A DNA stretch of 64,000 bases, taken from contig JAMWBK010000002.1 in assembly GCA_029953675.1 (NCBI GenBank), positions 1,674,001-1,738,000 on the forward strand. The letters are read 5' to 3'. Shown piece after piece: positions 1 through 64,000 of this stretch. The stretch is from Rhodosorus marinus CCMP1338 (lineage: Eukaryota; Plantae; Rhodophyta). The notes under the pieces were generated by a model. That model worked only from the letters and a program-made list of their open reading frames with translations. It ran no database searches and was not told where the DNA came from. Every line of letters starts with the position of its first letter. Position 1 is the stretch's first letter. The translations under genes and the position numbers were made by a program.

Positions 1-18
1 GTAGCCTTTATTCGGCAG
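1..18 (-). mobile_element. 3' tail motif of a family A CRE-like retroelement (continues left of the window)
   Basis: The reverse complement CTGCCGAATAAAGGCTAC matches the element tail at 43282-43299. Confidence 0.55.
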
Positions 19-687
19 ATGGGTTGTCCCAGCACAGGAGCCATAAGAGTGTGACTATTCTCTGGAGCTCTAAAGGTTCAAGCAAATGTCATTAAGCAGA
101 GACGGGCTCCTCAAGCCTGGAACCGAAGCAGGATTATTCACTGGGAAGACTTTTTGTCGAGGGCAAACGTGTGCCAGTGTCCACAGATGCTGGGCCACAT
201 TATTTCCCAAAGGTCTATTCAAAAAAATTCCTTATTGTTTGTTTTTGTTATCTGTCAGCGAAAATCTGAGAAAACCAAACCAACCGTTTATTCTCGCAGA
301 ATACGAGTAGGCCGAAATTTTTCGTGAAAAGGGGCTTGGATATTCTTATAAAAAAATGAAATCGTGATCAATGGACACGCAGTGGACTGAACAGAGGGTC
401 TTGCGATCCTCCGAAAATGAGTGGGAGGGAAGGGGAGTTTTCTTCAGCGCGCGGCAGATGGGGAGCCTTTGAGTGCGGAACCGTGATCTTCGGAAGACTC
501 TTTATTTCTCTTGGATTTCGGAAGAGGCCCGGCAGGTGATCGTTAGGGAGAGGAAGAGGATTATGCGGGATAGATGCCGAAGGGAGCAATCTGGAGGTCT
601 AGATCATGAGAACAGCTGATGAATGACGCATTCAGTTGCGCATAATATAGGGTTTTCTTTTCGGAAAACAGAATAGAGCGCTGCAGA

Positions 688-1701
688 ATGAGTCGGATAG
701 TATTTGCATGGGTTTGCTTTGTGAGCGTTGTGGGATTTGCGCGTGGAGAGGTAGACCGGATCCCAGAGTTGGACGAATGTGGTGAGAGTGGGCCTGCGGA
801 GACTTTCTTAATGGGTTTCTTGGGACATTCGGGGTCATCGGCAGTGATGTCGCAGCTCTATTTACACTCAGATCTACATGTTCCTTGGCCTCTGGAGCCG
901 ATGCAGAAATATATCAGGTCTCCCGAAGAAGGAGCGAAATGGACGGAGGACTTTTTTCTGACTGGAAAAGGCATGGGCTTGGTACCAGGGTTCAAACTGC
1001 GCCCAGGTCATATCGACGAGTCAGTGGAGCTTTGGTCGGAGCTCATTAGAAAGTATAACACGCGATTTATTCGCCAGGACAGGACAGATCTGCTCAAGGG
1101 TGCTATCGGGCTGTACTCCATTCGCGCAAGGTTTGACAGCTCCGCAGTTGCCGGTCTTGAGAAAGGGGAAGGTGAAACTCACTGCGCCCTACATCCAGAG
1201 CAGTGCTATTTTGAGATCGAGAATGTGCGCTTTTTCGCGTACTTGATGCATATGGTTCAGGACGGCATTCGGCAGCTTGATGATTTTGCCGACCTGCTGC
1301 CCTGGAAATGTCAGCTAAACGTCACCTACGAAGAGTACATGCATGACAAAGATGCAACTATGAAGAGAATATTTGATTTTATTGGCGTGGATTACCAAGA
1401 GCATGAATCGTCCTTCGAGAAGGCCCTTTCGGACAACCCATGCGAGACGGTGACAAACTATCAGCACGTTTGTGCGCAACTCTGGGGTTGCGAACAGTTC
1501 CAACCGTTCCTGGACAACGAAGAGCAAGGCTGCTACTGCCTTGACAAGGAACACCCGAGGAATGCAGAATTGTGCGATGTAGATGCGCTGATTGGCAGCG
1601 GTACCGTGCTGTGCCAGCGGCGACAAGAGAATGGGACAATGAAAATGTTCGCTTGTACAGGCGAGGAGATTGAGAACAAAACAAAACGACGTGATACGTA
1701 A
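688..1701 (+). CDS. Secretory-pathway sulfotransferase-like protein (Stf0/Sulfotransfer_3-like), 337 aa, intronless
   Basis: Hydrophobic N-terminus, PSB-loop-like GFLGHSGSSAVM, the typical C-terminal VTYEEY..DKDATMKRIFDFIGV segment and a Cys-rich tail. Confidence 0.7.
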   Translation: MSRIVFAWVCFVSVVGFARGEVDRIPELDECGESGPAETFLMGFLGHSGSSAVMSQLYLHSDLHVPWPLEPMQKYIRSPEEGAKWTEDFFLTGKGMGLVPGFKLRPGHIDESVELWSELIRKYNTRFIRQDRTDLLKGAIGLYSIRARFDSSAVAGLEKGEGETHCALHPEQCYFEIENVRFFAYLMHMVQDGIRQLDDFADLLPWKCQLNVTYEEYMHDKDATMKRIFDFIGVDYQEHESSFEKALSDNPCETVTNYQHVCAQLWGCEQFQPFLDNEEQGCYCLDKEHPRNAELCDVDALIGSGTVLCQRRQENGTMKMFACTGEEIENKTKRRDT

Positions 1702-2270
1702 AGCGCTACATTTTTAATTCAGTTTTTCCTAACTCTTATTTTCCCGGAAGCGCGTACACTAGCTAGAGCTGAGTTTGTTCTCGCGTCCTTGCTGCATGGT
1801 CACGTTCCGCCTGGGACTGCACTCTTTGGCAAGCTTGGCTTGTGCGCTGCGTGTTCAAATGATGAGTTGTTTTTGGATACCTTCGTGCAAGGCCATAGCT
1901 TGAAACCTCACTCCGACTAGGAGAGCCGGTGATCGCTCCGCAGCGATGTGATTTGAGCTGTATCATCGCACTAGCTAGGACGCTTTTACTGGCCCCAAGT
2001 AGTTCAGGCGCTCGGACGTGATATCTGCAAATACGCGATCGAGCCATGTCAGTCAAATGAAACAGTTGAAAAGGGCATGTATGTGGTGCCATGTTCTCCA
2101 AGTCAATGACCTCACGTCCGGAGGGAGAAGCAGGACCATAGTCTTAAGGATGTACACAAAAGTTACAAGGGCTCCTAAGCACGTCTTGCGGTAGGGTCTG
2201 CTCATACCTTGGATATTCTAGTTATAGCTCGGACATGAGCATGTCAAAGGTCCTCCGGATTGTTTGACAT

Positions 2271-2472
2271 CAGGATGTATCGCCCTTTAGGGGTAACGCC
2301 CTTCAGGATGTAACGCCCTTCAGGATGTAACGCCCTTCAGGATGTAACGCCCTTCAGGATGTAACGCCCTTCAATATTTAACGCCCATCAGGATTTAACG
2401 CCCTTCAGGATGTCACGCCCATCAGATGCAACGCCCATCAGGATGTATCACACGTCAGGATGTAGCGTCCAT
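2271..2472. repeat. Minisatellite, ~12 copies of 17-bp CAGGATGTAACGCCCTT
   Basis: Read directly: four perfect central copies, degenerate at both flanks, no spacers. Confidence 0.9.
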
Positions 2473-2646
2473 CACGCTTGGCTGTCAAAAAGGGCCCAAC
2501 AATGTACCAGACACGCATGAAGTTAACGCTATCTGTTAATGGCTAGGGTTTTCATGGGGTTGAGCTGTATGGCGAGCCCTCGAACATCGATAATGCTTGA
2601 TATGCTATTTTTATAGTCCTACTTTGCATGATCTACAGCATACTTT

Positions 2647-3660
2647 CTACTCGTTCACGTCTCCGTCATTTCCATCTAGTGATGAGCACGCCACCTGCCT
2701 GACGTGCCCATTCTCCGTAACGACCTTACAGAGCTCTTTCTCGGCATTGTTGTGCACCGTCCTCCGGTCGCAAAGGTCAGGATTGATAGGCGAACTGGGC
2801 TTGTTTTCACAGAAGCAGCCGTTCTCAGGATCTTCAATGTAGGGTTGGAAGTCTCCGCATCCCCAGAATAGAGTACAGATTTCTTGGTAGTTGCTGATAA
2901 TCTGACAAGGACTGCGCGGCAAAGCCTTATGATACAAGGGCTCCCTAAATTCTTTGGGAACACCAAGGAAGTCGTAGATGCGATTCACTTCCGTCTCCAT
3001 GTCCTTGTCAAAATCCTCGTACTTCACGTACATCAGGCAAGGCCACTTTAGGTTTCTGGCAATCTCCAGCGTACCCTCCCTGGTGTCCAAGGACTTCCAC
3101 AGTAACAAACTGAATAAATTGATGTCGTCGATAGGAAAGCGGCAGAGCTCTGGGTGAAGCTCACAGTGCTCCTCCGAAGTCTCGTTCTTCAACCCCATCT
3201 GCGAAGAGAGGTCATTGCGAGCTCGGATCGCGAAAAGACCCACGGCGGACATCCAGGGGTTCTCGCGGTAATTCACAACCAGCCGGGTATCATATTTGTC
3301 TATCAGTCCCTGCCAGAGATCCTCCCCACCACGAATGTTTCCCGGGCGAACCTTAAAACCGGGCGACAACTCCTCCCGACCTTCAGCCAGGACTTTGTCG
3401 AAAATAAGTTGTGACGTTAGCATTGACTCTTTTGCATGGAAGTTCATCGATATGAGCGGCTCAGTATTCCTGGGCACAAACAGCCTTGAGTTCTGAGCCA
3501 AAATAGACATCAGCGCTGTCGACCCAGAATGTCCCACGAATCCAAGAACAAACGTTTTCGCCCTCCCTGCGCATTGGGTCTCCGGTTCAAGCTCTGTAGA
3601 ACTTGCGACCGAAGCCAAAAGTCCTAACATTGCAGAAAGGAGAAGCTTTTTCAACTCCAT
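2647..3660 (-). CDS. Sulfotransferase-like paralog, 337 aa, intronless
   Basis: Signal peptide, GFVGHSGSTALM and VKYEDFDKDMETEVNRIYDFLGV. Collinear with 688-1701 (PGFK.RPG, HC.LHPE.C.F.I, shared Cys pattern). Confidence 0.7.
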   Translation of the reverse strand: MELKKLLLSAMLGLLASVASSTELEPETQCAGRAKTFVLGFVGHSGSTALMSILAQNSRLFVPRNTEPLISMNFHAKESMLTSQLIFDKVLAEGREELSPGFKVRPGNIRGGEDLWQGLIDKYDTRLVVNYRENPWMSAVGLFAIRARNDLSSQMGLKNETSEEHCELHPELCRFPIDDINLFSLLLWKSLDTREGTLEIARNLKWPCLMYVKYEDFDKDMETEVNRIYDFLGVPKEFREPLYHKALPRSPCQIISNYQEICTLFWGCGDFQPYIEDPENGCFCENKPSSPINPDLCDRRTVHNNAEKELCKVVTENGHVRQVACSSLDGNDGDVNE

Positions 3661-3903
3661 CGCTTGCGTTCAATACTATCAGGTACTCCAGCTCCACACA
3701 CTCCAGCTTTCCTTTTCGTGCGTCCTCTCCCAGATGCAGTCAACTAACTGTAGCTCTGCTGACTCCCTACCAAGCACTGAACGAGCAGCAACATATAATC
3801 TAGCAAAACCGTGCGAATCGACCTCTACAACGCCAGGACAGGGTTATGCCGTGAGTCAGAAAATCGAAAAAACCGAATGGACAAAAATCCCTTCTGGATA
3901 CCT

Positions 3904-5127
3904 TCATAATGCCATGTAATGAAAACCCTTGGTGACGAATGTGCACGTTTGTCCCCTAGCGCTTTCATTAGTAGAGAGGGAGCTTAACCATTGGAAGCGA
4001 TCCAAAACGTAAGCAAAACCAACCAATCCCTCCCAAGCTTGGAATTTTGTCCTAGTAAAACACATAAAAACGTGCCTCAACCCAGGGCGAAAGGACCAAT
4101 CAACGGTATGTAACCAATCCAAATCATCCAGCCAGCGAGGCAGCACCTCAAAAGTCTGCAAGCAAACGTATGAACATATTGATTGTGCGTTCAGTCATTT
4201 ATTATATACGGTCTAGGGTGCTTTTTTCCGAAATATTTACACCCATTTCTGGATGTTATCCACTAGTGATGCAGCACGTGCAGCAACACAGGAGCCCAGC
4301 ATTCCTCGTTTAACCCAATCATTTCTCGATATCTCCTGCCAATGCGAGGAGCCTGTTGCATTTAGGGAAAAGCCCGAACTGATGCCCTGAGTTCGGTTCA
4401 ATACCCTCCGAAGTCAATGAGAATCGACTATCGGGAATAATCAAGAGCCTACATGATCTTAATAATGACTTCTATTGTCCCAAGAAATTGTTCTCCTTTT
4501 TGCCTGTTGAAATTTCGACTGAAACGCGTGGGAGCATGCCCTTGTTCTTGAGGGATTGTATGTCCCCTTCTTTGGCCCTACTGACGGATGCAGAGTATGA
4601 GACCATGCACTCCACCCTCGCCAGTCCGCTCAGTTGGAGCTGCCGTATATTCGTCTTCAACGCTTATACAGAAGCCCTTCAGCGGTACTGCGTAGGCCGG
4701 GTCACAAATTTTTATTCAACCCATGTTCGATCTTACGATCTGAATGGGGAGCCAGCCGGCTTCTGTGAACACGCGTACTAACACGGAGGCTTGTGAATTA
4801 TATTTCGAGGATCGCATGCCCACCTTTCCAACGCTGGAGGGTATTCTAGAATATGCATATTTCGTTAGGGTTTGTGTGGGACTGGAGATCCATCTGAAGC
4901 TTGAGAAGTGACAGAGTCGTGGGTCACGGATTCGTGGAAGGACTTTCTGAACTGTTAAGGATCGAGATGCGGCTTGGTGTTGATTCATGTACGCAAGGCC
5001 TGGGTCTATGGGAAGGAGAACGGTATTTGAGGTGAAGGGGGTGGGGGGTTGGTGGTGGTGGTGGTGAGTGCTATACGGGGCCTCGTGGTAGAAGTCGTGT
5101 CGTAAATCTTCCGAAACCACTGGAGCA
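3904..5127 (-). CDS. Possible multi-exon hypothetical gene, structure unresolved
   Basis: Several short ORFs separated by GT..CTAAC..AG intron-like segments. No family recognised. Confidence 0.25.
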
Positions 5128-5219
5128 TGAAAAATGTGATACTTTTTAGCAGCCCTTGTAGTCTCGAGAGTAGCAAACGAAACCGAGGGGCCAAGGTTTC
5201 CTGCTGCGTGGAAAAAGGC

Positions 5220-6819
5220 ATGGACGTCAAGATGGTACGCGGCATGAAGCTGCAGAGGGATCAGATTTCCTCAGTCCTTGGTTTTGCTGCAGTGCCAGCT
5301 GAGTTGTATCCAGCCTATCACCACCAGAATCTTGACAATTCGCGGAATGGTGCGTTAAAGCCGGCTTCCTGCGCCGTAGAGGAACTAAGGGAAATGCTTC
5401 GCGCTCGGTTAAGTTTGTTTTTCTAACTGGCGGGGTGCCTATGCTTTTACTTGTTGAGCGCAGGGTTAGGGCCTAAGCCGGAGGCACTAACTGTTCCCTC
5501 TGGAACGACCGTCTCAGAATGCGTCGACTTCTTGGGCCGCTTAAGGGAGATGGAGTCCAGAGATGGGAAATCGTTTTCAATTCTTGATAGACTGTTTGTG
5601 GTTGACCAGCTGGTCGGCAGAGAAAAACTTGTTGGGTATGTGACAATGTTGGACCTCTTACTGGCAAAACCAGACGAGTTCGTCGAGGTGCGGTGTTCAT
5701 GTATTTAAGTGTCTTCCGGAACTGCCTAGCCAATAATATCGCCTCCTGGAATTTCCTGTTTTTGTTCGACGTAGACTAACGTATGCCTTGTGTTCTCTTC
5801 TTGCTTTTTTTTCCGTTTTCCCAAAAAGAACGTGTCGAGGACAAATGAACTCGTCTTGAGCATCGACGATGACATGGAGCACGTCTTGAGAAAACTCAGA
5901 AGGGATAATGTCCTGATTGCCCCAGTCGTAGACGTTGAGGAAAAGCTTGTTGGTGTACTGACTGCCAGTGACATGATTCGCGAACTTGAGTTCGAGGCTA
6001 CGGACGACCTACTTAGGTATGGAGGCGTAGGAGGAGATGAGGAAACGGTAAGCTGGTGGGGTTTACGACCGTCCTTGCTACTCTTCGAGTTGTCTTACAT
6101 TCGATGGGGTTTGGCTTTGCTTCTCTGGGCTAAATCCGGCATTCGTTCTGTACTGTATTCGTAGGCTGAGTCGTACTTTGGGACCTCAATCAGGAAACTG
6201 TTTTTGGGAAGAATCACGTGGTTGGTCGGTCTTCTTATGCTCCAAAGCCTCTCTTCCATCGTTTTAGGGCGGTACCAATCGCTTATTGAGGCCAACGTGG
6301 TACTCGCGCTGTTCTTGACGATGTTGACCGGAACCGGTGGGAACGCCGGGAACCAGTCCTCTGCCTTAATCATCCGCGGTCTAGCGACAGGTGAAATACG
6401 GAGAGAGAACTATTCTAGGGTGGTTATGAAAGAGATTGCTGTAAGATTGGTTCATCACGAGCTGCCCGAGAGGAAGCCGAACACCTCTTTTGCCTTTTTT
6501 CCCATGATTTGCTTTTAACGGTTCGCTCGCTGGGGTGCTCTCCGATTAGGTTGGGATTTCGTTATCTTTTGTTCTTGCAATCGTGAGCTTTGGCAGAGTC
6601 TATCTTACGACAGGGTCCAACGTTCTCTCCTCGTTCACCGTATCAATTGCCGTGTTGCTTACCACTGTTTTTGCAATTCTTGGTGGTACAGTTGCGCCCA
6701 TGCTCCTAGAGCGAGTCGGCGTTGATCCGTGCAACTGTGCAAGTCCTGCGCTGGCCACTCTCACTGATGTAGGGGGTGTTCTTATTCTATGTTCGCTGGC
6801 ATCGATCCTCCTGCGTTAA
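5220..6819 (+). CDS. mgtE: MgtE-family Mg2+ transporter (CBS pair plus MgtE membrane domain), spliced
   Basis: CBS segments LFVVD..KLVGYV and APVVD.EEKLVGVLT.SD, and membrane motifs RITWLVGLL, GTGGNAGNQS, DP..CASPALATLTDVGG. Start codon uncertain. Confidence 0.85.
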
Positions 6820-8580
6820 CGCAGATTCGATATGCTGCCATGGGTGTACAACAGATCGACTTGGGTAAGAGATACGTGCGGAGGGTATGATTCGGGTGAG
6901 AAAAGTTCGTTGCAGGTTGCCGGAGATGCAATGGCTTGCGCCAACCCAGGACATGCTGGAGACGGTCGGATACCGCATTTGGCTTGAGCAAAAAGTTTTC
7001 CTCTTTTGAGTGCTGCTTTTCTACTCCGTGGGAGCCAGACGAGGAGAAGCACTGCAGTTGTTGTAGGAGAGCAGGTTCATTACCTAAGACATTTCGGGGT
7101 TTTTGATGTTTTCGTCTGTTATGGGAGCAATGCGCTCTCGGGGAGAACCCTCTCTGAAGCGACGTATTCGGGAGCATACTTCATATGGAGGCCAGCATTT
7201 ACACAAATTAACTCTGTCAACAATAGTAGAACTCGAGCAGCTTAATCTCTTAACGAGTCTGGAGCAGAAAGTCACCGACTTCAGTCGAGGTGGTTGCTTG
7301 CGGACGATCTGGATGGGTGTACGCGACGATAATGCACCCTCTTAAGTGCCTTGGGATCGGGTCTAGGAACCATCTTGCTTCAGCCTGTGCTGAGGACAAA
7401 ATCCGCCGCTTTTGCGATGAGCGTTGCCCGCGTCTACCGAGAGTTCAAGATTGTTATTCACAATAAATGTCTACACGCAAAGGATATGGAATCTCTTTGA
7501 ACAGGGAAAAAGAACAGTTCTACAGGCCTTCCCTGAGGGCCCAGGCTTGAGATGGGACCAAGCTGCCTGGGTCCTTTTCGGGCTTGAGGTTGTTTTAGAC
7601 TTGAAACCTGACTTGCTCTTTGGAGACCATTCGAGGATACAACGAATGCAAGTTCTCTAGGAGGACGAAGCGCAGCTTCAACTACGCTCATCAGTGAGAA
7701 TTACGAATTAGGTGATTAACAAGTACGTCGAGCGATGCTATATCAGAGGCAACATGTGGTCCCACTCAAAACACAGCCAAGTTCTCCTCAGTTCTTCTTC
7801 GTTGCATCTCTTAGCTAGTTTTATAGGCAAGCGACGATCATTAGGTTGACGCTCAGACATCGACTTTCGCGCTCTCACTTGGAGGTGTAAAACTTGAGTG
7901 TCTGCCCTAGCTGGTTTTAACTCTGGGACTCAAAACGCATGGAGTTTTGACCTAGCCATTGCGAGCTTTTAATCTGGGTCATGGTTAGCACCTGGCAATG
8001 CCTGCAATTCGCCGATAGTCGGCCGATGCCTCCTGGACATCAGCCCGGCAACAACAAATGCGCCAGCAACAGAAAGAAGCACTGATCCACACCCAAGTTG
8101 ATGAGTTGACGCAACTAATGTTTGTAGAGAAGCAAAGTTTTCCACGGATGGTGTACTCCATATTTCTCCAAAGTTTTCATTCCAATGACAGAGTAACCGT
8201 TCTCGCGCCGCTAAATTGTTACCTGAACTGTGGCGTGTGCGCAGTGAGCAAACATCATTGCTCCAGCGACTGGCAAGGCCAAGATGAAGTTGCTCTTGGG
8301 GGCCCGATTGCCGGAGAAAGAGTCGCATGTGGTCCGAATTCGCCCGTCGTCAGCCGAGGAGCGAGGTGCTTCTCAGCGAGCCTTCGTGAATCAGGACTCA
8401 GGTTTCCGGAAGGATAGCTCTACTTGACTAGTGCTTAGATCCTCGCCTTCCTAGAAGCGTTAGTTCGCGAGCTCTGTGCCTAGTTCACGCACGCTTTACC
8501 TAAATGACATAGTCCCCATGTTCCTTGTGACTGACCACAAAGGAAACGTCTCTCGTTTAGAATTGCGTTTTCCAGGCACG

Positions 8581-11312
8581 CTATCTCTGCCCGTTCCTGT
8601 TCGTCATGTTCGCAGCTAGCTGCTGTAAGTATGAGTACAAGTCAAGAGCTCCCAGAGCTTGTGGCGGCGGGGGGGGCAATCCCAACGCAGCCAAAGCAGC
8701 TAGATCCGTCGGCGGTATCGGACTCGATTGTCTCATGTTAGATTGGTTGCCGACCAGCGGAGGTGGCAGTGGAATCCCCTGAGGAACTGGGATTGGTGGC
8801 ATTGGTTGGTTAACAGGAACTCCGGGGATGACGCGGTTCGAAGGATTGTACTCCTGCGCTGAAAACGGGTCCAGAGCTTGGCTCGCGCCAGGCTCTAACC
8901 GTGGCTGGGAAGTTGACTGTCCCGCCAAAGCTAGGAGCAAAGACTGAATCCCACCCGGGGTTTGGGCCGAGTTGTGAGCCGGCGGCAGTTGGCCTTGGAG
9001 TGCCAGCGCTTGCATCATTTGCATTGCCGAGGCCTGAATTTCTGGTTGCTGGGGTGAGCACTCCGGTGGAACAGTGACAGGTTGCAGCTGCTGCTTCGGT
9101 AACTCGCTAGGAAACGCTGTTGGCTTGTACGCGTACACCGGCAGAGGTTCATATTTCTCGTCAGACAGCTCCCCATCTTCATCTGAATCCGTGTTCGCCG
9201 AAGCACGCGCTTTCTTCGAATTCTCCGCTTCATCTGGTTGATTCTCCTGGCTCACAAAGTGTCGACGACTCCAAATGAGATCATCGACATGCAAGATCGA
9301 GCTCAACGGTGTTGGGTGCTCCTCGGATTCTTGATCTGGCCGCCACGCCTGCAGCAGTTTACGTGCATTGTTGAGAGCCTTCCTAATGGTCAACGCCGCA
9401 AAACTGTTTCTAGCAATCTCGCTGTGGTCGCCCTGCGGATCCTCGACAGAAAACAACATTGGCTGGTACGTATCTAGCCCATACTTGTCAAGCTTCTTAT
9501 AGTAGCTTCCTCCCTCAAGTACAGCTACGCCCGTATAGCAATTGTTAAATACTTCCCCGTACAGCTCGAAGAAATCCATGAGCATGTCCCCCAACGCGTT
9601 TGCTGGTCTTGGGAAATTAAATTGGTGCATTTGCAGATGTGAAAGCGTCAAGAGAAACAACGCATAAGAGCCCAAACCCCCACGAAAAACCTGTGAAGAC
9701 GTGCAGAAAGGTGTAAAAATACAATTCTGAGCTGCCATGATACAGGTCTAACTACGGGGTAAACCACGTGTTCCAGCCTGCGCCTATACCTCGCCGAGAT
9801 TTCTTTGTTGAAGGAAGCACTTTATGACCATCAACAGTGGCTTCAATGAAGGGAAGTCCTCGATGTGTTTCCGGATGAACGCGACGTTGTTGGGGCCGCT
9901 TTCTTGATTGAAGGAAATATCACACTGCACATTTGTCTCTCGATCCACCAATTTCACTAGCGGAACTCTTGCCTTGTCAATAACCTGAAAACAAACACGT
10001 TAGATGCTGCAATCCGTTCTCAAAGGACGGGGCTGAGCGCGGCCACCAAAAATGAACATCAGCACACCTGAATCCTGCGTAAGAAGCCGGGTTTCTTCCG
10101 GAGTTCATCGGCAAGCGTGTTTAAATCCTCCGTGGATCCTTTCCCGGGGCTCTCGAACACGCAAACGTCAATGTCACTCGAGGGTAGGTAGAGGCCTGTT
10201 GCGAATGACCCGAAAACAACGACCTTTGCAGAAGGCCAGATGATCTTGACAACCTCCTCCACACGATCCAGCAATCTCAGACGCTTTTGATGCTCTGCAT
10301 CAGTAGGCGTGACGAAACGACAGAAGTCGAGAATTTCGTAATGTAGTGTGACCTTTCCGCGTTTGCACAAGACTTGAGTTAGTGAGAAAGCGTTTGCAAA
10401 AAGCAATCTGTTCGCAGCTAACCACAACGAGTTTGCTCCGTGCTCTCAGGGAGGTGAGATTCGCGTAGGCCTGTCTTTAGCCGCAAGGCTTACGCCCATC
10501 CGGTGCGCTTCGAATTGGAATAAATGAGGATCCTGAGCATCGCGCATCTTCGGCGAAGCTTATCCGACCTGCACTTAACGAGCAATTCGCCTCTCGTTCT
10601 TGACTTGGACGATTTAACCAACCATTTTGTTCGTGCTATGCTTCAACGCGAAAAGCAGCTCTTCACTTCGAACCCAAGGGGGAAGCACTCCCGCACTTGC
10701 TTCGTCAACCTGTTCGCCCTCCTCAAGCTTTGCAGTGACATTGTCAGCCTTCTCCTCATCATCAGACGACGAGAACTTTAGAAAATCCTAGCCCGGCGCA
10801 AGCACAAAGAGGCACGGTAAAAGGGCCATTCAGTGACGGTAGCGGTTAACAATTCCGAACTGTGGGGCATCGTATCCGGGCCTTGCGCGCTCAGTATCTC
10901 GGGGCTAGGAGAACTTCACTCGCGTGGGATACATAGGGCTCCGTTTACGTGTCCTCATTCTGACAGCCATCCTGATGCTAAGAGGCAGTGGCAACATACA
11001 TCAGAAGATGCTTTCATCTGCCTTTTGTTTCCTCGCTTGTCTCCATTGAAGAGGGAGAACACTTGATCCGACTTGCGTCGGACAGGAGTTTCGGATGCCA
11101 CTCCATCCAGCGGCTCGAGCTTAATTTCTTTCCAAGCTGAAAAGCAAATCATATTCATGACATCTGTGTTAGCATAGAGGTCTACGCCAGCTCGCAGAGT
11201 CTGCACAAGAGAACAGGCACCGGTTCATCACTGGACTACTACCTTCAGGAGCTCCAGGTTCCTCCTCAGGGTGCACTTTGTCCTCAGATGAATCGTCATC
11301 GGATAGATACAT
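8581..11312 (-). CDS. Non-canonical poly(A) polymerase of Trf4/Trf5/PAPD5 (TENT4) type, spliced
   Basis: FGSFATGLYLPSSDIDV nucleotidyltransferase motif, then ARVPLVK, CDISF, GGLGSY, a PAP-associated domain (SVEDP...RNSF) and a Pro/Gln-rich tail. The 5' exons are approximate. Confidence 0.85.
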
Positions 11313-11973
11313 CAGCAGCCTCCCTGCCGCCGCCCGCATAACGCAGCCGTTAGTCTTTTAAAACACCCATAACTGAACGACGATTTGCTTCCTCAGCCAG
11401 CACTAAACCTAGCCGGGTTTGTTCTTCTATCAATTGGGCACCTTGCCGGTCCTGTTCAACGTTGTCAAGATACATTTCTGCGCCCCATGCCCCGGCCGAA
11501 TTGTGCATGTCAGAAAGCTTGCATCCAGGCCTCTCGACTGAGCTCGCACCATATGTCCAGTTTTGCTGGAATAGGGTGTTGCGAGGGAAGGGGGTGGATG
11601 TGAGGCGTGCTCTGCTTCCGGTGAGCAAACTGTTTCGTGCAAAACAGTTTTCTGGTGACTGAGTAAGACCGCTTGTTCCGTTTAGATAGAGTTTCTAATT
11701 TTTCCGACGTCTTCGATTGTGATTGTTTCCGGTTTGTCACATGACAAGCGTCTGCTCAGCTTCCTATAGCGACGCCAGCGCCTGTTCGATCGGCTGGGTT
11801 GTTTGCCATATGCCCGGGGTGGGAGGGGGCCGCTGTGCTTACGGTCACACAGACTCAGAGGATTTTCTTCTCTCTATTGTATTCCGAGAGCGCAACCCCT
11901 GGCAGTTGACGAATGAGAATTATGTCCAAGAACATTTTCATTTTACACCAATACTACTATACACGGACGCCGA

Positions 11974-13949
11974 TCAGTCCACCACAAAGGAACTAGCAAC
12001 ACAACAAGTAGCAAAAGTGTACCTAGACCACAGCAACGTCTGATGCCCAGAAACACCATGATCTCTTTCAATCGTCTCTCCAGTTTTTGCTCTTTGCAAC
12101 TGTTCCTGCGAGATCCTTCAAGCCCGTTTCTTCACTTCATCTAAGCTAGACATTCTGCGAATGAACCTACAAACTTCTTCGTTTCCCTCATACAAGCTCA
12201 TACAATGATAAGCTAAATCGTGTTTCGCACAGAGTTCCTTTAGGATTCTTGAAGCCTCTGGGAGATTGTGGCGAGGAAGCGTTGGCCAGATGTGGTGCTC
12301 TACCTGTAGTACGCGCGATCAATCCAATGTAGAGTCTGAGACCAACTACCCAAATTCCGCTCGTACGTGATTGAGCTGCCTCTAAAACGAGTCAGTGGTA
12401 TACCTGATAGTTCAAGCCGCCAGTGAAAAAATCTGTGAACCAACTGGGAGTCACATTTCTTGTGGTTCTCAGCTGCAGCCGCACAAAGTCTGTCGTCTTC
12501 ATTTCGTCTTCAGTAAGTACCTCCATTGCGTTGTGGCCAACCGTGAAAACGATACCGATTAGCAGACCTCCGGTTGCCTGGGCACAACAATAGAACAAGA
12601 TCGCCAAAGCCCAACTCGGGATTTGCCATGCCAAGGTGAACATCAGCACTGAGGATAGTCACAAGCACAACCAAACACGAGGAGCGAGTTCAGTGAAACC
12701 TTCCATCTCTCAAGTGTGTTCAGGGTTGATGAGGGCTTACAGTGATGGAGAGCAAGTCCGATGATCTCGGCAGTTTTCATTGCTCGCCCACCAATGAAAA
12801 CGGTGCTGGGCTCCGTCATATAGATAATGCTTTGCGAGAGCCACGACATGCGAGCGAGACAAAGGAAAGGGAAATAAAAAAGCCACTGGTTTCGCACAAG
12901 AAAGAGTGGCAACCTATCCAGGTCCTCTCCCTCCAGCAGTTTTTCAGACCACAAGAGCATTGGGAGCGTGTGGATATCGGGATCCCCTCCGGCGCATGTT
13001 TCAGTCACGTTGGGGACAGCATGGTGATGGTTGTGCTTGTTCTTCCACCAAGACACGGAGAACCTACACACGAACCCCCCCCCCCACCCAAAAAAATTAG
13101 GCTCAAAAGCTCAGCGGCGTACTTTGACGATTTTGACTGTGGGGGGTCAAATTGCGTACCCTTGAAAAAGGTTACCGATCAAAAGCCCAACCATGTTGTT
13201 TAACGCGCGCTTCTTGAAGAGCTGGTGATGGCAGACATCGTGACATAGCCAACCACACTGTTGAAAGAAAAGACCGACCAAGAAGCTCGCCAGGAGAAGC
13301 AGGAAGGGATTGTTGGGGAAGCCCATGACCAGAGCAACCCCTGGGGTAAGGATGAGCAAGTTTCTCGCGACAAGCCAGACGTAGTAAAGCTTTGACGACT
13401 CGAAGGCGTGAAGGCGTTGCAGTTCAATCCTCATCCTTGCTATATCAGCGTCATATTCCTTAGCCTGCTGGGACCTACGGAACGGAAGAGGGCCAACTAT
13501 GAGCAAGCAGTTACAAGAACTGCCATTGTCACCGGAGATAATCAAATTGCTCGAATCGTACCGATCGTCCTTTAATTCGCCTACATAGAAATCCTTCAGC
13601 AGGTTCCAGGTGGACTTGGGATGAAACGCGTTGAAAACGCCCGTGGCATCGGTACCGGAAGCAGTGTATAGGATTTCTCCACCTGTGCAGGTGCCAACAA
13701 GGAGAAAACGTCTTTAGCGGAAATGTTATCTATGCATACGATGCTCCCCTTGGCGGCGAAGCTTTCACAAGTGCACAAGGGTTCTCCTACATACGTACCC
13801 GGATGCTTGCTTCCGAATTCGGTGACATCATATACACGTCCCCGAATCGCTACCCATGAATCTTCCTTCAAATCGTGCTTACTCAACTCCGCCAAGGTGA
13901 CTGGACGTGCGCGTCGCAGTCGCACGCCATCGTCATTCCCAATACACAT
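11974..13949 (-). CDS. Front-end (delta5/delta6-type) fatty acid desaturase with cytochrome b5 domain, spliced
   Basis: b5 motif VYDVTEFGSKHPG and His boxes HDVCH, HNHHH and QVEHH (the last spans an intron). The 3' end is approximate. Confidence 0.9.
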
Positions 13950-16433
13950 TGTTACGGAAAGACAATGATCTGCTCATGCACAGATCGATTAGTCTCGCAG
14001 TTTTCACTTGCCCGAGGTTTCGTGCTTTACCACTCTGCTTGCGAGAACCCCGAAAGGCTCCCCACCTTCACTCAACCAAGTAATCGGAGTGGGGAATAAT
14101 ATGACTAAAATTTCATTGATTATTCTAGTCCTTCAACTATCGTCTGCGGTTAAACTCGTCCCACAACGGCTTGACAACGACAAGCACGAACGATGCTAAT
14201 TCCGTCATCGATGAGACAGGCGTGACTGGGGCGCGCATTCCATATCCACCCTCGGGGCTCGCACGTGTATGTTTAAACCTCCCATCAATTACAGTCTTTA
14301 GAAAAATTGACTATTTCCCATTGGCACATCTGGGAACGCCCTACCTCAGGACGCCCGATCAAAAAGTGCCGATCCAAATATTTACTGAAATTCATAAAAA
14401 AGCGGTCCGAGCTTGACATTGTGTGCTTTGCGCTAGGCCTACGCATCAACCAAGTTCCCTCTGTGCAGGGGCTGGGTAGCAGAGTTCCGATCAACCCCTG
14501 GGTTTTTGGTATGTCGTCAATCTTTTTTACACGATGCATCTCAAGCGCAAGAATGTCTATTCTCAGCATTAAGGCTTATTCGGCTTTGCTTTTCCGGTTG
14601 GCCGCGTGGAGCAATATGATTGGTGATCGGGCGTGTAAGAATTTCGAATGTCTGGGACATATATGACGAATGGATTCGTGCGTTTATTTTTTTTAAAAAA
14701 GAATGCGGTTCGGACGTTGCAGTTTCTTCCACATGGAATGGTTAGCTATACCAGCCTCTTGCTCGTTTGCTTCTTGTGAATCATGGATTCACCAGTAACC
14801 ATGGAACAGCGCAAGAACAGGGTAGCTGCATCCGCGAGAGCTCACCGTCCGGAACTTCGGAATTTATTCATATTCATGTTCAGACGTGAAGTTCCACTAG
14901 CGTTATGGGGACAGCATGAAGTGAGCAAGTCATTTGTACCATTCTGCACAGGCATCCACTGGTTGGAATGGCAACACTTGTTCTGTTCGACGTTTGGCTT
15001 TCGGTCCGGACGCGTTGATGATAGCTCCTGGGCTGCTTTCATCTCGGCATGTTCCAAAATCGTCCAGTGCCATTTACTGCGTCTTTCCTAGCTAGTGTAC
15101 TGCTAGGTATTTGGAAACCGTTATGTTTAAAGAAAGCCTAAAGACGCTCCCTGTAGCGCTGGAATAATTGGAAAGCTGCCTGCGAACCTTTCGAAACACC
15201 AGCTCCCATCTCCCATCTCCCTAACAAGTGTGATTTGTGTTCACTGGGATGCTCTGGCCATGCAACTGACACAATGGCGACTCGAAGTGGCCCTCTAACC
15301 CATCAGCAACTACCCAAGCAGCACCTCCGCCCTGGCATGCTAGCTCGACACCGCGGGACCGGATGTGCGTGATTGATGTGAAGCTGTGCGTCCCCGTCGC
15401 TGAGGACGCACCTGCACAAAGTTTGCTAGGAGAAGGGATAACCGCGTACAACGCTGAAAAATTCAAGCTGTCGAAACATTGGGAGAGGATCGGCGACTAT
15501 ACCGATGACATCTTCGCGCCATTCCGCATGGACTCTTCGGCCGGTTAGGCAAACAGGCGGATGTGTTCCTGCGAGAGGTCTCTCTCCACCCACAGCAAAC
15601 TGCAACGCAAGTAAGCAGAGCACGCGCAACGCCGAATCGGATTTTCTGGAAGGGGAATGGTGGGCATACAGGCTCGTCGAATAGGCGAACGGAACTTCAC
15701 GATAGCTTCAATGGTAGGACTTAACCACATAACCCATTAGGTGTTCCATAACTCATCGATGGGCTCCACTAGGTAGTCCTGAAGTAAACCGTCACGGTTA
15801 CGCTAGTTGGCAACGCCCTCTCATTTCTCCCCGGGTTTGGATTTGTGTTGGTTGCAGGCCTTTGCCGCCTCATCCCACGGACTGTTGAAGGATCTTTCCG
15901 GTTTCTTTCCATTGATAGCCCTCACGGTGCGAGTGACTTCCAGCGTTGAAGTGGTTCCGCTACGAAAGAAGCTGTGCAGCAAGGCCTTCGGGGCTTTCTC
16001 GACCGCACGTCAGTTGAAAGAGCGATCCAAGGTGCCGTACCGACGGCCAGCATATGAGCGCATGAGGAGAACAGCGATTTGCAGAAGGCCCACTCCGACC
16101 CGTGGAGGAAAGCTGATTCAAAGCCGTCTCTGAGAACAATGGAAAGCAGTGGCTGATACCGCATTTGACATACACTGGCGGAAGCGTGCACGCCGGGAGT
16201 AGTGGGGTTTCAGGTCATCGTGTGTCCCTAAGGGTTTTGAGTTGCTGGATGTTCACGATAGGAGCTGTTCCGAACGCGTCCATTTGGTAGGGCTTGTGAA
16301 CGTGTCGTTGGGTCGACTATGTAGGCAGCGAACAATCTGGCGTATCCGAGTTGCAGAGAGGAGAAATTCTTTTGTTCTAACAGATAGCTTTTAGTCGCAT
16401 ACGCTTGACAGCCAGCGCCTGGCAGAAAGAAAA

Positions 16434-17286
16434 ATGAATTCTTTGCTGCGATGGGGAATTCGCGGTTCTCCAAGCCGACGGTTCTCTACAGGAAAGGTGA
16501 AGCAAGTGCCGGAAAAGTATGGCGAGCCCATCGCGTTGTATATGTGCGGCGATGTGCTCATCCCCCTCAGGTGGGGAATCATGGGAGTTTGCGCGGTAAC
16601 GGGAGCTGCCGTGTTGTCGCAGCGCAGATTCCCGACCTCGGACGAAATTCATAATTTCCACGACAAGGGGTTCATTAAATCAGTGCAAAAAACATATGGC
16701 TGGATTTCCGATCCTGGGGAGGAGATTGTCAGTTTTCGCCCGAGCCCAGGCACCATACTTCTGCTCGCTGTTAGCTTGCTGTTCACGACATTGGGCAGAG
16801 CGAACACGAAAACTGTGTGCAGGTAAGAAGGATCTGCAGGTTTGGGAGACCCCACCAGCTGGTTCCGTTTCGGGAACGTGCTGGGCATATGTAACTACAA
16901 CGACATAAAACTAATTTTTGTGTCTTTTGTCGTCCAGTTTGTATCTAGTACCAGGTGGGAAAAGTTACCGGCTAAGACTAGAAACGTTCGATTTCTTTAT
17001 GAGAAGAACGAATGTAGAGATTGTACCAATGGAGCGGATCGACAGCAATCTAGATCTGGTCACCAGCAAGGCCCGAGCAGCGCCATTCTGGGGTTTGAAT
17101 CTAAAATCGCCAAAGACGCAGTACGTGGTCAGCCGCAATAAGCCCAGGCTATGGAATGAATCGTTGATGAAATCCTTGGTTCTTGGCGAAAGAGAACTGG
17201 AGCGGAAGCTTAGAGAGACTTCTACGGGGGTTGCGCCTGTCTCGGATGCTGCACAGCATGAACAAAGCGTGCGTCCAACTTCTTAG
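16434..17286 (+). CDS. TMEM223/TMEM70-like mitochondrial membrane protein, 2 exons
   Basis: Arg-rich presequence-like N-terminus and two TM helices, followed by LYLVPGGKSYRLRLETFDFF, which resembles the TMEM223 post-TM segment. One GT-AG intron lies at ~16822-16938. Confidence 0.45.
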
Positions 17287-18014
17287 CAACAGCCGCCGGT
17301 CCGGTCAAAACAGCCAAGAACAAGGCTTTGTCATACACTATCCCTCGTTCTGTGTCCATCGTGTAGAGCATGCGCACATGCCGTACCCGAAACGACTGCA
17401 GCCCTTTAACTTGCGGTAGCACTGAGGAGTCTCTAGTTGCAAGCTGAAACAGAGGGTACTTATACACTTTTGTCCCCCGTCCGAATGGCCCCCATGTGGT
17501 TAGTTCAAGGAACATTTTCGTTTCCCTGGAAACGGATAGCCTGTAGAAGAAAATTGATGCTGTCCTTTTGTCAGCGTTCGTTTAAGATGTTTGATGAGTT
17601 GTTCAACAAGGGGTAGAAATATACTAACTTCGTCACATATCGCTGGGGCAAAAGGTAGAACAACCCCAACATCAGAATTGCTCCGAGGTTGACCAGCTTG
17701 GCCGTTGGCGTGATTCTCTGCCAAAGATTCTTGTCGCTGACGTCGGTCTCGACTTTTCCAAAATCTTCTTGCCGTCGATCGGTGCTTAGGTCCATTGCTG
17801 TCACCATTGAGCCCGCAACTACAAAGCTTGCACTAATCGTCTTGATAACATTTACATCGAAAGTGCTTTGGGTCTCATAGATCGTAAAGGGCCTTCCGCT
17901 GAATAAGTCCCCGGTTATCCGAACATCTGCAAAACCCCTGGTACCAACGCGCGCGAACCCGCTACTGTAGGCCGATCTCAACTCTGCTAAGAAGCGCTTG
18001 CGAAACATTCGCAT
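17222..18014 (-). CDS. TMEM223/TMEM70-like mitochondrial membrane protein, 2 exons
   Basis: Presequence MRMFRKRFLAELRSAYSSGFARV and two TM helices. Splicing at a GTTAGT donor gives RYVTKLSVSRETKMFLELTTWGPFG, followed by a C-terminal YTMD.E.G..YDKALF. Confidence 0.5.
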
Positions 18015-19052
18015 AGCTCCTCTCACAGCCCAAAACAAGCCCAGCTTGGCAATGAAACAGTGCTGCTTTGAGAGACTTGAAACCCCCTTCCGAGCCCTAG
18101 GAATAAAACCATCTATAAGACCGCGCGGTACCCAAATCCGGGACACACCGTGTGCTTGACGCTGCCGAGACTTGAAATAAGCAACCAACTTCCAGCGCAT
18201 ACGTCCATCCAGGCGGAGAGCAAGTAATGCACACGCGGGACGAGAGATGGTAGGTCAGCAAAGAAGTCCGAGGGAAGTGGTTCGCGTTGCACCAGCTACA
18301 GGATAGCTTTTGGCCGGCCCTTCCCAGTACGTAGATGCAGGACCGCTCTTGGGGTGCCTTGGGTAGCTGCTTTCGTTAATTCGCTTTCTCAGACCAGGGC
18401 TGTCCGGATGCCTCTGCTGGTTGATTGTTTGGTGACCACGACCTCTGCTGACGGCGGCAAAACCTTTCGAAGTCAAGAGTTAACCAGTCTATAGCTTTCC
18501 AGTCAAAATAGAATCATGATCTGATTATGCTTCCAAACTATCGTCGCGCTGCATCTGATTGGAAGCACAGGCAACTTCGGGCCTTTCAACATGCCAAAAG
18601 TAAGAATGCTTGCATAGTCGTCCGTACCAGGCTATTCCGAATAGCAAAGTCTGCATCCTCTAGTCGGGGCTACTCGCGCGTGGCTGGCCGCCGTCTGAGT
18701 GGTGGATGCAATTAGTCAACCATCTAGTATAAGCCAACGCCTAAAACTTAGATTGGTGTACGTGACCGTCCGCTTGTAATAATTTTCGTTGGCCCCGAAA
18801 ATTTCTCGTGCGTGCTGGGCTCCACGAGGATTCGAACGATGTACAGTAGCCGCCATGGACGAAAAAATCAGCGTCCTCTTCACGATCGTTGGTTCTGGCT
18901 CCCAAATCATTCATGCGTCTCCTTTTGCTTATGACCGTCTAAATGATTCTTCGTTTTTACAAATGGAGCGAGCGCGGATATAGGTGTTTCTGTATAAGCT
19001 AGAAAGAGAGCTAGTTTTGCGCCATTCCCGACATTAGTATCACTTCGCAATC

Positions 19053-19693
19053 TCATCGTCGCGATCTGGTGCTTTTCTTCGTGTTTGATGTACCAGATCC
19101 ACTGTAGACCTCCTTCGACACTCGACTAACATACCACACTGTCACAATGCTGAAGAAGGTGGAAACTGTGGCGCTGACTGGATGGATGGCCCAGGCAACT
19201 GTGGCTGCACCAGCAATTGAAACTATCGCTGTCGCACGTAAAAAACAAGTCCATCCTCCTTTTAGTAGTGGACAAACCGGAGAATGAATCTTCCGCAATA
19301 ATCTGCTTTTACCTTCTACGTGCCCTTGCGAACGAGACGGAGACGTTAGCTCTTGAAGGTTTCCTAGGAGAGTCACTAGCAAGAACGAGAAGCCGGAACA
19401 CAAGACTCCTGACAATAGAAGTACCACGAGTTAGTATTAATCTGGCAAAACCCAGCAGGGGCTATGGTTCGTCCGATTACCGCCAATAATCGTCGCCGAC
19501 GGAGAGGATTGTAAGGTAGGCACGAGTAGTTGAACAAGTGCATAACTAGAAAGGAGCAGTACAACACAGAGAGACGCCGATGCACCTGGAGACCTTTTTG
19601 CTTCTAAAGATAATCAAAGAGCGGAACCCTGCTTTCAGAACGATGCATGCTGCTGTACGTAACATTCTGGAGGTGGCATCGTTGCCTACCCAT
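19053..19693 (-). CDS. KRTCAP2: KRTCAP2/KCP2-like oligosaccharyltransferase accessory subunit, spliced
   Basis: GGVLCSGFSFLLVTLLGNLQEL and IHPVSATVSTFFSIVTVWYVSRVSKEVY match the KRTCAP2 pattern (GGLLGSGLF..NNLENL; IHRVCVTTCFIFS..LYYINKIS). Basic C-terminus. Confidence 0.75.
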
Positions 19694-21163
19694 TATTAGC
19701 GCCCCTCGGAAGCAACTACTTTTCAACAGCTCTTCGCCCAGACTTCGAGCAGAATAGCCTCCGGACGAGTAGTTCGGCAATTTTTGGACCCGACGAAACC
19801 CCTGAACAAAGTCGACGTTCTGCTTTGTGCGTGTTTACTACACAACAAACACCCTGCAGACAGCCGATCGCTTTCGTCACTTAACCGTTCCTCAGGGTGT
19901 CCCTGCTAAAAAGAGAGTGTGGCGAGGGAAGCGGATGGGACACGGCCGGATGCATTCCCCAAGCGGCTTATGGGAGAGATTTCGCTTTCCCGAGTATTCT
20001 TTATATCTCGTTAGGGGATATTCATAGGAGGGAGGTAGCAGGAGCTCCCGATGTACAAGCTTACAAAAAAACCGGTTCGAATGGGTTCTTCATCCGTCCT
20101 CAACTGTTGCGACCAATCGCGCTTTGGGATTTCTTTTGATAAGCGTTCGGGCAAGGGCCATTAGTAATCTGAACAGAAAATAGAGCTCTGCTCAGGCAAA
20201 AACATGGTTGGAGCTAGTTAGCTAACCCCAGAACACTCACATGTCACTGAGGACGGCTACGTTAGTCCTGGGTACTCGACCCGCCGTTTTGCCCCGCACA
20301 ACTCGTTCTCCAACCACTGTCTGTTTCCCCTGACTTGGATCTTAAATCTTAGTGGACGGCCGTGGCACAGGACTTGTCCGGAAGGATTCCTCTCGTGCTA
20401 AAATCCGAGCCGGAAAGATCGCTGTCTTTTGCGGGAAGCTCGGCTCGTATACATCTTGCTCAAGTACCGCGAAGACCTGTTAATAGTTCCCGCGCAGAAT
20501 AGCAAGGCGCCTTGTTTTAACCGTATCTATTACTATTCTGGGCAATTTGACCAATCATCTTACTTCCCGGGGTGCCTGAGTTGATTGAATATCAATATTT
20601 CTTTAGGAATTAGATTGGGTTTGTCCGTTTGGCGCGCACTTGGCTAAATATAGAACATGCTCATTTTTTGATCCAATAGAACAAGGGTTGCCAACTCAGC
20701 GTGGGAAGAGAAGAAGCTAAAAAGTTTCACAAAATACGTGAGTTCCAATATGTCCGGAAGCGTTGCAAAACTCTGTTCTGCAAACCACCCCTCCTTGCCG
20801 CTTTCTAAAACTTGCTTACATCTGAAATACATTAATTGCGTAAATAAATCCAGTAATAATTTTTGACAATATCTGCTGCGATGTCCTTTCTCTCCAATCG
20901 CTGCCTTTTGGCTAAAGTTACAAACAATACATCTGGTCCTGGTTCGCAATTGTTTCCAAAAAAGAGGGTTACGGCTGCGCAACCTAAGTTCGGGCTTTTT
21001 TCCTAGAGAGTTCTTATCTTTTGAGGAAGAAAAATTTACTTCGCGATTGGCGGTGGAGACTATGCAAGTGATTGATGATGTCGGAGAAGAGGGGGTCGAA
21101 AGGTCGACTCTTATTAAGGAGACGCACTAGTGTGTTTCCGAGCTTACTCGACGCTGTACCTGA

Positions 21164-24100
21164 GTGAGCATGAAGAGGTTGGAGCATCCAGCGCCTCTGG
21201 GGTTCGTCATGATGATGTCAAAAGTGCTGCACGGTCAGAGCGCAGCCCGTTATGCGGGAAGGCGGTTTGGGTTTGGCGTTCGATGCTGTGCCACGGCTTC
21301 CAGCAGCAAACCAAAGACTGTTCTTCGCGGCAACTTAAACTGGGCGCCGCTTCATACGCATACGGACTACTCATTCCTAGATGGAGCGAGTCACGTACCT
21401 GATCTCGCCAGCCGCGCTGCAGAGATGGGAATACCGGCTCTAGCCATCACTGATCACGGTGCCATGCATGGAGCAATACAGCACATGAAGTCCTGCAAAC
21501 AACATGGTGTAAAGCCGATAATTGGAAACGAAATGTACGCTATCCCACCGGACATTGCTTACGCCGGACGAGTGGGAGTTTTCGCTTAACTTTGGCTTTA
21601 GCTGACGATTCCCGCTTCCAAATTTCTACTAGGTACATACTGAACGGGGATATTGAGGCTGACGGATACAAGGGACTTGTTCATCACTTGACAGTTATAG
21701 CAAGGAACTCGAAGGGCTATCAAAATCTCGTCAAGTTGACATCCATGAGCCACTTGCAAGGCATGAAATCCAGGAACAGATCAAAACGACCAGCAATCAA
21801 CAAGGAACTATTGCAACAGCATTCTGAGGGCTTGATCATTTTAAGCGGGTGTCTGGCAGGCGAGATACCGAAAGCATTGGTGGCAAGTAGGTTGTCCTGC
21901 AAGTAGCAATATTTTCTCATGACCGGATAGAGGGTTTCCACTAGAATCGAATCTGAAGAATTTCCGGCTTTGACCAAACCTAGATAGGTATAACGTCGCC
22001 CGAGAGGTTGCATTATGGTACCGTGACACTTTTGGTGCCGATTTCTACCTGGAAATGATGGATCATGGTTTACCTGCGCAGCAGGTTGCAAATGCCGGTA
22101 TCATTCAACTGAGTAAGGAACTTGGGATAAAAACGGTTGTCACGAACGACTCTCATTTCACAATGGCCTCCGATTGTTATGCCCACGATGTATTGCTTTG
22201 CATACAGGTAAGCCGAAACGGCACTACCGGTTGAAATGGAGTCTCATCGCGAGTATGCTGATATAGGATGTCATGCTTTCCATCTTTACAGACCGGAAAG
22301 CTAGTTAGCGATCCGAACAGAATGAAGTACACCGGTCAAGAGTATTTCAAGAGCGCTGATGAAATGATGGAGCTCTTCCAACATCCGTCCATAACGAGGA
22401 GCGACATTGCAGGTTCGCTGGAGAACACCCTTGAGGTGGGGTTTGATGCCTGACATATCCAGGGGCAACAGTTACATCCATTGGGCAATTCTTACTATCC
22501 CAGCTTATTCTCGCATAAACTAGGTCGCAAGCAAGGTCGAAGATTACAACATTCTAAGCGCACCACGAATCCCAACGTACCCTCTACCCGACGGTTTTGA
22601 CGGATCCATTGAGGTGCACCGAGCAGAGTCAGTTCTTTCTTTGATTACTGGTTGAGACTAACGAAGAGCGCTGCTCCTAAATGACACTCGACTATTGTCT
22701 ACAGGACTACTTTCGAGAAACCGCGAGGGCGGGCTTGAAGGAACAGATCGGTGATCAATATGAGGTTGCTCAGTACGAAGATAGGCTTGAGTACGAACTC
22801 CAGCTTTTGATTGACAAAGGGTTCGCAAGTTACTTTTTGATAGTTTGGGATTATATTCGATACGCTCGTGAAAACGGTATATCTGTCGGCCCTGGGCGTG
22901 GATCCGCGTGCGGGTCCCTCGTAGGTGAGACGCAGCTCTGTCCTTAACCCAGTTCTGATTGTACCCCAAGAACGCCTTTACGAGGCTTTTCCTTTAGTCT
23001 GGTTGGCTCCAAGCCGCCACGGCAGTCTTCGATCGCCGAGCTTTGTCCTGAACAGTTGTCTTCCACATCTTCACAGCCTACGGACTTAGAATAACTGAAA
23101 TCGATCCCGTCAAACACGATTTACTATTCGAGAGGTTCTTGAACCCCGAAAGAACCAGCTTGCCCGACATTGACACGGACTTCTCGATGGAGGGACGAGA
23201 GCGTGTCATACGATACGTCACTGAAAAATACGGAGAGGATCACGTTGCTCAAATCATCACTTTCAACCGTTTATCCTCGAAATCTGTTTTAAGGGTATAA
23301 GAAATCGGCTGGAACGATTGCCAACCAGTTGCTTGATGAAAGTGCACTCACGAAATAGCTTTCATGCGCATTTTAATTCCTGAAGGACTGCGCAAGGGTG
23401 ACCGGGATTCCATACGCTGAAGCAGACAAAGTGTCAAAACTCGTGCCTGTAGCAAGAGGAAAGGCAACCAAATTAGAAGCAATGATTTCAGACGGATCTC
23501 CATCGCCTGAGTTCAAGAATCTGTAAGAACAATTAAGACACAACGGAGAAGCTCTTGCAGTCACTGATCAATATTTCGCCTTGTCTACACCTCGATTGTG
23601 TCAGCTATGAGACAGAACCAAAAATGAGAGATCTTGTAGATGTTTCTATGATATTGGAGGGTACAAACCGGAACAGCGGTGTACACGCAGCTGGAGTCGT
23701 TATCGGGGCAGAACCGCTGAATACGATAGTCCCGTTGGCTAGAGGAAAGAACAATGAAGTGGTCACGCAGTATGCAATGGAGGAACTTGAAGACGTGGGA
23801 CTGCTGAAGATGGATTTTCTCGGTTTGAGAAACCTCAGTATCATCGATAGCACGAGGGAATATGTGGCGAAGAAGTGAGATATTCCTACACGCACTACGC
23901 CTGGGACGTCGACTGAGTGAGCCACTCACTCTGGGTCGTCCGTTATGTTGTATTGCGTAGGAATGGTGAACAACTACCAATTCTGCAGGACCTCTCCTTC
24001 AGTGACAAAGGAACGTATGACTTACTTTCCACTGGCAAAGTCGATGGCGTCTTCCAGCTAGACGCCTCAGGTGGAATGCAGGAGGTACGCGATGAGCCGT

Positions 24101-26952
24101 TAGAGGAATGGCGTGGCTCTCCTGGTGGGAATGTAGCTTGCGCTACTCAACTAACTGCTTAACTTCCTGGCTTGCAGATTGTGAAGAAGTTGGGACCGAA
24201 CTCGATTTCAGATATTTCGTCTATTCTTGCACTATATAGACCAGGACCGTTGGACGCTGGACTTGTGGACACTTTTATTGATAGAAAACATGGGAGGGAG
24301 CCAGTCCAGTTTGAACATCCACTCCTCGAATCCATACTTCACGAGACGTACGGAGTTTTAGTATATCAAGTGCGTCTGTTTTGCATTTGCTAGTTCGCCT
24401 GAAATCGTAACAGCGTGCCTGACTAGAAGTTCGTCTTTTTTTTTCCTCGCAGGAGCAAATTATGCAAGTTGCCAGGGATCTAGCTGGCTACAGTCTCGGA
24501 CAAGCTGATATTCTACGACGAGCTATGGGGAAGAAGAAAACAGATGTTATGGAACACGAGCGTGGCAGATTTGTCTCCGGCGCCATCAAGAACAATATTG
24601 ATAGGAAGCTTGCTGAAAAGTTATTTGAAAGCATGCTCAAATTTGCGGAGTATTGCTTCAATAAGAGTCACTCCACAGCCTACGCGTGAGCCCGTTAGCC
24701 TTTTGCTCGGTACTCTGAATCGTATTCAGTTTAAGCACTGACAAGAATTTTGCTTTATGATGTAGGTACCTTACATTCCAAACAGCGTGGCTAAAGACCC
24801 ACTACCCCGTAGAATTCATGGCTTCTGTTCTCCGGCTGAACTCGGACAACATGACAAAACTTCCGAGATACATTGATGACGCTGCCTCGCAAGGTGTTGT
24901 TGTTCTTGCTCCCTCTGTAAATACGAGCGACGTAATGTTTGCCCCTGTGTATACGCTGCCATCTGGTTGCAAGGCACCGAGCTCAAGGTAGGGACGGAAT
25001 GTTGCGGATTAGCGTTGTAGAGCATCAGAATTAAGTTCAGTTCTCTTTCCGTAGGAACGGGTATGTGGGCTTTGGACTTGGCGCTGTCAAGGGAATCGGA
25101 GAAGTCGCTGCGCAAGCAATCACCGACGAAAGAATCAGGGGCGGGGATTTCAAGTCCATCTTCGACTTCTGTGCGAGGTACGACCGTTTAGAAGGGACTT
25201 TGGTGTGGTTTCGTATTGCGGAAGCTCATCCACCCTAGCGGAACGATTAGTATTGACGAGAATTCTACTTCCTCTTCGGTAGGCTTCCTTCAAAAGTAGC
25301 GGGGAAGCGGGTCCTTGAAAACCTTGTTCAATGTGGAGCATTCGATGATCTCCATGAGAACCGTAAAGCGGTTTTCAACTCAATTCCCCAAATTTTGGAC
25401 TGGCGGAAGAAGTTAGACGCAAAACGAAAGCGGGCTGCCGCCAAGCTGAAGGAAGGAGGCCTTTCTGAGGTTGTGCATGACATAGACTCTGACGAAATTG
25501 TGAACAAGATAAGAGGGTCCTGGCTGGAGGCGGAATCCGACTATAGCGTGATGGAGAGGTACTTTATAGAAAAGCAGCTAGTTGGCTTCCTGACCTCGGG
25601 TGACCTTCACAAGGAAGTGAGTCACTGCTGAATCGCGAAATCGTTTCAACATGAGACTGTGTCGCGACGGCTGATTTTGCTCTTTCCTCCGTATTCCTAG
25701 TACGAGCGTTGGGTTCGGTTTGCTTTGCCGAACACGTTGGATGCAGCCAGAGGAGGCCCTCAATCCCCAGCGGAGGAGTCGGAGGTGCTCGATGATCGGC
25801 CTCAGGAAGCAGGTATCTGGCGATGCGAATTCTAATTCAGTTTAATCATAGGCAGAGAAATTAATGCTTTTCTTCGACTTCCATGATGGCGTTTGACAAC
25901 AGAAGCCAAACGACAGTCAAGCGACCAGTTCTACTCTAAACCTTTAAAGGATGGCGAATCGGATCTCTTTTTTGGGGTTGTTACTGACACGAAGAAACTG
26001 TTCACTAAGAACGGCGCGAACCCAATGATGAAGTTCACATTGGAAGACGCCACTGGGGAAATTCCGTGCGTGGCGTTCACAAGGACCTATGCACGGTAAG
26101 AACGTGATTGACATGAGGTTGCTTCTCTGAACCTTTTGCGTTGGATCGCTGTACGTTCTGCTGCCCAGCTTACCCTTTTCGCCGTGTCAACGCAAACACA
26201 AAAACAAACTACAGGGTGAAGGACTATCTTGAAGTAGGAAACCGTGTGGCCGTCTACGGCAAGGTGAGGAGGTACTCTGGTGCAGAGATCCATGTCGAAG
26301 GCGCACATATGATGGAAGATTACATTGTTGTCTTGGCTTACTTGGAGAACCAGGGCTCTGCTTCCAAGGTACGATCAAGAGTGTTACAGTCAACCGATTG
26401 GGTTGTATCAGTTTGCTAAGCCAACTGGGTTCCTTCCCTTCTGCGGAAACAGCCAACAATCAGGGAGAACTTGACTGGTGCTTTGGAACATCTTGCAACC
26501 CAGCAAGATGGTGGTAACACGATGATGAGTTTGAGGATTGCGGTACGTCTTGTTTTTGGTTAATGCTCTTGAAAAGTTGCTCATTCGTCGGCTTTCCCGG
26601 GATACGCTGATGAATTCGATGGATCCGGCCTCGCTTCGTCACTCATTGGAAGCTCTTCCTTTCTTTTGAACAGACCATTGGATCGCGATCGGATCCGTTG
26701 ATGCCCGAAAATATTGTAAACAGCAGATGGAAGCACATTGTAAGGGTAAGGGACAAAGAATATGTCCGCAGGGTTTTCATGCATTACGACGTCCCCGCGT
26801 TGATATGCCCACTGCGTGACTATGAGCGACTGATGAGGGACCGAGACATCAAAAAGTTCGAAGAACAAGTATTCTACGGAGATGAAGAGGAGCCAGTGCG
26901 TGAGGACGACTACGCACAAACGCTTGAGCGCAAAAACGTCGGCAGCGGCTAA
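21164..26952 (+). CDS. dnaE: DNA polymerase III alpha subunit (family C), nuclear-encoded, 20 exons, ~1327 aa, with transit-peptide-like N-terminus
   Basis: Hand-built exons: 21164-21534, 21633-21886, 21984-22207, 22292-22435, 22524-22613, 22705-22924, 23077-23294, 23386-23522, 23605-23874, 23961-24084, 24178-24369, 24453-24685, 24766-24987, 25055-25177, 25283-25616, 25701-25812, 25903-26095, 26215-26368, 26453-26542, 26674-26952. All introns are GT-AG and all phases are consistent. Motifs: [74 protein letters not shown] and an OB fold. Confidence 0.95.
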
Positions 26953-27986
26953 GTAAGCCTGCAGTCGCTGTTGTCTGCAGAAAAATGATTGCTTTGTCGG
27001 CCGTTTGATTGCTCTGAACAAAACGGAGGGAGTACTTTATGCCTCGTCTCAATCTCCGCAGCTAGGAGGGCGTTGTAAATTGCTTGTCATTTGGAGGCGA
27101 GTACTGAACGCTTCCGCAGAGTGTTCGGTACAGGAAACTCGCGCACACTCAGATTTTTCGATAGCGAATAGTAGTTCTGGAGATCTTGGCGAGCTTTTAC
27201 GGCCTCAGTCGTCCAGTTCACCCTTTCCATGGAGAATCTCATCTGGACCGCTCGCAGCGCTCAGGCAAGGTTGACAGTCGAACTGACCATTGGATATATG
27301 GTTTGTGGATTCTCGTTCACCATTTACCCACCTGGATCCTGCGCAATGCCTTTTTGGGGAGCCACATTAGAGCTTTACGGGCAGCTCCTCAGCAAGGGGT
27401 CATGGACTGAGAACTCGAACCGCTGGCGCAAAGCAAAATCATAAGCAGAACCGGAGACGAGTGAAGCACATGTCCATTGGCAAAGTCACCACAGCTCGAT
27501 CGAGTGTCCAGGAATAGATTAAAATCAAGTAACCGATTGGAATATTGGTGATAGGTTTGAACCTACCCGCATGGAATTGATACTGCAGCCGAAAACGAGT
27601 GAGAGGAGCAATGCTTCAAAACCGGGGCAAGATAAACCAGATTGCAAATAGTGGTTATTATCTTAAAACTTTGTAACGGCTACTTGTTCTTAGCAGGAGA
27701 TTCAAATAATGGCCGGGGTTAATTTAATTGATATAATTTCTAACTTCAACGCCTTTCCAAAGGGAGTGTTTGATGACTGTGTATATGCCATGCTCGGGCT
27801 GTTGTCACATTCCAGGCAGCGGTGCCCTTGAGGAGAAGAGCATAGGTTCGGGATTTGGCCTTCTCTGTGCTGTTTGGGATATATTGTTTAAGTGTAGAAC
27901 AGGCAGGCTATGTAGATGAATTTGTCTGACCTAGGGTGTAGGCTTCAAAGCTTTTCTTCCAGTTCAAGCAGACAATAGAGCAATCA

Positions 27987-30149
27987 ATGGAAACGGAGAT
28001 AAACAGCATGGATGTTCTTCCTGCACATTTCCTGGACATGCTTTCGGGAATCTGGGGAGAGACAGGGAAAGAGAAGGCTGAGCGGGAGGAGTTCCTTCGA
28101 GAGACAGGCGACAGTGTCCTCCAGATTCTAGCTAGTAGGGTAAATTCGCAAAAACTGCTCGCGGAACAATTGCGAAGAGAACGTGACGAGTTGGTGCAAG
28201 ACATTGAGGTCCTTTGCTCTGACGTTGGGGGGACGCCCATGGATGCATCGATTTTAGAGGGTTTAGCAAGCAGCGCGCAGGTGGCGAAGCTTAAGCGAGA
28301 GCGGGGTAGTCTGCTGGATGAGCAGAAACGGATGAAGTCAGATGCGGCAAAAATACGGGACTCGATTGTGTCCGTTTGGGTGGACACACTTGGTGAACCA
28401 TATGAGAATCTGTCCATCCTAACATGCAGCAAGTCCTGCTTTCTGGAAAAGGTTCTCCACGCAGAGGAGCTACAAGTTAGTTCAATTGCAGCTAAGAGAA
28501 AGGTCAAGGTTGAAGCTCTACTTACCAAGATATCAGATTTGTTGAAGACGCTCGGTAGAGAACCTCGCAACTCCCAACATGCAGTTGATCAGGCGTTGAT
28601 TCTTGGCAGTTCGTCAAGGTGCGTGCACAATCAACTCTTTTGTGGTTTGGATTCGAAGATCAAAGCGCTTCCGTAAAATTTTCGCTGGTGCTTCTCAGAT
28701 CGGAAGAATGGATACGGAATATGCTGATGTGCCATCTGTGTTAATAACCCCTACTAGACTGGATCGTACTTGGATGGAGACTGTAGAGGCAAGACTTAAA
28801 GAGGTTGAAGAGGAAGAGAACAGACGTCGAGTAGAACTAGCAGAGTTGGTGAAAATCGCTTTCGATCTGTATAAATCGCTTGATTTACCAAGCGAGCAGT
28901 CAGCAAAGTTCATGGAGGCAAATTCCAATGTGTCCGATGATTCCATGAACGCCTGGCGGTTTGAGATTGCTCGTCTTCAGGAAGTACGAAACCAGAGGAT
29001 AGAGGTAAGCGCTTCCTTTTTGGAGACATAAACCGAGCATTCGGATTTCGGGCAACTAAACAGCCCTCCTTTCGCGTTGCGATAGAACTCCGTGAGGAGC
29101 CGATTGAGTCTATTGGAATCTTTGTGGAATGAGTTGGGAGTTCTTGAAGAACAGAGGGGCTCATATACGTTTGTGCCCGGCAACATCGAAGCTCAGGACG
29201 AGGTTGCTAGAAGACTTCGTGAGGAGCTCACTCGGCTGGAGACAGGACAATCCTTGGTTGAACCTCTGAGAGAACTTTTAAGTAGGCGAAGCGATCTGCG
29301 AATAAAGCGACTCGCTCTTGACTTAGAAGCGGAAAATCCGAAGCGGCTATTGGAGCGAAAGCCGTCTGAGGCCGGAAAGCTCTTGAGAGAAGAGAAACTG
29401 CGGCGTGAAATTTCGGCACTGCCTCGAATTGACGCAATGGCTCTGAAAGGGTAGGACGAGCACGCATCATGACACTATTTTGCATACCGTGGTGCTTCTA
29501 TTCCGAAAGGTTGTTCACTTCAAATTCTTCCTGGCGGGGTATGCGTGTGCCTTTTGTTCACTGTTTTTGAAGATTGGCAGAGTACAAGAACAAAACCGGT
29601 GTTGACTTTGTGTGGGATAGAAATGTTGCGGAGACGCTTGTCCGCCAAGAGCAGCACGCAGATGAACTTGTTCGCGAGGAGAAACGTCTAAAGAGGTTAG
29701 TACGGGGCGAGGGGTTCTCGAAATAGCCAGTGGACAGAAATCCGCTATTCCAGAGCCGGGCAGTACTGGTCCCAATCTGCAACACTTACGTTCTCTTTAT
29801 TTCGTTCTGCGTAAGGATCACGACGCGTTCAAACAATCGTCATGGATTGAGAACCACTAGTGGGATGGAGAACGGCAATCGTTCCAAGAACATTGTCTCA
29901 ATAAGCTTGAAGACGCCAACATCGATTCGGCGCGGAACGTTCAGAGCGGCAACAGAATCAAGCGCGCGCAAGCGAACTTCCCCCAGGCGTAGTGGGAGAA
30001 AGGACAGCATCGAAGAGAGCAGCAGTAAATCAACGGCCAAACGCTTAAGTATTTCCGGTGAGAATCTGCTCAAGGAGTTTTCGAAGCAGGAGAACGCACC
30101 CAACCGACTCCCGAGTGAGTCCTCTTCGGAGGTCAAAGATAGCAGATAA
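27987..30149 (+). CDS. MAP65/Ase1/PRC1 microtubule cross-linker, spliced
   Basis: Long coiled coils with repeated LW..LG units, signature ENPKRLLERK..GKLLREEK.RR..LP, and a Ser/Arg-rich basic tail. Confidence 0.8.
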
Positions 30150-30479
30150 CGCAAAACAATCACTTTGATTCGAGGGACGCTAAAAGGGGTTCCATAACAG
30201 CTCTCATGGAACTCCAGGAGAATTGATTGGCTAAATGCGAGCAATTCTTACTTAAGAAATTTGTAAAGTATTGACGTGCGGAAGTCGGAAGATATTGTTG
30301 AGCTTGCCTGGCGAGGGAATTTGACGTTCATGTTCCGCTGGGCATGTGGAATCTCAACGATGACAAGTCATGCTGGGGTTAAAAGGAGGCTACGGGGTAA
30401 GAGACCTAGGAGGCTGGTGTTTTGGGGGAGAATTTGATGAGAACTCTCCAAAGAAATTCTCTAGACATGTGATTATTGG

Positions 30480-30845
30480 TCAGCCGTCAATCTTAATTCT
30501 TCGCAAGCAGGAAGCTTGCATATATATAATAAATACAAGTTGGGAAATGTTCGCATACTCCTTTGGCCTTGAGGCGGTCAAGAGCTGTGCATGCAAAGGT
30601 CTACACAAGGTTAGCAGCTCAATATAAAGATAGATCAAGCTAGTGCATGTACTCCACATCTTATCGGAGAACTTCCTATCGCAGACCGAGCCAACCGCAC
30701 GCAGTGCAATCCCCTTACTGTGGACCGCTTCACACGCCCCTTCCTCCCTCAGCAGCCCCCCCGAGCAACCTATATAGCAAATGACAGCCACGTCACCCTC
30801 TGCACAAATATTAGAAAATAAAAAAAACTGTGTGTGAATCGGCAA
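30480..30845 (-). pseudogene. Possible highly degenerate hAT transposase fragment
   Basis: Weak resemblance only (AVGSVCD; LLTLCRPL..LLTAS..YANISQL). Confidence 0.2.
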
Positions 30846-31439
30846 AGTGGGAAGCTACTTTCCCACAGGGATGAGGCCAGGGAAGAACGTGGAGGGGGGC
30901 TCCTAGATCAGAAACGTCGCACAGTGGCTCTTGAAGGGACTAGAAGAAGTTGTGAACGGTCCGCGAAGGGAACAAAAAGAATTGTGAACGATCGACGAAG
31001 TCAAGAAAAGAGCCTAGAACGGCTGAACAAGTCAAGAGGGCCGAAACAGTAGTAACTAGTCCTATTTGCTACATTATTAATAGGGTTGTCCCGAAGGAAG
31101 AATTACCGATGCGGTAATTCTCCCTATTACCGGATAATCAACCTGAAAATACTGGGAATACGAGCTGGAATCGAGGATTATAAGCAAGATAAACCCCGAT
31201 TCGGAAAAATGATTGTTTTATATAAAAAAGCAGTGTTTATCCTGGTATTAAACGGTAATTGAATTCTATTCTACTGTGGCGGAATCGAGGGTCTAACCGT
31301 AAAAGCAAACCCAGAGAGCAGGTGTTCTGCTACGGAATCGATGCTTATGAACCGAAACATCTCGGTTTTGCCACCTCAAGAGGGGTTCTCAATTCATTAC
31401 AAATTACGTGATTCGGGTTTGGAATGGAGGGTGCAAAAG

Positions 31440-31808
31440 CGGGTGGTCGAATCTGCAAGCAGCCCTTCGAAGAGTTAAGGAACGTTAGTCTGGGGTTACA
31501 TGCTGAGAGCATGGCCAGTCTGCCTTGCGCTGAGGGTCGCTCTCGGCGGTTCCAGCCATTCATTGTGGAAAGCTTTGGTCACGTCGATAAGTCGGGTTTA
31601 GAGTGGTTGTGGAAATGTTTTGCTGAGCATCCTACTGAATATTTGGCGCTCTTGAGGCGTTTAAGTGTCTCCCTTTGGCGATATTCCAGCCACATGCTTT
31701 CCGAGGCGCGCCATCGGCGCCTGGGGTTGCATGCTTCCCTCCCTAGTTAATAATTCATCTTCACGCCTTGCGTAGCGCTTCAGGCTATGCTAGTAAAGTC
31801 CAGTAAAG
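31440..31808 (+). mobile_element. 5'-truncated RLE non-LTR retroelement, family C (endonuclease C-terminus plus 3' tail)
   Basis: FQPFIVESFGHVDKSGLEWL..LLRRLSVSLWR. The tail GCGTAGCGCTTCAGGCTATGCTAG is shared with copies at ~53815 and ~56755. Confidence 0.75.
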
Positions 31809-31830
31809 CATGACTGAGCAACGGTCATGA

Positions 31831-32017
31831 ATACTTACCTGGCCGGGCTGATCGCTTCTCAAGAGCATCTGCTTGGATGAGAATTGAGCATAGCACGTCA
31901 CTTTATCTTCGGACATCTGTGGCAAGCTCGCTTGTCTCGTACGAAGTCACCTTTGTGTGACCCTCGACGGCTTAACTTCTGACCATGGCAAGGAGATTCG
32001 CGTTCGCGCGACCTCCC
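31831..32017 (+). ncRNA. U1: U1 snRNA (gene or pseudogene), divergent
   Basis: 5' ATACTTACCTGG, closing helix GCCG/CGGC, SL-I with a TCAAGAG core, SL-II loop ATAGCAC (canonical ATTGCAC), Sm-like AACTTCTGA preceded by CTCGACGGC, and terminal SL-IV GGAG.TTCGCG-TTCG-CGCGA.CTCC with a UUCG tetraloop. Confidence 0.8.
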
Positions 32018-32043
32018 TAATTCCCTCCCGGCGGGATTGCCAT

Positions 32044-32920
32044 TCGATTGTGTTTAATCGGAGCCCGAGGGGGAAAAAAAGGGCTACGGTCGGCGAAAGA
32101 TCGTGCGCCTCCATCATCAAAGCAGCGTTCGTACGCCACAGCAGAAAGCTTAATCGGGTAAACAACGAGGAAAGACGGTCAGGGCGTTCTCGGAACAGCT
32201 CTCGAAGCCAACGAGAACCCACGGAATCCATAAATCCGAAGCACTCAACTATCAACGGGACCAGGCGAGGAGCTAAGGCCGAAGCTCGAATTCGCGACGA
32301 AGACAAAGCCCTCGCATATTTCACTTCCTTGCTAGGTCTCATAGTGGCAGCGGCGAATCCACGGCGCTCTCCCGCAGCAGGCAGATAACGGCTAGCCCGA
32401 GGATTAGGAACGGCAAGATCAACGTACGCAGTTCGGCGGCTATCGTCACAGGTAACCACGAGGTCGGCAACTCGGCGTTCGTCATTTTGGTAGTCAGCCA
32501 TAGGCAGAGGTTTCTCACGCTCGATTTCAAGACCAGATTGCCGTACGATGGCCGCACCTCGAGATAGAGTAGGGTCAGGATCCGTTTATAGCGGCGGGGT
32601 CGAGCTCCTTTCACAGTCGGGCTGCTAGCGAGCAAGTGAGCTCCAAAAAAATTCGAGGTATCTTCGTGCCGAAGGCATAGAGGGCATGGCGAGCCCGGGT
32701 CGGAAGGCCACGGCGGGTGGCGTAGACCCAGATACAGGCGAAGAAAGGTACGAACCTCAAAGTCCGTGAGCATCAGGGGCGGGAAGGCCGGAATGGTAGT
32801 CAGCCATTGAGAGCTCAGGCAGCCACCAGACTCCGCAAGCTCACTCGGTCGCTGGGGGATGAGACCAATTGCGCCAGAAGTCGTCCGTTCCCAGCACGGT
32901 GCAAGTCCCAAGAAAGGGTG
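32044..32920 (-). mobile_element. RLE non-LTR retroelement, family B (CCHC zinc finger plus RLE), frameshifted
   Basis: CPLC..GAHLLASS..R, ADLVVTCD..AYVDLAV and LVPLIVECFG, ending in the 3' tail CTCCGATTAAACA. Confidence 0.85.
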
Positions 32921-32934
32921 TTTTGTATCGCATC

Positions 32935-33290
32935 CAATTGAATGAATGTGTTTAATCGGAGAATTAAATAATTAACGCTGCCGCTACGGGACGTTGCAAA
33001 GGAAGTGAAATATGAGAGGGCTTTGTCGGCCCCAGGAGTTGGAGCTTCGGTGTTAGCTCAGCACCTGGTCCCGCTGATAATTGAGTGTTTCGGACTTCTG
33101 GATTTCCGATGGTTCTCCTTGGCTTCGGGAGTTATTCCGGGGAACGCTCCTGACCGTCTTTTCCTCGTTGTTTACCCGTCTAAGTTTCCTGCTGTGGCGT
33201 ATGAACGCTGCCTTGATGTTCGAGGCGCGCGATCTTCGCCGATCGTAGCCTTTGTTGTTTTTTCAGTCTCCGATTAAACACACTCATTAA
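32935..33290 (+). mobile_element. Degenerate family B RLE fragment bounded by two inverted family B 3' tails
   Basis: KYERALSAPGV..LVPLIIECFG. AATGAATGTGTTTAATCGGAGA at ~32941 is nearly the reverse complement of TCTCCGATTAAACACACTCATT at ~33267. Confidence 0.65.
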
Positions 33291-34365
33291 TAGTTAAGAT
33301 GGAGAGGGGGCAGAGACGAAGACAGACTAAAGCAAGTTAGTATTCTGTAAACGAATCTAAAGCCCTTTTGAGAGGAGTGTCGTACAATCCTCAAGGGTTT
33401 GCTCGCCTAGGCAAGTTGGACACTGCTAAGCAGAGTGGGCCTTGCGCGACATTCCTGTAAACGGGCAATCTTATATTGAAAAAAAATCAAATGCGACAAC
33501 GGGCTTACTTTCTCCGATAACCGGAAAAAAACAACCAGAAACATTTCGCGCATACCGAACTCGAGCTCTGCGGACCCCCGTAACCCCAGACTTTGACCAA
33601 TCAAGGACACCAGGCCAAGGTGCTTACAGCGTACTCACTGTTTGTGAGCAGTGTAGACAGTGCTCACAGGGGTGAACCATCCCAACTGCGTACTGGTCCT
33701 ACTAGGGTTGGAGAAGTAGGTCGGTTTTTTTTTGACATTTCCCGACCCAAAGTGGTGAAAAGGGGACAACAGGTTCGTTATCGAGAGAGATTGATAAATT
33801 TGTTTAATCGCAGACTGAAAAAAAACGTTGCAGACCACCACCTGTTTACCACTTGTTGGGACCTTCGGGATCCTCCTTGTCCCGATGTCCCGGTCGGGGG
33901 GAGATAGAGCGCTGATTAGGAACTTACATCAGTCAGGGTACCCTTTATTCCCACTCAGAAATGATGCTTGAGCGTTGCACACCCATTCTCTTTCCATTCC
34001 AAGTTGGATCGAGTCTATACAGAGGAGGAATATACCGGCATTGGGTGAGATATTGTTGAGGACAAGAGTTCTGCAGTAGAACATGATAAGTTTTCAAATC
34101 CAACTCTACGCTGGTTGGTTTTGGTTTCGCTAGTTCACACCAGAGGTTTCCAATATTTGCAATGGACTAGCTTTCGACACATTTGCTCGCTTTCAAAGTA
34201 GGTAGATGGAGAAGGAGAGGCCCGAGTCGAAACAATAAAAGAATTGGTAGTCTGACTACCCGGAAGAGCCAAAGCCTGCAGTTTTCCTTCCTCGTTAAAA
34301 CTTCGTCCGCGCTGGAAAACTTTCCCATGTACCCTGCTTCCGCCTCACGGGTTTTGGACCCGTTT

Positions 34366-35457
34366 TTAAGATATCGGAAGGCATTCCAGGCAGGCCACAG
34401 CGACACCGGAGTCTCGCGCTACGTTTAGGCCATAGAGTTTTTGAGAATTCTGAAGAGGACATCCGGATCCATTCTTGAGGGTGAACCTCGTCATCGAGAG
34501 GTCGGATCTGATGAACACGTAGTCGTTGATGACGATGGGTTGCGTGGCAGGAGACATGTCGATTCGGACGTCGCTGCAGAACTTCTCAGCCGGGTACTTG
34601 GTCTGGTCGTAGCTTCGTATCCTTCCCATATTGTTGCCTGACTTCTGTATGTACATGTAGAAACTCTTCTGGTTGGGATTCATGGCCATCTGTTTAAAAT
34701 CAAAGCCCTGGGGGTTGGTCCGATCAACTTCCTCGAGAGTGTTCGGGTTCAACTGGAGCAGATAGGATGCACCGTTGCCGGAAGACGTCAGGAATAGATC
34801 ACTGCTTCCGGCGATTTCGAGGTAAGACGTCTGTCCACGAACGATGGAGTAGTTCAGAATTTCCGACATGTTCCGGCTGTACTGAACCACCAACCCCTTG
34901 CTGAACTCGTCGTCACTCTGTGGGCAGATGGAGTAGGTGACGTAGAGATACCTGGCGGTCATTGCAGACATCCCGATATCCTTGATTCTGATGCCCGTAA
35001 TCGAGGGTTCCGGAAGTAGCTGGATCAGCTCCAGCGTCTCAGGGTCCACCACCAGGACCGTTGTCGTCGCCAAGCACGTCATGACCACTGCCGGCTCGTC
35101 GGTGTAGTCGTAACTCGCTGTCAACGCGACCGGCTGGATGCACTTAGTTCCGTAGGTCTTCGATCGCACAAACTCTAGTTTGTTCGTTCCGGACTGAACT
35201 TCGTACATCCGAATTACGCCGTGGTACTCTGCGAGGCTGTTCACCGACGTCACATAAACATATTTCCCCATCGAAACGAGCTGAAACAGCTCAGTTCCGC
35301 TCCCTTCGATAGTCTGGACCGTCTTCAACGACTCTACATCATTGAGCTGGATCGTGTCCTGATACGGACCCGTGATGGCAACCACATTTGCGCCCAAAGC
35401 GGCGCTCAGACACAACGCCGCTACCAACACCACTCCAAACAGTATCGCTTTCGCCAT
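34366..35457 (-). CDS. Secreted beta-propeller-like protein, 363 aa, intronless, function unknown
   Basis: Clear signal peptide, beta-strand repeats (KYVYVTS, RYLYVT, LNPNTLEEV) and an intact long ORF. Paralog of 55573-56601. Confidence 0.7.
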   Translation of the reverse strand: MAKAILFGVVLVAALCLSAALGANVVAITGPYQDTIQLNDVESLKTVQTIEGSGTELFQLVSMGKYVYVTSVNSLAEYHGVIRMYEVQSGTNKLEFVRSKTYGTKCIQPVALTASYDYTDEPAVVMTCLATTTVLVVDPETLELIQLLPEPSITGIRIKDIGMSAMTARYLYVTYSICPQSDDEFSKGLVVQYSRNMSEILNYSIVRGQTSYLEIAGSSDLFLTSSGNGASYLLQLNPNTLEEVDRTNPQGFDFKQMAMNPNQKSFYMYIQKSGNNMGRIRSYDQTKYPAEKFCSDVRIDMSPATQPIVINDYVFIRSDLSMTRFTLKNGSGCPLQNSQKLYGLNVARDSGVAVACLECLPIS

Positions 35458-36569
35458 TTTGTTGCTCTTAATTGTTCGTTCTTTCCTGTCGCGTCCCCGA
35501 CAAGGCTCTCGTTAAAAGCTTGATGTACGTGAGATTCGGTCGAAGATGGAGGTTCTCTCAGAGCTACAGAGATCGATGGAGACGCATGCACCCGTTCTCT
35601 TCTACCCGAGCAACCCCACTGATCACACAGCGGCTAGCAATTTATATACCAACTATAGTGCTAGATATAGGCACGCAGAGATCTAAACTAAGACATTATC
35701 TCTAGAATAGTACAAGATACCTAGATCACGTCATATATATGAACGTGTGAACCAATGAACGTGTTTCAAACAGTCTTGGTAGTTTCCCCGTTGGGATCTG
35801 CGTTCGCCTGACACAAGACGCTACGAAATGGCTGGGCGAACTTCCCATCGTTATTGGACAGTTAGCTAACATGATGTAGTGTGTATTTTCCTATATCGTT
35901 GAATTTGAGAAATATTTCAGGTCTTTCTAAAATTGGAATAAGCCGCCCAGGCCCGCGCCAACCAAAAGTGTCTTTGCGTAAAAGTTTCTTGATATTGTGA
36001 TGGTTGAATTTTGTTCATAAAAAAGAAAATAGTACGAATATGGAAACAGTGTGGCTTTGTCAGCGAAAAAGAGGATTTTTGTTTGCTGAGCGGACAGGGG
36101 TTTCGTTTTACTGTGAACAACGCGGCTTGGGGAACGCACGCCCGTCTTTAGCATCGGATGAATGAACCTGTTGCGCGGTTAAACGCATTTCCACTGGGAA
36201 AGCGGGTTCTAGATTGCTTCAAACTAACCGGAACAGCCGAAGCCTGCTATAGGCAGGGTTTTTGTTTTGTAGCTGTTCGTTACTATTTGTGGAAAGCAGA
36301 ACCGGGAGGTCTTAGTCATGTAGAAAATACGACGGTTTGAAGAAGTCGTAACGTCCGTAGAGTCTTTTGGTTCCCTTCGGACCGTTCACGACTTCTTTTG
36401 GTCACGTCAAGAGCCTCTGTGTCAGATTTCTGAACTGGGAGCCCCCCTGAACGTCCTTCCCTTACCTCATCCTGGAATCAGCCGACAAACCTCTAAACGT
36501 CTATTGAGTACTTTTTTTGTGGATACTGTGATAGTCGAGTTTGTTTAGAAAAAGAAATCAGGAAGAATA

Positions 36570-36830
36570 TGGAAGCAGTGTTGGCTAAAGAACGAGGAGA
36601 GACGGTCAGGGCGTTCGCGGAACACCTCCCGACACCAACTAGAACCAACAAAGTCCATAAACCCAAAACACAAAATGGTCAGAGCGACCTGGCGGTGAGC
36701 TTAAGCCGACGCGCGAATATCCGGGGAAGATAGAGCCTCAGCACATTTCACTTCTTTGTGATGGCGCATAGCGCCAGCGGCAAATCCACGGCGCTCTCCC
36801 GCAGCCGGCAAATATAATAGCTAGCCCGCG
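36570..36830 (-). mobile_element. Degenerate family B RLE fragment
   Basis: Nucleotide similarity to 32150-32410 (GGAGAGACGGTCAGGGCGTTC.CGGAACA; CGGCAAATCCACGGCGCTCTCCCGCAG). Confidence 0.7.
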
Positions 36831-37199
36831 GATTAGCCCCCAACAAATTCGTTCAAATTCATTCTTCCTATAAATGCGCAAGTGGCGACAGTCGAGTTTC
36901 GAGAGCTGCACGTGTATGATAGCGGGGTTTTGGGGGGTGTTTTCCTTAGAGCGCTATGCAGGGGGAAAGCCGCGAGCGCCCCGACCGGATCTCCTAATTA
37001 GTCTGGGGTACTGCTGTGGGCAGCTACCAAGCAAAGTTTACGGTTTCGTTAACCTGGGGTACGACACGCGTTTGAGAAGGATCGAGCCAATCGCGAGATA
37101 GGTATTTTCTAGATGAGACCCCTGAACGGGGCTGCTGGGTATGTTTAGTGCGTACTAAGTATGTTAGTGGTTGACCATCCTGTGGAATACTTGGAGCTC

Positions 37200-38575
37200 C
37201 TACCCCGTTTCAGTGTCGCTCTTTGGGGTTTTGCAAACAAGTCCTGTGCACAGCGTTGGGTATTCCGGTACACCTGATTTCACATATAGATTTTGTTGCC
37301 ACCCACGCACTGCTGGTATGTCATCCTGACGCGATACCGTTGATCACCAGCGCCATTAGGAGGGGAGTCTTCCGCTCAGGTGTGTTTGGTTCCTTCGCGA
37401 GACTCCGCCAAGATCACCAGGTAACAATTCACACCGGAGTCGAGCCAGAAGCGCGGAACCTGATCGGATACAATGAGAGGCTCACACTGCAGACACATGA
37501 AGTTAGCCAACGCATACTTGAACGAGCCATTGAACAGATGGAGAGAGTTAAGCGCATGATATCCCAGCGGTCCACGCCGTTCACTACCTCGGCTTCCGTC
37601 CGTGCGCGCCTGGATGCTCGCCTGGAGTATCTGCGCTCGCGCCTTGAAACGCAGGAACCCGCAGCCCACCGCATGGCCTCCACTGTTACGGAAATAGAGA
37701 GTGAGATCCCCCTGCGGACAGGAGCCGATAACGAAAGTGCACCTATTCCCGAAGTCGCAGCGGGCAATGCACAAAGTGAATTACCGCCAGATCTTGGGCC
37801 CTCTGAAACTTCGGGTACAGGCAGCTCAGAGGCCCAGCCGAGCAGTATGGAAGTGATTCATGATGGAGATACGCCCACCACCGACGAGACACGATCTCTG
37901 AAGAAGTCGAGACAGGAGGATACCCCATCTGCGCCCGAAAACGCCCATTCATGAGCGTCCCAGGTTCGAGAAGCGGCTGAGAGACACCGCGTTGATCACC
38001 ACGGATCCGGAGGCTTGGGAACAACGGCTTCACATGTTCCTAGCCGCACAGACGGACGACGGCCGCCGCTGGTGGATGGTCACACATAGCCCTGTAATGA
38101 CCCGTAAATACGTACCTAATGCCCAGGTCAAGCATTGGAACCTACTACTCCACCGTGCTCTAGGTCTCGCACCGAACACTGCAGCGGTTCCGCCCTTAAG
38201 CCTCTTTATCATGGCACTACCACGCCTGCGCTAGGGATCTGTGATCTTCAGATCGGCGAACAGATAGAAATGCACCGGCTTCTCGACGAAGCTAGGGAGC
38301 ACCATCCCCATAAATGGAACCCGTCTGACGCGAGCGACGAATCACTCCTCGCACTGATCAATAGACAACCGCCAAAAACGGGTCCTGGGCCAAGTGGCCT
38401 TCGCGCCGAGCATCTACAGCCAGTGACTCCAACGAATAGGCCTCTGCTGGTACGGTTCCTGCTCTGTCTCGTGCAGAACCCTGAGGTTACGTTAGTCTGG
38501 TTGTTTTATTAGTGCGCTACGGTAGGTAGCAGCCGAATGAAGGCTACGGGGTTACGTTAGTCTGGGGTTTCGTTA
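37200..38575 (+). mobile_element. Family A CRE-like element, N-terminal region and start of RT, internally deleted
   Basis: CHPDAIP..GVFRSGVFGSF domain, KTGPGPSGLRAEHL (RT domain 0), then the tail motif. Confidence 0.75.
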
Positions 38576-39270
38576 GTCTGGGGTGCCGGTCCAATAACAA
38601 AAACACTCTCTCGAGAGTGCCACCGACAAGGGTTTGAGGTACTTACTGGGGATCCAACGCTGGAAGATATTGACCTGGCGCGCATCCGATCGGCAGACGG
38701 AACAGGATGTGGCGTATGGCGGCGAGACTGTCCTAGTACAGGGCCGAGGTAGTTGAACAGAGGTGAGATGATCTGGAGCATCCGGATGCTGTTGGGGCTA
38801 CCACTACCAGGACTAGCTCGGTCGTACACGTGCACGATTTGTGAACAAGCTCACGATGTACAAGGAATTCAACGTCTGCATCACTGCCGAACGTCGTCAG
38901 GCATGCGAACAAAGCGACATGATGAACTAGAAATGGAGCTGAGCCGATGGATGCACTTGTGGGATTTTACGGACCTACAAGTGGAGCCGCGAGGGTTCTT
39001 TTCCTGGTCGGGTCTTCGACCAGATATTGTAGCAAGGCACCCGACGAGCGGGCATGTGTACGTGGTGGACGTAACGGTGACGTCGCCGCTTCAACGTCAT
39101 CAACTTAGGCAAACGGGCTGGAGAAACGGATACGCAGCGGAGAAAGGGGAGCAAAGCAAAGTGGCACACTACCAGGAGGTAATATGCGTTGAAAGCAGGG
39201 AGGTGATACTCGTACGATTCATTGTTGAGACGTACGAACGGCTGGGCCAGGGGTTACGTCACTCTGCAGC
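38576..39270 (+). mobile_element. Family A zinc finger plus RLE fragment
   Basis: CTICEQAH..LHHCRT..RTKRHDEL, LRPDIVA..YVVDVTVTSP..AEKGEQSKVAHY..RFIVETY. Confidence 0.85.
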
Positions 39271-39386
39271 CTGGGGTATCCAATGAAATAGTCTGGAGTC
39301 TGGGGTATCCAATGAAATAGTCTGGAGTCTGGGGTATCCAATGAAATAGTCTGGAGTCTGGGGTATCCAATGAAATAGTCTAGAGT
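39271..39386. repeat. 4 x 29-bp tandem repeat CTGGGGTATCCAATGAAATAGTCTGGAGT
   Basis: Read directly. Three copies are perfect and the fourth has one substitution. Confidence 0.9.
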
Positions 39387-39399
39387 CTGGGAACGTTAG

Positions 39400-40250
39400 T
39401 CTGGAATCTGGACTGGTATAAGAAGTCTGTGGTTATTCGAGAGTGATGACGAACGTTGGAGAACCCCCCCCGCGTGGGGAAGGAATCTTGAGCGATGAGA
39501 GTGATCCTCTGGGAGACAATTGCTGTCGCGCTGATCAGCTTGAGGAGGGGGAAATCGAAGAAAACTCGGTGCAGTATGTACATGAGTTTACAAATGGTGA
39601 TAAGCCAGCCCATACAATGGATACTGCATCAACGCTTACAGAAGAGAACTTTCTACAGGGCTCCATGCAGAAGTTCTCGAAGTACACCGCCCTTTACGAA
39701 GATGTTGGGGTGGCAGTCGCAGAGATACAGCGTTTTTTCGTTAACGTCGACCGGTTGTACACCTTGGCAGGCACAACGGCTGACCTGAAGGGGATTAATG
39801 ATCATCTGGAGCGTTTGGGTGCAAACCCCACGCTGTGGAACCCCTCGGAAGTGCCGCAAGGAGGTCACCCCCGCCGTGGACAGAACCAGAAGATACCCTA
39901 TCAACTTGGGAGTCAATCCAAGGATCAGTCAACAGAGCAGTCTGGGGGACAACACAACCACGACATCTTCATCCCCTTCTGTCTGGAAACATTTGGGCAG
40001 ATGGGACAACAAGCGAGTGAGTTCCTCAAGGAAGCGACTATACACCTAGATCAGCGGGCAACGCAAGTAAGTGAGGCTCGGGCGATCTTGAACCGCACTC
40101 TTTGGAAAGGAAACGCTATCCTCGCCACCCAAGCTCGTCGTGTCGACAAAGCAGACTATGACATCGTCCCTATCTTAGAACGTAGCCACACAACCCATTA
40201 GGGGTTTCTTTGCTGACCAATAGGATCCTTATTCCTTCTTAATGGGCTCC
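39400..40250 (+). mobile_element. Chimeric or internally deleted CRE-like element (family A 5' end fused to an RLE C-terminus)
   Basis: The 5' part is near-identical to 43460-43800. The 3' part reads FIPFCLETFGQMG..LNRTLWKGNA. Confidence 0.65.
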
Positions 40251-40299
40251 AATAGGGAGCTCTTCAGTAAAGTGTACGCGGTTACACCCAACATCGACG

Positions 40300-40935
40300 G
40301 GACTGTGGCAGCGAAGGCACAACGAAATCTGTACGGAGCTGGCGCGATGGGTGAATCGCTGGAATTTCATCGACATTAAGCAAGAACCGGAGGTGTACTT
40401 CGAGAACTACAGACTAAGACCGGATATCATTGCTACTCATTCCAGGACGCTCCAACGGTATGCGCTAGATGTGACGGTTACATCGCCACTGCAGGAGAAA
40501 TACGTGAATCGGAGTGGGTCAGAGAATGGATATGGAGCGAAACGAGCGGAGATGTGGAAAATGGCACATTACAAAGAGGCGATGTCAGTGGAGAAGCCAG
40601 ACGACAAGCTCATTACCATTGCGATCGAGAGCTTTGGGGGTACAGAACAAATGGCCCAAGAATTTCTACGAGATAGGTGCAAGCATTTGTTGCACCGGAG
40701 CTTAGAACTGAGCGATGTTCGGGCTCAGATCAACCGCAAATTATGGCAGGGGAACGCGGAGATAGCGATAGGCGATCTGCGAGTGGACCAGTTGGCGAAT
40801 CCACTGGTCCCTGTTTTTTGGTTTGACCGTAGCATGAGACCCCGGTAGCGGGGTTAGCGTAAGCTTTTCCGTAGATAGTAGTAGAACTAGTGATAAGCTG
40901 CAGTAGGCAGCTGCCCAGTAAAGTTTACGGTTACG
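40300..40935 (+). mobile_element. RLE C-terminal copy of the 45.5-50.2 kb element
   Basis: Near-identical to 49600-50235, including the tail. Confidence 0.85.
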
Positions 40936-40949
40936 ATAGTCTGTAAATC

Positions 40950-41790
40950 AGCATCCATCGAAGGCCGTACAGCGCACATCGGTTGCGGCATACTCGGCGT
41001 ACTTTAACAGATGCCTTATCCAAGAGGGCACCATTTCGGGTTCCGAAAATTTTGACCGCTTCGACGAAGGACTCAAACCCGACTTCAAAAAATACATTTA
41101 TATACAAGATGTGACAACCTTCGAAGAGGCTCAAGCTCTCGCGTTAAAGATTGAAGGAGCCGAGGCAGCCAGCTACAGCTCGGGGCCGGACACGGGAGCA
41201 TCGAAACAGCGGAAACCGGAACCAAGGGAAACTACCTTCGAGAGAAGAGGAACCCGTTCCGGCAGAAAGTATCTACCTACTATCCAGGAGCTAAAACGTC
41301 GCAACTATGCCAACATTATCTGCGACTACTGTGGAAAAGGGGCCATACGAATTGCATTTGCTGGAGTAATCCAGGAAGGGATCCGACTGTTGCGAAGTCG
41401 GCACCTCCATCAACCCAGCGGTTAGAAGAAGAGCAGCAGTAGGGGACGCCGCTACTGTTGCTGAAAAAGGCGTCCCTATTCCTCTCCACGGGGATATGAC
41501 AGTCCATTGGTTGGTCAACGGCAAGGAAACCCCCCCCTGCTGATCGATACAGGTAGCAGCCATTCTGCCATAAGGGGATTGCCAGAATCGGGGCCGTTGT
41601 TACCTTCCCGACATAGGCGATTGGACACAGCGTCACCGGGCGCATCGATTGACATCCTGGGTGAGGCCGATGTGACCCTGCAACTAGGTGGTCATCACTT
41701 CGATTGGCAGCCCTATGTAGTTGAAGACGCCGCGAGCTCCGGATATTTAGGAAGAGATTTCCTACAAAAAAATATAACGCGCAGCTGAAT
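40950..41790 (+). mobile_element. Ty3/Gypsy-like gag-protease remnant
   Basis: Zinc-knuckle-like CDYCGKG(GH) with a frameshift, and the aspartic protease motif LLIDTGSSHSAI..GRDFL. Confidence 0.65.
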
Positions 41791-41799
41791 TTACTCAAC

Positions 41800-42270
41800 C
41801 ATGCCCTGATCATACAATGATGAACGCCGTGTAGCCGACCTGGTGATCACCTGTGACGACAGCCGCCGTACCACATACGTTGATCTTGCTGTTCCTAACC
41901 CTCAAGCTAGTCGTTATCTCCCCGCTGCGGGGGAGCGCCGTGGATCTGCCGCCGCCAGCATGAGACGCCGCAAAGAGATCAAATACGCGGGGGCTTTGTC
42001 TTCCCCTGGTGTTCGTGCTTCGGCACTAGCACATCGCTTGGTACCCCTGATCATTGAGTGCTTTGGGTTCATGGACTCTGTTGGTTCTCGCTGGCTTCGG
42101 GAGTTGTTCCGCGAACGCCCTGACCGTCTTCAATCGTTGTTTACCCGCTTAAGTTTCCTGCTGTGGCGCATGAATGCCGCTTTGATGTTGGAGGCGCGAG
42201 TACTTCGCGGCGCTTAGTCTTTTTTTCCCCTCGGGGTTTTTTTTTCAGCCTCCGATTAAACCATTCGCAA
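41800..42270 (+). mobile_element. Family B RLE 3' fragment
   Basis: The translation is identical to the C-terminal 124 aa of 54196-54978. Tail CAGCCTCCGATTAAACCATTCG. Confidence 0.9.
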
Positions 42271-43305
42271 TGGGGTTGACGGGAAAACAGTGTCTGCGGA
42301 ATGGCAACCATTAGCAGACTGTGCAAGAGGCACTGAGACGGATCAGACGAGTTCCGCAGGATATGACGGTCCCATTCAAAAAACGCTCTCTCGAGAGTGC
42401 CATCGTCACGCCTTCGAGACACTCACGGAGGATGCAACGGTGGAGGACGTAGACAGGCCATGAATCCGGTGGGCGGCAGGACGGGTTGTGGCGTATGGCT
42501 AAGAGACTGCCCTAACGTGGGTCCGCGGAAATTGAGTTGGGCTGAGATGATCTGGAGCATGAGGATGCTTCTGGGGCTACCCCTACCTGGCCTAGGCCGG
42601 TCATGCAGTTGCACAGTCTGCGAGCAACCACACGATGTGCGTGGGATCCAGCGGCTGCACCACTGCAGGACGTCATCGGGGATGCGAACAAAGAGGCACG
42701 ATGAGCTGAAAGTCGAACTGAGTCGATGGCTACACCTATGGAATTTCACAGAGATAGTAGTAGAGCCTCAGGGGTTCTTTGCTGGGTCCGGAATTCGACC
42801 CGATATTGTAGCACGGCACCCAACGAGTGGTGGCGTGTACGTGGTCGACGTGATGGTAACATCGCCACTTCAAAGGAATCAGTTGAGGCATACGAGCTGG
42901 AGGTGCGGATATGCTGCGAAACAAGCAGAACAAGCGAAGGCGTTGCATTATAAGGAAGTGCTGAGGGTGGAAAACCGAGACCTGGTTTCTGTGCCCTTCA
43001 TTTTGGAGACTTTTGGTCGAATAGGCGAGGCAAGCCTTGAATTTCTTCCCATAGGGACGGCGCATCTGCATGATCGTGACTCCCATCTGTCGTCTGTGAG
43101 GGGTCAATTAAATCGGATTCTGGGGCAGCATAATGCAGCGCTAGTTGAGCATGCGATCGAGAAAGATCGCGCGGATAGAACAATATTTCCCTTGAGTAGA
43201 ACTTAGGTGGGACCCCTGGACAGGGGGTGTAAGTGAGTTTGGGGCGAACATATAGTAGTGGTATTGCGCTGCGGTAGGTAGCTGCCGAATAAAGGCTACG
43301 GGGTG
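42271..43305 (+). mobile_element. Family A-related zinc finger plus RLE 3' region with tail
   Basis: CTVCEQPH..HHC..RHDEL, IRPDIVA..YVVDV, VPFILETFG, stop at 43206 and the tail hairpin motif. Confidence 0.85.
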
Positions 43306-43439
43306 AAGCAGTTAGGTGTGCCTCTCTCGAGAGGGATTGTTGTATGGAACCTTGCTTTACCTCAGGCTGGTCCGGGGTTAGTAAAGCTTACGGTTACGTT
43401 AGTCTGACGTTAGTCTGGAGTAAAGCTTACGGTTACGTT

Positions 43440-45495
43440 AGTCTGGGATAGTCCGGAATCTGATCTGGTATAAGAAGTCTGTGGTATTTGAGAGTGAAGA
43501 CGAACGTTGGAGAACCCCCCCGGGTGGGGAGGGAATCTTGAGCGAGGAGAGTGCCCCTCGGGGGGACAATTGCGGTCGCGCTAATCAGCTTGAGGAGGGG
43601 GGAATCGAAGAAAGCTCAGTGCAGTGTGTACATGAGGTTACCAATGGCCGGTTGTACACCGTCTGGAGCGTTTGGGTGCAAACCCCTTGCTGTGGAACCC
43701 CTCGGAAGTGCCGCAAGGAGGTCACCCCCACCGTGGACAGAACCGGAAGATACCTTATCAACTTGGGAGTCAATCCACGGATAAGTCAACAGAGCAGTCC
43801 GGGGTGGGACACCGAGAGTTGCCAACCATGGGACAACAGCAACTGGGACAGCAGACCCGGGACAGTCCGGGGTGGGACAGCACACTACCACCGCTGCTGG
43901 TATGTCATCCTGACGCGATACCGTTGATCACCAGCCATTGCGAGGGGAGTCTTCCGCTCGGGTGTGTTTGGATCCGCGCTACACTCCGCCAATATCACCA
44001 GGTAACAATTCATACCGGAGTCGAGCCAGACGCGCGGAACCTGATCGGGTACAATGAGACGCTCACACTACAGACACATGAACTTAGCCAACGCACACTT
44101 GAACTAGCCATTGAACAGATGGAGAGATGTAAGCGCCTGATTTCCCTGCGGTCCACGCCGTTCACTACCTCGGCTTCCATCCATGCGCACCTGGATGCTC
44201 GCTAGTAGCTGCGCTCGCGCCTTGAGTCGCAGGAACCCGCAGCCCACCGCATGGCCTCCACAGTCACGGAAGGAGAAAGTGAGATCCCTCTGCGGACAGG
44301 AGCCGATAACGAAAGAGCACCTATTCCCGAAGTCACACCGGGCAATGCACAAAGTGAATTACCGCCAGATCTTGGGCCCTCTGAAACTTCGGGTACAGGC
44401 AGCTCAGAGGCCCAGCCGAGCAGTATTGAAGTGGTTCATGATGAAAATACGCCCACCACCGACGAGACACGATCTCTGAAGAAGTCGAGACAGGAGGATA
44501 CCCCATCTGCGCCCGAAAACGCCCAATCATGAGCGTCCCAGTTTCGAGAACGCGGCTGAGAGACACCGCGTTGATCACCACGGATCCGGAGGCTTGGGAA
44601 CAACGGCTTCACATGTTCCTAGTCGCACAGACGGACGACGGCCGCCGCTGGTGGATGGTCACACATAGCCCTGTAAGGACCCGTGAACACGTACCTAATG
44701 CCCAGGTCAAGCATTGGAACCTACTACTCCACCGTGCTCTAGGTCTCGCACCGAACACTGCAGCGGTTCCGCCTTTAAGGCTCTTTATCATGGCACTACC
44801 TCACCTGCGCTAGGGATCTGTGATCTTCAGATCGGCGAACAAATGGGGCATCTCTTGGAGGGTGAATTCTCAGTTGTATGGAAGCGTTTAAATGTGGCGG
44901 CCACCAGTCAGCCCTCTCCTCGTGAGAGGAGGGCTGATAACGGGAGAGAAACATGGAAAAATAGACAGGTTGTGAAGACAGGTTGTGAAGCTGGCCCATT
45001 CTGGACGCCTCTCTGCAGCTGCACAGCGCCTGGAGGCCACGGAGCTCGCACCGCAGGCGTCGTCCACGTGGAATGGGTGCGTGAGCTATTTCCAGAGGCC
45101 TCGATGGAACCGTTACATCCGGATGTTGCGATAGAAATGCACCGGCTTCTCGACGAAGCTAGGGAGCACCCTCCCCATAAATGGAACCCGTCTGACGCGA
45201 GCGACGAATCACTGATCGCTGATCAATTGACACCCGCCAAAAACGGGTCCTGGGCCAAGTGGCCTTCGCGCCGAGCATCTACAGACAGTGACTCCAACGA
45301 ATAGGCCTCTGCTGGTACGGTTCCTGCTCTGTACCGTGAAGAACCCTGAGGTTACGTTAGTCTGGTTGTTTTAGTAGCGCGCTACGGTAGGTAGCATCTG
45401 AATGAAGGCTACGGGGTTATGTTAGTCTGGGTTTTTTGTAGTGCGCTACGGTAGGTAGCAGCCGAATAAAGGGTACGGGGTTACGTTAGTCTGGG
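43440..45495 (+). mobile_element. Family A element 5' region, degenerate, largely duplicating 39400-39950 and 37300-38560
   Basis: Near-identical nucleotide blocks and the shared breakpoint GAACCCTGAG/GTTACGTTAGTCTGG. Confidence 0.75.
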
Positions 45496-48400
45496 GATAA
45501 ATCGGAAAATATATCGGTTTGGAACTAAATTCGTAAATGATAGAGAAGGAAGTACGCGGGCCGTACCCGGAGCCTCTTCTGCTCCCGGGAAACCCGCCCT
45601 CGGTTACACGCGCATGGGAGAAAGAGCTGCTGCAACAGCAGCAGCAGAACCAACAGCAGCACCAGCATACTGGAGCAGAACAGGACGCAGAGATGAATGC
45701 AGAGAACAGAGGAGAGGGGCAGGCTGCAGCCGACCCAGCTGTCGCCTTTCTCCACCAGATGCACAGCTACGACCGGTGCTACCAAGCCCTGGGAATTGGC
45801 GAGACTGACATTGTCGACTTTTACCAGGCAGTCTTCAACCTTTATTCGCGGATTAATTGTTCGAAAGAACTGCAAGGAGTGACAGCACGTCTCAACGAGC
45901 TAGCCCAAAAACCGTACATGTGGCATGGTGGACCAGCCACTACGACCTCGCCTCAACCCCCGCACCATTCATTCATTCAACCCCCGCAGCAGCACCCGCG
46001 GACGGCGGCAGTCAATCAATATGCGCCAGAACCGATCAACAATCAACTTCCGGAGGGGACAGGTGTCCTAGCCTCAGCGGACTATGCCACGGCCTTCCCT
46101 GTCATCGGGACCAGCAGCACACGGCCAGCGCACGCTCAGTGCACTGTCGAAAATACTCCAGCTCGAGAATCAGAGGCTCAACTCCGATCAGCAGGACGCC
46201 CGGGCTCACAGACCCAGCAGGCAGCGCTGCGACAGCTGCACGCCACAGTGGGAGGGTCCTCCTGGGGACCTGAGACTAAACCGATCCTCGCCACCCTTCG
46301 AAACGTCCGCCCCCCATAGGCAGGATGAGGTGGCACCTTCGGACTTCACCACCGTCCTCTGCCGCGCGCGGGGAATAGCAACCTCTCACATCGCGCATGT
46401 GGACTTCATCTCATCACGCGCAAGCTTGCTCTGCCATCCCGATGCAATCCCGATTGTGCAGAGCGCTATCGCCTGAGGCATTTTCAGAACAGGGATCTTT
46501 GGATCGTTCACATTGAGACATCCTGACTGGCAAGTGACTCTCCACACAGGACAGGGATTGGAGGCTGACAACCTGCTGGGCTACAACGAAAGGCAAAGGA
46601 TCGCCCCAGAGGAGATCCCGGCCCAGACGCTGCAACGGGCCATACAACAGATCATCCGGATTCGCGCGAGGCTCGGAAAGAGACATCTGTCGTTCTCTAC
46701 TCTCGCAGCCATCCATGAAACGCTTGAAGGGGGTCTACGAGCGTTACGAGGCCTGCAACATTCGCCGGGGAGAGTGTAGAACCCCTTGAGACTGCAGCAG
46801 CTACACACGCAGCCCCAGAAGCCTCGGTTCCTCACGGAGTGCACAGGCAGCCCGCGGGACCGTTGACGCTTCGGGTGACTCCAGCGCTACGTCTCAACCA
46901 CCACACGAGGATGCCGAAGAGGAAAATCCACACCCCGAGCTCCCGCACAACCTTCCGGAGCCTCCGCAACAGAAGCGCACACGCGTGACAGCGGCAGGCA
47001 CATGCCATGACACCGAGATGACTCTCGCAGCCCCAGAAGCACCTCAGCGCGATAACGATGCCCAGACCCCCTCCGAAGCCCACGATAATGCGATGGACAT
47101 CCAGACCAGTCAGGAGGACAACCCCCAATAATGCCGAGCCGACGTAGGGGAATCTCGGCGCTTCGTACCTCGCCCACACGTCAACGCCTGGAGCAGCCTC
47201 CTTCGGGTCGCTCTGGAGCTCACAATGGACCGCAGCGCACCAGTGAATGCCAGCCTCCTCCTCTCCGGGCTCCCAGGATTGGTCCTCGGGAATACTGCTC
47301 TTCAAATCGGCACGCAGGTCACGAACGTACGCGAAGGCGAGTTTCACACAGTCTGGACTGCTCTCGAGGAATATGCCTCCAACCAGATACGTCGCACGGC
47401 ACTAAGCGGACCTGAGATAGCCCAGGAACAGGCGCAAAGGCGCCGAAAACAGGCCCTGAAATTGGCACATCTCGGACGCGTTTCACACGCGGCCCGACGA
47501 CTACAGGCCACCGAACTGGCTCAATTTACCAACGCTACGTGGCACCAATTGGAGGAACTCTTTCCGGACCCGACGGAGTGTCCCCTACCGGAGGAGGTCG
47601 ACCAAGCCCTACAACTCCTGCTCTCCAAGGACACCGATAATCTCAGGAGAAGATGGAATGCTCGACAAGCAGCAGATGAAGGTATTCTCGCGATAATAGC
47701 CCGGCTTCCCCAAGGTACCAGCCCCGGACCTAGTGGACTCCGAGCAGAACACCTGCAGGGGGCCACTCAGGACGTCCAAGTGGCTCTAATCCGCGTTCTC
47801 CGGCAACTAGCTACGGCACCAGAGAAGTTTGCACCCCCGATGACCTCGGCAATGCGTAGCAGCAGATTACTGCCGTTCGAAAAACCCACGAGCAACACAA
47901 CCGCTGCAACGAGACCTGACATCCGGCCGATTGGAATCCCCGAAGTCCTCCGAAAGGTGGCCACACAGTGGATCCTTCGATCGGTTACCGACCGCGTTAC
48001 CGAACTGCTCACACCTCTACAACTAGGCATCGGAGTTTGCGGTGGATGTGAACGATCACTACACGCGATCCAGGCCCATCTCTCGTGCGAACCTGACGCC
48101 GTCGTCTTACGGCTCGACCTGGAGAATGCGTTCAACCGCATCGACCGCCGCATCGCAAAGTAAATCCTGGACCACCATTTGCCCGAGCTGGAAGCCGTGT
48201 ACCGGCTTGGCTACGGAAATGACAGCACGGATGCTCCTACACTCTTCGGATGGCGTGATTACCAAGGTCCAGACCAAGACGATACCCATCGCTTGACGCT
48301 TCGGGCCACAACGGGAGTTCAACAGGGAGATCCCCTAGGGCCGATCCTACATGCGCTCTCCCTGGCGCCTTTCTTGGAAGCATTGCACAACAAAGCCTCT

Positions 48401-50245
48401 AATTTAACCATTGTGGCGATCCACGACGACATCACCATCGTAGGACCGCTACAACTACTGAAAGATTCACTACACTGGGGTCAGGCACTACTTCCCTCAC
48501 TCGGAGCCCGAGTGCAGCTCGCCAAGTGCACCTTGTACGGCCCCACGATGACCACGCCACGACTGCTCAGCCGTGACATCCCTGGCGTAACGGCAACGCG
48601 AGACGGAGTTACCATCCATTCCATTCCGATTGGAACACGCGCTTACATCCAAAGCGAGTGTCGGAGGATACAAAACAACCACGAGAAACTATTCAAGGAG
48701 GTAATTCACCTGCCCCCTGAGGAACTGAATACGAAACTGGCCCTCTTCCGGTATTGTTCTGAACCCCGCCTAGACTACTTTCTACGCTGCTTCGCCTACC
48801 CCTTTGGCAGAACACTTGCACGGGAAGCGGACACCCTGACGCGTTATCACCTCAATACGCTAATTGGAGGCCTCACTACTACGGCCATCGAGGACCCTGA
48901 CTACGAAAACCCTACACTAGCCCAGATCGCACTCCCCTGTCGATGGGGAGGACTGGCTTTCAGCTACGAGACAACGGATCCAGCCCATCGCCTTCTACTC
49001 GGCCTGCTGCGAAACTTCAAAGGTAATAACGGGGAATGGCCATATCTCACCGAGGTACAAGAGCAATCTTCTTCAGAGTTTCCTGCAGACACACACACAC
49101 TGAGGAGAATTCAAAGGTCAACAGCACAGCTTGCTGACCAAATCCGCGCGTCTGCAGCCGCAACACAACGCAGACTGCGCCCAGAGGCCCCAGAGCGAAT
49201 CAAGAACTTGGCCACCCTGAAGCAGAGAACCGAATCCGCCACAGGAGCAGAAGAAGCCGACCGGCCAGCATGGAAACATGGTTCCATTCAACAAACCCTC
49301 TCCAGAGAGGCACACCGTGCAGCTTTCCAAAGACTGGTATCCCACGGGCAAGTTTCGGCTGAAGCTCGGGCCAGAATTCGGTCCGCAGTCGGAGCTGGTT
49401 CAGGAGTGTGGTTACGGGAAATGCCGACGCTCGCGCCGAAAAAACTGAGTACAGCAGAGCTGCAAGTGAATGTACGACAGCTGTTGGGTTTGCCGATACC
49501 AGGAATACGGACGTCGGGGAAGTGTACTAGTAATGGTAGTACCCATGGTACTAACGGCGTACAAAGGTTTCACCACTGCCCAACATCGCCGGGACTATGG
49601 CAGCGAAGGCACGACGAAATCTGTACGAAGCTGGCGCGATGGCTGAATCGCTGGAATTTCATCGACATTAAGCAAGAACCGGAGGGGTACTTCGAGAACT
49701 ACCGACTAAGACCGGATAGCCTTGCCACTCATCCCAGGACATTCCAAAGGTATGCACTGGATGTGACGGTTACATCGCCACTGCAGGAGAACTACGTGAA
49801 CCGGAGTGGGTCAGAGAACGGCTACGCAGCGAAAAGAGCGGAGAGGTGGAAACTCGCGCATTACAAAGAGGCTATGTCAGTGGAGAAGCCAGAAGACATG
49901 TTCATTCCCATTGCGATCGAGAGCTTTGGGCGTACAGGACAAATGGCCGAAGAATTTCTACGAGATAGGTGCAAGCATTAGTTGCACCGGAGCCTAGAAC
50001 TGAGCGATGTTCCGGCTCAAATCAACAGGAAATTACGGCAGGGGAACGCGGAGATAGCGATAGGCGCCAACTGGTCCACTCTCCGAGTGGACCAGTTGGC
50101 GAATCCACTGGTGCCTGTTTTTTCTTTCGAACGTAGCATGAGACCCCGGTAGCCTGGTTAGGGTAAGCTTTTCCCTAGATAGTAGTAGCACTAGTGATAC
50201 GCTGCAGTAGGCAGCTGCCCAGTAAAGTTTACGTTACGCTAGTCT
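45496..50245 (+). mobile_element. Near full-length CRE-clade non-LTR retrotransposon (RT plus CCHC plus RLE) with a few stops and frameshifts
   Basis: SPGPSGLRAEHL, IRPIGIPEVLRKV, QLGIGVCGGCE, LDLENAFN, GVQQGDPLGP, AIHDDI, LPCRWGGL, RHDEI, LRPD..ALDVTVTSP..IPIAIESFG. In-frame stops at ~46317, ~48161 and ~49979. Confidence 0.9.
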
Positions 50246-50635
50246 GGGGTGCCGGTCCACTAACAAAAACACTCTCTCGAGAGTGCCACCGACAAGCGTT
50301 TGAGGTACTTACTGGGGATCTAACGTTGGGAGATATTGACCGGGCCCGCATCCGATCGGCAGCCGGAACAGGATGTGGCGTATGGCGGCGAGACTGTCCT
50401 AGTACACGCCGAGGCAGTTGAACAGAGGTGAGATGATCTGGAGCATCCGGATGCTGTTGGGGCTACCACTACCAGGACTAGCTCGGTCGTAAACGTGCAC
50501 GATTTGTGAACAAGCTCACGATGTACGAGGAATTCAACGTCTGCATCACTGCCGAACGTCGTCAGGCATGCGAACAAAGCGACATGACGAACTGAAAATG
50601 GAGCTGAGCCGATGAATGCACCTGTGGAATTTTAC
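50246..50635 (+). mobile_element. Family A zinc-finger fragment with the same 5' junction as the 38576 copy
   Basis: GTCTGGGGTGCCGGTCCA.TAACAAAAACACTCTCTCGAGAGTGCC occurs in both. Confidence 0.8.
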
Positions 50636-50679
50636 GGGGGATAAGTTAGGATAAGTGTGTTTCACGATCATGAAGATGA

Positions 50680-53040
50680 GCGGTGGCCTTTCGCAGAAAC
50701 TCTAGCCCTGCCTGTCCCAGCCGTCCGTACGTCTCAACAATGAATCGTACGAGTATCACCTCCCTGCGTTCAGCGCATATTACCTCCTGGTAGTGTGCCA
50801 CATTGCTTTGCTCCCCTTTCTCCTCTTCGTATCCATTTCTCCAGCCCGTTTGCCTCAATTGATGACGTTGAAGCGGCTACGTCACCATTACGTCCACCAC
50901 GTACACATGCCCGCTCGTCGGGTGCCTTGCTACAATATCCGGTCGAATACCCGACCAGGTAAAGAACCCTTGCGGTTCCACCTGTAGGTTCGTAATATTC
51001 TACAGGTGCATCCATCGGCTCAACTCCATTTTTAGCTCATCATGTCGCTTTGTTCGCATGCCTGACGACGTTCGGCAGTGATGCAGACGTTGAATTCCTC
51101 GTCCATCGTGAGCTTGTCCACAAATCGTGCACCTGTATGACCGAGCTAGTCCTGGTAGTGGTAGCCCCAACAGCATCCGGATGCTCCAGATCATCTCACC
51201 TCTGTTCAACTGCCTCGGCCCTGTACTAGGACAGTCTCGCCGCCATACGCCACATCCTGTTCCGGCTGCCGATCGGATGCGGGCCCGGTCAATGTCTTCC
51301 AGCGTTGGATCCCCAGTAAGAACCTCAACCCTTGTCGGTGGCACTCTCGAGAGAGTGTTTTTTGATTGGACGGTCAAACCTTTGGTTTCCTTCTGCGTCC
51401 TCAGCTGTGACTTGGGCTGACTCCTCAATCAACTGCCATTCCGCTATCCTCTTGATCCGCGCACTTGTGGTCGTTGACAACCGTCGTCCAATCGCGCGAC
51501 TTGCCTCCACCAGTTGCCTAGGAAGTCCGTCAGGTGTCCATCCTAGTCGAACCCCTGAAACCGATTCCCCTTGCGCCACCGCAACACACTCCCGGTGAAG
51601 CCTTTCTAGGAATTTCGACTGCGTGACGTTCTCTTGCACGCTATTTTTCCACCCTGAGTGGAAGGCAACTGGTTGAATACGAGTTCTTGTAGCAAATCCA
51701 AGTCCTCCCCATCGACAGGGTAGTCGTATTTGTTGCTCAACTGCTTTAATCTCTCGTTCGCGGATGTCTTGATGTTGTCGTAGCCCTCCGCATAGTCCTT
51801 CCAGCTCCGAGAGCGTGATGGCATCGGCCTCTCGCGCTACCGTACGTCCAAGCGGGTACGCCAGCCCACGTGTGTGGTAGTCGAGTCTCGATCCTGCGCA
51901 ATACCGAAAGAGAGCAAGCTTGACTTGGAGTTCTGCATCAGCGAGACGCTGGATGGCCTTCACCATTTTCGCATGCCTCGTTTGAATGGCCCGACATCAT
52001 TCTTCCGCGTGCTTGCGATTGCCAATAGGTATCCAGTACAATGTAGTCCCGGCTAGTGTCACCTCAACCTCAGGGATGTCGAGGTTAATCACCCTTGGAG
52101 TGTCCAACCGTGGTGCATATAGAACACATTTCGAACGTTGCAGCTTTGCTCCGATGCCCGGCAAGCCCTCCTGGCTCCACAACAGCGCGGTCTCAAGGGC
52201 TTGTAGCTCACCTACTAACGAGATGTCGTCCTGCGCTGCCGCGAGCGTCAACTCAGGGAAATTTCTTCTCAGAGCCCGCAAAAAAGGTGCTTGGGTGAGT
52301 GCATGTAGCACCGGTCCCAGGGGGTTGCTCTCCCGCCTTGGCCTCCAGGAACAGGGAACGGGCAATTTCGTCTCAGTTTCGTCGCGGCTCGGCCAGGGAA
52401 ACTGCAGGGGGCATTTTCCTCTGATTCCTCATACGCGAGGATGAGTATTGGCATCAGCTCCGGGAAGCAGGCTTCAGCTACCAGTGCCGTCACTCTCTCG
52501 TCGATCCGGTTGGACGCGTTCTCCAAGTCGAGTTTCAGCAGCGCGTGTTGAGGTTCGTAGTATAAGTGGGCTTGAACGGCGTTTAGGGCTTGTTCACGTC
52601 CGCTATGAACGGATATTCCCAGTTGCTCTGGAGCAAGAATGTGCTCAGTCTACTGAAACCCTGCGAAGCGCCCGCTGGGCTGCCAACGTTCGTAAAACTT
52701 CTGGAACCGCGATCTTGCGAACACGAACTCGTCGAGGGACTTCGATTTCAGAGGCGTCTTCCTTGTCGGGCTTTATGAAGTGCAGCAGTCGGCTGCTACT
52801 CAGGGCTTGCCGCAGCGTACGTGGAAATATTTCAGGGTTCTTCACCAGATAGCGGAGGAACCGTACCAGCGGAGGCCTATTCGTTGGAGTCACTGCCTGT
52901 AGATGCTCGGCGAGAAGGCCACTTGGCCCAGGACCCGTTTTCGGCGGTTGTCTATTGATCAGTGTGAGGTGTGATTCGTCGCTCGCGTCAGACGGGTAAC
53001 CCCAGACCCCGTAGCCTTTATTCCAGACTAACGTAACCCC
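50680..53040 (-). mobile_element. Family A CRE-like element, RT plus zinc finger plus RLE, frameshifted
   Basis: VRKIAVPEVLR, LKLDLENA, NPLGPVLHAL, AAQDDISLVG, LPCRWGGLG, RHDEL, YVVDV. The 5' junction abuts GGGGTTACGTTAGTCTGG. Confidence 0.85.
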
Positions 53041-53349
53041 TTTTTTATGTTTTCTTATTTTTGGATACCTTTCTCTCTCTCATCCTTGTCTGGAGGCTGA
53101 ATACCTCCCTATTTATAGTCGAGTTTCTCATGATCAATCCTACTTATGCTTCTGATTTGTCTGTAGTTTGTTTTGTAGCCATTCCTGACCTGTACGCATT
53201 TTGGTACTCCGGGTGACTCCAGTTGTTTTGTCACGATGTGTCATGTCAAGTAGTGACACACCTCCCACCGAAGGAGAGAGCTTCCAGGTTGAAGAAGCAG
53301 GTTTGTGAAGATTCTCATAATATCGAATTTGTCGCCTGGTATTCTGGAA

Positions 53350-53915
53350 CTAAGGAACTAAGAACTAGGGAGGGAAGCGTGCAAACCCAGGCGCCGATGG
53401 CGCGCCTCGGCAAGCATGCTGTAGAATATCGCCACAGGGCGGCACTCAAACGCCGTAAAAGCGCCAAGTACTCAGTAGGATGCTCAGCGAAACATTTCCT
53501 GCAACCACTCTAAACCCGACTTATCCACGTGACCAAAGTTTTCCACAATGAAAGGCTGGAACCGGTGGGAGCGACCCTCGGCGAAGGGCAGACTGGCCAT
53601 GCTCTCAGCATACCGTCGTTCCTTCACTCGTCGAAGAGCCGAAGCGGCTGCCCCTCGGCGGCGGCAGCAGCCGTGGGGTGGGCGCTCGCCACAGGGCATG
53701 TAATCGCGAGGTCAACATATGCTGAGCGTCGGGCGGCAGGGTCTGATACAAGAAGATCTGCGATACAGCGGGGCGGCGCCGTGTCCGAGACCGATCTGGG
53801 TAGTTCCGATTCCTAGCATAGCCTGAAGCGCTACGCAAGCGCTGAAAAGGAACTAAGAACTAGCGAGGGAAGCGTGCAAACCCAGGCGCCGATGGCGCGC
53901 CTCGGCAAGCATGCC
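53350..53915 (-). mobile_element. Tandem family C RLE fragments
   Basis: ADLLVSD..AYVDLAIT, FQPFIVENFGH, ARHRRLGLHASL. The 3' end is duplicated at ~53355-53420 and ~53845-53915. Confidence 0.75.
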
Positions 53916-54139
53916 AGGATACTCGTCTGGTTGTTTATGTTCAGGAGTCTCCTCTGGTTTTGGTTTGTTTTCTTCCGGGTAATTTTCGTCGGGGTTATTT
54001 TCTTCCGGATCATCTCTCAGGAGTTTTAAGATTTTCACGATTTTCTCCAGGTTGAGCATGTTCATCATCAAGGAGTTTTTCAGGTTGATTTCCCAGATAA
54101 TTTTCAGGGTTTTCTTCTTCAGGTTGTTCTGGATGTATG

Positions 54140-55090
54140 ATCGAACGAATGGTTTAATCGGAGGCTGAAAAAAAAACCCCGAGGGGAAAAAAAGACTAAG
54201 CGCCGCGAAGTACTCGCGCCTCCAACATCAAAGCGGCATTCATGCGCCACAGCAGGAAACTTAAGCGGGTAAACAACGATTGAAGACGGTCAGGGCGTTC
54301 GCGGAACAACTCCCGAAGCCAGCGAGAACCAACAGAGTCCATGAACCCAAAGCACTCAATGATCAGGGGTACCAAGCGATGTGCTAGTGCCGAAGCACGA
54401 ACACCAGGGGAAGACAAAGCCCCCGCGTATTTGATCTCTTTGCGGCGTCTCATGCTGGCGGCGGCAGAGCCACGGCGCTCCCCCGCAGCCGGGAGATAAC
54501 GACTAGCTTGAGGGTTAGGAACAGCAAGATCAACGTATGTGGTACGGCGGCTGTCGTCACAGGTGATCACCAGGTCGGCTACACGGCGTTCATCATTTTG
54601 AAAGTCCGCGACGGGTAAAGGTTTCTCACGTTCGATTTCCAGACCGGCTTGCCGGACTATAGGCCGAAGTTCCCGGTATAACAGGTTCAAGATCCGTGTA
54701 TGGCGGCGGGTTCGAGCACCTTTCACCGCCGGGCAACTAGCGAGCAGGTGGGCGCCAAAATCTGCGTTGTCTTCAGTCTGAGAGCAGAGAGGGCACGACG
54801 AACCCATCTCGTACGGCCAAGGGGGCTGATGTAAGCCGAGGTATAAGCGCAGTGAAGTACGCACTTCGAAATCCGACAGTGTGAGTGGCGGAAAGGCTGG
54901 TACGGTCATGAGCCACTGAGAGCTAATAACCCCTCCAAGACTACGTAGGCGGGCGCGAGCGCTAGAAGATGAGACCATCTGCGCGAGGAGTCAGCCATAT
55001 GCAGCACGGTGCAAGTCCCAAGAAAGGATATTTTGCAGTTTTCCCGTCAACCCCATTGAACGCGTTTTCCAGGTCCATTTTAAGCAGCTA
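54140..55090 (-). mobile_element. Family B internally deleted element (RT motif LKMDLENAFN joined almost directly to zinc finger plus RLE)
   Basis: ORF 54196-54978 has CPLC..HLLASC..RHTRI and an RLE. The upstream junction GCACGGTGCAAGTCCCAAGAAAGG is shared with ~32895. Confidence 0.85.
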
Positions 55091-55572
55091 GTGCTCGTTT
55101 TGGCCGGGAGACGATGGATCACGGCCCGGAGTGACTCATCGCTCGCTGCTGTTGGGTTCCATTCTCTAGGGTCGATTAGAATTCCAAGGTGCGAGAGGCT
55201 TCGATCCTGGCCACTTAGTTCCTAGCTTGCAATACTGCGCAGCACTCTAGGATATACTACGATCACGTTTTCAACTCAAGTATTGCCTGCATTCATTCAG
55301 GTAGGACGCGTTAAAACTAAGAACTTCATTGCTCAAGGGTCAACAGGGCATGTGATCCACGCGTGGCAAATGGATCAATTTGTTTTTAACTCGCTCAGAT
55401 CAAAAGCGCATCAGGGGCTTTCTATGGGTTGCGGTGTAATAGTGACCTTTACCGGGCAGCTGCCTACTGCGGCGCTACTCGTGTTCTACAATAAGCCTGG
55501 GTTGGAAATCTAACTCAACTCGCAACAGCAATGTCATCCACTGGTGACTATATTTGCGTCTTTCCGTATCTA

Positions 55573-56601
55573 TCAGTACAGAATCACAGCGAGCATTCCC
55601 TGAAAATCACCAGGCGCCTGTAGGTACACCGTCGGGCATCCGTTACTCTGCACGCGGTATCGAGTGAGTTCGTCTCCACTTGAGAATAATTTGTTGTCCG
55701 AAGCAACCAGGAAGTTGGCCCCAGCAGGAGACGACTCGCACTTTAATAGTACGTCGTTAAATGAGAGGTCGTATGTGTGCAGTTCGTCACACACCTCATA
55801 CAAATTCACGTCACCATCTCTGTCTTCGGCTAATAATAGGTACGCGGGATCGTAGTAAGGGCAATAACTATCGGTGCTCGCAACCTCAGCCAAAGTGTCA
55901 GGGTTCAACCGCTTTAGTTTTATAGCATGAGGCCCAGTCATTGCGTAGATATCTTCGTTCGTCTTGCTCGTTAAAAAGCTGGTATTATATTTTTCCGTAG
56001 TCTCCAACACCACACTGTCGTAGTCGTCTGATGGATCATACAACCTGAAGAGTGTACCATACTCCTCAAGCCTGGGGTAAGGCCCCCATGCGATGTACAG
56101 ATATTTACTGGTCAGTACAACGGAATCGGGTTTCAAGTAGTCCCTGCCAGGAATTACATTAATTGATCTTAAGGTCTCATGATGGACTACGCTGACGAAT
56201 GCTTCGTCCACAATTTCAGAGTTCGCAGCTCTGTCAAAGATGACAATGCGGTCGGTCACGAGCGCATCAGCCGGAGCAAGCACATCGACCGGTCCTGATG
56301 ACGTTCTAATGGTGAAGTGAGTCTTGTGAATTCTTCCTTCCGAGTCTATATCCCATCGCCGAACAATCCCTGCCGCGGCACTGACCTCCCAGGTATATGC
56401 ATATTTACCAAAATGCATTATGCTCATGTACGAGTGCCCATCCCGAGGATTCACTATCTGCATTGGTCTGGCACCGTCTCTTATTTTACTTCCGGCATAC
56501 GCTGTAATAGTTCCGTTGGTATGAACAACGAAGACGTTTTGCTTGCATTGAACCAACGAGCCCATCAAACTAATGAGCACGAAGGCGAACGCGACTTTCA
56601 T
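55573..56601 (-). CDS. Secreted beta-propeller-like protein, 342 aa, intronless
   Basis: Signal peptide. Aligns with 34366-35457 (GKYAY/GKYVY, KYLYI/RYLYV, LNPDTLAEV/LNPNTLEEV, LTRY..NGCP/MTRF..SGCP). Confidence 0.7.
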   Translation of the reverse strand: MKVAFAFVLISLMGSLVQCKQNVFVVHTNGTITAYAGSKIRDGARPMQIVNPRDGHSYMSIMHFGKYAYTWEVSAAAGIVRRWDIDSEGRIHKTHFTIRTSSGPVDVLAPADALVTDRIVIFDRAANSEIVDEAFVSVVHHETLRSINVIPGRDYLKPDSVVLTSKYLYIAWGPYPRLEEYGTLFRLYDPSDDYDSVVLETTEKYNTSFLTSKTNEDIYAMTGPHAIKLKRLNPDTLAEVASTDSYCPYYDPAYLLLAEDRDGDVNLYEVCDELHTYDLSFNDVLLKCESSPAGANFLVASDNKLFSSGDELTRYRVQSNGCPTVYLQAPGDFQGMLAVILY

Positions 56602-56734
56602 CTTGCCCGGGCTTTCCTAGCTTCTCTCAAACGATTCCTCACTCCTCCTCTATCACTCATGTACAACTTCCGTCCCTATCGACCATCGCCGCTGACAGTG
56701 AGCAAGAGAGCATTTTGGGCTATATATAGTGGTG

Positions 56735-56990
56735 GTCTTACTGGGGTTTTTCTAGTATAGCCTGAAGGGCTACGCACGGCGTGAACTGGAACTAAGAACG
56801 AGAACCGTGCAAACCCAGGCGGCGATAGTGCGCTTTGGTTTTGCGCAGTGAAAGGTTGGATGGAACCGGTGGGGAGATTGGCCATGATCTGGGCATACCG
56901 CGCTAGTAACATAGCATACCTGACAGGTTGGAACCTGTGAGAGCGGCCCGATTCCCAGGGGAGATTGGCCATGATCTTCGCATGCCCTGC
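56735..56990 (-). mobile_element. Highly degenerate family C RLE fragments with tail
   Basis: MANLP..RSHRFQP is duplicated, and the tail GCGTAGCCCTTCAGGCTATACTAG is present. Confidence 0.55.
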
Positions 56991-57649
56991 TAATAAATTT
57001 TCTGTTAGTAAAACCTTTAAACCATTCGACTAATATAGCAAGTAGAAACCGGTATTATTGCAAATATGAATATAGGATTAATTTGTGTGGTCGAGCTCTG
57101 ACAAAACAATCGAGGGGAACGCTAGGAGCGGCTTTGGGCAGCGAAGATCGAGCACCTCTGGCAGTAAGATTTGACACAGCCAGTGTCCCGCACCACCGCT
57201 CTGGCGTCTGGCTTCCCAGGCCCGTTGTATTTTGCATTCTAGCTTCCTTTTACCTACGCTATCGAACACCACTCAAAGAAAGCCACCACCATACTACTCA
57301 CGGTATGTGAATAGCATGGTCAGTCTCCACAGGGAAGAGGGCCGCTCTCATAGGTTCACGAAACCGCCTCGTTTGCCCTGGATAAATATCGAGTTTGGCA
57401 TACCTCTGGGCACCTTGTTTGGAATTGTACATCATCCGCTGATCATCTGCGCTTGATTTTACTGAGGGTCATTTGCCATACTTAGAAATCAGGTTCCAAC
57501 ACCTCCAACACCTCCAACACCTCCAACATCGAAGCAGCGTTCATATAGGTTGCGAAGGGTATGTCGAGAGCACAACCAGCCTCAGAGCCGCCGGGCATGT
57601 TGGGTTTATTCTCACCGGTTTCAATGCTTCATTTTTTGGAGAGCTTCAA

Positions 57650-58110
57650 GCGTACGGAAATAGTCCTTGGGAGCGGCTACGGAATCTTCTACCAGTTTTA
57701 GCCGGTCCATCAAAAACGCCCACTTCACCCTTGCTCACTGGATGAATAGCTTCCAGCATCAAAGCTGCGGGCGATCCTCCCCGCGAATAGGCTTTCCTTC
57801 CCCGCGGTCCTTCCCCTCGGTGTGGCCTAGTGCCCCGCCCGTCAAAAAGGCCCTGCCCACCCTTTCTCGCTAGATGAATCCAGTGTGGCTTAAGAACCCC
57901 TGCAATGCTGCTTTGGTGCTCAGGCGATCTTCGCCGTGAATAGGCTTCTACCAGTTTTAGTTCCCCGCCGAGTCAAAAATGCTCAGTCGGCCCTTGTTCA
58001 CTGGATGAATCCAGGTGTTGCCTATGAGCCCCTGTAGTGCTGTTTTGATGCTGCAGGCGATCCTCGCCGCGGGTAGGCTTTCCTACCGCTCGGTCCTTCC
58101 CCTCGGAGAC
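57650..58110. repeat. Imperfect direct repeats (~260-280 bp period)
   Basis: CTTCTACCAGTTTTAG, CCCTTG.TCACTGGATGAAT and GGTCCTTCCCCTCGG each recur. Confidence 0.6.
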
Positions 58111-58380
58111 TGTTTTTTCTTTCAGTTTTAAACGAAACCAAATCGTTCAAAGGCTATCTACATAAATGAACATCTGACTAAAGTTCGAATTTCTGGTGCC
58201 GTTACGCCGTATAAGTGCCGCGCTATGGCGATTTTCTAGCAATGTGCACGCTGAGGCGCGCCACCGCCGTCTGAGCTCGCCTGCTCTTCTCCTTGGTCCC
58301 TAATTCCTGCGTAGCGCTTGAGGCTAGTATCGTAATAAATTTCAATCGGAGACTGAAAAACGCGGAGGGCAAAAATAAAG

Positions 58381-58449
58381 TCTAAATATTAATTGGGGGC
58401 CCTGAGAACAACGCTTCGTTGTTCTCAGGGCCCCCAATCTATATTTAGA
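58381..58449. repeat. Near-perfect inverted repeat (22-bp perfect arms, 3-nt loop, plus a 9-bp outer extension)
   Basis: ATTGGGGGCCCTGAGAACAACG-CTT-CGTTGTTCTCAGGGCCCCCAAT, flanked by TCTAAATAT and ATATTTAGA. Confidence 0.9.
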
Positions 58450-58464
58450 TAGTCTCGGCACGTA

Positions 58465-58730
58465 TTGTGGTGCTCACAGATTCCAGAGTTTCCTTTGGAA
58501 AGCTGCAAGGATCTGGAAAAGAAAAAATTGGAATCGCTACGGGAATGTCCTACCAGTGGCGTTCATTCGGCAGCTACCGCAGGCCCCGTTCTTACAGGTT
58601 CCAGCCTTTCTTTGTGGAAAGCTTTAGCCACCTGGAAAGGACGGGTTTGGAATGGTTGCGGAAATGCTTTCCTGATCAACCTGTTGAATACTTGGAACTC
58701 CTACGACGTTTCAGTGTCGTTCTATAATGA
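58465..58730 (+). mobile_element. Family C RLE fragment
   Basis: RFQPFFVESFSHLERTGLEWLRKCFPDQPVEYLELLRRFSVVL. Confidence 0.7.
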
Positions 58731-59399
58731 TATCCAAACAGTAGGGTCGTGCAGGAAATGAATTGCCCACCCCTTGCCCAGCAACTTTTTGAGACTCGCG
58801 TTTGCCCACACTCCGTATGATATACCAATTTCATGGAAACAGCAGGTGGAATTTTACCCGTTTACTGCACACCCCCTCAAAAACACGTTACCCACCTTTG
58901 TTCACTGGACGGAATCGACTATGCCTCGCCCACCGCGGGTAGGACTGGTTTTTAATTGGTGGGCAAATCAATGATTAGCTAATACATATGCTTACGGCAA
59001 TACATTGGATAAACTGAAAAAGATTAAATTGTGTAAGTTAAATAATTTCAGGATTAGGCTTGAGTAAGAATAAAGAATACCAATGATAAGGATGTAAATT
59101 TCTTAAGGGATTATGAATGGTGAATTTAAACCAGAAGCCTCTTCTATTGGTCATACAGTCTGCACACTTGTTTCTTGCGTATTTCAATATAGTTCAGTGA
59201 CAGGAGTAGATAGAAGCCTTCAACGCACACTAGAGGACCTTGCAAATGGGAACACGGACGGATGGCTATGGGTTGACATATTCTGCTGCTAGCATGCACG
59301 AGGTCAAAAATTAGACTGTCTGCGCCTCTCAGACAGTCTAGCAGAGCTCCAGGAATACAGATCGTTAGGAGAAGGACTGTGCGCTGCTTGCTGCCACTT

Positions 59400-59950
59400 G
59401 CAGATGCCAAAGCAGCGGAGTCCGCAGTACGACGAGGTCAAGGCTAAGCTGATCTTCAACCATTGCGACCTACCGATAAGTAGTCACTTGCAGAAGTGCG
59501 AGCGGTACATAATCGCAGGTGACGCTCCCACACCCAGCGGGAGATCCGCCTTAACGCCGTAGTCCGCCAGTTCAACTTCGCTTGGAAAAACGGAAAGCGC
59601 GGACGTGATTTTTGTCCGCCCATGAAGAAAAAGGAAACCCAGTAGAGCTCGACTTTAAGCTTGCAAGGATTTTAGCCCTACGGAACCTACCGTTTCGGCT
59701 GGTTGAAGACCCAGGGTGAGAAAGTAGGTTTGAGAACTCGTGCTCATGCTAATCGTGTCTATTCTTTCCAATAGGAGCTGACTTTCACAGTTTTTTTTTT
59801 GAGGGTTCTTTAAGATCTTAGGATATCAGCTACCCAAAAGGAGGGACATCCCGGATCTGATAGGCAGCATTTTCAAAAGAGAGAAGAGAGGGAGGCAAAG
59901 TTTATCAAGGGTTCAAAAGTTCTAACCCTCATCACGTACGTAAAGCTAGG
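59400..59950 (+). pseudogene. hAT-type DNA transposase remnant
   Basis: BED-like ISSHLQKC, then KLARILALRNLPFRLVEDPG and GYQLPKRRDI, matching the hAT LPF..VE.PGF / Y.LPSR pattern. Contains stops. Confidence 0.55.
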
Positions 59951-60049
59951 AATTGTTGCCTCCGCTTCTACGGTATAACTCGCCTTCCAATGCTCTTGTG
60001 AGAAGAACGATGATTCGACTTCCATGCAAGAAATTTAATCGTCTGCAAA

Positions 60050-61745
60050 CTGGGGAATGCTCCCAAGCCCGATTCGAGCTCAAGTAACTCTTCTACTCAT
60101 ACCCTATGGATCCCTTGTCCTCTGTATCCACGAAGCTCGAAGTACCGTTCAGCAACAACCAGCTTCGCGGAGATTCCCGCATCGGGTGATACAGAACCGA
60201 GCGCGGTTGGAACGGAGAGGAGCCAGACCAGAAGGAGGTTCCCGAAATCAAACAGTAGTTAGAGATCGACTGTGGCAACAGTGCGGGCCAGCTCTTCCGA
60301 ACACGTGGAAGACGCCGCCATTGCACAAGTGATTTCGGAATACGAGACGCACTCGAAAGGCCTTCAAGGCAGTGCAATCCCACAGCTGCGACTACGTGCG
60401 CGAATAGCAGGACAACAGGTGGAAGCCGTGATGGACACAGGAGCGGTGGTCAATCTCCTCGACCCCAGCGTGCAGCAAGCAGCGGGATTGAAGGAGGAAA
60501 CCAAGCGGAAGAGATTATCGTCCGTATTCGGGGACGACCGCGAAGTTTCCGGTAAACGCTGTGAAGATCGAATGCCACCCGAAGTGGGTGAGCACGACGT
60601 GTTTCCACATTACGCCACTGGGTGGTGCGAGGGCGATCTTGGGATTGCCGTGGCTAACAGCGAGTCAGGCAGTGGTACATGCAGCACCACGCATGGTAAC
60701 CGTCTACACCCGGGACGTAGGTGATCTAGTCCTACGCTGCAACCAGGGGGTGAAAAAAGTGGAGGACAACGCACAAGTCGCACTAGTAGGGCGAAAAGAG
60801 CTCGACGAAGAAGACGACTGTGGCATTCTTCAGGTGCGAAGCCTGGATCAGGAAATGCGTGAAGCGTATCCAGATGTCATCCAACAACAGTTGGTGGTGC
60901 TGCCACCGCGAAGGGAGGTAGAAGCCGAGGCAGACACGGGAGACGCTGAGCAGTGTTTCGGAGTCCATATAGACTCCCGCCGCTCGAGAGGAAAGAACTA
61001 TCAAACCAGCTGGATGCGCTACTTCGGCTTGGTTTCATCCAACCATCAGAGAGTTCCTTGGGCGCACCTGTTCTCTTCGTGAAGAAGAAAACCAGGGAAC
61101 TCCGGCTGGGTGTGGACTACCGAGGACTGAACCGGGTTACTAAGCGATTAAGGTATCCGTTACCGAGAATTGACGACCTATTCGACCAATTAGGAGAGGC
61201 CCGAGTATTCTCCAAGCTCGATCTACGAAGTGGCTACCACCAGCTGAGGATCTCGGAAAAGGATGTGCCGAAGACAGCGTTCGTCTCGGAGTTCGGACAC
61301 TTCGAGTGGAGGCTGGCACCTTTTTGGACTGACATTTCTACCCGCTTACTTCAGTAAGCTGAGGAGAGAGATACTCCGGAAGTGGATGGGCAAGTGTGTC
61401 GTAGTCTATTTAGATGACATACTGATATATTCGCCCGATGAAGAAAGTCATCGACATGCCGTTCGTAATGTGATGAATGAACTACAGAGGGCAAAGCTCA
61501 TTGTGCACCCGAAGAAATCGTCATTTGGGATGACAGAGGTGGAATATCTAGGCTTCAAGATCTCAGAAGGCACCATCTGCATCGACGACGCCAGGGTAGC
61601 TGCTGCGAGGAAACTCAAATTTCCGATTACGATCAAAGGGGTAAGGTCCATTATGGGGTTGGACGCTTACTTTCGTCGCTTTATTCGCGATTTCTCAAGT
61701 ATAGCAGCCCTGTTAACGGACCTCCTGAAACAAGGACGCCCGTAA
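60050..61745 (+). mobile_element. Ty3/Gypsy LTR retrotransposon pol remnant (protease plus RT), frameshifted
   Basis: MDTGAVVN; [52 protein letters not shown]; VYLDDILIYS. Confidence 0.9.
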
Positions 61746-61749
61746 CGTT

Positions 61750-63900
61750 AGCATGTAAGCAGCACTCACCTTATGTGCGACCCGATGCACCGTGGTCTGA
61801 AAGGCTTCGGGTTGCGTAGCGGTAGGTTTGTTGTCGATAGTAATACCAATGCGCTAGTGGAAAACTCCGGGTCGCGCCTACCTGCATCATATCGTACTTT
61901 CTGCACTTGCTTAACATATAGCATGTTATTCCGCGCCTCCGTGTGTCGATCGTGTTGACGTCGTATCAGAACTTCAATCTCGTCAGGAGGAGGAGAAGGG
62001 GTAGCTTCATCGGCACGCGGTACAGCTAATGTCCCTGGTAGGTCGGGATTGCGCCCATACAAAAGTTCGAAAGGTGAATACTTCGTCGCCTCAGAAATTT
62101 TTGAGTGTTGTAGATCAACTCCGCTATGGGTAGATCCGAGGCCCAGGTTGCTTGGGTACTACTGCACCTCAAATACGTCTCCAGAGTTTGGTTGACCCGC
62201 TCAGTTTGTCCATCCGTCTGGGGATGGCACGCAGTACTCATGATGGTTTTCACCTTCAACAGCCGCATAAGTTGCGGCCCGATAGACTGGTAAATCACGG
62301 TCGGAAACAATCGTGCGGGGTAGTGCATCGAAGAGTACCCAGTTCTGGAGGAAGAGTTCGGCTGTTATGCGCGCTTCTGCACCAGTCCTAGTCGAGACAA
62401 ACTTTGCGTACTTGGAGAATCGGTGGACGGTACCAAGATTGGTTCGCCAGTAGCAACGCCGCTTCAACAGGTTGACAGATTTGTGGATGCCGAAATGACC
62501 TCCAGTAGGTTCCTTATGATGCCTCCGAAACAGGTCGGGTACGAATTTCTGCGGCACACAGATACGTTGATGTTTGTATAGGATGTCCTGCTTCCTGAGA
62601 AAGCCTTGCGCCGCATACTTCGCTGCCTCCAGAAAAATACTGCTGCAAGGTCAGGGTCCTGCACGCTCCAGGCCAATCCTGATGGGGTATGAGCGCAAAG
62701 GTCCGTACGAAGTATGAAACGTTGTGCCTCCACATACGTCCGCCAATGTCACGGCCAGGGTTAACGCAAATACTAATTCGCGTTCATATGTCGAGTACTT
62801 CTGCTCGGTAGTAGTAAACTTGTGGAGAAATACGCGATTGGGTGCTCTCCGTCTTCACATGTTTGTAGCAGCACAGCACCCTCTCCCTTGCTGCTAAGCG
62901 TCTGTGCAAATGGTGAATGTTTGCGTGAAGTCGGGATTTCGAAGGACTGAGTGCTCCATTAATTTTGACCGCGTGTGTCAAACGCTTCCTGCTGCTCAGG
63001 TCCCAACCGAAATCTTTCGTCCTTCTTGGTTACGTCCCATCAGAGGTGTTGCTACGAGGCTGAACCGGGACACATAACTGCGGGGATAGCCCGTAAAGCC
63101 CAGGAAGGACCTTACGTCATTCACGTTCTCCGGGGTTCGCCAATTTTTTAAATGCAGCTGCTTTCCTGGGATCTGGTCGCCGCTTTCCTCCTCCAACGAG
63201 ATGACCCAGATATTTGGTCTCCGGAGCACCAGAAACGCACTTTGATCTTTTGGTATACAACTTCTTGTCCCTCAGTTTTGAAACAACGACATCCGGGTGT
63301 ATCTTATGGTCGTCCGAATTCGCAGAGTATATGATGATCTCGTCAAAAAAGATTGGGACGAAAACCCCTAACTCGTTAAAGAAAATGTGGTTGCAATAAT
63401 CGGGTGAAGATGGCCGGCGGCGCATTTGTCAGTCCAAAAGGCATGACGCGCCATTCATATAGGCCAAATGGCGTCGTGAATGCCGTTTCGGGTATGTCGG
63501 CTTCTTTTACCAAAATTTGCCAATGACCACTCCTCAGATCGATGAGACTGAGCTATGTGGCGCTTCCGAGTGCATCAAGGCAGTCATCAATCCGTGGCGG
63601 GCTCGTTTTGTTGAGGATTGTTACTTTGTTCAACCTTCGGTAGTCTATACCCAGTAGTTGCCCATCATCGTTTTTGTCCACAAAAAAGCATGGCGAAGCG
63701 AATGGTGACGAGCTAGGTCGAACAAGGTTTCTGCTTAAAAGATCATTAAGTTGACTTTTCAGCTCCTGGTGCCCGAGACTCATGAGGTATGGTCATTGCG
63801 TGTTGGCACTGTCCCAGGTTTCAAGTAGATTGCGAGGTTGACATTTCGCCAGGGGCTTAGGTTCTTAATATCATCTACGAAAACGTTCGCGTAGTTTTCC
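61750..63900 (-). mobile_element. Second Ty3/Gypsy pol remnant (RT, RNase H, integrase), decayed
   Basis: LVRPSSSPFASP..DYRRLN..PRIDD; AYFSHKFT..YSTYERE; H..PTGGHFG; HPQTDGQTERVNQTLE. Confidence 0.9.
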
Positions 63901-64000
63901 GTGATGAATTTCTACAGATCCTTTGCCTCTTCCCTTTGCTCTCCGTAAATTCCTCTTTATCTTTGGTTGCGGGTTCCTCCAAGGTTTGGATAGCACCATT

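Follow-up and report, generated by a model that had tools for sequence, protein, structure and literature searches.

A nuclear DnaE1-type DNA polymerase III alpha subunit in the red alga Rhodosorus marinus, of probable cyanobacterial ancestry, with a presumed organelle-targeting leader and without the canonical clamp-binding motif

A 64,000-nucleotide stretch of the Rhodosorus marinus CCMP1338 genome (GCA_029953675.1 JAMWBK010000002.1:1674001-1738000; hereafter the window, in which all positions are counted) contains a real, expressed and spliced nuclear gene, dnaE, whose product is, as judged from its sequence, a DnaE1-type alpha subunit of DNA polymerase III (Pol III) and hence a family C DNA polymerase. 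Taken as a whole, the observations are probably best explained by a cyanobacterium-derived, organelle-imported, catalytically competent and probably clamp-free alpha subunit that acts alongside POP, although we hold this account with only somewhat more confidence than doubt. The dnaE gene of red algae would have been inherited from the cyanobacterium that gave rise to the plastid, the R. marinus copy being a DnaE1-type orthologue. Its transcripts lose 19 introns and would be translated with a basic presequence of 58 residues. This presequence would carry the alpha subunit into an organelle, with the plastid stroma as the most likely destination, and there it may act as a competent polymerase that proofreads through its own PHP metal centre. 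The canonical beta-clamp contact having been lost, the enzyme probably uses no bacterial clamp or clamp loader and would work alongside the family A polymerase POP; its role could be organellar DNA replication or repair. In the textbook account, the cyanobacterial replicase gave way to POP at an early stage of plastid evolution (PMC3914683). The retention of an alpha subunit alters this picture, as others have already pointed out, and is relevant to how red algae and the secondary lineages descended from them copy and repair plastid DNA.

The initial annotation treated the gene as possibly unreported, which is not the case: nuclear Pol III alpha of red algae is already known, and R. marinus adds a well-verified example. 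A dnaE1-type polymerase encoded in the nucleus was reported from the red alga Galdieria by Jain et al. (2014; PMC4316638). This Galdieria sulphuraria protein (XP_005703203.1), the first family C polymerase published from a red-algal nucleus, is closest to cyanobacterial DnaE1 and has a targeting peptide; it differs from the R. marinus protein, with which it is compared here by description, in being predicted mitochondrial and in that strand skew, which it might cause, was the only context in which it was discussed (PMC4316638). Antoine, Burki, Archibald, Pelletier and Delmont (May 2026; bioRxiv 10.64898/2026.05.23.727376) describe in their main text plastid-targeted alpha subunits in red algae, streptophyte algae and cryptophyte nucleomorphs. 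The name R. marinus was not found in that main text, and the R. marinus genome paper makes no mention of the dnaE gene (PMC10250338). The UniRef label of the R. marinus protein is already "DNA polymerase III subunit alpha".

The initial annotation had proposed a frame-consistent model of 20 exons and 19 introns, spanning 21164-26952 and encoding about 1327 residues. The exon-intron structure holds: in the model built on the window, all introns are of the GT-AG type and 67-152 nucleotides long, and its translation is identical over the full length to GenBank KAJ8907721.1 from R. marinus CCMP1338. The locus also holds, but the start does not. The window and a transcript both show an in-frame TGA two codons 5' of the ATG at 21170, so that 21164 merely opens the reading frame; the product has 1325 residues and the stop codon is at 26950-26952 on the plus strand. 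Splicing was checked with transcripts. An ORF of 1327 residues in an MMETSP transcript of another strain (P0124) aligns with 95.8% identity across all 1325 residues with no internal gap, thereby confirming all exon junctions. In JGI transcript contig L002, introns 1-15 are spliced out and intron 16 is kept, and the dnaE introns are absent from the transcripts of two other strains. GTTGTC in place of GTAGGT at junction 2, and a 106-nucleotide intron in place of the 67-nucleotide one at junction 13, are ruled out by the identity with KAJ8907721.1 and by the transcripts. The gene is laid out as follows.

21114-21169, plus strand: 5' untranslated region, minimum extent, with the in-frame TGA; the first 60 nucleotides of L002 align contiguously from 21114
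21170-26952, plus strand: coding span of the dnaE model, identical to KAJ8907721.1 and colinear with P0124
21170-21534, 21633-21886, 21984-22207, 22292-22435, 22524-22613, 22705-22924, 23077-23294, plus strand: exons 1-7
23386-23522, 23605-23874, 23961-24084, 24178-24369, 24453-24685, 24766-24987, 25055-25177, plus strand: exons 8-14
25283-25616, 25701-25812, 25903-26095, 26215-26368, 26453-26542, 26674-26952, plus strand: exons 15-20

Five Pfam models (PHP, DNA_pol3_alpha, finger, HHH_6 and OB) match the product with scores that greatly exceed the gathering thresholds (E-values between 4e-95 and 2e-10), and the domains follow the canonical order PHP, palm/thumb (PF07733), fingers (PF17657), HhH (PF14579) and OB. 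No family A polymerase domain is found among the Pfam hits on the protein. The protein is divided as follows.

21170-21343, plus strand: N-terminal leader, residues 1-58, a presumed organelle-targeting presequence with no counterpart in cyanobacterial DnaE
21344-22556, plus strand: PHP domain, residues 59-340, spanning introns 1-4 (PF02811, E = 5.6e-47; aligned to Taq 2HPI)
22708-23824, plus strand: palm/thumb, residues 361-624 (PF07733, E = 3.5e-95)
23163-23183, plus strand: PDIDTDF, residues 462-468, intact
23807-23824, plus strand: KMDFLG, residues 619-624, intact
23831-24596, plus strand: fingers, residues 627-794 (PF17657, E = 2.4e-55)
24893-25370, plus strand: HhH / beta-binding domain, residues 867-968 (PF14579, E = 5.4e-23)
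25434-25466, plus strand: site of the internal beta-clamp-binding motif, residues 990-1000, where cyanobacteria have GQGNLFD and R. marinus has AAKLKE
25782-25970, plus strand: charged insert of 33 residues before the OB fold, residues 1078-1110, across intron 16, missing from cyanobacterial DnaE
25974-26299, plus strand: OB fold, residues 1112-1180 (PF01336, E = 2e-10)
26315-26949, plus strand: divergent C-terminal domain, residues 1186-1285, and acidic tail of 40 residues, 1286-1325 (from the alignment)

Comparison with known Pol III alpha structures gives E = 6e-233 for the Taq protein (2HPI) and about 1e-213 for the E. coli protein. Cyanobacterial DnaE1 and the Pol III alpha structures (Taq 2HPI; E. 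coli 2HNH and 5FKU; and 5LEW, which we take to be that of M. tuberculosis) are collinear with the R. marinus protein through the PHP, palm, thumb, fingers, HhH, OB and C-terminal domains, and their catalytic residues and nine PHP ligands are identical to those of R. marinus. The palm carboxylates Asp-463, Asp-465, Asp-467 and Asp-621 are present and conserved in every aligned sequence, in agreement with the initial report of intact aspartates in PDIDTDF and KMDFLG, and all nine PHP metal ligands (H62, H64, D71, H96, E121, H140, C195, D262 and H264) are kept. This nine-residue metal centre is the ancestral proofreading form, and mycobacterial DnaE1 proofreads by means of an intact PHP centre (PMC5636811). 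Relative to cyanobacterial DnaE1, the R. marinus protein adds the leader, a lineage-specific insert of 13 residues in the HhH domain (886-898, across intron 13 and present in transcripts), the 33-residue insert and the acidic tail, which has no cyanobacterial counterpart, and its clamp motif is replaced. The positions conserved in cyanobacteria are kept at 74-77% in the palm and fingers and at 42-47%, fewer than half of the cyanobacteria-invariant positions, in the clamp-binding, OB and C-terminal modules; the C-terminal domain, which is the tau-binding region in bacteria, keeps 43% of the positions with a conservation of 90% or more among cyanobacteria. Differences between strains are fewest in the fingers (1.7%) and most numerous in the C-terminal domain (10%).

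A cyanobacterial ancestry of this family C polymerase is supported by sequence comparison. Among the matches listed in the first search, the nearest relatives outside Rhodosorus are cyanobacterial DnaE proteins with 45-55% identity. In a neighbour-joining (NJ) tree of representatives found with residues 59-1200 as the query, R. marinus falls, with a bootstrap value of 90 out of 100 replicates, in a red-lineage clade with Cyanidium, Cyanidiococcus, Porphyridium and three further sequences. The eukaryote clade is sister to the sampled cyanobacteria; eukaryotes and sampled cyanobacteria group together with a value of 61, or 96 when one representative is added, and the monophyly of all eukaryotic copies receives only 50. 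The tree was built by NJ only, from a sample in which Gloeomargarita and Gloeobacter were not identified, and its grouping agrees with the maximum-likelihood trees in the main text of the preprint, whose orthologues were recovered here. Its red-lineage members, KAA8499587.1 from Porphyridium purpureum, KAK4537552.1 from Cyanidium caldarium and KAF6000814.1 from Cyanidiococcus, are like the R. marinus copy in being nuclear, in their cyanobacterial ancestry, in having an N-terminal extension and in their domain set. The Porphyridium gene is intronless, whereas that of R. marinus has 19 introns. The initial annotation took these introns as a sign of long nuclear residence, which is a weaker argument than was stated: since the Porphyridium orthologue has none, the R. 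marinus introns are not shown to be old or shared, and the case for the age of the gene rests on phylogeny, not on introns.

The additional leader of about 58 residues that was described ahead of the PHP domain is indeed present and precedes the part of the protein that aligns with the N-termini of cyanobacterial DnaE. It is basic, with 10 Lys or Arg and a single Asp or Glu, is conserved between strains, and contains an Arg-rich amphipathic segment at residues 21-38 with a hydrophobic moment of about 0.5. N-terminal extensions are found on all eukaryotic orthologues aligned, and that of R. marinus is the shortest of the set (58 residues versus about 80-300). Import into an organelle, as initially proposed, is the most reasonable reading of the protein, and the main text of the preprint predicts it likewise for the red-algal orthologues. 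The plastid is the favoured destination, and the mitochondrion, or both organelles, is possible. The N-terminal motif of red-algal plastid presequences is based on Phe (PMC7038456). The R. marinus leader has its first Phe at the non-canonical position 12 (GFV), not at the extreme N-terminus, and Arg-rich amphipathic stretches are typical of mitochondrial presequences.

It is therefore conceivable, if unlikely, that the polymerase enters the mitochondrion or both organelles and, in Stylonematophyceae, then serves the minicircular mitogenome. The composition of the leader and the distance of its first Phe from the N-terminus, unusual for a red-algal plastid signal, would fit such a destination, as would the prediction of the Galdieria orthologue as mitochondrial by both iPSORT and TargetP (PMC4316638) and the minicircular mitogenomes of R. 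marinus and its altered complement of genes for organellar replication and repair (PMC10250338). However, the ancestry is cyanobacterial and not alphaproteobacterial, Phe lies within the first six residues in three of the four red-lineage orthologues checked (N-termini such as MYCLFVAPF, MAFCLVP and MDALSFVP), and the main text of the preprint predicts plastid transit peptides for archaeplastid alpha subunits (bioRxiv 10.64898/2026.05.23.727376). Moreover, orthologues also occur in Porphyridium and Cyanidium, which have ordinary mitogenomes, so that the gene is not tied to minicircles.

The clamp-binding motif sought was Qxx[LM]F, located at residues 920-924 of E. coli alpha (PMC4703070) and present as QGNLF in cyanobacteria; the E. 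coli alpha chain of 5fku has the variant QLDLF. The cyanobacterial motif aligns to the E. coli position and to GQFDLF of the DnaE structure 7pu7. No occurrence of Q..[LMIV]F was found anywhere in the R. marinus protein, and the motif is gone in the other aligned red-algal copies as well; it is kept in Mesostigma and, as QPLFF, in a nucleomorph-like copy. This red-algal loss was not found in Jain et al. (2014) or in the main text of Antoine et al. (2026). Since the motif is a feature of interaction and not of the fold, its loss does not affect the status of the protein as a DnaE homologue, which is yet probably no holoenzyme subunit. The copy with QPLFF (cluster P0144/P0281, locus L005), which we infer to belong to cryptophytes and which would represent Pyrenomonadales nucleomorph Pol III alpha, falls in the same red-lineage clade (bootstrap value 90) with its PHP ligands and catalytic residues intact, but differs in lying on a nucleomorph-like contig that is ultra-compact and intronless, with 25-31% GC. 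According to the main text of the preprint, beta occurs only in Pyrenomonadales, red algae have neither beta nor tau/gamma, and no red alga has the full set of Pol III subunits (bioRxiv 10.64898/2026.05.23.727376); the retention of QPLFF fits this survival of beta. The "unusual organellar replisome" of the initial annotation is therefore an overstatement, and, given the lost motif and the absence of partners reported in that text, the protein more likely acts as a single alpha subunit than within a Pol III holoenzyme.

The loss of the motif suggests a clamp-independent, self-proofreading organellar polymerase. We extend this tentatively, and with more doubt than confidence, to red-algal Pol III alpha in general: a solitary enzyme of this kind would be a bacterial replicase re-used without its holoenzyme for a billion years, the loss of the motif would track that of DnaN across lineages (kept with beta in the cryptophyte nucleomorph copy, lost in red algae), and the minicircular mitogenome of Stylonematophyceae might be a further or an alternative substrate of the enzyme. 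POP, Pol gamma and PolA-type enzymes, which are encoded in the nucleus and enter plastids and/or mitochondria (PMC3914683), presumably have the same role but are unrelated to R. marinus alpha in fold and family. POP has been established as the replicase of red-algal organelles (PMC3914683), and this, together with the lost clamp motif, the strong divergence of the clamp-, OB- and tau-interacting modules, the incomplete subunit sets in the preprint's main text and patchy retention across Archaeplastida, would be compatible with a relic that has a minor or non-replicative role (repair synthesis, or PHP nuclease or phosphatase activity only) while POP performs bulk replication. Such a relic is improbable. 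The R. marinus gene is under strong purifying selection (dN/dS 0.066, about 0.07; dS 0.24; 1080 codons compared with a second strain), indicating that the whole protein is strongly constrained, the fingers and palm most of all, and none of the eukaryotic copies examined has lost any of the polymerase carboxylates, which argues that polymerase activity itself is under selection.

Although cyanobacterial sequences are the nearest non-eukaryotic relatives, there is a negligible probability that the locus reflects contamination by bacteria, chimeric assembly or recent horizontal transfer from a cyanobacterium, since the 19 spliceosomal introns are spliced out in transcripts of two other strains, the gene clusters with other red-lineage copies at no more than 45-55% identity to the listed cyanobacterial sequences, and it sits mid-scaffold in a 3.48-Mb contig at a GC content equal to that of its surroundings. 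As the initial annotation stated, the neighbours are eukaryotic: the genes called within about 10 kb encode an MTPAP-like poly(A) polymerase, a cytochrome b5 desaturase, TMEM70 and MAP65.

The R. marinus gene for a DnaE1-type DNA polymerase III α subunit (family C) is nuclear, spliced and constrained, and its product has intact polymerase and PHP centres and is missing the clamp-binding motif. Three-frame translation shows DnaE-like open segments across positions 21100–27000, with the frame changing every ~100–350 nt. Frame-compatible GT...AG pairs between adjacent segments were listed and the consensus-like pairs were chosen as exon joins, giving a model of 20 exons (GC 0.49) and 19 introns of 67–152 nt (GC 0.47):

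21170–26952, + strand: dnaE coding sequence, from ATG to the end of the stop codon, 3978 nt, 1325 aa

The initial annotation had started this gene at 21164, which is merely where the frame opens: both the window and a transcript carry an in-frame TGA two codons 5' of the ATG at 21170, and the 5' UTR of that transcript matches the window contiguously from 21114. The gene described there is otherwise confirmed in full, as the model is identical to GenBank KAJ8907721.1 ("hypothetical protein NDN08_007827 [Rhodosorus marinus]"), a member of one of two near-identical clusters found by a protein search, and is colinear with P0124, an MMETSP transcript ORF of 1327 aa that comes from a different strain. 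P0124 shows 95.8% identity over 1325/1325 residues without internal gaps, and therefore every splice junction is used in vivo. In a JGI transcript contig from another R. marinus strain (L002), introns 1–15 are spliced out and intron 16 is kept. This retention (L002 3290–3530 against window 25813–25902) leads to a premature stop (...EAGISQSEF*) and is either a splicing intermediate or a case of regulated retention. Over 1080 codons, comparison with L002 gives dS of 0.24, dN of 0.016 and dN/dS of 0.066.

In the R. marinus CCMP1338 genome (assembly GCA_029953675.1; PMC10250338), the gene occupies 1,695,170–1,700,952 of scaffold JAMWBK010000002.1, which is 3.48 Mb long. Genes called within ~10 kb encode an MTPAP-like poly(A) polymerase, a cytochrome-b5 fatty-acid desaturase, TMEM70, a KRTCAP2-like protein and MAP65/ASE1. 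Contamination and chimerism are excluded, as is a pseudogene.

Among solved structures, the protein is closest to Thermus aquaticus Pol III α (E = 6e-233), followed by E. coli α (~1e-213), and Pfam assigns the following domains:

aa 61–234: PHP core
aa 361–624: DNA_pol3_alpha
aa 627–794: fingers
aa 867–968: HHH_6
aa 1112–1180: OB fold

The palm carboxylates Asp-463, Asp-465, Asp-467 and Asp-621 are kept, as are all nine PHP metal ligands (His-62, His-64, Asp-71, His-96, Glu-121, His-140, Cys-195, Asp-262 and His-264); in mycobacterial DnaE1, this PHP centre is the proofreading exonuclease (PMC5636811). Compared with 25 aligned cyanobacterial DnaE proteins, R. marinus DnaE has an N-terminal extension of 58 aa, a 13-aa insert within the HhH domain, a charged insert of 33 aa ahead of the OB fold and an acidic tail of 40 aa. 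Positions conserved in at least 90% of the cyanobacterial proteins are retained at 67% in PHP, 77% in the palm/thumb and 74% in the fingers, but at only 47% in the clamp-binding, 42% in the OB and 43% in the C-terminal modules. Divergence between the two R. marinus strains shows the same trend, rising from 1.7% in the fingers to 10% at the C-terminus.

E. coli α contacts the β clamp through residues 920–924, QADMF (PMC4703070). The cyanobacterial GQGNLFD aligns with this position and with GQFDLF of the DnaE structure 7pu7, and R. marinus reads AAKLKE there. A scan of the entire 1325-aa protein for Q..[LMIV]F found no match. The motif is also absent at the aligned position in Porphyridium, Cyanidium, Cyanidiococcus, Spirogloea and P0129, and is kept in the nucleomorph-like P0144/P0281 copy (QPLFF) and in Mesostigma (QAKLF). 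A May 2026 preprint (Antoine et al. 2026, bioRxiv 10.64898/2026.05.23.727376) reports β only in Pyrenomonadales cryptophytes and no τ/γ in red algae. Thus, loss of the motif in the red-algal copies runs parallel to the clamp loss reported there; the text of the preprint makes no mention of the motif. The Mesostigma viride α (P0152/P0296), which has lost 6 of the 9 PHP ligands and retained QAKLF, presents the reverse of the red-algal pattern.

Orthologues were sought exhaustively over cluster representatives with aa 59–1200 as the query and named through cluster look-ups:

Porphyridium purpureum KAA8499587.1, which GenBank already calls "DNA polymerase III subunit alpha"
Cyanidium caldarium KAK4537552.1
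Cyanidiococcus yangmingshanensis KAF6000814.1
Spirogloea, Mesostigma and Closterium, streptophyte algae
P0260/P0312, an MMETSP transcript cluster
P0129, 1322 aa, gene at 124–4092 of Logan contig L004 (SRR23527467, 4874 nt)
P0144/P0281, a marine metatranscriptome cluster with a genomic copy at L005 8001–12002

P0129 is the nearest non-Rhodosorus sequence by alignment distance (56% identity in the search). The L005 contig is extremely compact and intron-less with 25–31% GC, carries eukaryotic housekeeping genes along with the α-subunit gene (NMT, eIF2-γ, TFIIA, ribosomal S3 and proteasome genes), and looks like a cryptophyte nucleomorph. The Porphyridium orthologue (L003 3001–7488, VRMN01000001.1, 1495 aa) consists of one unbroken ORF amid eukaryotic genes, and therefore shares none of the 19 R. 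marinus introns. In a rough neighbour-joining tree (1126 columns, 100 bootstraps), a red-lineage clade (bootstrap 90) unites R. marinus, Cyanidium, Cyanidiococcus, Porphyridium, P0129, P0312 and P0144. Another clade (100) holds the streptophyte copies, and the sampled cyanobacteria are the sister group of all eukaryotic copies taken together (50). This topology agrees with the maximum-likelihood analysis of Antoine et al., which places the α subunits of red algae, streptophyte algae and cryptophyte nucleomorphs in a cyanobacterial sister position.

Prior knowledge includes the work of Moriyama et al. and a nuclear dnaE1-type gene in Galdieria (Jain et al. 2014, PMC4316638). Antoine et al. searched NCBI ClusteredNR (eukaryotes only) and 46 rhodophyte genomes, a search that should have covered KAJ8907721.1, and UniRef names this protein "DNA polymerase III subunit alpha". 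Therefore, this kind of gene is already known, and a public database already carries a name for the R. marinus protein. The interpretation in the initial annotation, which had proposed an unusual organellar replisome and held that an earlier report of the orthologue would remove its novelty, is partly supported; the papers of Jain et al. and Antoine et al. essentially amount to such earlier reports. Novelty is low, and what keeps the gene of interest is the clamp-motif pattern, together with the question of the target organelle.

The leader (aa 1–58) contains 10 Lys/Arg, 1 acidic, 7 Ser/Thr and 6 Ala residues, with an amphipathic Arg-rich stretch at aa 21–38. Rhodophyte plastid presequences carry a Phe-based motif at the extreme N-terminus (PMC7038456). 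Three red-lineage orthologues, starting with MYCLFVAPF, MAFCLVP and MDALSFVP, fit it well, the first of them (P0129) being a textbook red-algal plastid signal. The fit is poorer in R. marinus, where Phe does not occur before position 12, and Porphyridium has no early Phe. Plastid transit peptides are predicted on archaeplastid α subunits by Antoine et al., and a mitochondrial peptide was predicted for Galdieria (Jain et al. 2014). The plastid is the probable destination of the R. marinus protein, with mitochondrial or dual targeting as a live alternative. The leader would mediate import into the organelle, where the protein would provide polymerase and PHP-exonuclease activity, acting without β and τ alongside the family A organellar polymerase POP, and its role may be either DNA replication or repair.

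Elsewhere in the window, two convergent 337-aa ORFs at 688–1701 (+) and 2647–3660 (−) are paralogues with 38% identity and weak sulfotransferase matches (PF13469/PF00685). The region ~36500–54500 has a GC content of 0.52–0.60, above the rest of the window, together with many duplicated 100–300-nt segments of 74–97% identity and an ORF at 48179–49981 with a weak reverse-transcriptase match; it probably represents clustered, nested retroelements.

Follow-up and report, generated by a model that had tools for sequence, protein, structure and literature searches.

The window analysed here, a 64-kb stretch of the Rhodosorus marinus genome, contains on its forward strand a complete gene for the alpha subunit of DNA polymerase III (dnaE), which extends from ATG to TAA at 21170-26952. 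The gene comprises 20 exons and 19 GT-AG introns of 67-152 nt, and its CDS of 3975 nt specifies a product of 1325 amino acids that is 100% identical, residue for residue, to KAJ8907721.1 of R. marinus. No tRNA or Rfam matches were found in the 64-kb window. A preliminary description had assigned DnaE to 21340-24685, a span that lies inside the gene but covers only about 60% of it.

All of the exons are on the forward strand. Exon 1 (21170-21534, aa 1-122), which is supported by the gene model, alignment and a JGI transcript, encodes a leader and the first part of the PHP domain, including LHTHTDYS. The gene model and the JGI transcript together define exons 2 (21633-21886), 3 (21984-22207), 4 (22292-22435), 5 (22524-22613), 6 (22705-22924), 8 (23386-23522), 10 (23961-24084), 11 (24178-24369), 13 (24766-24987), 14 (25055-25177) and 16 (25701-25812). 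Two exons placed by the gene model and alignment carry the catalytic aspartates: exon 7 (23077-23294), with PDIDTDF at 23163-23183 (Asp463 and Asp465), and exon 9 (23605-23874), with LLKMDFLGL at 23801-23827 and the third aspartate, Asp621. Exon 12 (24453-24685, aa 747-824), supported by model, alignment and transcript, contains the intein-site junction at 24653/24654 (Tyr813/Cys814). Exon 15 (25283-25616) includes, according to alignments, the position of the cyanobacterial beta-clamp-binding motif GQxNLFD (aa ~975-1012), which has been lost. The OB-fold domain begins in exon 17 (25903-26095; gene model and Pfam), exons 18 (26215-26368) and 19 (26453-26542) follow from the gene model, and exon 20 (26674-26952; model and alignment) encodes a poorly conserved C-terminal domain and an acidic tail of ~43 aa, absent in cyanobacteria, before the TAA stop. 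All five peptides quoted in the preliminary description are present in the spliced product: KPIIGNEMY-ILNGDIE (aa 115-130, 21512-21657, across intron 1), SHLQG (21748-21762), and peptides of 10 aa (23253-23282), 21 aa (23455-23517) and 17 aa (24633-24683). The exon that it singled out, 24453-24685, coincides exactly with exon 12 of a model that matches both the deposited protein and an independent transcript block.

The gene is nuclear, transcribed and correctly spliced. Genes of bacterial type in an algal assembly often turn out to be contaminants, and the GenBank name of this protein is 'hypothetical', as might befit bacterial contamination or a pseudogene in decay and without function; the likelihood of either is negligible. 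Against contamination stand the 19 GT-AG introns with correct phases, the location on a 3.48-Mb contig between eukaryotic neighbours on both flanks (sulfotransferases, a Cid1-type PAP, MAP65/ASE1 and retroelements), and a GC content in line with the surroundings. Against decay stand an unbroken reading frame in which all catalytic residues are kept, and spliced transcripts from related strains: MMETSP transcripts yield a collinear protein of 1327 aa, and the JGI transcript aligns block by block across exons 1-16, one block (24450-24687) lying over exon 12. Over these 16 exons the JGI transcript differs from dnaE with dS of 0.247 and dN of 0.020 (dN/dS 0.081), and dnaE is under strong purifying selection. 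Contamination and pseudogenization were ruled out by the introns, the transcripts and this selection. The presence of a Pol III alpha subunit in a eukaryotic nucleus is a remarkable feature of the locus that the preliminary description had missed.

Judged by its domains and conserved residues, the gene encodes a complete C-family polymerase, a DnaE-type Pol III alpha. Five Pfam domains are recognized: PHP (PF02811, 5.6e-47), the DNA_pol3_alpha palm (PF07733, 3.5e-95), the fingers (PF17657, 2.4e-55), HHH_6 (PF14579, 5.4e-23), and after it the OB-fold (PF01336, 2e-10, aa 1112-1180). Nine PHP positions (H62, H64, D71, H96, E121, H140, C195, D262 and H264), which we take to be metal ligands from the Thermus and Mycobacterium enzymes, are invariant relative to cyanobacterial DnaE, and the palm aspartates D463, D465 and D621 are intact within conserved PDIDTDF and KMDFLGL motifs (alignment A1). 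Chance likeness is not an issue, given scores of 1000-1050 bits against cyanobacterial DnaE and 779 bits against the Thermus aquaticus Pol III alpha structure (PDB 2hpi). The unsplit DnaE proteins of cyanobacteria such as Gloeobacter kilaueensis, Cyanobium, Prochlorococcus and Nodosilinea are 52-54% identical to the Rhodosorus protein, resemble it in core length, and have the five domains, the junction sequence and the catalytic and PHP residues in common with it. The Rhodosorus gene differs from them in its nuclear location with 19 introns, in a 57-aa leader, in two inserts, one of 13 aa at aa 885-897 and one of ~32 aa ahead of the OB fold, in lacking QxxLF, and in a C-terminal domain that is divergent and ends in an acidic tail; in this region, where a tau-binding domain would be expected, the alignment to the cyanobacterial C-terminus is loose before the ~43 extra residues. 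We know of no biochemical activity for any eukaryotic DnaE.

The preliminary description had recognized the protein as cyanobacterial in type, and indeed the best matches outside Rhodosorus are all cyanobacterial, at a flat 52-54% identity that takes in Gloeobacter, picocyanobacteria and filamentous forms. Homologues were found in Porphyridium, Cyanidium, Cyanidiococcus, Spirogloea and Mesostigma, as well as on a cryptophyte contig that is AT-rich, gene-dense and nucleomorph-like; with Rhodosorus the range comprises three red-algal classes (Stylonematophyceae, Porphyridiophyceae and Cyanidiophyceae), two streptophytes and the red-alga-derived nucleomorph of a cryptophyte. Neighbour-joining trees with bootstrap were computed under three distance schemes, from a sampling that did not include the nearest known plastid relative, Gloeomargarita. 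Rhodosorus DnaE joined the red-algal, streptophyte and nucleomorph homologues at the base of the photosynthetic cyanobacteria, and in no tree did it group with another phylum: each of the three schemes split the eukaryotes and Cyanophyceae, with Melainabacteria-like sequences, from the other phyla in every replicate (100%), and the branching outside Cyanobacteria that would have contradicted the preliminary description was not observed. The eukaryotes and Cyanophyceae formed a clade in 56-96% of replicates and the red-type group appeared in 41-60%. Eukaryote monophyly was not recovered by neighbour-joining (0-13% of replicates), and monophyly of Cyanophyceae without the eukaryotes ranged from 16 to 98% with the distance correction; the eukaryotic branches are long and the deep nodes weak. 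In a recent preprint, an independent maximum-likelihood tree of 567 sequences places eukaryotic DNApol-III alpha as sister to Cyanophyceae, with the Archaeplastida and cryptophytes forming a monophyletic clade under LG+R10 (bioRxiv 10.64898/2026.05.23.727376).

Endosymbiotic gene transfer of dnaE is well supported by these comparisons, because its nearest non-algal relatives are cyanobacterial and the trees group it with cyanobacteria and never with other phyla. Very probably, the nuclear gene descends from the replicase of the plastid ancestor, an intein-free donor, and has gained introns and a leader and been kept by selection. The cyanobacterium from which the plastid arose would have contributed its replicative polymerase gene to the nucleus, where the gene would have acquired 19 spliceosomal introns together with an N-terminal extension for targeting, and selection would have retained it. 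The preliminary description had offered as a second option a horizontal transfer from a free-living, intein-free cyanobacterium, which would have reached Rhodosorus or an early red alga apart from the origin of plastids. This now seems unlikely. Separate red and green acquisitions are formally compatible with neighbour-joining trees that contain no single eukaryotic clade, and one distance correction puts Rhodosorus inside a subset of crown Cyanophyceae in 30% of bootstrap replicates (0-30% across the schemes). However, the published maximum-likelihood tree recovers one eukaryotic clade (bioRxiv 10.64898/2026.05.23.727376), and the distribution over Stylonematophyceae, Porphyridiophyceae, Cyanidiophyceae, two streptophytes and a nucleomorph tracks endosymbiotic history. 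The 52-54% identity to every cyanobacterial group alike points to no close donor, and Rhodosorus lacks a 19-aa insert typical of the Nostocales/Oscillatoriales/Chroococcales clade (PMC2823733) that is present in Chroococcidiopsis (alignment A1). An intein-free plastid ancestor is therefore retained as the best explanation of the source.

The leader of 57 aa (21170-21340, within exon 1) is missing from every cyanobacterial DnaE aligned. It contains ten lysine and arginine residues versus one acidic residue, and 19 of its 57 residues are serine, threonine, alanine or glycine. Such a basic leader, rich in hydroxylated residues and alanine, probably carries DnaE into the plastid; mitochondrial or dual targeting is possible. 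Predicted transit peptides have been reported for the DNApol-III alpha clade of Archaeplastida in the preprint (bioRxiv 10.64898/2026.05.23.727376).

The sequence KFAEY|CFNKSHS is unbroken inside exon 12, at the site where many cyanobacteria carry a split intein. The junction falls between Tyr813 (24651-24653) and Cys814 (TGC, 24654-24656), and the closest introns (24370-24452 and 24686-24765) lie outside it. The alignment to unsplit cyanobacterial DnaE is gap-free at the junction and so reveals no intein remnant, as the preliminary description had stated. Its statement on the cyanobacterial split site was also accurate: the reading frames of split DnaE-N end the extein at KFAEY and continue with CLSYDTEILTVEYG, and a genome scan with an extein-plus-intein query found the split DnaE intein in the genomes of at least 424 species, those listed all being Nostoc-like. 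The proteins matched by the same query were all fragments shorter than 200 aa, too short to enter a tree. Split DnaE of Nostoc, Synechocystis and their relatives (DnaE-N and DnaE-C) has a homologous extein with the same FAEY and CFNKSHS flanking residues, but Rhodosorus has one gene instead of two, has no intein halves and would need no protein trans-splicing. The word 'fused', which had been applied to the junction, is not warranted, as there is no sign that the gene was ever split. All of the best 118 cyanobacterial matches are unsplit, and 113 of them have the same junction sequence as Rhodosorus. Cysteine at +1 occurs also in Gloeobacter and in a non-photosynthetic relative that belongs to the Gastranaerophilaceae, both unsplit, and Cys814 is therefore not diagnostic of split-intein DnaE; its interpretation as an intein footprint was rejected. 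Other phyla have mostly glycine at +1 (84 of 150 representatives). Published work assigns split DnaE to a derived subgroup of cyanobacteria (PMC2823733), and in the neighbour-joining tree the split DnaE-N sequences all fall within crown Cyanophyceae, not adjoining the algal clade. Given the unsplit best matches, the cysteine of the non-photosynthetic relative and the restriction of split DnaE to crown cyanobacteria, contiguity at this site is simply the expected, common ancestral state and not a fusion.

Alternatively, the donor dnaE might have had an intein here, and the algal lineage might have deleted it precisely or joined two halves again. The cysteine at +1 that an intein requires is present, and in the neighbour-joining tree crown cyanobacteria with and without the intein are intermingled, so that gains or losses evidently occur. 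Such a history is nevertheless highly improbable. Y-C-F-N-K-S-H is continuous in 14 of 14 eukaryote-type DnaE sequences, with no gap, extra residue or sequence decay, and the same cysteine is present in the unsplit DnaE of Gloeobacter and of the Gastranaerophilaceae relative. As the halves are separate genes, seamless in-frame rejoining after transfer would be very improbable. Inteins leave the protein, not the RNA, and hence copy-back from spliced mRNA could not delete one. The donor that best accounts for contiguous FAEY|CFN would be one that never had the split intein, which would have entered an already conserved cysteine codon later, inside crown cyanobacteria.

In cyanobacterial DnaE the motif that binds the beta sliding clamp lies 162-167 residues past FNKSH; Rhodosorus DnaE has no QxxLF anywhere along its length, and every red-type homologue examined lacks it at the equivalent site. 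Mesostigma DnaE keeps QxxLF, and the cryptophyte nucleomorph copy has a related NQPLFF. Cryptophytes still possess beta. Red-algal DnaE proteins have lost QxxLF and kept the polymerase and PHP exonuclease residues. Red algae are reported in the preprint to lack the beta and tau/gamma subunits (bioRxiv 10.64898/2026.05.23.727376). They keep cyanobacterium-derived DnaG and a plastid-encoded DnaB (PMC4166229); in red algae and plants, POP is generally accepted as the enzyme that replicates plastid DNA (PMC6523293, PMC4166229). The loss of QxxLF in red-type sequences, its retention in Mesostigma and the NQPLFF of the nucleomorph copy lead us to propose, tentatively, that red-algal DnaE might be a stand-alone plastid polymerase that dispenses with clamp and clamp loader, proofreads through its PHP domain and acts beside plastid DnaB and DnaG. 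In the plastid it would synthesize DNA together with DnaB, DnaG and POP, the PHP domain would supply its own 3'-5' proofreading, and, with the internal motif gone, it would function without the beta clamp. If so, plastids would have a second polymerase besides POP, and it would be a naturally minimized replicase of the C family. Because red algae reportedly lack beta and tau/gamma, it is uncertain whether DnaE is a true replicase, and it could instead serve repair or gap-filling while POP replicates. POP is likewise a nuclear-encoded polymerase for organelle DNA, but it belongs to an unrelated family (A rather than C) and its origin is not cyanobacterial.

In the accepted account, cyanobacterial Pol III was lost at the origin of plastids and POP replaced it (PMC6523293). 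Rhodosorus dnaE is a clear counter-example: here a red-algal nucleus holds a Pol III alpha gene that is complete, expressed and under selection. With cyanobacterial DnaB and DnaG also kept, the identity of the red-algal plastid DNA replicase becomes experimentally approachable. The survival of Pol III alpha across Archaeplastida was already known from the May 2026 preprint of Antoine, Burki, Archibald, Pelletier and Delmont on genes of the same kind in Archaeplastida and Pyrenomonadales cryptophytes. It describes plastid-targeted alpha subunits, encoded in the nucleus or nucleomorph, that bear transit peptides, occur most often in red algae and form a single sister clade to Cyanophyceae (bioRxiv 10.64898/2026.05.23.727376), and the Rhodosorus trees and homologue list agree with it. 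Its main text does not mention Rhodosorus and is silent on inteins, on the motif for clamp binding and on the PHP residues; the last three are all that the present analysis adds, and the locus serves chiefly as a clean and completely resolved example of the preprint's point. For the timing of intein acquisition, on which the preliminary description had expected it to bear, it adds little, since cysteine at +1 occurs in a non-photosynthetic relative and the derived status of split DnaE was already published (PMC2823733). It does provide a modest outside data point that agrees with the split DnaE intein having arisen in crown cyanobacteria after the divergence of plastids, as previously inferred from Gloeobacter and picocyanobacteria.

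The gene dnaE of Rhodosorus marinus, encoding a DNA polymerase III alpha subunit of the cyanobacterial type, extends over positions 21170-26952 of the forward strand in 20 exons; its 19 introns all have GT-AG borders and measure 67-152 nt, with a median of 90, in the gene model. The preliminary description had placed it at 21340-24685, a span that lies inside the gene and covers only part of it; all five peptides quoted there are present in the product. The spliced coding sequence of 3975 nt yields 1325 residues, identical at every residue to KAJ8907721.1 ('hypothetical protein NDN08_007827', Rhodosorus marinus), which is encoded on a 3.48-Mb contig; UniRef labels the identical sequence 'DNA polymerase III subunit alpha'. 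The architecture detected with Pfam is that of a complete DnaE (PHP, DNA_pol3_alpha, finger, HHH_6 and OB fold), and the product matches the Thermus aquaticus Pol III alpha structure with 779 bits. In alignments, the palm aspartates D463, D465 and D621 and nine PHP metal-ligand positions are kept, and a 57-aa N-terminal leader, abundant in Ser, Thr, Ala and Gly and with 10 basic residues versus one acidic, has no counterpart in bacterial DnaE.

This is a real, working nuclear gene. Bacterial contamination and a pseudogene are both excluded by its eukaryotic neighbours, matching GC content, transcripts and low dN/dS. The neighbourhood comprises retroelements and genes for MAP65/ASE1, a Cid1-type poly(A) polymerase and two sulfotransferase-like proteins, and the GC content of dnaE matches that of its surroundings. 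Upstream lies an open reading frame with a Cid1-family poly(A) polymerase-associated domain (8581-9738, reverse strand), and a MAP65/ASE1-like gene fragment (27987-28676, forward strand) begins about 1 kb downstream; both are ordinary eukaryotic genes. The convergent sulfotransferase-like frames, of 337 aa each (688-1701, forward; 2647-3660, reverse), are 38% identical over 297 residues and are therefore old paralogues. Transcription, splicing and purifying selection are shown by Rhodosorus MMETSP transcripts that encode a collinear 1327-aa protein with 96% identity to the product, by the JGI transcript L085, whose aligned blocks correspond to exons 1-16 (exon 12 among them), and by comparison of dnaE with L085 (dS 0.247, dN 0.020, dN/dS 0.081).

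Splicing is incomplete in some transcripts. Intron 16 (25813-25902) is retained in L085, which ends early (P0001, 1094 aa), and the 974-aa MMETSP reading frame P0002 begins within intron 5 (22614-22704) and would be without the PHP domain.

The 118 best matches beyond Rhodosorus are all cyanobacterial DnaE proteins at a flat 52-54% identity, including those of Gloeobacter, Cyanobium, Prochlorococcus, Nodosilinea, Leptolyngbya and Chroococcidiopsis. In neighbour-joining trees the algal sequences are basal to the photosynthetic cyanobacteria. With 77 taxa and three distance corrections, the algal sequences and Cyanophyceae, together with Melainabacteria-like sequences, were separated from other phyla with 100% bootstrap support; the algal sequences and Cyanophyceae formed a clade in 56-96% of replicates and Rhodosorus fell within a subset of Cyanophyceae in 0-30%. 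A single eukaryotic clade was not recovered (0-13%) in these distance trees, in which the algal branches are long. The cyanobacterial affinity put forward in the preliminary description is thus upheld, since DnaE groups with Cyanophyceae and apart from other phyla, and acquisition by endosymbiotic gene transfer from the plastid ancestor is well supported.

According to a preprint posted to bioRxiv on 25 May 2026 (10.64898/2026.05.23.727376), red algae and streptophytes possess nuclear DNApol-III alpha genes with transit peptides, Pyrenomonadales cryptophytes have copies in the nucleomorph, and a maximum likelihood tree of 567 sequences unites the eukaryotic proteins in one clade sister to Cyanophyceae. 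The core phenomenon, Pol III alpha in algal nuclei, is therefore already reported there; its main text mentions neither Rhodosorus nor inteins. The earlier view was that Pol III had been replaced by the plastid polymerase POP (PMC6523293), and inventories of the enzymes that replicate red-algal organelle DNA included DnaB and DnaG of cyanobacterial descent and not Pol III (PMC4166229). Rhodosorus provides a clean and fully annotated case of this recently recognised surprise.

Further eukaryotic homologues were found among 1.8 billion cluster representatives: red-algal sequences (Porphyridium purpureum, Cyanidium caldarium and Cyanidiococcus yangmingshanensis), streptophyte sequences (Spirogloea muscicola and Mesostigma viride) and several more of red type. 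Another homologue, of 1333 aa, is encoded at 8502-12503 of L082, a 17-kb contig of 26-31% GC densely filled with eukaryotic housekeeping genes that have few introns (NMT, DEAD helicase, eIF2-gamma, TFIIA, ribosomal S3 and proteasome). By this gene-dense, low-GC signature L082 looks like a cryptophyte nucleomorph, in agreement with the Teleaulax nucleomorph result in the preprint (10.64898/2026.05.23.727376). Three red-type proteins of about 2000 aa from Logan assemblies (P0248, P0251 and P0256) are longer at the C-terminus by roughly 1000 residues, in which Pfam detects no domain; the same scan found no OB fold in these three or in the Porphyridium and Cyanidium homologues, whereas Rhodosorus DnaE keeps it.

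A small new point of the present analysis is the loss of a clamp motif. The beta-clamp-binding sequence GQxNLFD lies 162-167 residues past FNKSH in cyanobacteria and Melainabacteria-like sequences; it is absent from Rhodosorus, where a different 11-residue sequence stands, from every red-type homologue and from Spirogloea. Mesostigma retains QAKLF there, and the nucleomorph copy has NQPLFF. This distribution agrees with beta retention in cryptophytes and with the reported absence of beta, along with tau/gamma, from red algae (10.64898/2026.05.23.727376), and the sequences suggest that red-algal DnaE may work without a clamp. The 57-aa leader would direct import into the plastid, where DnaE may extend primers on plastid DNA with DnaB and DnaG, its PHP domain possibly performing the proofreading.

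The site at which many cyanobacterial DnaE proteins are split lies between Tyr813 (24651-24653) and Cys814 (24654-24656), well within exon 12, whose boundaries (24453-24685, forward strand) are exactly those first proposed; the junction is uninterrupted, which confirms the initial observation. DnaE-N frames of Nostoc, Scytonema and others read ...KFAEY and then CLSYDTEILTVEYG..., so split-intein cyanobacteria do interrupt DnaE exactly here. The split intein occurs in at least 424 species genomes, but the preliminary description's term 'fused' does not hold for the algal junction: DnaE is unsplit in all 118 best cyanobacterial matches (113 share one 11-residue junction sequence), and Y-C-F-N-K-S-H is gapless in 14 of 14 eukaryote-type sequences. 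Cys at +1, directly after the insertion point, is present in Gloeobacter and in one non-photosynthetic Gastranaerophilaceae sequence; most other phyla have Gly, not Cys. Split forms are confined in the neighbour-joining tree to crown Cyanophyceae, interleaved with unsplit ones. Gupta and Mathews (PMC2823733) had already assigned split DnaE to a derived subgroup and noted its absence from clades of the Gloeobacter type and of marine picocyanobacteria. Contiguity at this site is common and ancestral, so the algal junction was never fused, and the intein entered an already conserved Cys codon later. The algal gene fits this order of events but adds little to the timing of intein acquisition, for which it had been thought informative; that argument is weak.

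Four unsplit proteins of 1181-1187 aa from crown cyanobacteria, those of Chroococcidiopsis (P0055), Trichocoleus (P0031), Kastovskya (P0044) and Kamptonema (P0110), branch next to split-intein Nostocales in the neighbour-joining tree; the intein is therefore patchier than the 2010 statement that all Clade B are split. In four non-cyanobacterial DnaE proteins (P0307, P0312, P0319 and P0326), a different, full-length intein sits between GFNK and a Cys, three residues further downstream; inteins have thus inserted into this short conserved stretch on at least two occasions.

Elsewhere in the window, positions 36500-54500 contain a cluster of repeated retroelement copies, in which segments of 90-300 nt recur with 89-97% identity at spacings of about 3.8, 6.6, 9.3 and 11.7 kb. 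GC content reaches 0.595 at 46-48 kb, and a 600-aa open reading frame (48179-49981) has a weak match to reverse transcriptase.

Follow-up and report, generated by a model that had tools for sequence, protein, structure and literature searches.

The accepted view until 2026 was that plastids and mitochondria had lost Pol III (PMC10877234). A preprint of May 2026 (Antoine et al., bioRxiv 10.64898/2026.05.23.727376) overturned this view for several algae, scoring the subunits merely as present or absent, and reported a plastid-targeted Pol III alpha subunit in red algae. The plastid-targeted alpha of Archaeplastida and cryptophyte nucleomorphs described there is the same kind of gene as the one analysed here, being nucleus-encoded and bearing an N-terminal extension, and its occurrence across Archaeplastida is sporadic. 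In that survey, which covered 46 red-algal nuclear and 234 red-algal plastid genomes, the beta clamp was found only in Pyrenomonadales cryptophytes and no tau/gamma was found in red algae, which leaves the latter with alpha and neither beta nor tau/gamma. The search for beta used PF00712 with a strict threshold of E <= 1e-20, which a very divergent clamp could escape. The red-algal absence of beta and tau/gamma is the preprint's result, and its text mentions neither Rhodosorus nor motifs, the PHP domain or proofreading. The existence of a red-algal plastid-type Pol III alpha gene is thus already known; what is added here is the loss of the clamp motif, its basic replacement and the regional divergence of the protein.

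Cyanobacterial DnaE proteins are about 50-53% identical to Rhodosorus DnaE and have the same domain order (PHP, palm/thumb/fingers, (HhH)2, OB and C-terminal domain), with identical PHP ligands (nine) and catalytic aspartates. The Rhodosorus gene differs from theirs in being nuclear, in having 19 introns and a 57-residue N-terminal extension, and in lacking GQxxLFD; its product carries an insert ahead of the OB fold, has a diverged C-terminal domain and ends in an acidic tail. Mycobacterium tuberculosis DnaE1 (PDB 5LEW and 7PU7) has a complete nine-residue PHP metal site, as in Rhodosorus, and is homologous in sequence across residues 57-971 (PHP domain plus polymerase core); both entries also match the Rhodosorus structure model, which is without the PHP domain. 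The mycobacterial enzyme operates within a holoenzyme and binds the beta clamp (PMC4731781), whereas a clamp motif is missing from the Rhodosorus protein. Bacterial enzymes of DnaE1 type that, like that of Rhodosorus, are without the motif occur in Deferribacteres and a few Bacteroidetes (Timinskas et al. 2014, PMC3919608), and the same paper asks how processivity is achieved in them. These bacteria would be expected to encode a clamp, whereas in red algae the clamp gene is reported absent.

The family-A organellar polymerase is a single polypeptide with intrinsic proofreading and no sliding clamp. It works in red-algal plastids (PMC6523293, PMC10877234); it has an unrelated fold and belongs to a different family (A versus C).

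A nuclear, intron-split dnaE gene

The window, a stretch of 64,000 nucleotides from Rhodosorus marinus CCMP1338, lies on a 3.48 Mb contig and contains a dnaE gene with the following features:

21170 to 26952, + strand: dnaE (Pol III alpha, DnaE1 type), 20 exons, 19 introns, 1325 codons plus stop
21170 to 21340, + strand: transit-peptide-like N-terminal extension of 57 residues, absent from cyanobacteria, with 10 K/R and 1 D/E
21341 to 22556, + strand: PHP domain (introns within), its nine ligands identical to invariant cyanobacterial residues
22708 to 24596, + strand: palm, thumb and fingers, from alignment and Pfam
24893 to 25370, + strand: (HhH)2 / beta-binding domain, Pfam HHH_6, residues 867-968
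25737 to 25955, + strand: insert ahead of the OB fold (residues 1063-1105), acidic and of low confidence, spanning intron 16; a gap in all cyanobacteria, pLDDT about 32
25974 to 26299, + strand: OB fold, residues 1112-1180, spanning intron 17; Pfam PF01336, E = 2e-10, a beta barrel in the model
26315 to 26814, + strand: residues 1186-1280, corresponding to the bacterial C-terminal (tau-binding) domain but diverged from it
26815 to 26949, + strand: acidic tail of 45 residues without bacterial counterpart; at 78% the least conserved stretch when Rhodosorus strains are compared

The gene being split by introns, no long prokaryotic-type ORF appeared at the flagged site in the ORF listing, and the exon structure was rebuilt from the annotated protein. 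All 19 introns are GT-AG and 67-152 nt long, the reading frame is unbroken over all 20 exons, and the spliced translation is 100% identical to R. marinus KAJ8907721.1 (P0121). The gene is flanked by eukaryotic genes (TMEM70, MAP65 and a desaturase). Its spliceosomal introns and these neighbours establish that dnaE is nuclear and encoded in a eukaryotic genome. The R. marinus genome paper and its supplements make no mention of DnaE or Pol III (PMC10250338).

The flagged segment (25283-25616, + strand) is exactly exon 15 (residues 939-1050). Its 29-residue basic peptide (residues 975-1003) is carried by the MMETSP transcripts P0124, which is full-length, and P0002, and so is part of the mature mRNA. 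P0124, from another strain, is collinear with the dnaE product and 95.7% identical to it. A mis-annotated or alternative exon 15 was ruled out, the other-strain transcripts containing the same segment.

Judged by its sequence, the dnaE product is an alpha subunit of Pol III, of DnaE1 type and cyanobacterial origin. The five Pfam domains expected of a DnaE1-type alpha are all present and in order (PHP, DNA_pol3_alpha or palm, finger, HHH_6 and OB), and the NCBIfam profile PRK05673 scored 1201 against a cut-off of 1002. The profile of the error-prone DnaE2, NF004225, reached 583, below its cut-off of 939, and DnaE2 identity was rejected. Cyanobacterial DnaE proteins begin two residues ahead of the PHP domain. 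The AlphaFold2 model was that of the P0002 product, without the PHP domain, and the representative search query was the 974-aa transcript product, not the 1325-aa protein. The top structural matches of this model were the Taq, M. tuberculosis and E. coli alpha subunits (Taq alpha with TMq 0.63-0.71).

The clamp-motif site and the C-terminal third

In 99% of DnaE1 sequences the clamp motif is present (PMC3919608). In our MAFFT alignment, GQxx[LI][FL]D occupied the motif site in 112 of 112 cyanobacterial DnaEs, whereas AAA[KR]LK[ED]GG replaced it in all three Rhodosorus sequences, with substitutions at motif positions 1, 4 and 5. Two features overlap here:

25383 to 25451, + strand: predicted continuous K/R-rich helix of 23 residues, residues 973-995 (helix 622-644 in the AlphaFold2 model of P0002, block pLDDT 84-92)
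25422 to 25460, + strand: 13-residue site aligned with the cyanobacterial clamp motif, where cyanobacteria read R.[A-Z]GQGNLFD

The 10-residue stretch just before the basic peptide (residues 957-966, 25335-25364) closes the (HhH)2 / beta-binding domain. The sequence-only reading had reported that no clamp motif follows GAFD..NR, and the alignment bears this out. It had also asked whether a shifted motif might be uncovered, and regex scans of the Rhodosorus DnaE protein for Q..[LM]F, QL[SD]LF and the hexapeptide motif yielded nothing. Two candidates for a cryptic motif in the genomic span were discarded: QLTLF at 26166 lies in intron 17 and QVRLF at 24367 crosses the exon 11 donor, both are absent from the transcripts, and such strings occur there at chance frequency. 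In the tail, EEQVFYG does not match the PIP-box Qxx[ILM]xx[FY][FY], as checked by eye only.

The segment that includes the motif site (residues 975-1002, ILDW...SEVV) has a net charge of +5, against -0.47 +/- 0.92 in cyanobacteria. In Cyanidiococcus the corresponding net charge is -7, and neither motif nor basic patch is found. Because both are lacking there, the basic patch is weakened as a required substitute for the clamp contact.

The clamp motif is also missing from the DnaEs of Porphyridium, Cyanidium, Cyanidiococcus, Spirogloea and Closterium. Two keepers were found among the eukaryotic DnaEs compared, namely the cryptophyte nucleomorph copy and Mesostigma.

The domains that in bacteria contact partners lie in a strongly diverged region. 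Over most of residues 51-850 the protein shares 0.46-0.78 identity with the cyanobacterial consensus (0.36 in block 351-400), against 0.12-0.38 over residues 851-1300. Divergence in the C-terminal third, which holds the clamp-binding domain, the OB fold and the tau-binding domain, thus greatly exceeds that of the catalytic core. The segment behind the OB fold has the right length and position for a tau-binding domain, with an identity of 0.14-0.16 to the consensus, against 0.68 among cyanobacteria, and a model pLDDT of about 50-79. It had earlier been taken, together with the tail, for a non-bacterial extension; this description fits the last 45 or so acidic residues, whereas residues 1186-1280 or thereabouts are a diverged bacterial C-terminal domain.

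Possible proofreading and mode of action

The catalytic residues and metal ligands map as follows:

21353 (H62), 21359 (H64), 21380 (D71), 21455 (H96), 21530 (E121), 21685 (H140), 21850 (C195), 22148 (D262), 22154 (H264), + strand: first bases of the nine PHP ligands, from the alignment
23166 (D463), 23172 (D465), 23813 (D621), + strand: catalytic aspartates, aligned with invariant D in 112 cyanobacteria

All nine PHP ligands (string HHDHEHCDH) are present and match those listed from the sequence before. A full set of nine characterises polymerases that proofread by a PHP exonuclease, such as M. tuberculosis DnaE1 and Thermus alpha. The set does not vary among the 112 cyanobacterial relatives, and almost every eukaryotic copy has it too; being shared with cyanobacteria, it was inherited and is not the adaptation that it had been suggested to be.

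Taken together, these features suggest that Rhodosorus DnaE, a nuclear-encoded, cyanobacterium-derived DnaE1-type alpha, is probably imported into the plastid and acts there as an autonomous, clamp-free polymerase with an intrinsic PHP 3'-5' exonuclease. The gene has acquired 19 spliceosomal introns and the transit-peptide-like extension by which the protein may enter the plastid. The enzyme, which keeps its polymerase catalytic triad, nine PHP ligands, (HhH)2 domain and OB fold, could then carry out synthesis and proofreading by itself, and it would work without attachment to a sliding clamp or its loader, both of which are apparently missing from red algae. The K/R-rich helix may supply unspecific DNA affinity instead of the clamp. 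Bacterial alpha alone is poorly processive in E. coli, so a clamp-free replicase needs compensation, and the helix is a guess at it. On the sequence evidence, the clamp-free and possibly self-proofreading reading appears well supported. The sequence-only reading had proposed an adaptation to life without clamp or epsilon; the clamp half is supported by the lost motif, by the preprint's search, which found neither beta nor tau/gamma in red algae, and by the motif's retention in the nucleomorph copy, while the epsilon half is not supported and the intact PHP set is inherited.

The protein might possibly be an accessory, low-processivity repair or gap-filling polymerase, with the family-A enzyme (POP) doing bulk plastid replication and the motif lost through a relaxed need for processivity. 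In red algae POP is the organellar replicase on the accepted view (PMC6523293, PMC10877234), the regions contacting the holoenzyme have diverged, and the gene is sporadic across Archaeplastida. Against this role stand a catalytic core and PHP site strongly constrained since primary endosymbiosis, and a profile that is DnaE1-like and not that of error-prone DnaE2 (583 vs 939). The sequence would fit either bulk plastid replication or gap-filling and repair beside the family-A polymerase. Both the accessory role and the autonomous plastid enzyme imply clamp independence.

It is unlikely that a distinct epsilon subunit (DnaQ-like), targeted to the plastid and docked on the PHP domain, does the proofreading and that the PHP metal site is structural. 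Epsilon homologues are widespread in eukaryotes, and one of the red alga Cyanidium has a plastid-targeting signal (bioRxiv 10.64898/2026.05.23.727376), which speaks against the earlier suggestion of working without epsilon; with such homologues present in red algae, the PHP domain need not be the source of proofreading. In E. coli, moreover, the PHP domain is structural and binds epsilon (4JOM entry; established knowledge). Yet nine of nine ligands are retained in Rhodosorus, the same set forms an active trinuclear zinc exonuclease in M. tuberculosis DnaE1 (PMC5636811), and epsilon-reliant lineages such as the alpha-, beta- and gamma-proteobacteria show degenerate ligands (PMC3919608).

Continued dependence on a clamp, be it a divergent or unrecognised one or another ring or processivity factor, bound by way of a non-canonical contact (the K/R helix or the remaining GGLSEVV, for instance), seems quite unlikely. 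A few bacterial main-replicase DnaE1s also have no recognisable motif (PMC3919608), the fold of the HhH/beta-binding domain is kept, and the strict PF00712 threshold could have missed a very divergent clamp. [quoted passage not shown]

A mitochondrial or dual-organelle product, tied to the minicircular mitochondrial genome of Stylonematophyceae, is very unlikely. R. marinus has minicircular mitochondrial DNA whose replication mode is unexplained (PMC10250338), and the basic presequence with few acidic residues would suit either organelle. However, the gene is also found in red algae beyond Stylonematophyceae, the one class for which PMC10250338 reports such genomes, and in the cryptophyte nucleomorph, and plastid targeting is predicted for its homologues (bioRxiv 10.64898/2026.05.23.727376).

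Finally, an artefact, be it cyanobacterial contamination, a mis-assembled exon or a decaying pseudogene, to which the weak conservation of the C-terminal third might point, is refuted for practical purposes: the 19 GT-AG introns and eukaryotic neighbours exclude contamination, independent transcripts of another strain yield the same protein, and the frame is intact through 20 exons with the OB fold and C-terminal domain 96-98% identical between Rhodosorus strains.

Other eukaryotic copies

Where the preprint scored presence or absence, the sequence detail points to the type of enzyme that may have survived, a polymerase and exonuclease core minus its holoenzyme contacts. This bears on the old question of how far a C-family replicase can work clamp-free, and the comparison among algae provides a clear case of co-evolution between a binding motif and its partner. 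A wider generalisation, that the plastids of red algae and, separately, of some streptophyte algae may use a one-subunit C-family replicase that has dispensed with clamp and loader, grips DNA by the K/R helix and proofreads with its own PHP domain, is doubtful at present. If it were true, the eukaryotic copies would amount to a natural experiment in the adaptation of Pol III alpha to the loss of its partners, the motif being lost where beta is absent and kept in the nucleomorph, where beta persists, with Mesostigma in the inverse state.

Maximum-likelihood trees of the eukaryotic alphas are given in the preprint (bioRxiv 10.64898/2026.05.23.727376). In our neighbour-joining tree (1113 columns), which is crude and carries no support values, Rhodosorus grouped with Porphyridium, Cyanidium, Cyanidiococcus and the nucleomorph copy. 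Five further motif-less sequences clustered with the red algae. The nucleomorph copy, which carries the motif, comes from a cryptophyte lineage that has beta.

A nuclear, expressed and intact dnaE gene of cyanobacterial descent

No long ORF appears at this site in a bacterial-style ORF listing, and DnaE-like peptides are dispersed across all three forward frames at about 21.2-27.0 kb of the window. A rough joining of these pieces matched a pair of nearly identical proteins, followed by DnaEs of cyanobacteria with about 50% identity. The annotated Rhodosorus marinus protein P0121 (KAJ8907721.1, "hypothetical protein NDN08_007827", 1325 aa) was threaded onto the window with the following result.

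dnaE gene, 20 exons: 21170-26952, + strand
Exon 15, exactly the interval flagged by the sequence-only reading: 25283-25616, + strand, residues 939-1050

All 19 introns are GT-AG (67-152 nt), and splicing them out gives a translation identical to P0121. P0124, the 1327-aa product of a full-length MMETSP transcript in another strain, is collinear with P0121 and 95.7% identical to it, and therefore confirms the gene model and exon 15 at the RNA level, excluding mis-annotation. The 3.48-Mb contig JAMWBK010000002.1 (GCA_029953675.1) carries ordinary eukaryotic genes next to dnaE, encoding TMEM70, MAP65/ASE1, a cytochrome-b5 desaturase and a PAP-associated protein. Contamination is excluded by the introns, these neighbours and the transcript from the other strain. 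P0001, a JGI transcript-derived product (1094 aa), enters intron 16 (window 25813-25902) and stops soon after, so that its OB fold and C-terminal domain are missing; it could be an unspliced RNA or a truncated isoform.

The product has the Pfam domains PHP, DNA_pol3_alpha, finger, HHH_6 and OB fold, in the order known from DnaE. NCBIfam assigned it to the DnaE1-type alpha (PRK05673, 1201 bits versus a cut-off of 1002), and the error-prone DnaE2 type did not fit (583 versus 939). Among solved structures, Thermus aquaticus alpha, E. coli alpha and M. tuberculosis DnaE1 come closest; the AlphaFold2 model built for the last 974 residues (mean pLDDT 77.5) matched them with TMq up to 0.71. These results showed that dnaE is an intact, expressed nuclear gene of the DnaE1 type and of cyanobacterial origin.

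The gene goes unmentioned in the R. marinus genome paper, and a 2024 review describes plastids and mitochondria as lacking Pol III (PMC10877234). This picture is altered by a preprint of 25 May 2026 by Antoine, Burki, Archibald, Pelletier and Delmont (bioRxiv 10.64898/2026.05.23.727376). Covering 46 nuclear and 234 plastid genomes of red algae, it reports a plastid-targeted Pol III alpha that is nuclear in red algae and some streptophyte algae and nucleomorph-encoded in Pyrenomonadales cryptophytes. That red algae have this gene family is thus already known. Neither Rhodosorus nor motifs, the PHP domain or proofreading come up in the preprint text, and what is new here relative to it are the sequence-level consequences, namely motif loss, the basic replacement and regional divergence.

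The clamp-binding site and the C-terminal domains

When 112 cyanobacterial DnaEs were aligned with the three Rhodosorus sequences, GQxx[LI][FL]D (most frequently GQGNLFD) was found about 25 residues downstream of GAFD..NR in 112/112 cyanobacterial proteins, whereas all three Rhodosorus sequences read AAA[KR]LK[ED]GG. Clamp binding depends chiefly on motif positions 1, 4 and 5 (PMC3919608), each of which is replaced. The alignment revealed no shifted motif, and pattern scans of the whole protein for QL[SD]LF, Q..[LM]F and QLxLx[LF] gave zero matches. In alignments to PDB sequences, the match with E. coli and Thermus alpha ends at residues 977-983, immediately ahead of the motif. The motif is carried by 99% of DnaE1 sequences (Timinskas et al., PMC3919608); its absence from Rhodosorus DnaE, which the sequence-only reading had claimed, is by these alignments real and unusual. 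The basic helix proposed in its place is also consistent with the AlphaFold2 model, in which the replacing 23-residue segment (residues 973-995) is predicted to form a single continuous helix (block pLDDT 84-92).

In the genomic span of dnaE, the only clamp-motif strings lie within intron 17 and over the splice donor of exon 11. Transcripts lack them, and their number is close to chance expectation. One frame of intron 17 (window 26166-26180) encodes the near-perfect string AAQLTLFA, which is missing from the mRNA and as frequent as chance predicts for the scanned span.

Identity of the Rhodosorus product to the cyanobacterial consensus, and among cyanobacteria
Residues 51-850, PHP and polymerase core: 0.46-0.78 (block 351-400, 0.36); among cyanobacteria mostly 0.75-0.92 (block 351-400, 0.64)
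Residues 851-1300: 0.12-0.38; among cyanobacteria 0.66-0.82

The diverged portion is exactly the clamp-binding domain, the OB fold and the C-terminal domain (tau-binding in bacteria), and the holoenzyme-contact regions are thus shown, at the level of sequence, to be strongly diverged. An acidic insert of about 43 residues precedes the OB fold, and an acidic tail of 45 residues ends the protein. The two Rhodosorus strains share 96-98% identity in the OB fold and C-terminal domain and just 78% in the tail. What had been taken for a non-bacterial extension beyond the OB fold is therefore for the most part the diverged C-terminal domain, together with a poorly constrained tail to which that description does apply. 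Residues 1-57 have no bacterial counterpart and are basic (10 K/R, 1 D/E), resembling an organellar presequence.

Other eukaryotic alpha subunits and the PHP metal site

To collect eukaryotic copies, the 974-aa transcript product was searched exhaustively against representatives at 50% identity, and the matching clusters were then looked up. Further named alphas were those of Porphyridium purpureum, Cyanidium caldarium, Cyanidiococcus yangmingshanensis, Spirogloea muscicola, Mesostigma viride and Closterium, besides one MMETSP transcript and several metagenomic or read-assembly sequences. A 1333-aa DnaE lies at 8001-12002 of a 16.6-kb contig (Logan SRR29179196, L003) of 28% GC, crowded with intronless eukaryotic housekeeping genes. 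The contig is like a cryptophyte nucleomorph. Its DnaE keeps all nine PHP ligands and reads NQPLFFDLD at the motif site; the gene probably corresponds to the Teleaulax-type one in the preprint. A crude neighbour-joining tree (1113 columns, without support values) placed Rhodosorus among the red-algal and nucleomorph sequences and grouped the streptophyte alphas together.

The clamp motif is missing in all red-algal-type sequences, Spirogloea and Closterium; Mesostigma reads GQAKLFDLL. Motif-less proteins are K/R-rich at the site (net charge +3 to +9, Cyanidiococcus excepted), versus a mean of -0.47 +/- 0.92 in cyanobacteria and +1 in the two motif-keeping eukaryotic proteins. In the motif-less Cyanidiococcus protein P0145 this segment is acidic (net charge -7), so a basic patch is not a universal feature. 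Alphas clustering with Porphyridium (P0129, P0132 and P0134, about 2000 aa, from Logan/ENA; P0128/P0277 from JGI) share an RRKRR-type basic run where the motif has been lost. They exceed DnaE by 600-900 residues, which may reflect additional domains of red-algal genes or the fusion of gene calls.

The nine PHP ligands (H62, H64, D71, H96, E121, H140, C195, D262 and H264) were found in all three Rhodosorus sequences, in agreement with the sequence-only reading, and by alignment both the polymerase and PHP sites are shown to be complete. The same ligands are invariant in 112/112 cyanobacteria and kept by every other full-length eukaryotic copy examined except Mesostigma. The site is therefore inherited and held by selection, and is not the new adaptation it had been taken for. 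The equivalent site of M. tuberculosis DnaE1 is an active zinc exonuclease (PMC5636811), and ligand sets are degenerate in epsilon-dependent lineages (PMC3919608); thus, by analogy, an active PHP exonuclease in Rhodosorus is a reasonable inference. The Mesostigma protein (P0138/P0283, EukProt) is the inverse of Rhodosorus, with the motif kept and 2/9 ligands (LHADHREDR), which predicts that this alga retains the beta clamp and relies on the epsilon exonuclease.

According to the preprint, beta occurs in Pyrenomonadales only, tau/gamma occurs in cryptophyte plastids and green algae, neither is detectable in red algae, and epsilon homologues are widespread. Rhodosorus DnaE would be imported into the plastid, work there without a clamp and proofread by its PHP domain, and the basic helix may help it to grip DNA. 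On balance we lean towards such a clamp-free, autonomous enzyme. Retention of the motif in the sole lineage known to retain beta is the best comparative support for clamp independence, though drawn from few lineages. The proposed independence from epsilon is unsupported, because the preprint reports, for a red alga, epsilon homologues that bear plastid signals. The enzyme could serve either bulk replication or repair alongside POP, the family-A organellar polymerase.

Other features of the window

688-1701 (+) and 2647-3660 (-): two intronless 337-aa ORFs in opposite orientation, with weak sulfotransferase matches
2270-2464, between them: 17-bp tandem repeat, 11.6 copies
42000-54000: G+C 0.54-0.60, above the remainder of the window; ORF 48179-49981 (+), long ORFs without Pfam matches and a weak reverse-transcriptase match; possibly a retroelement
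45350-45495: 64-bp tandem repeat
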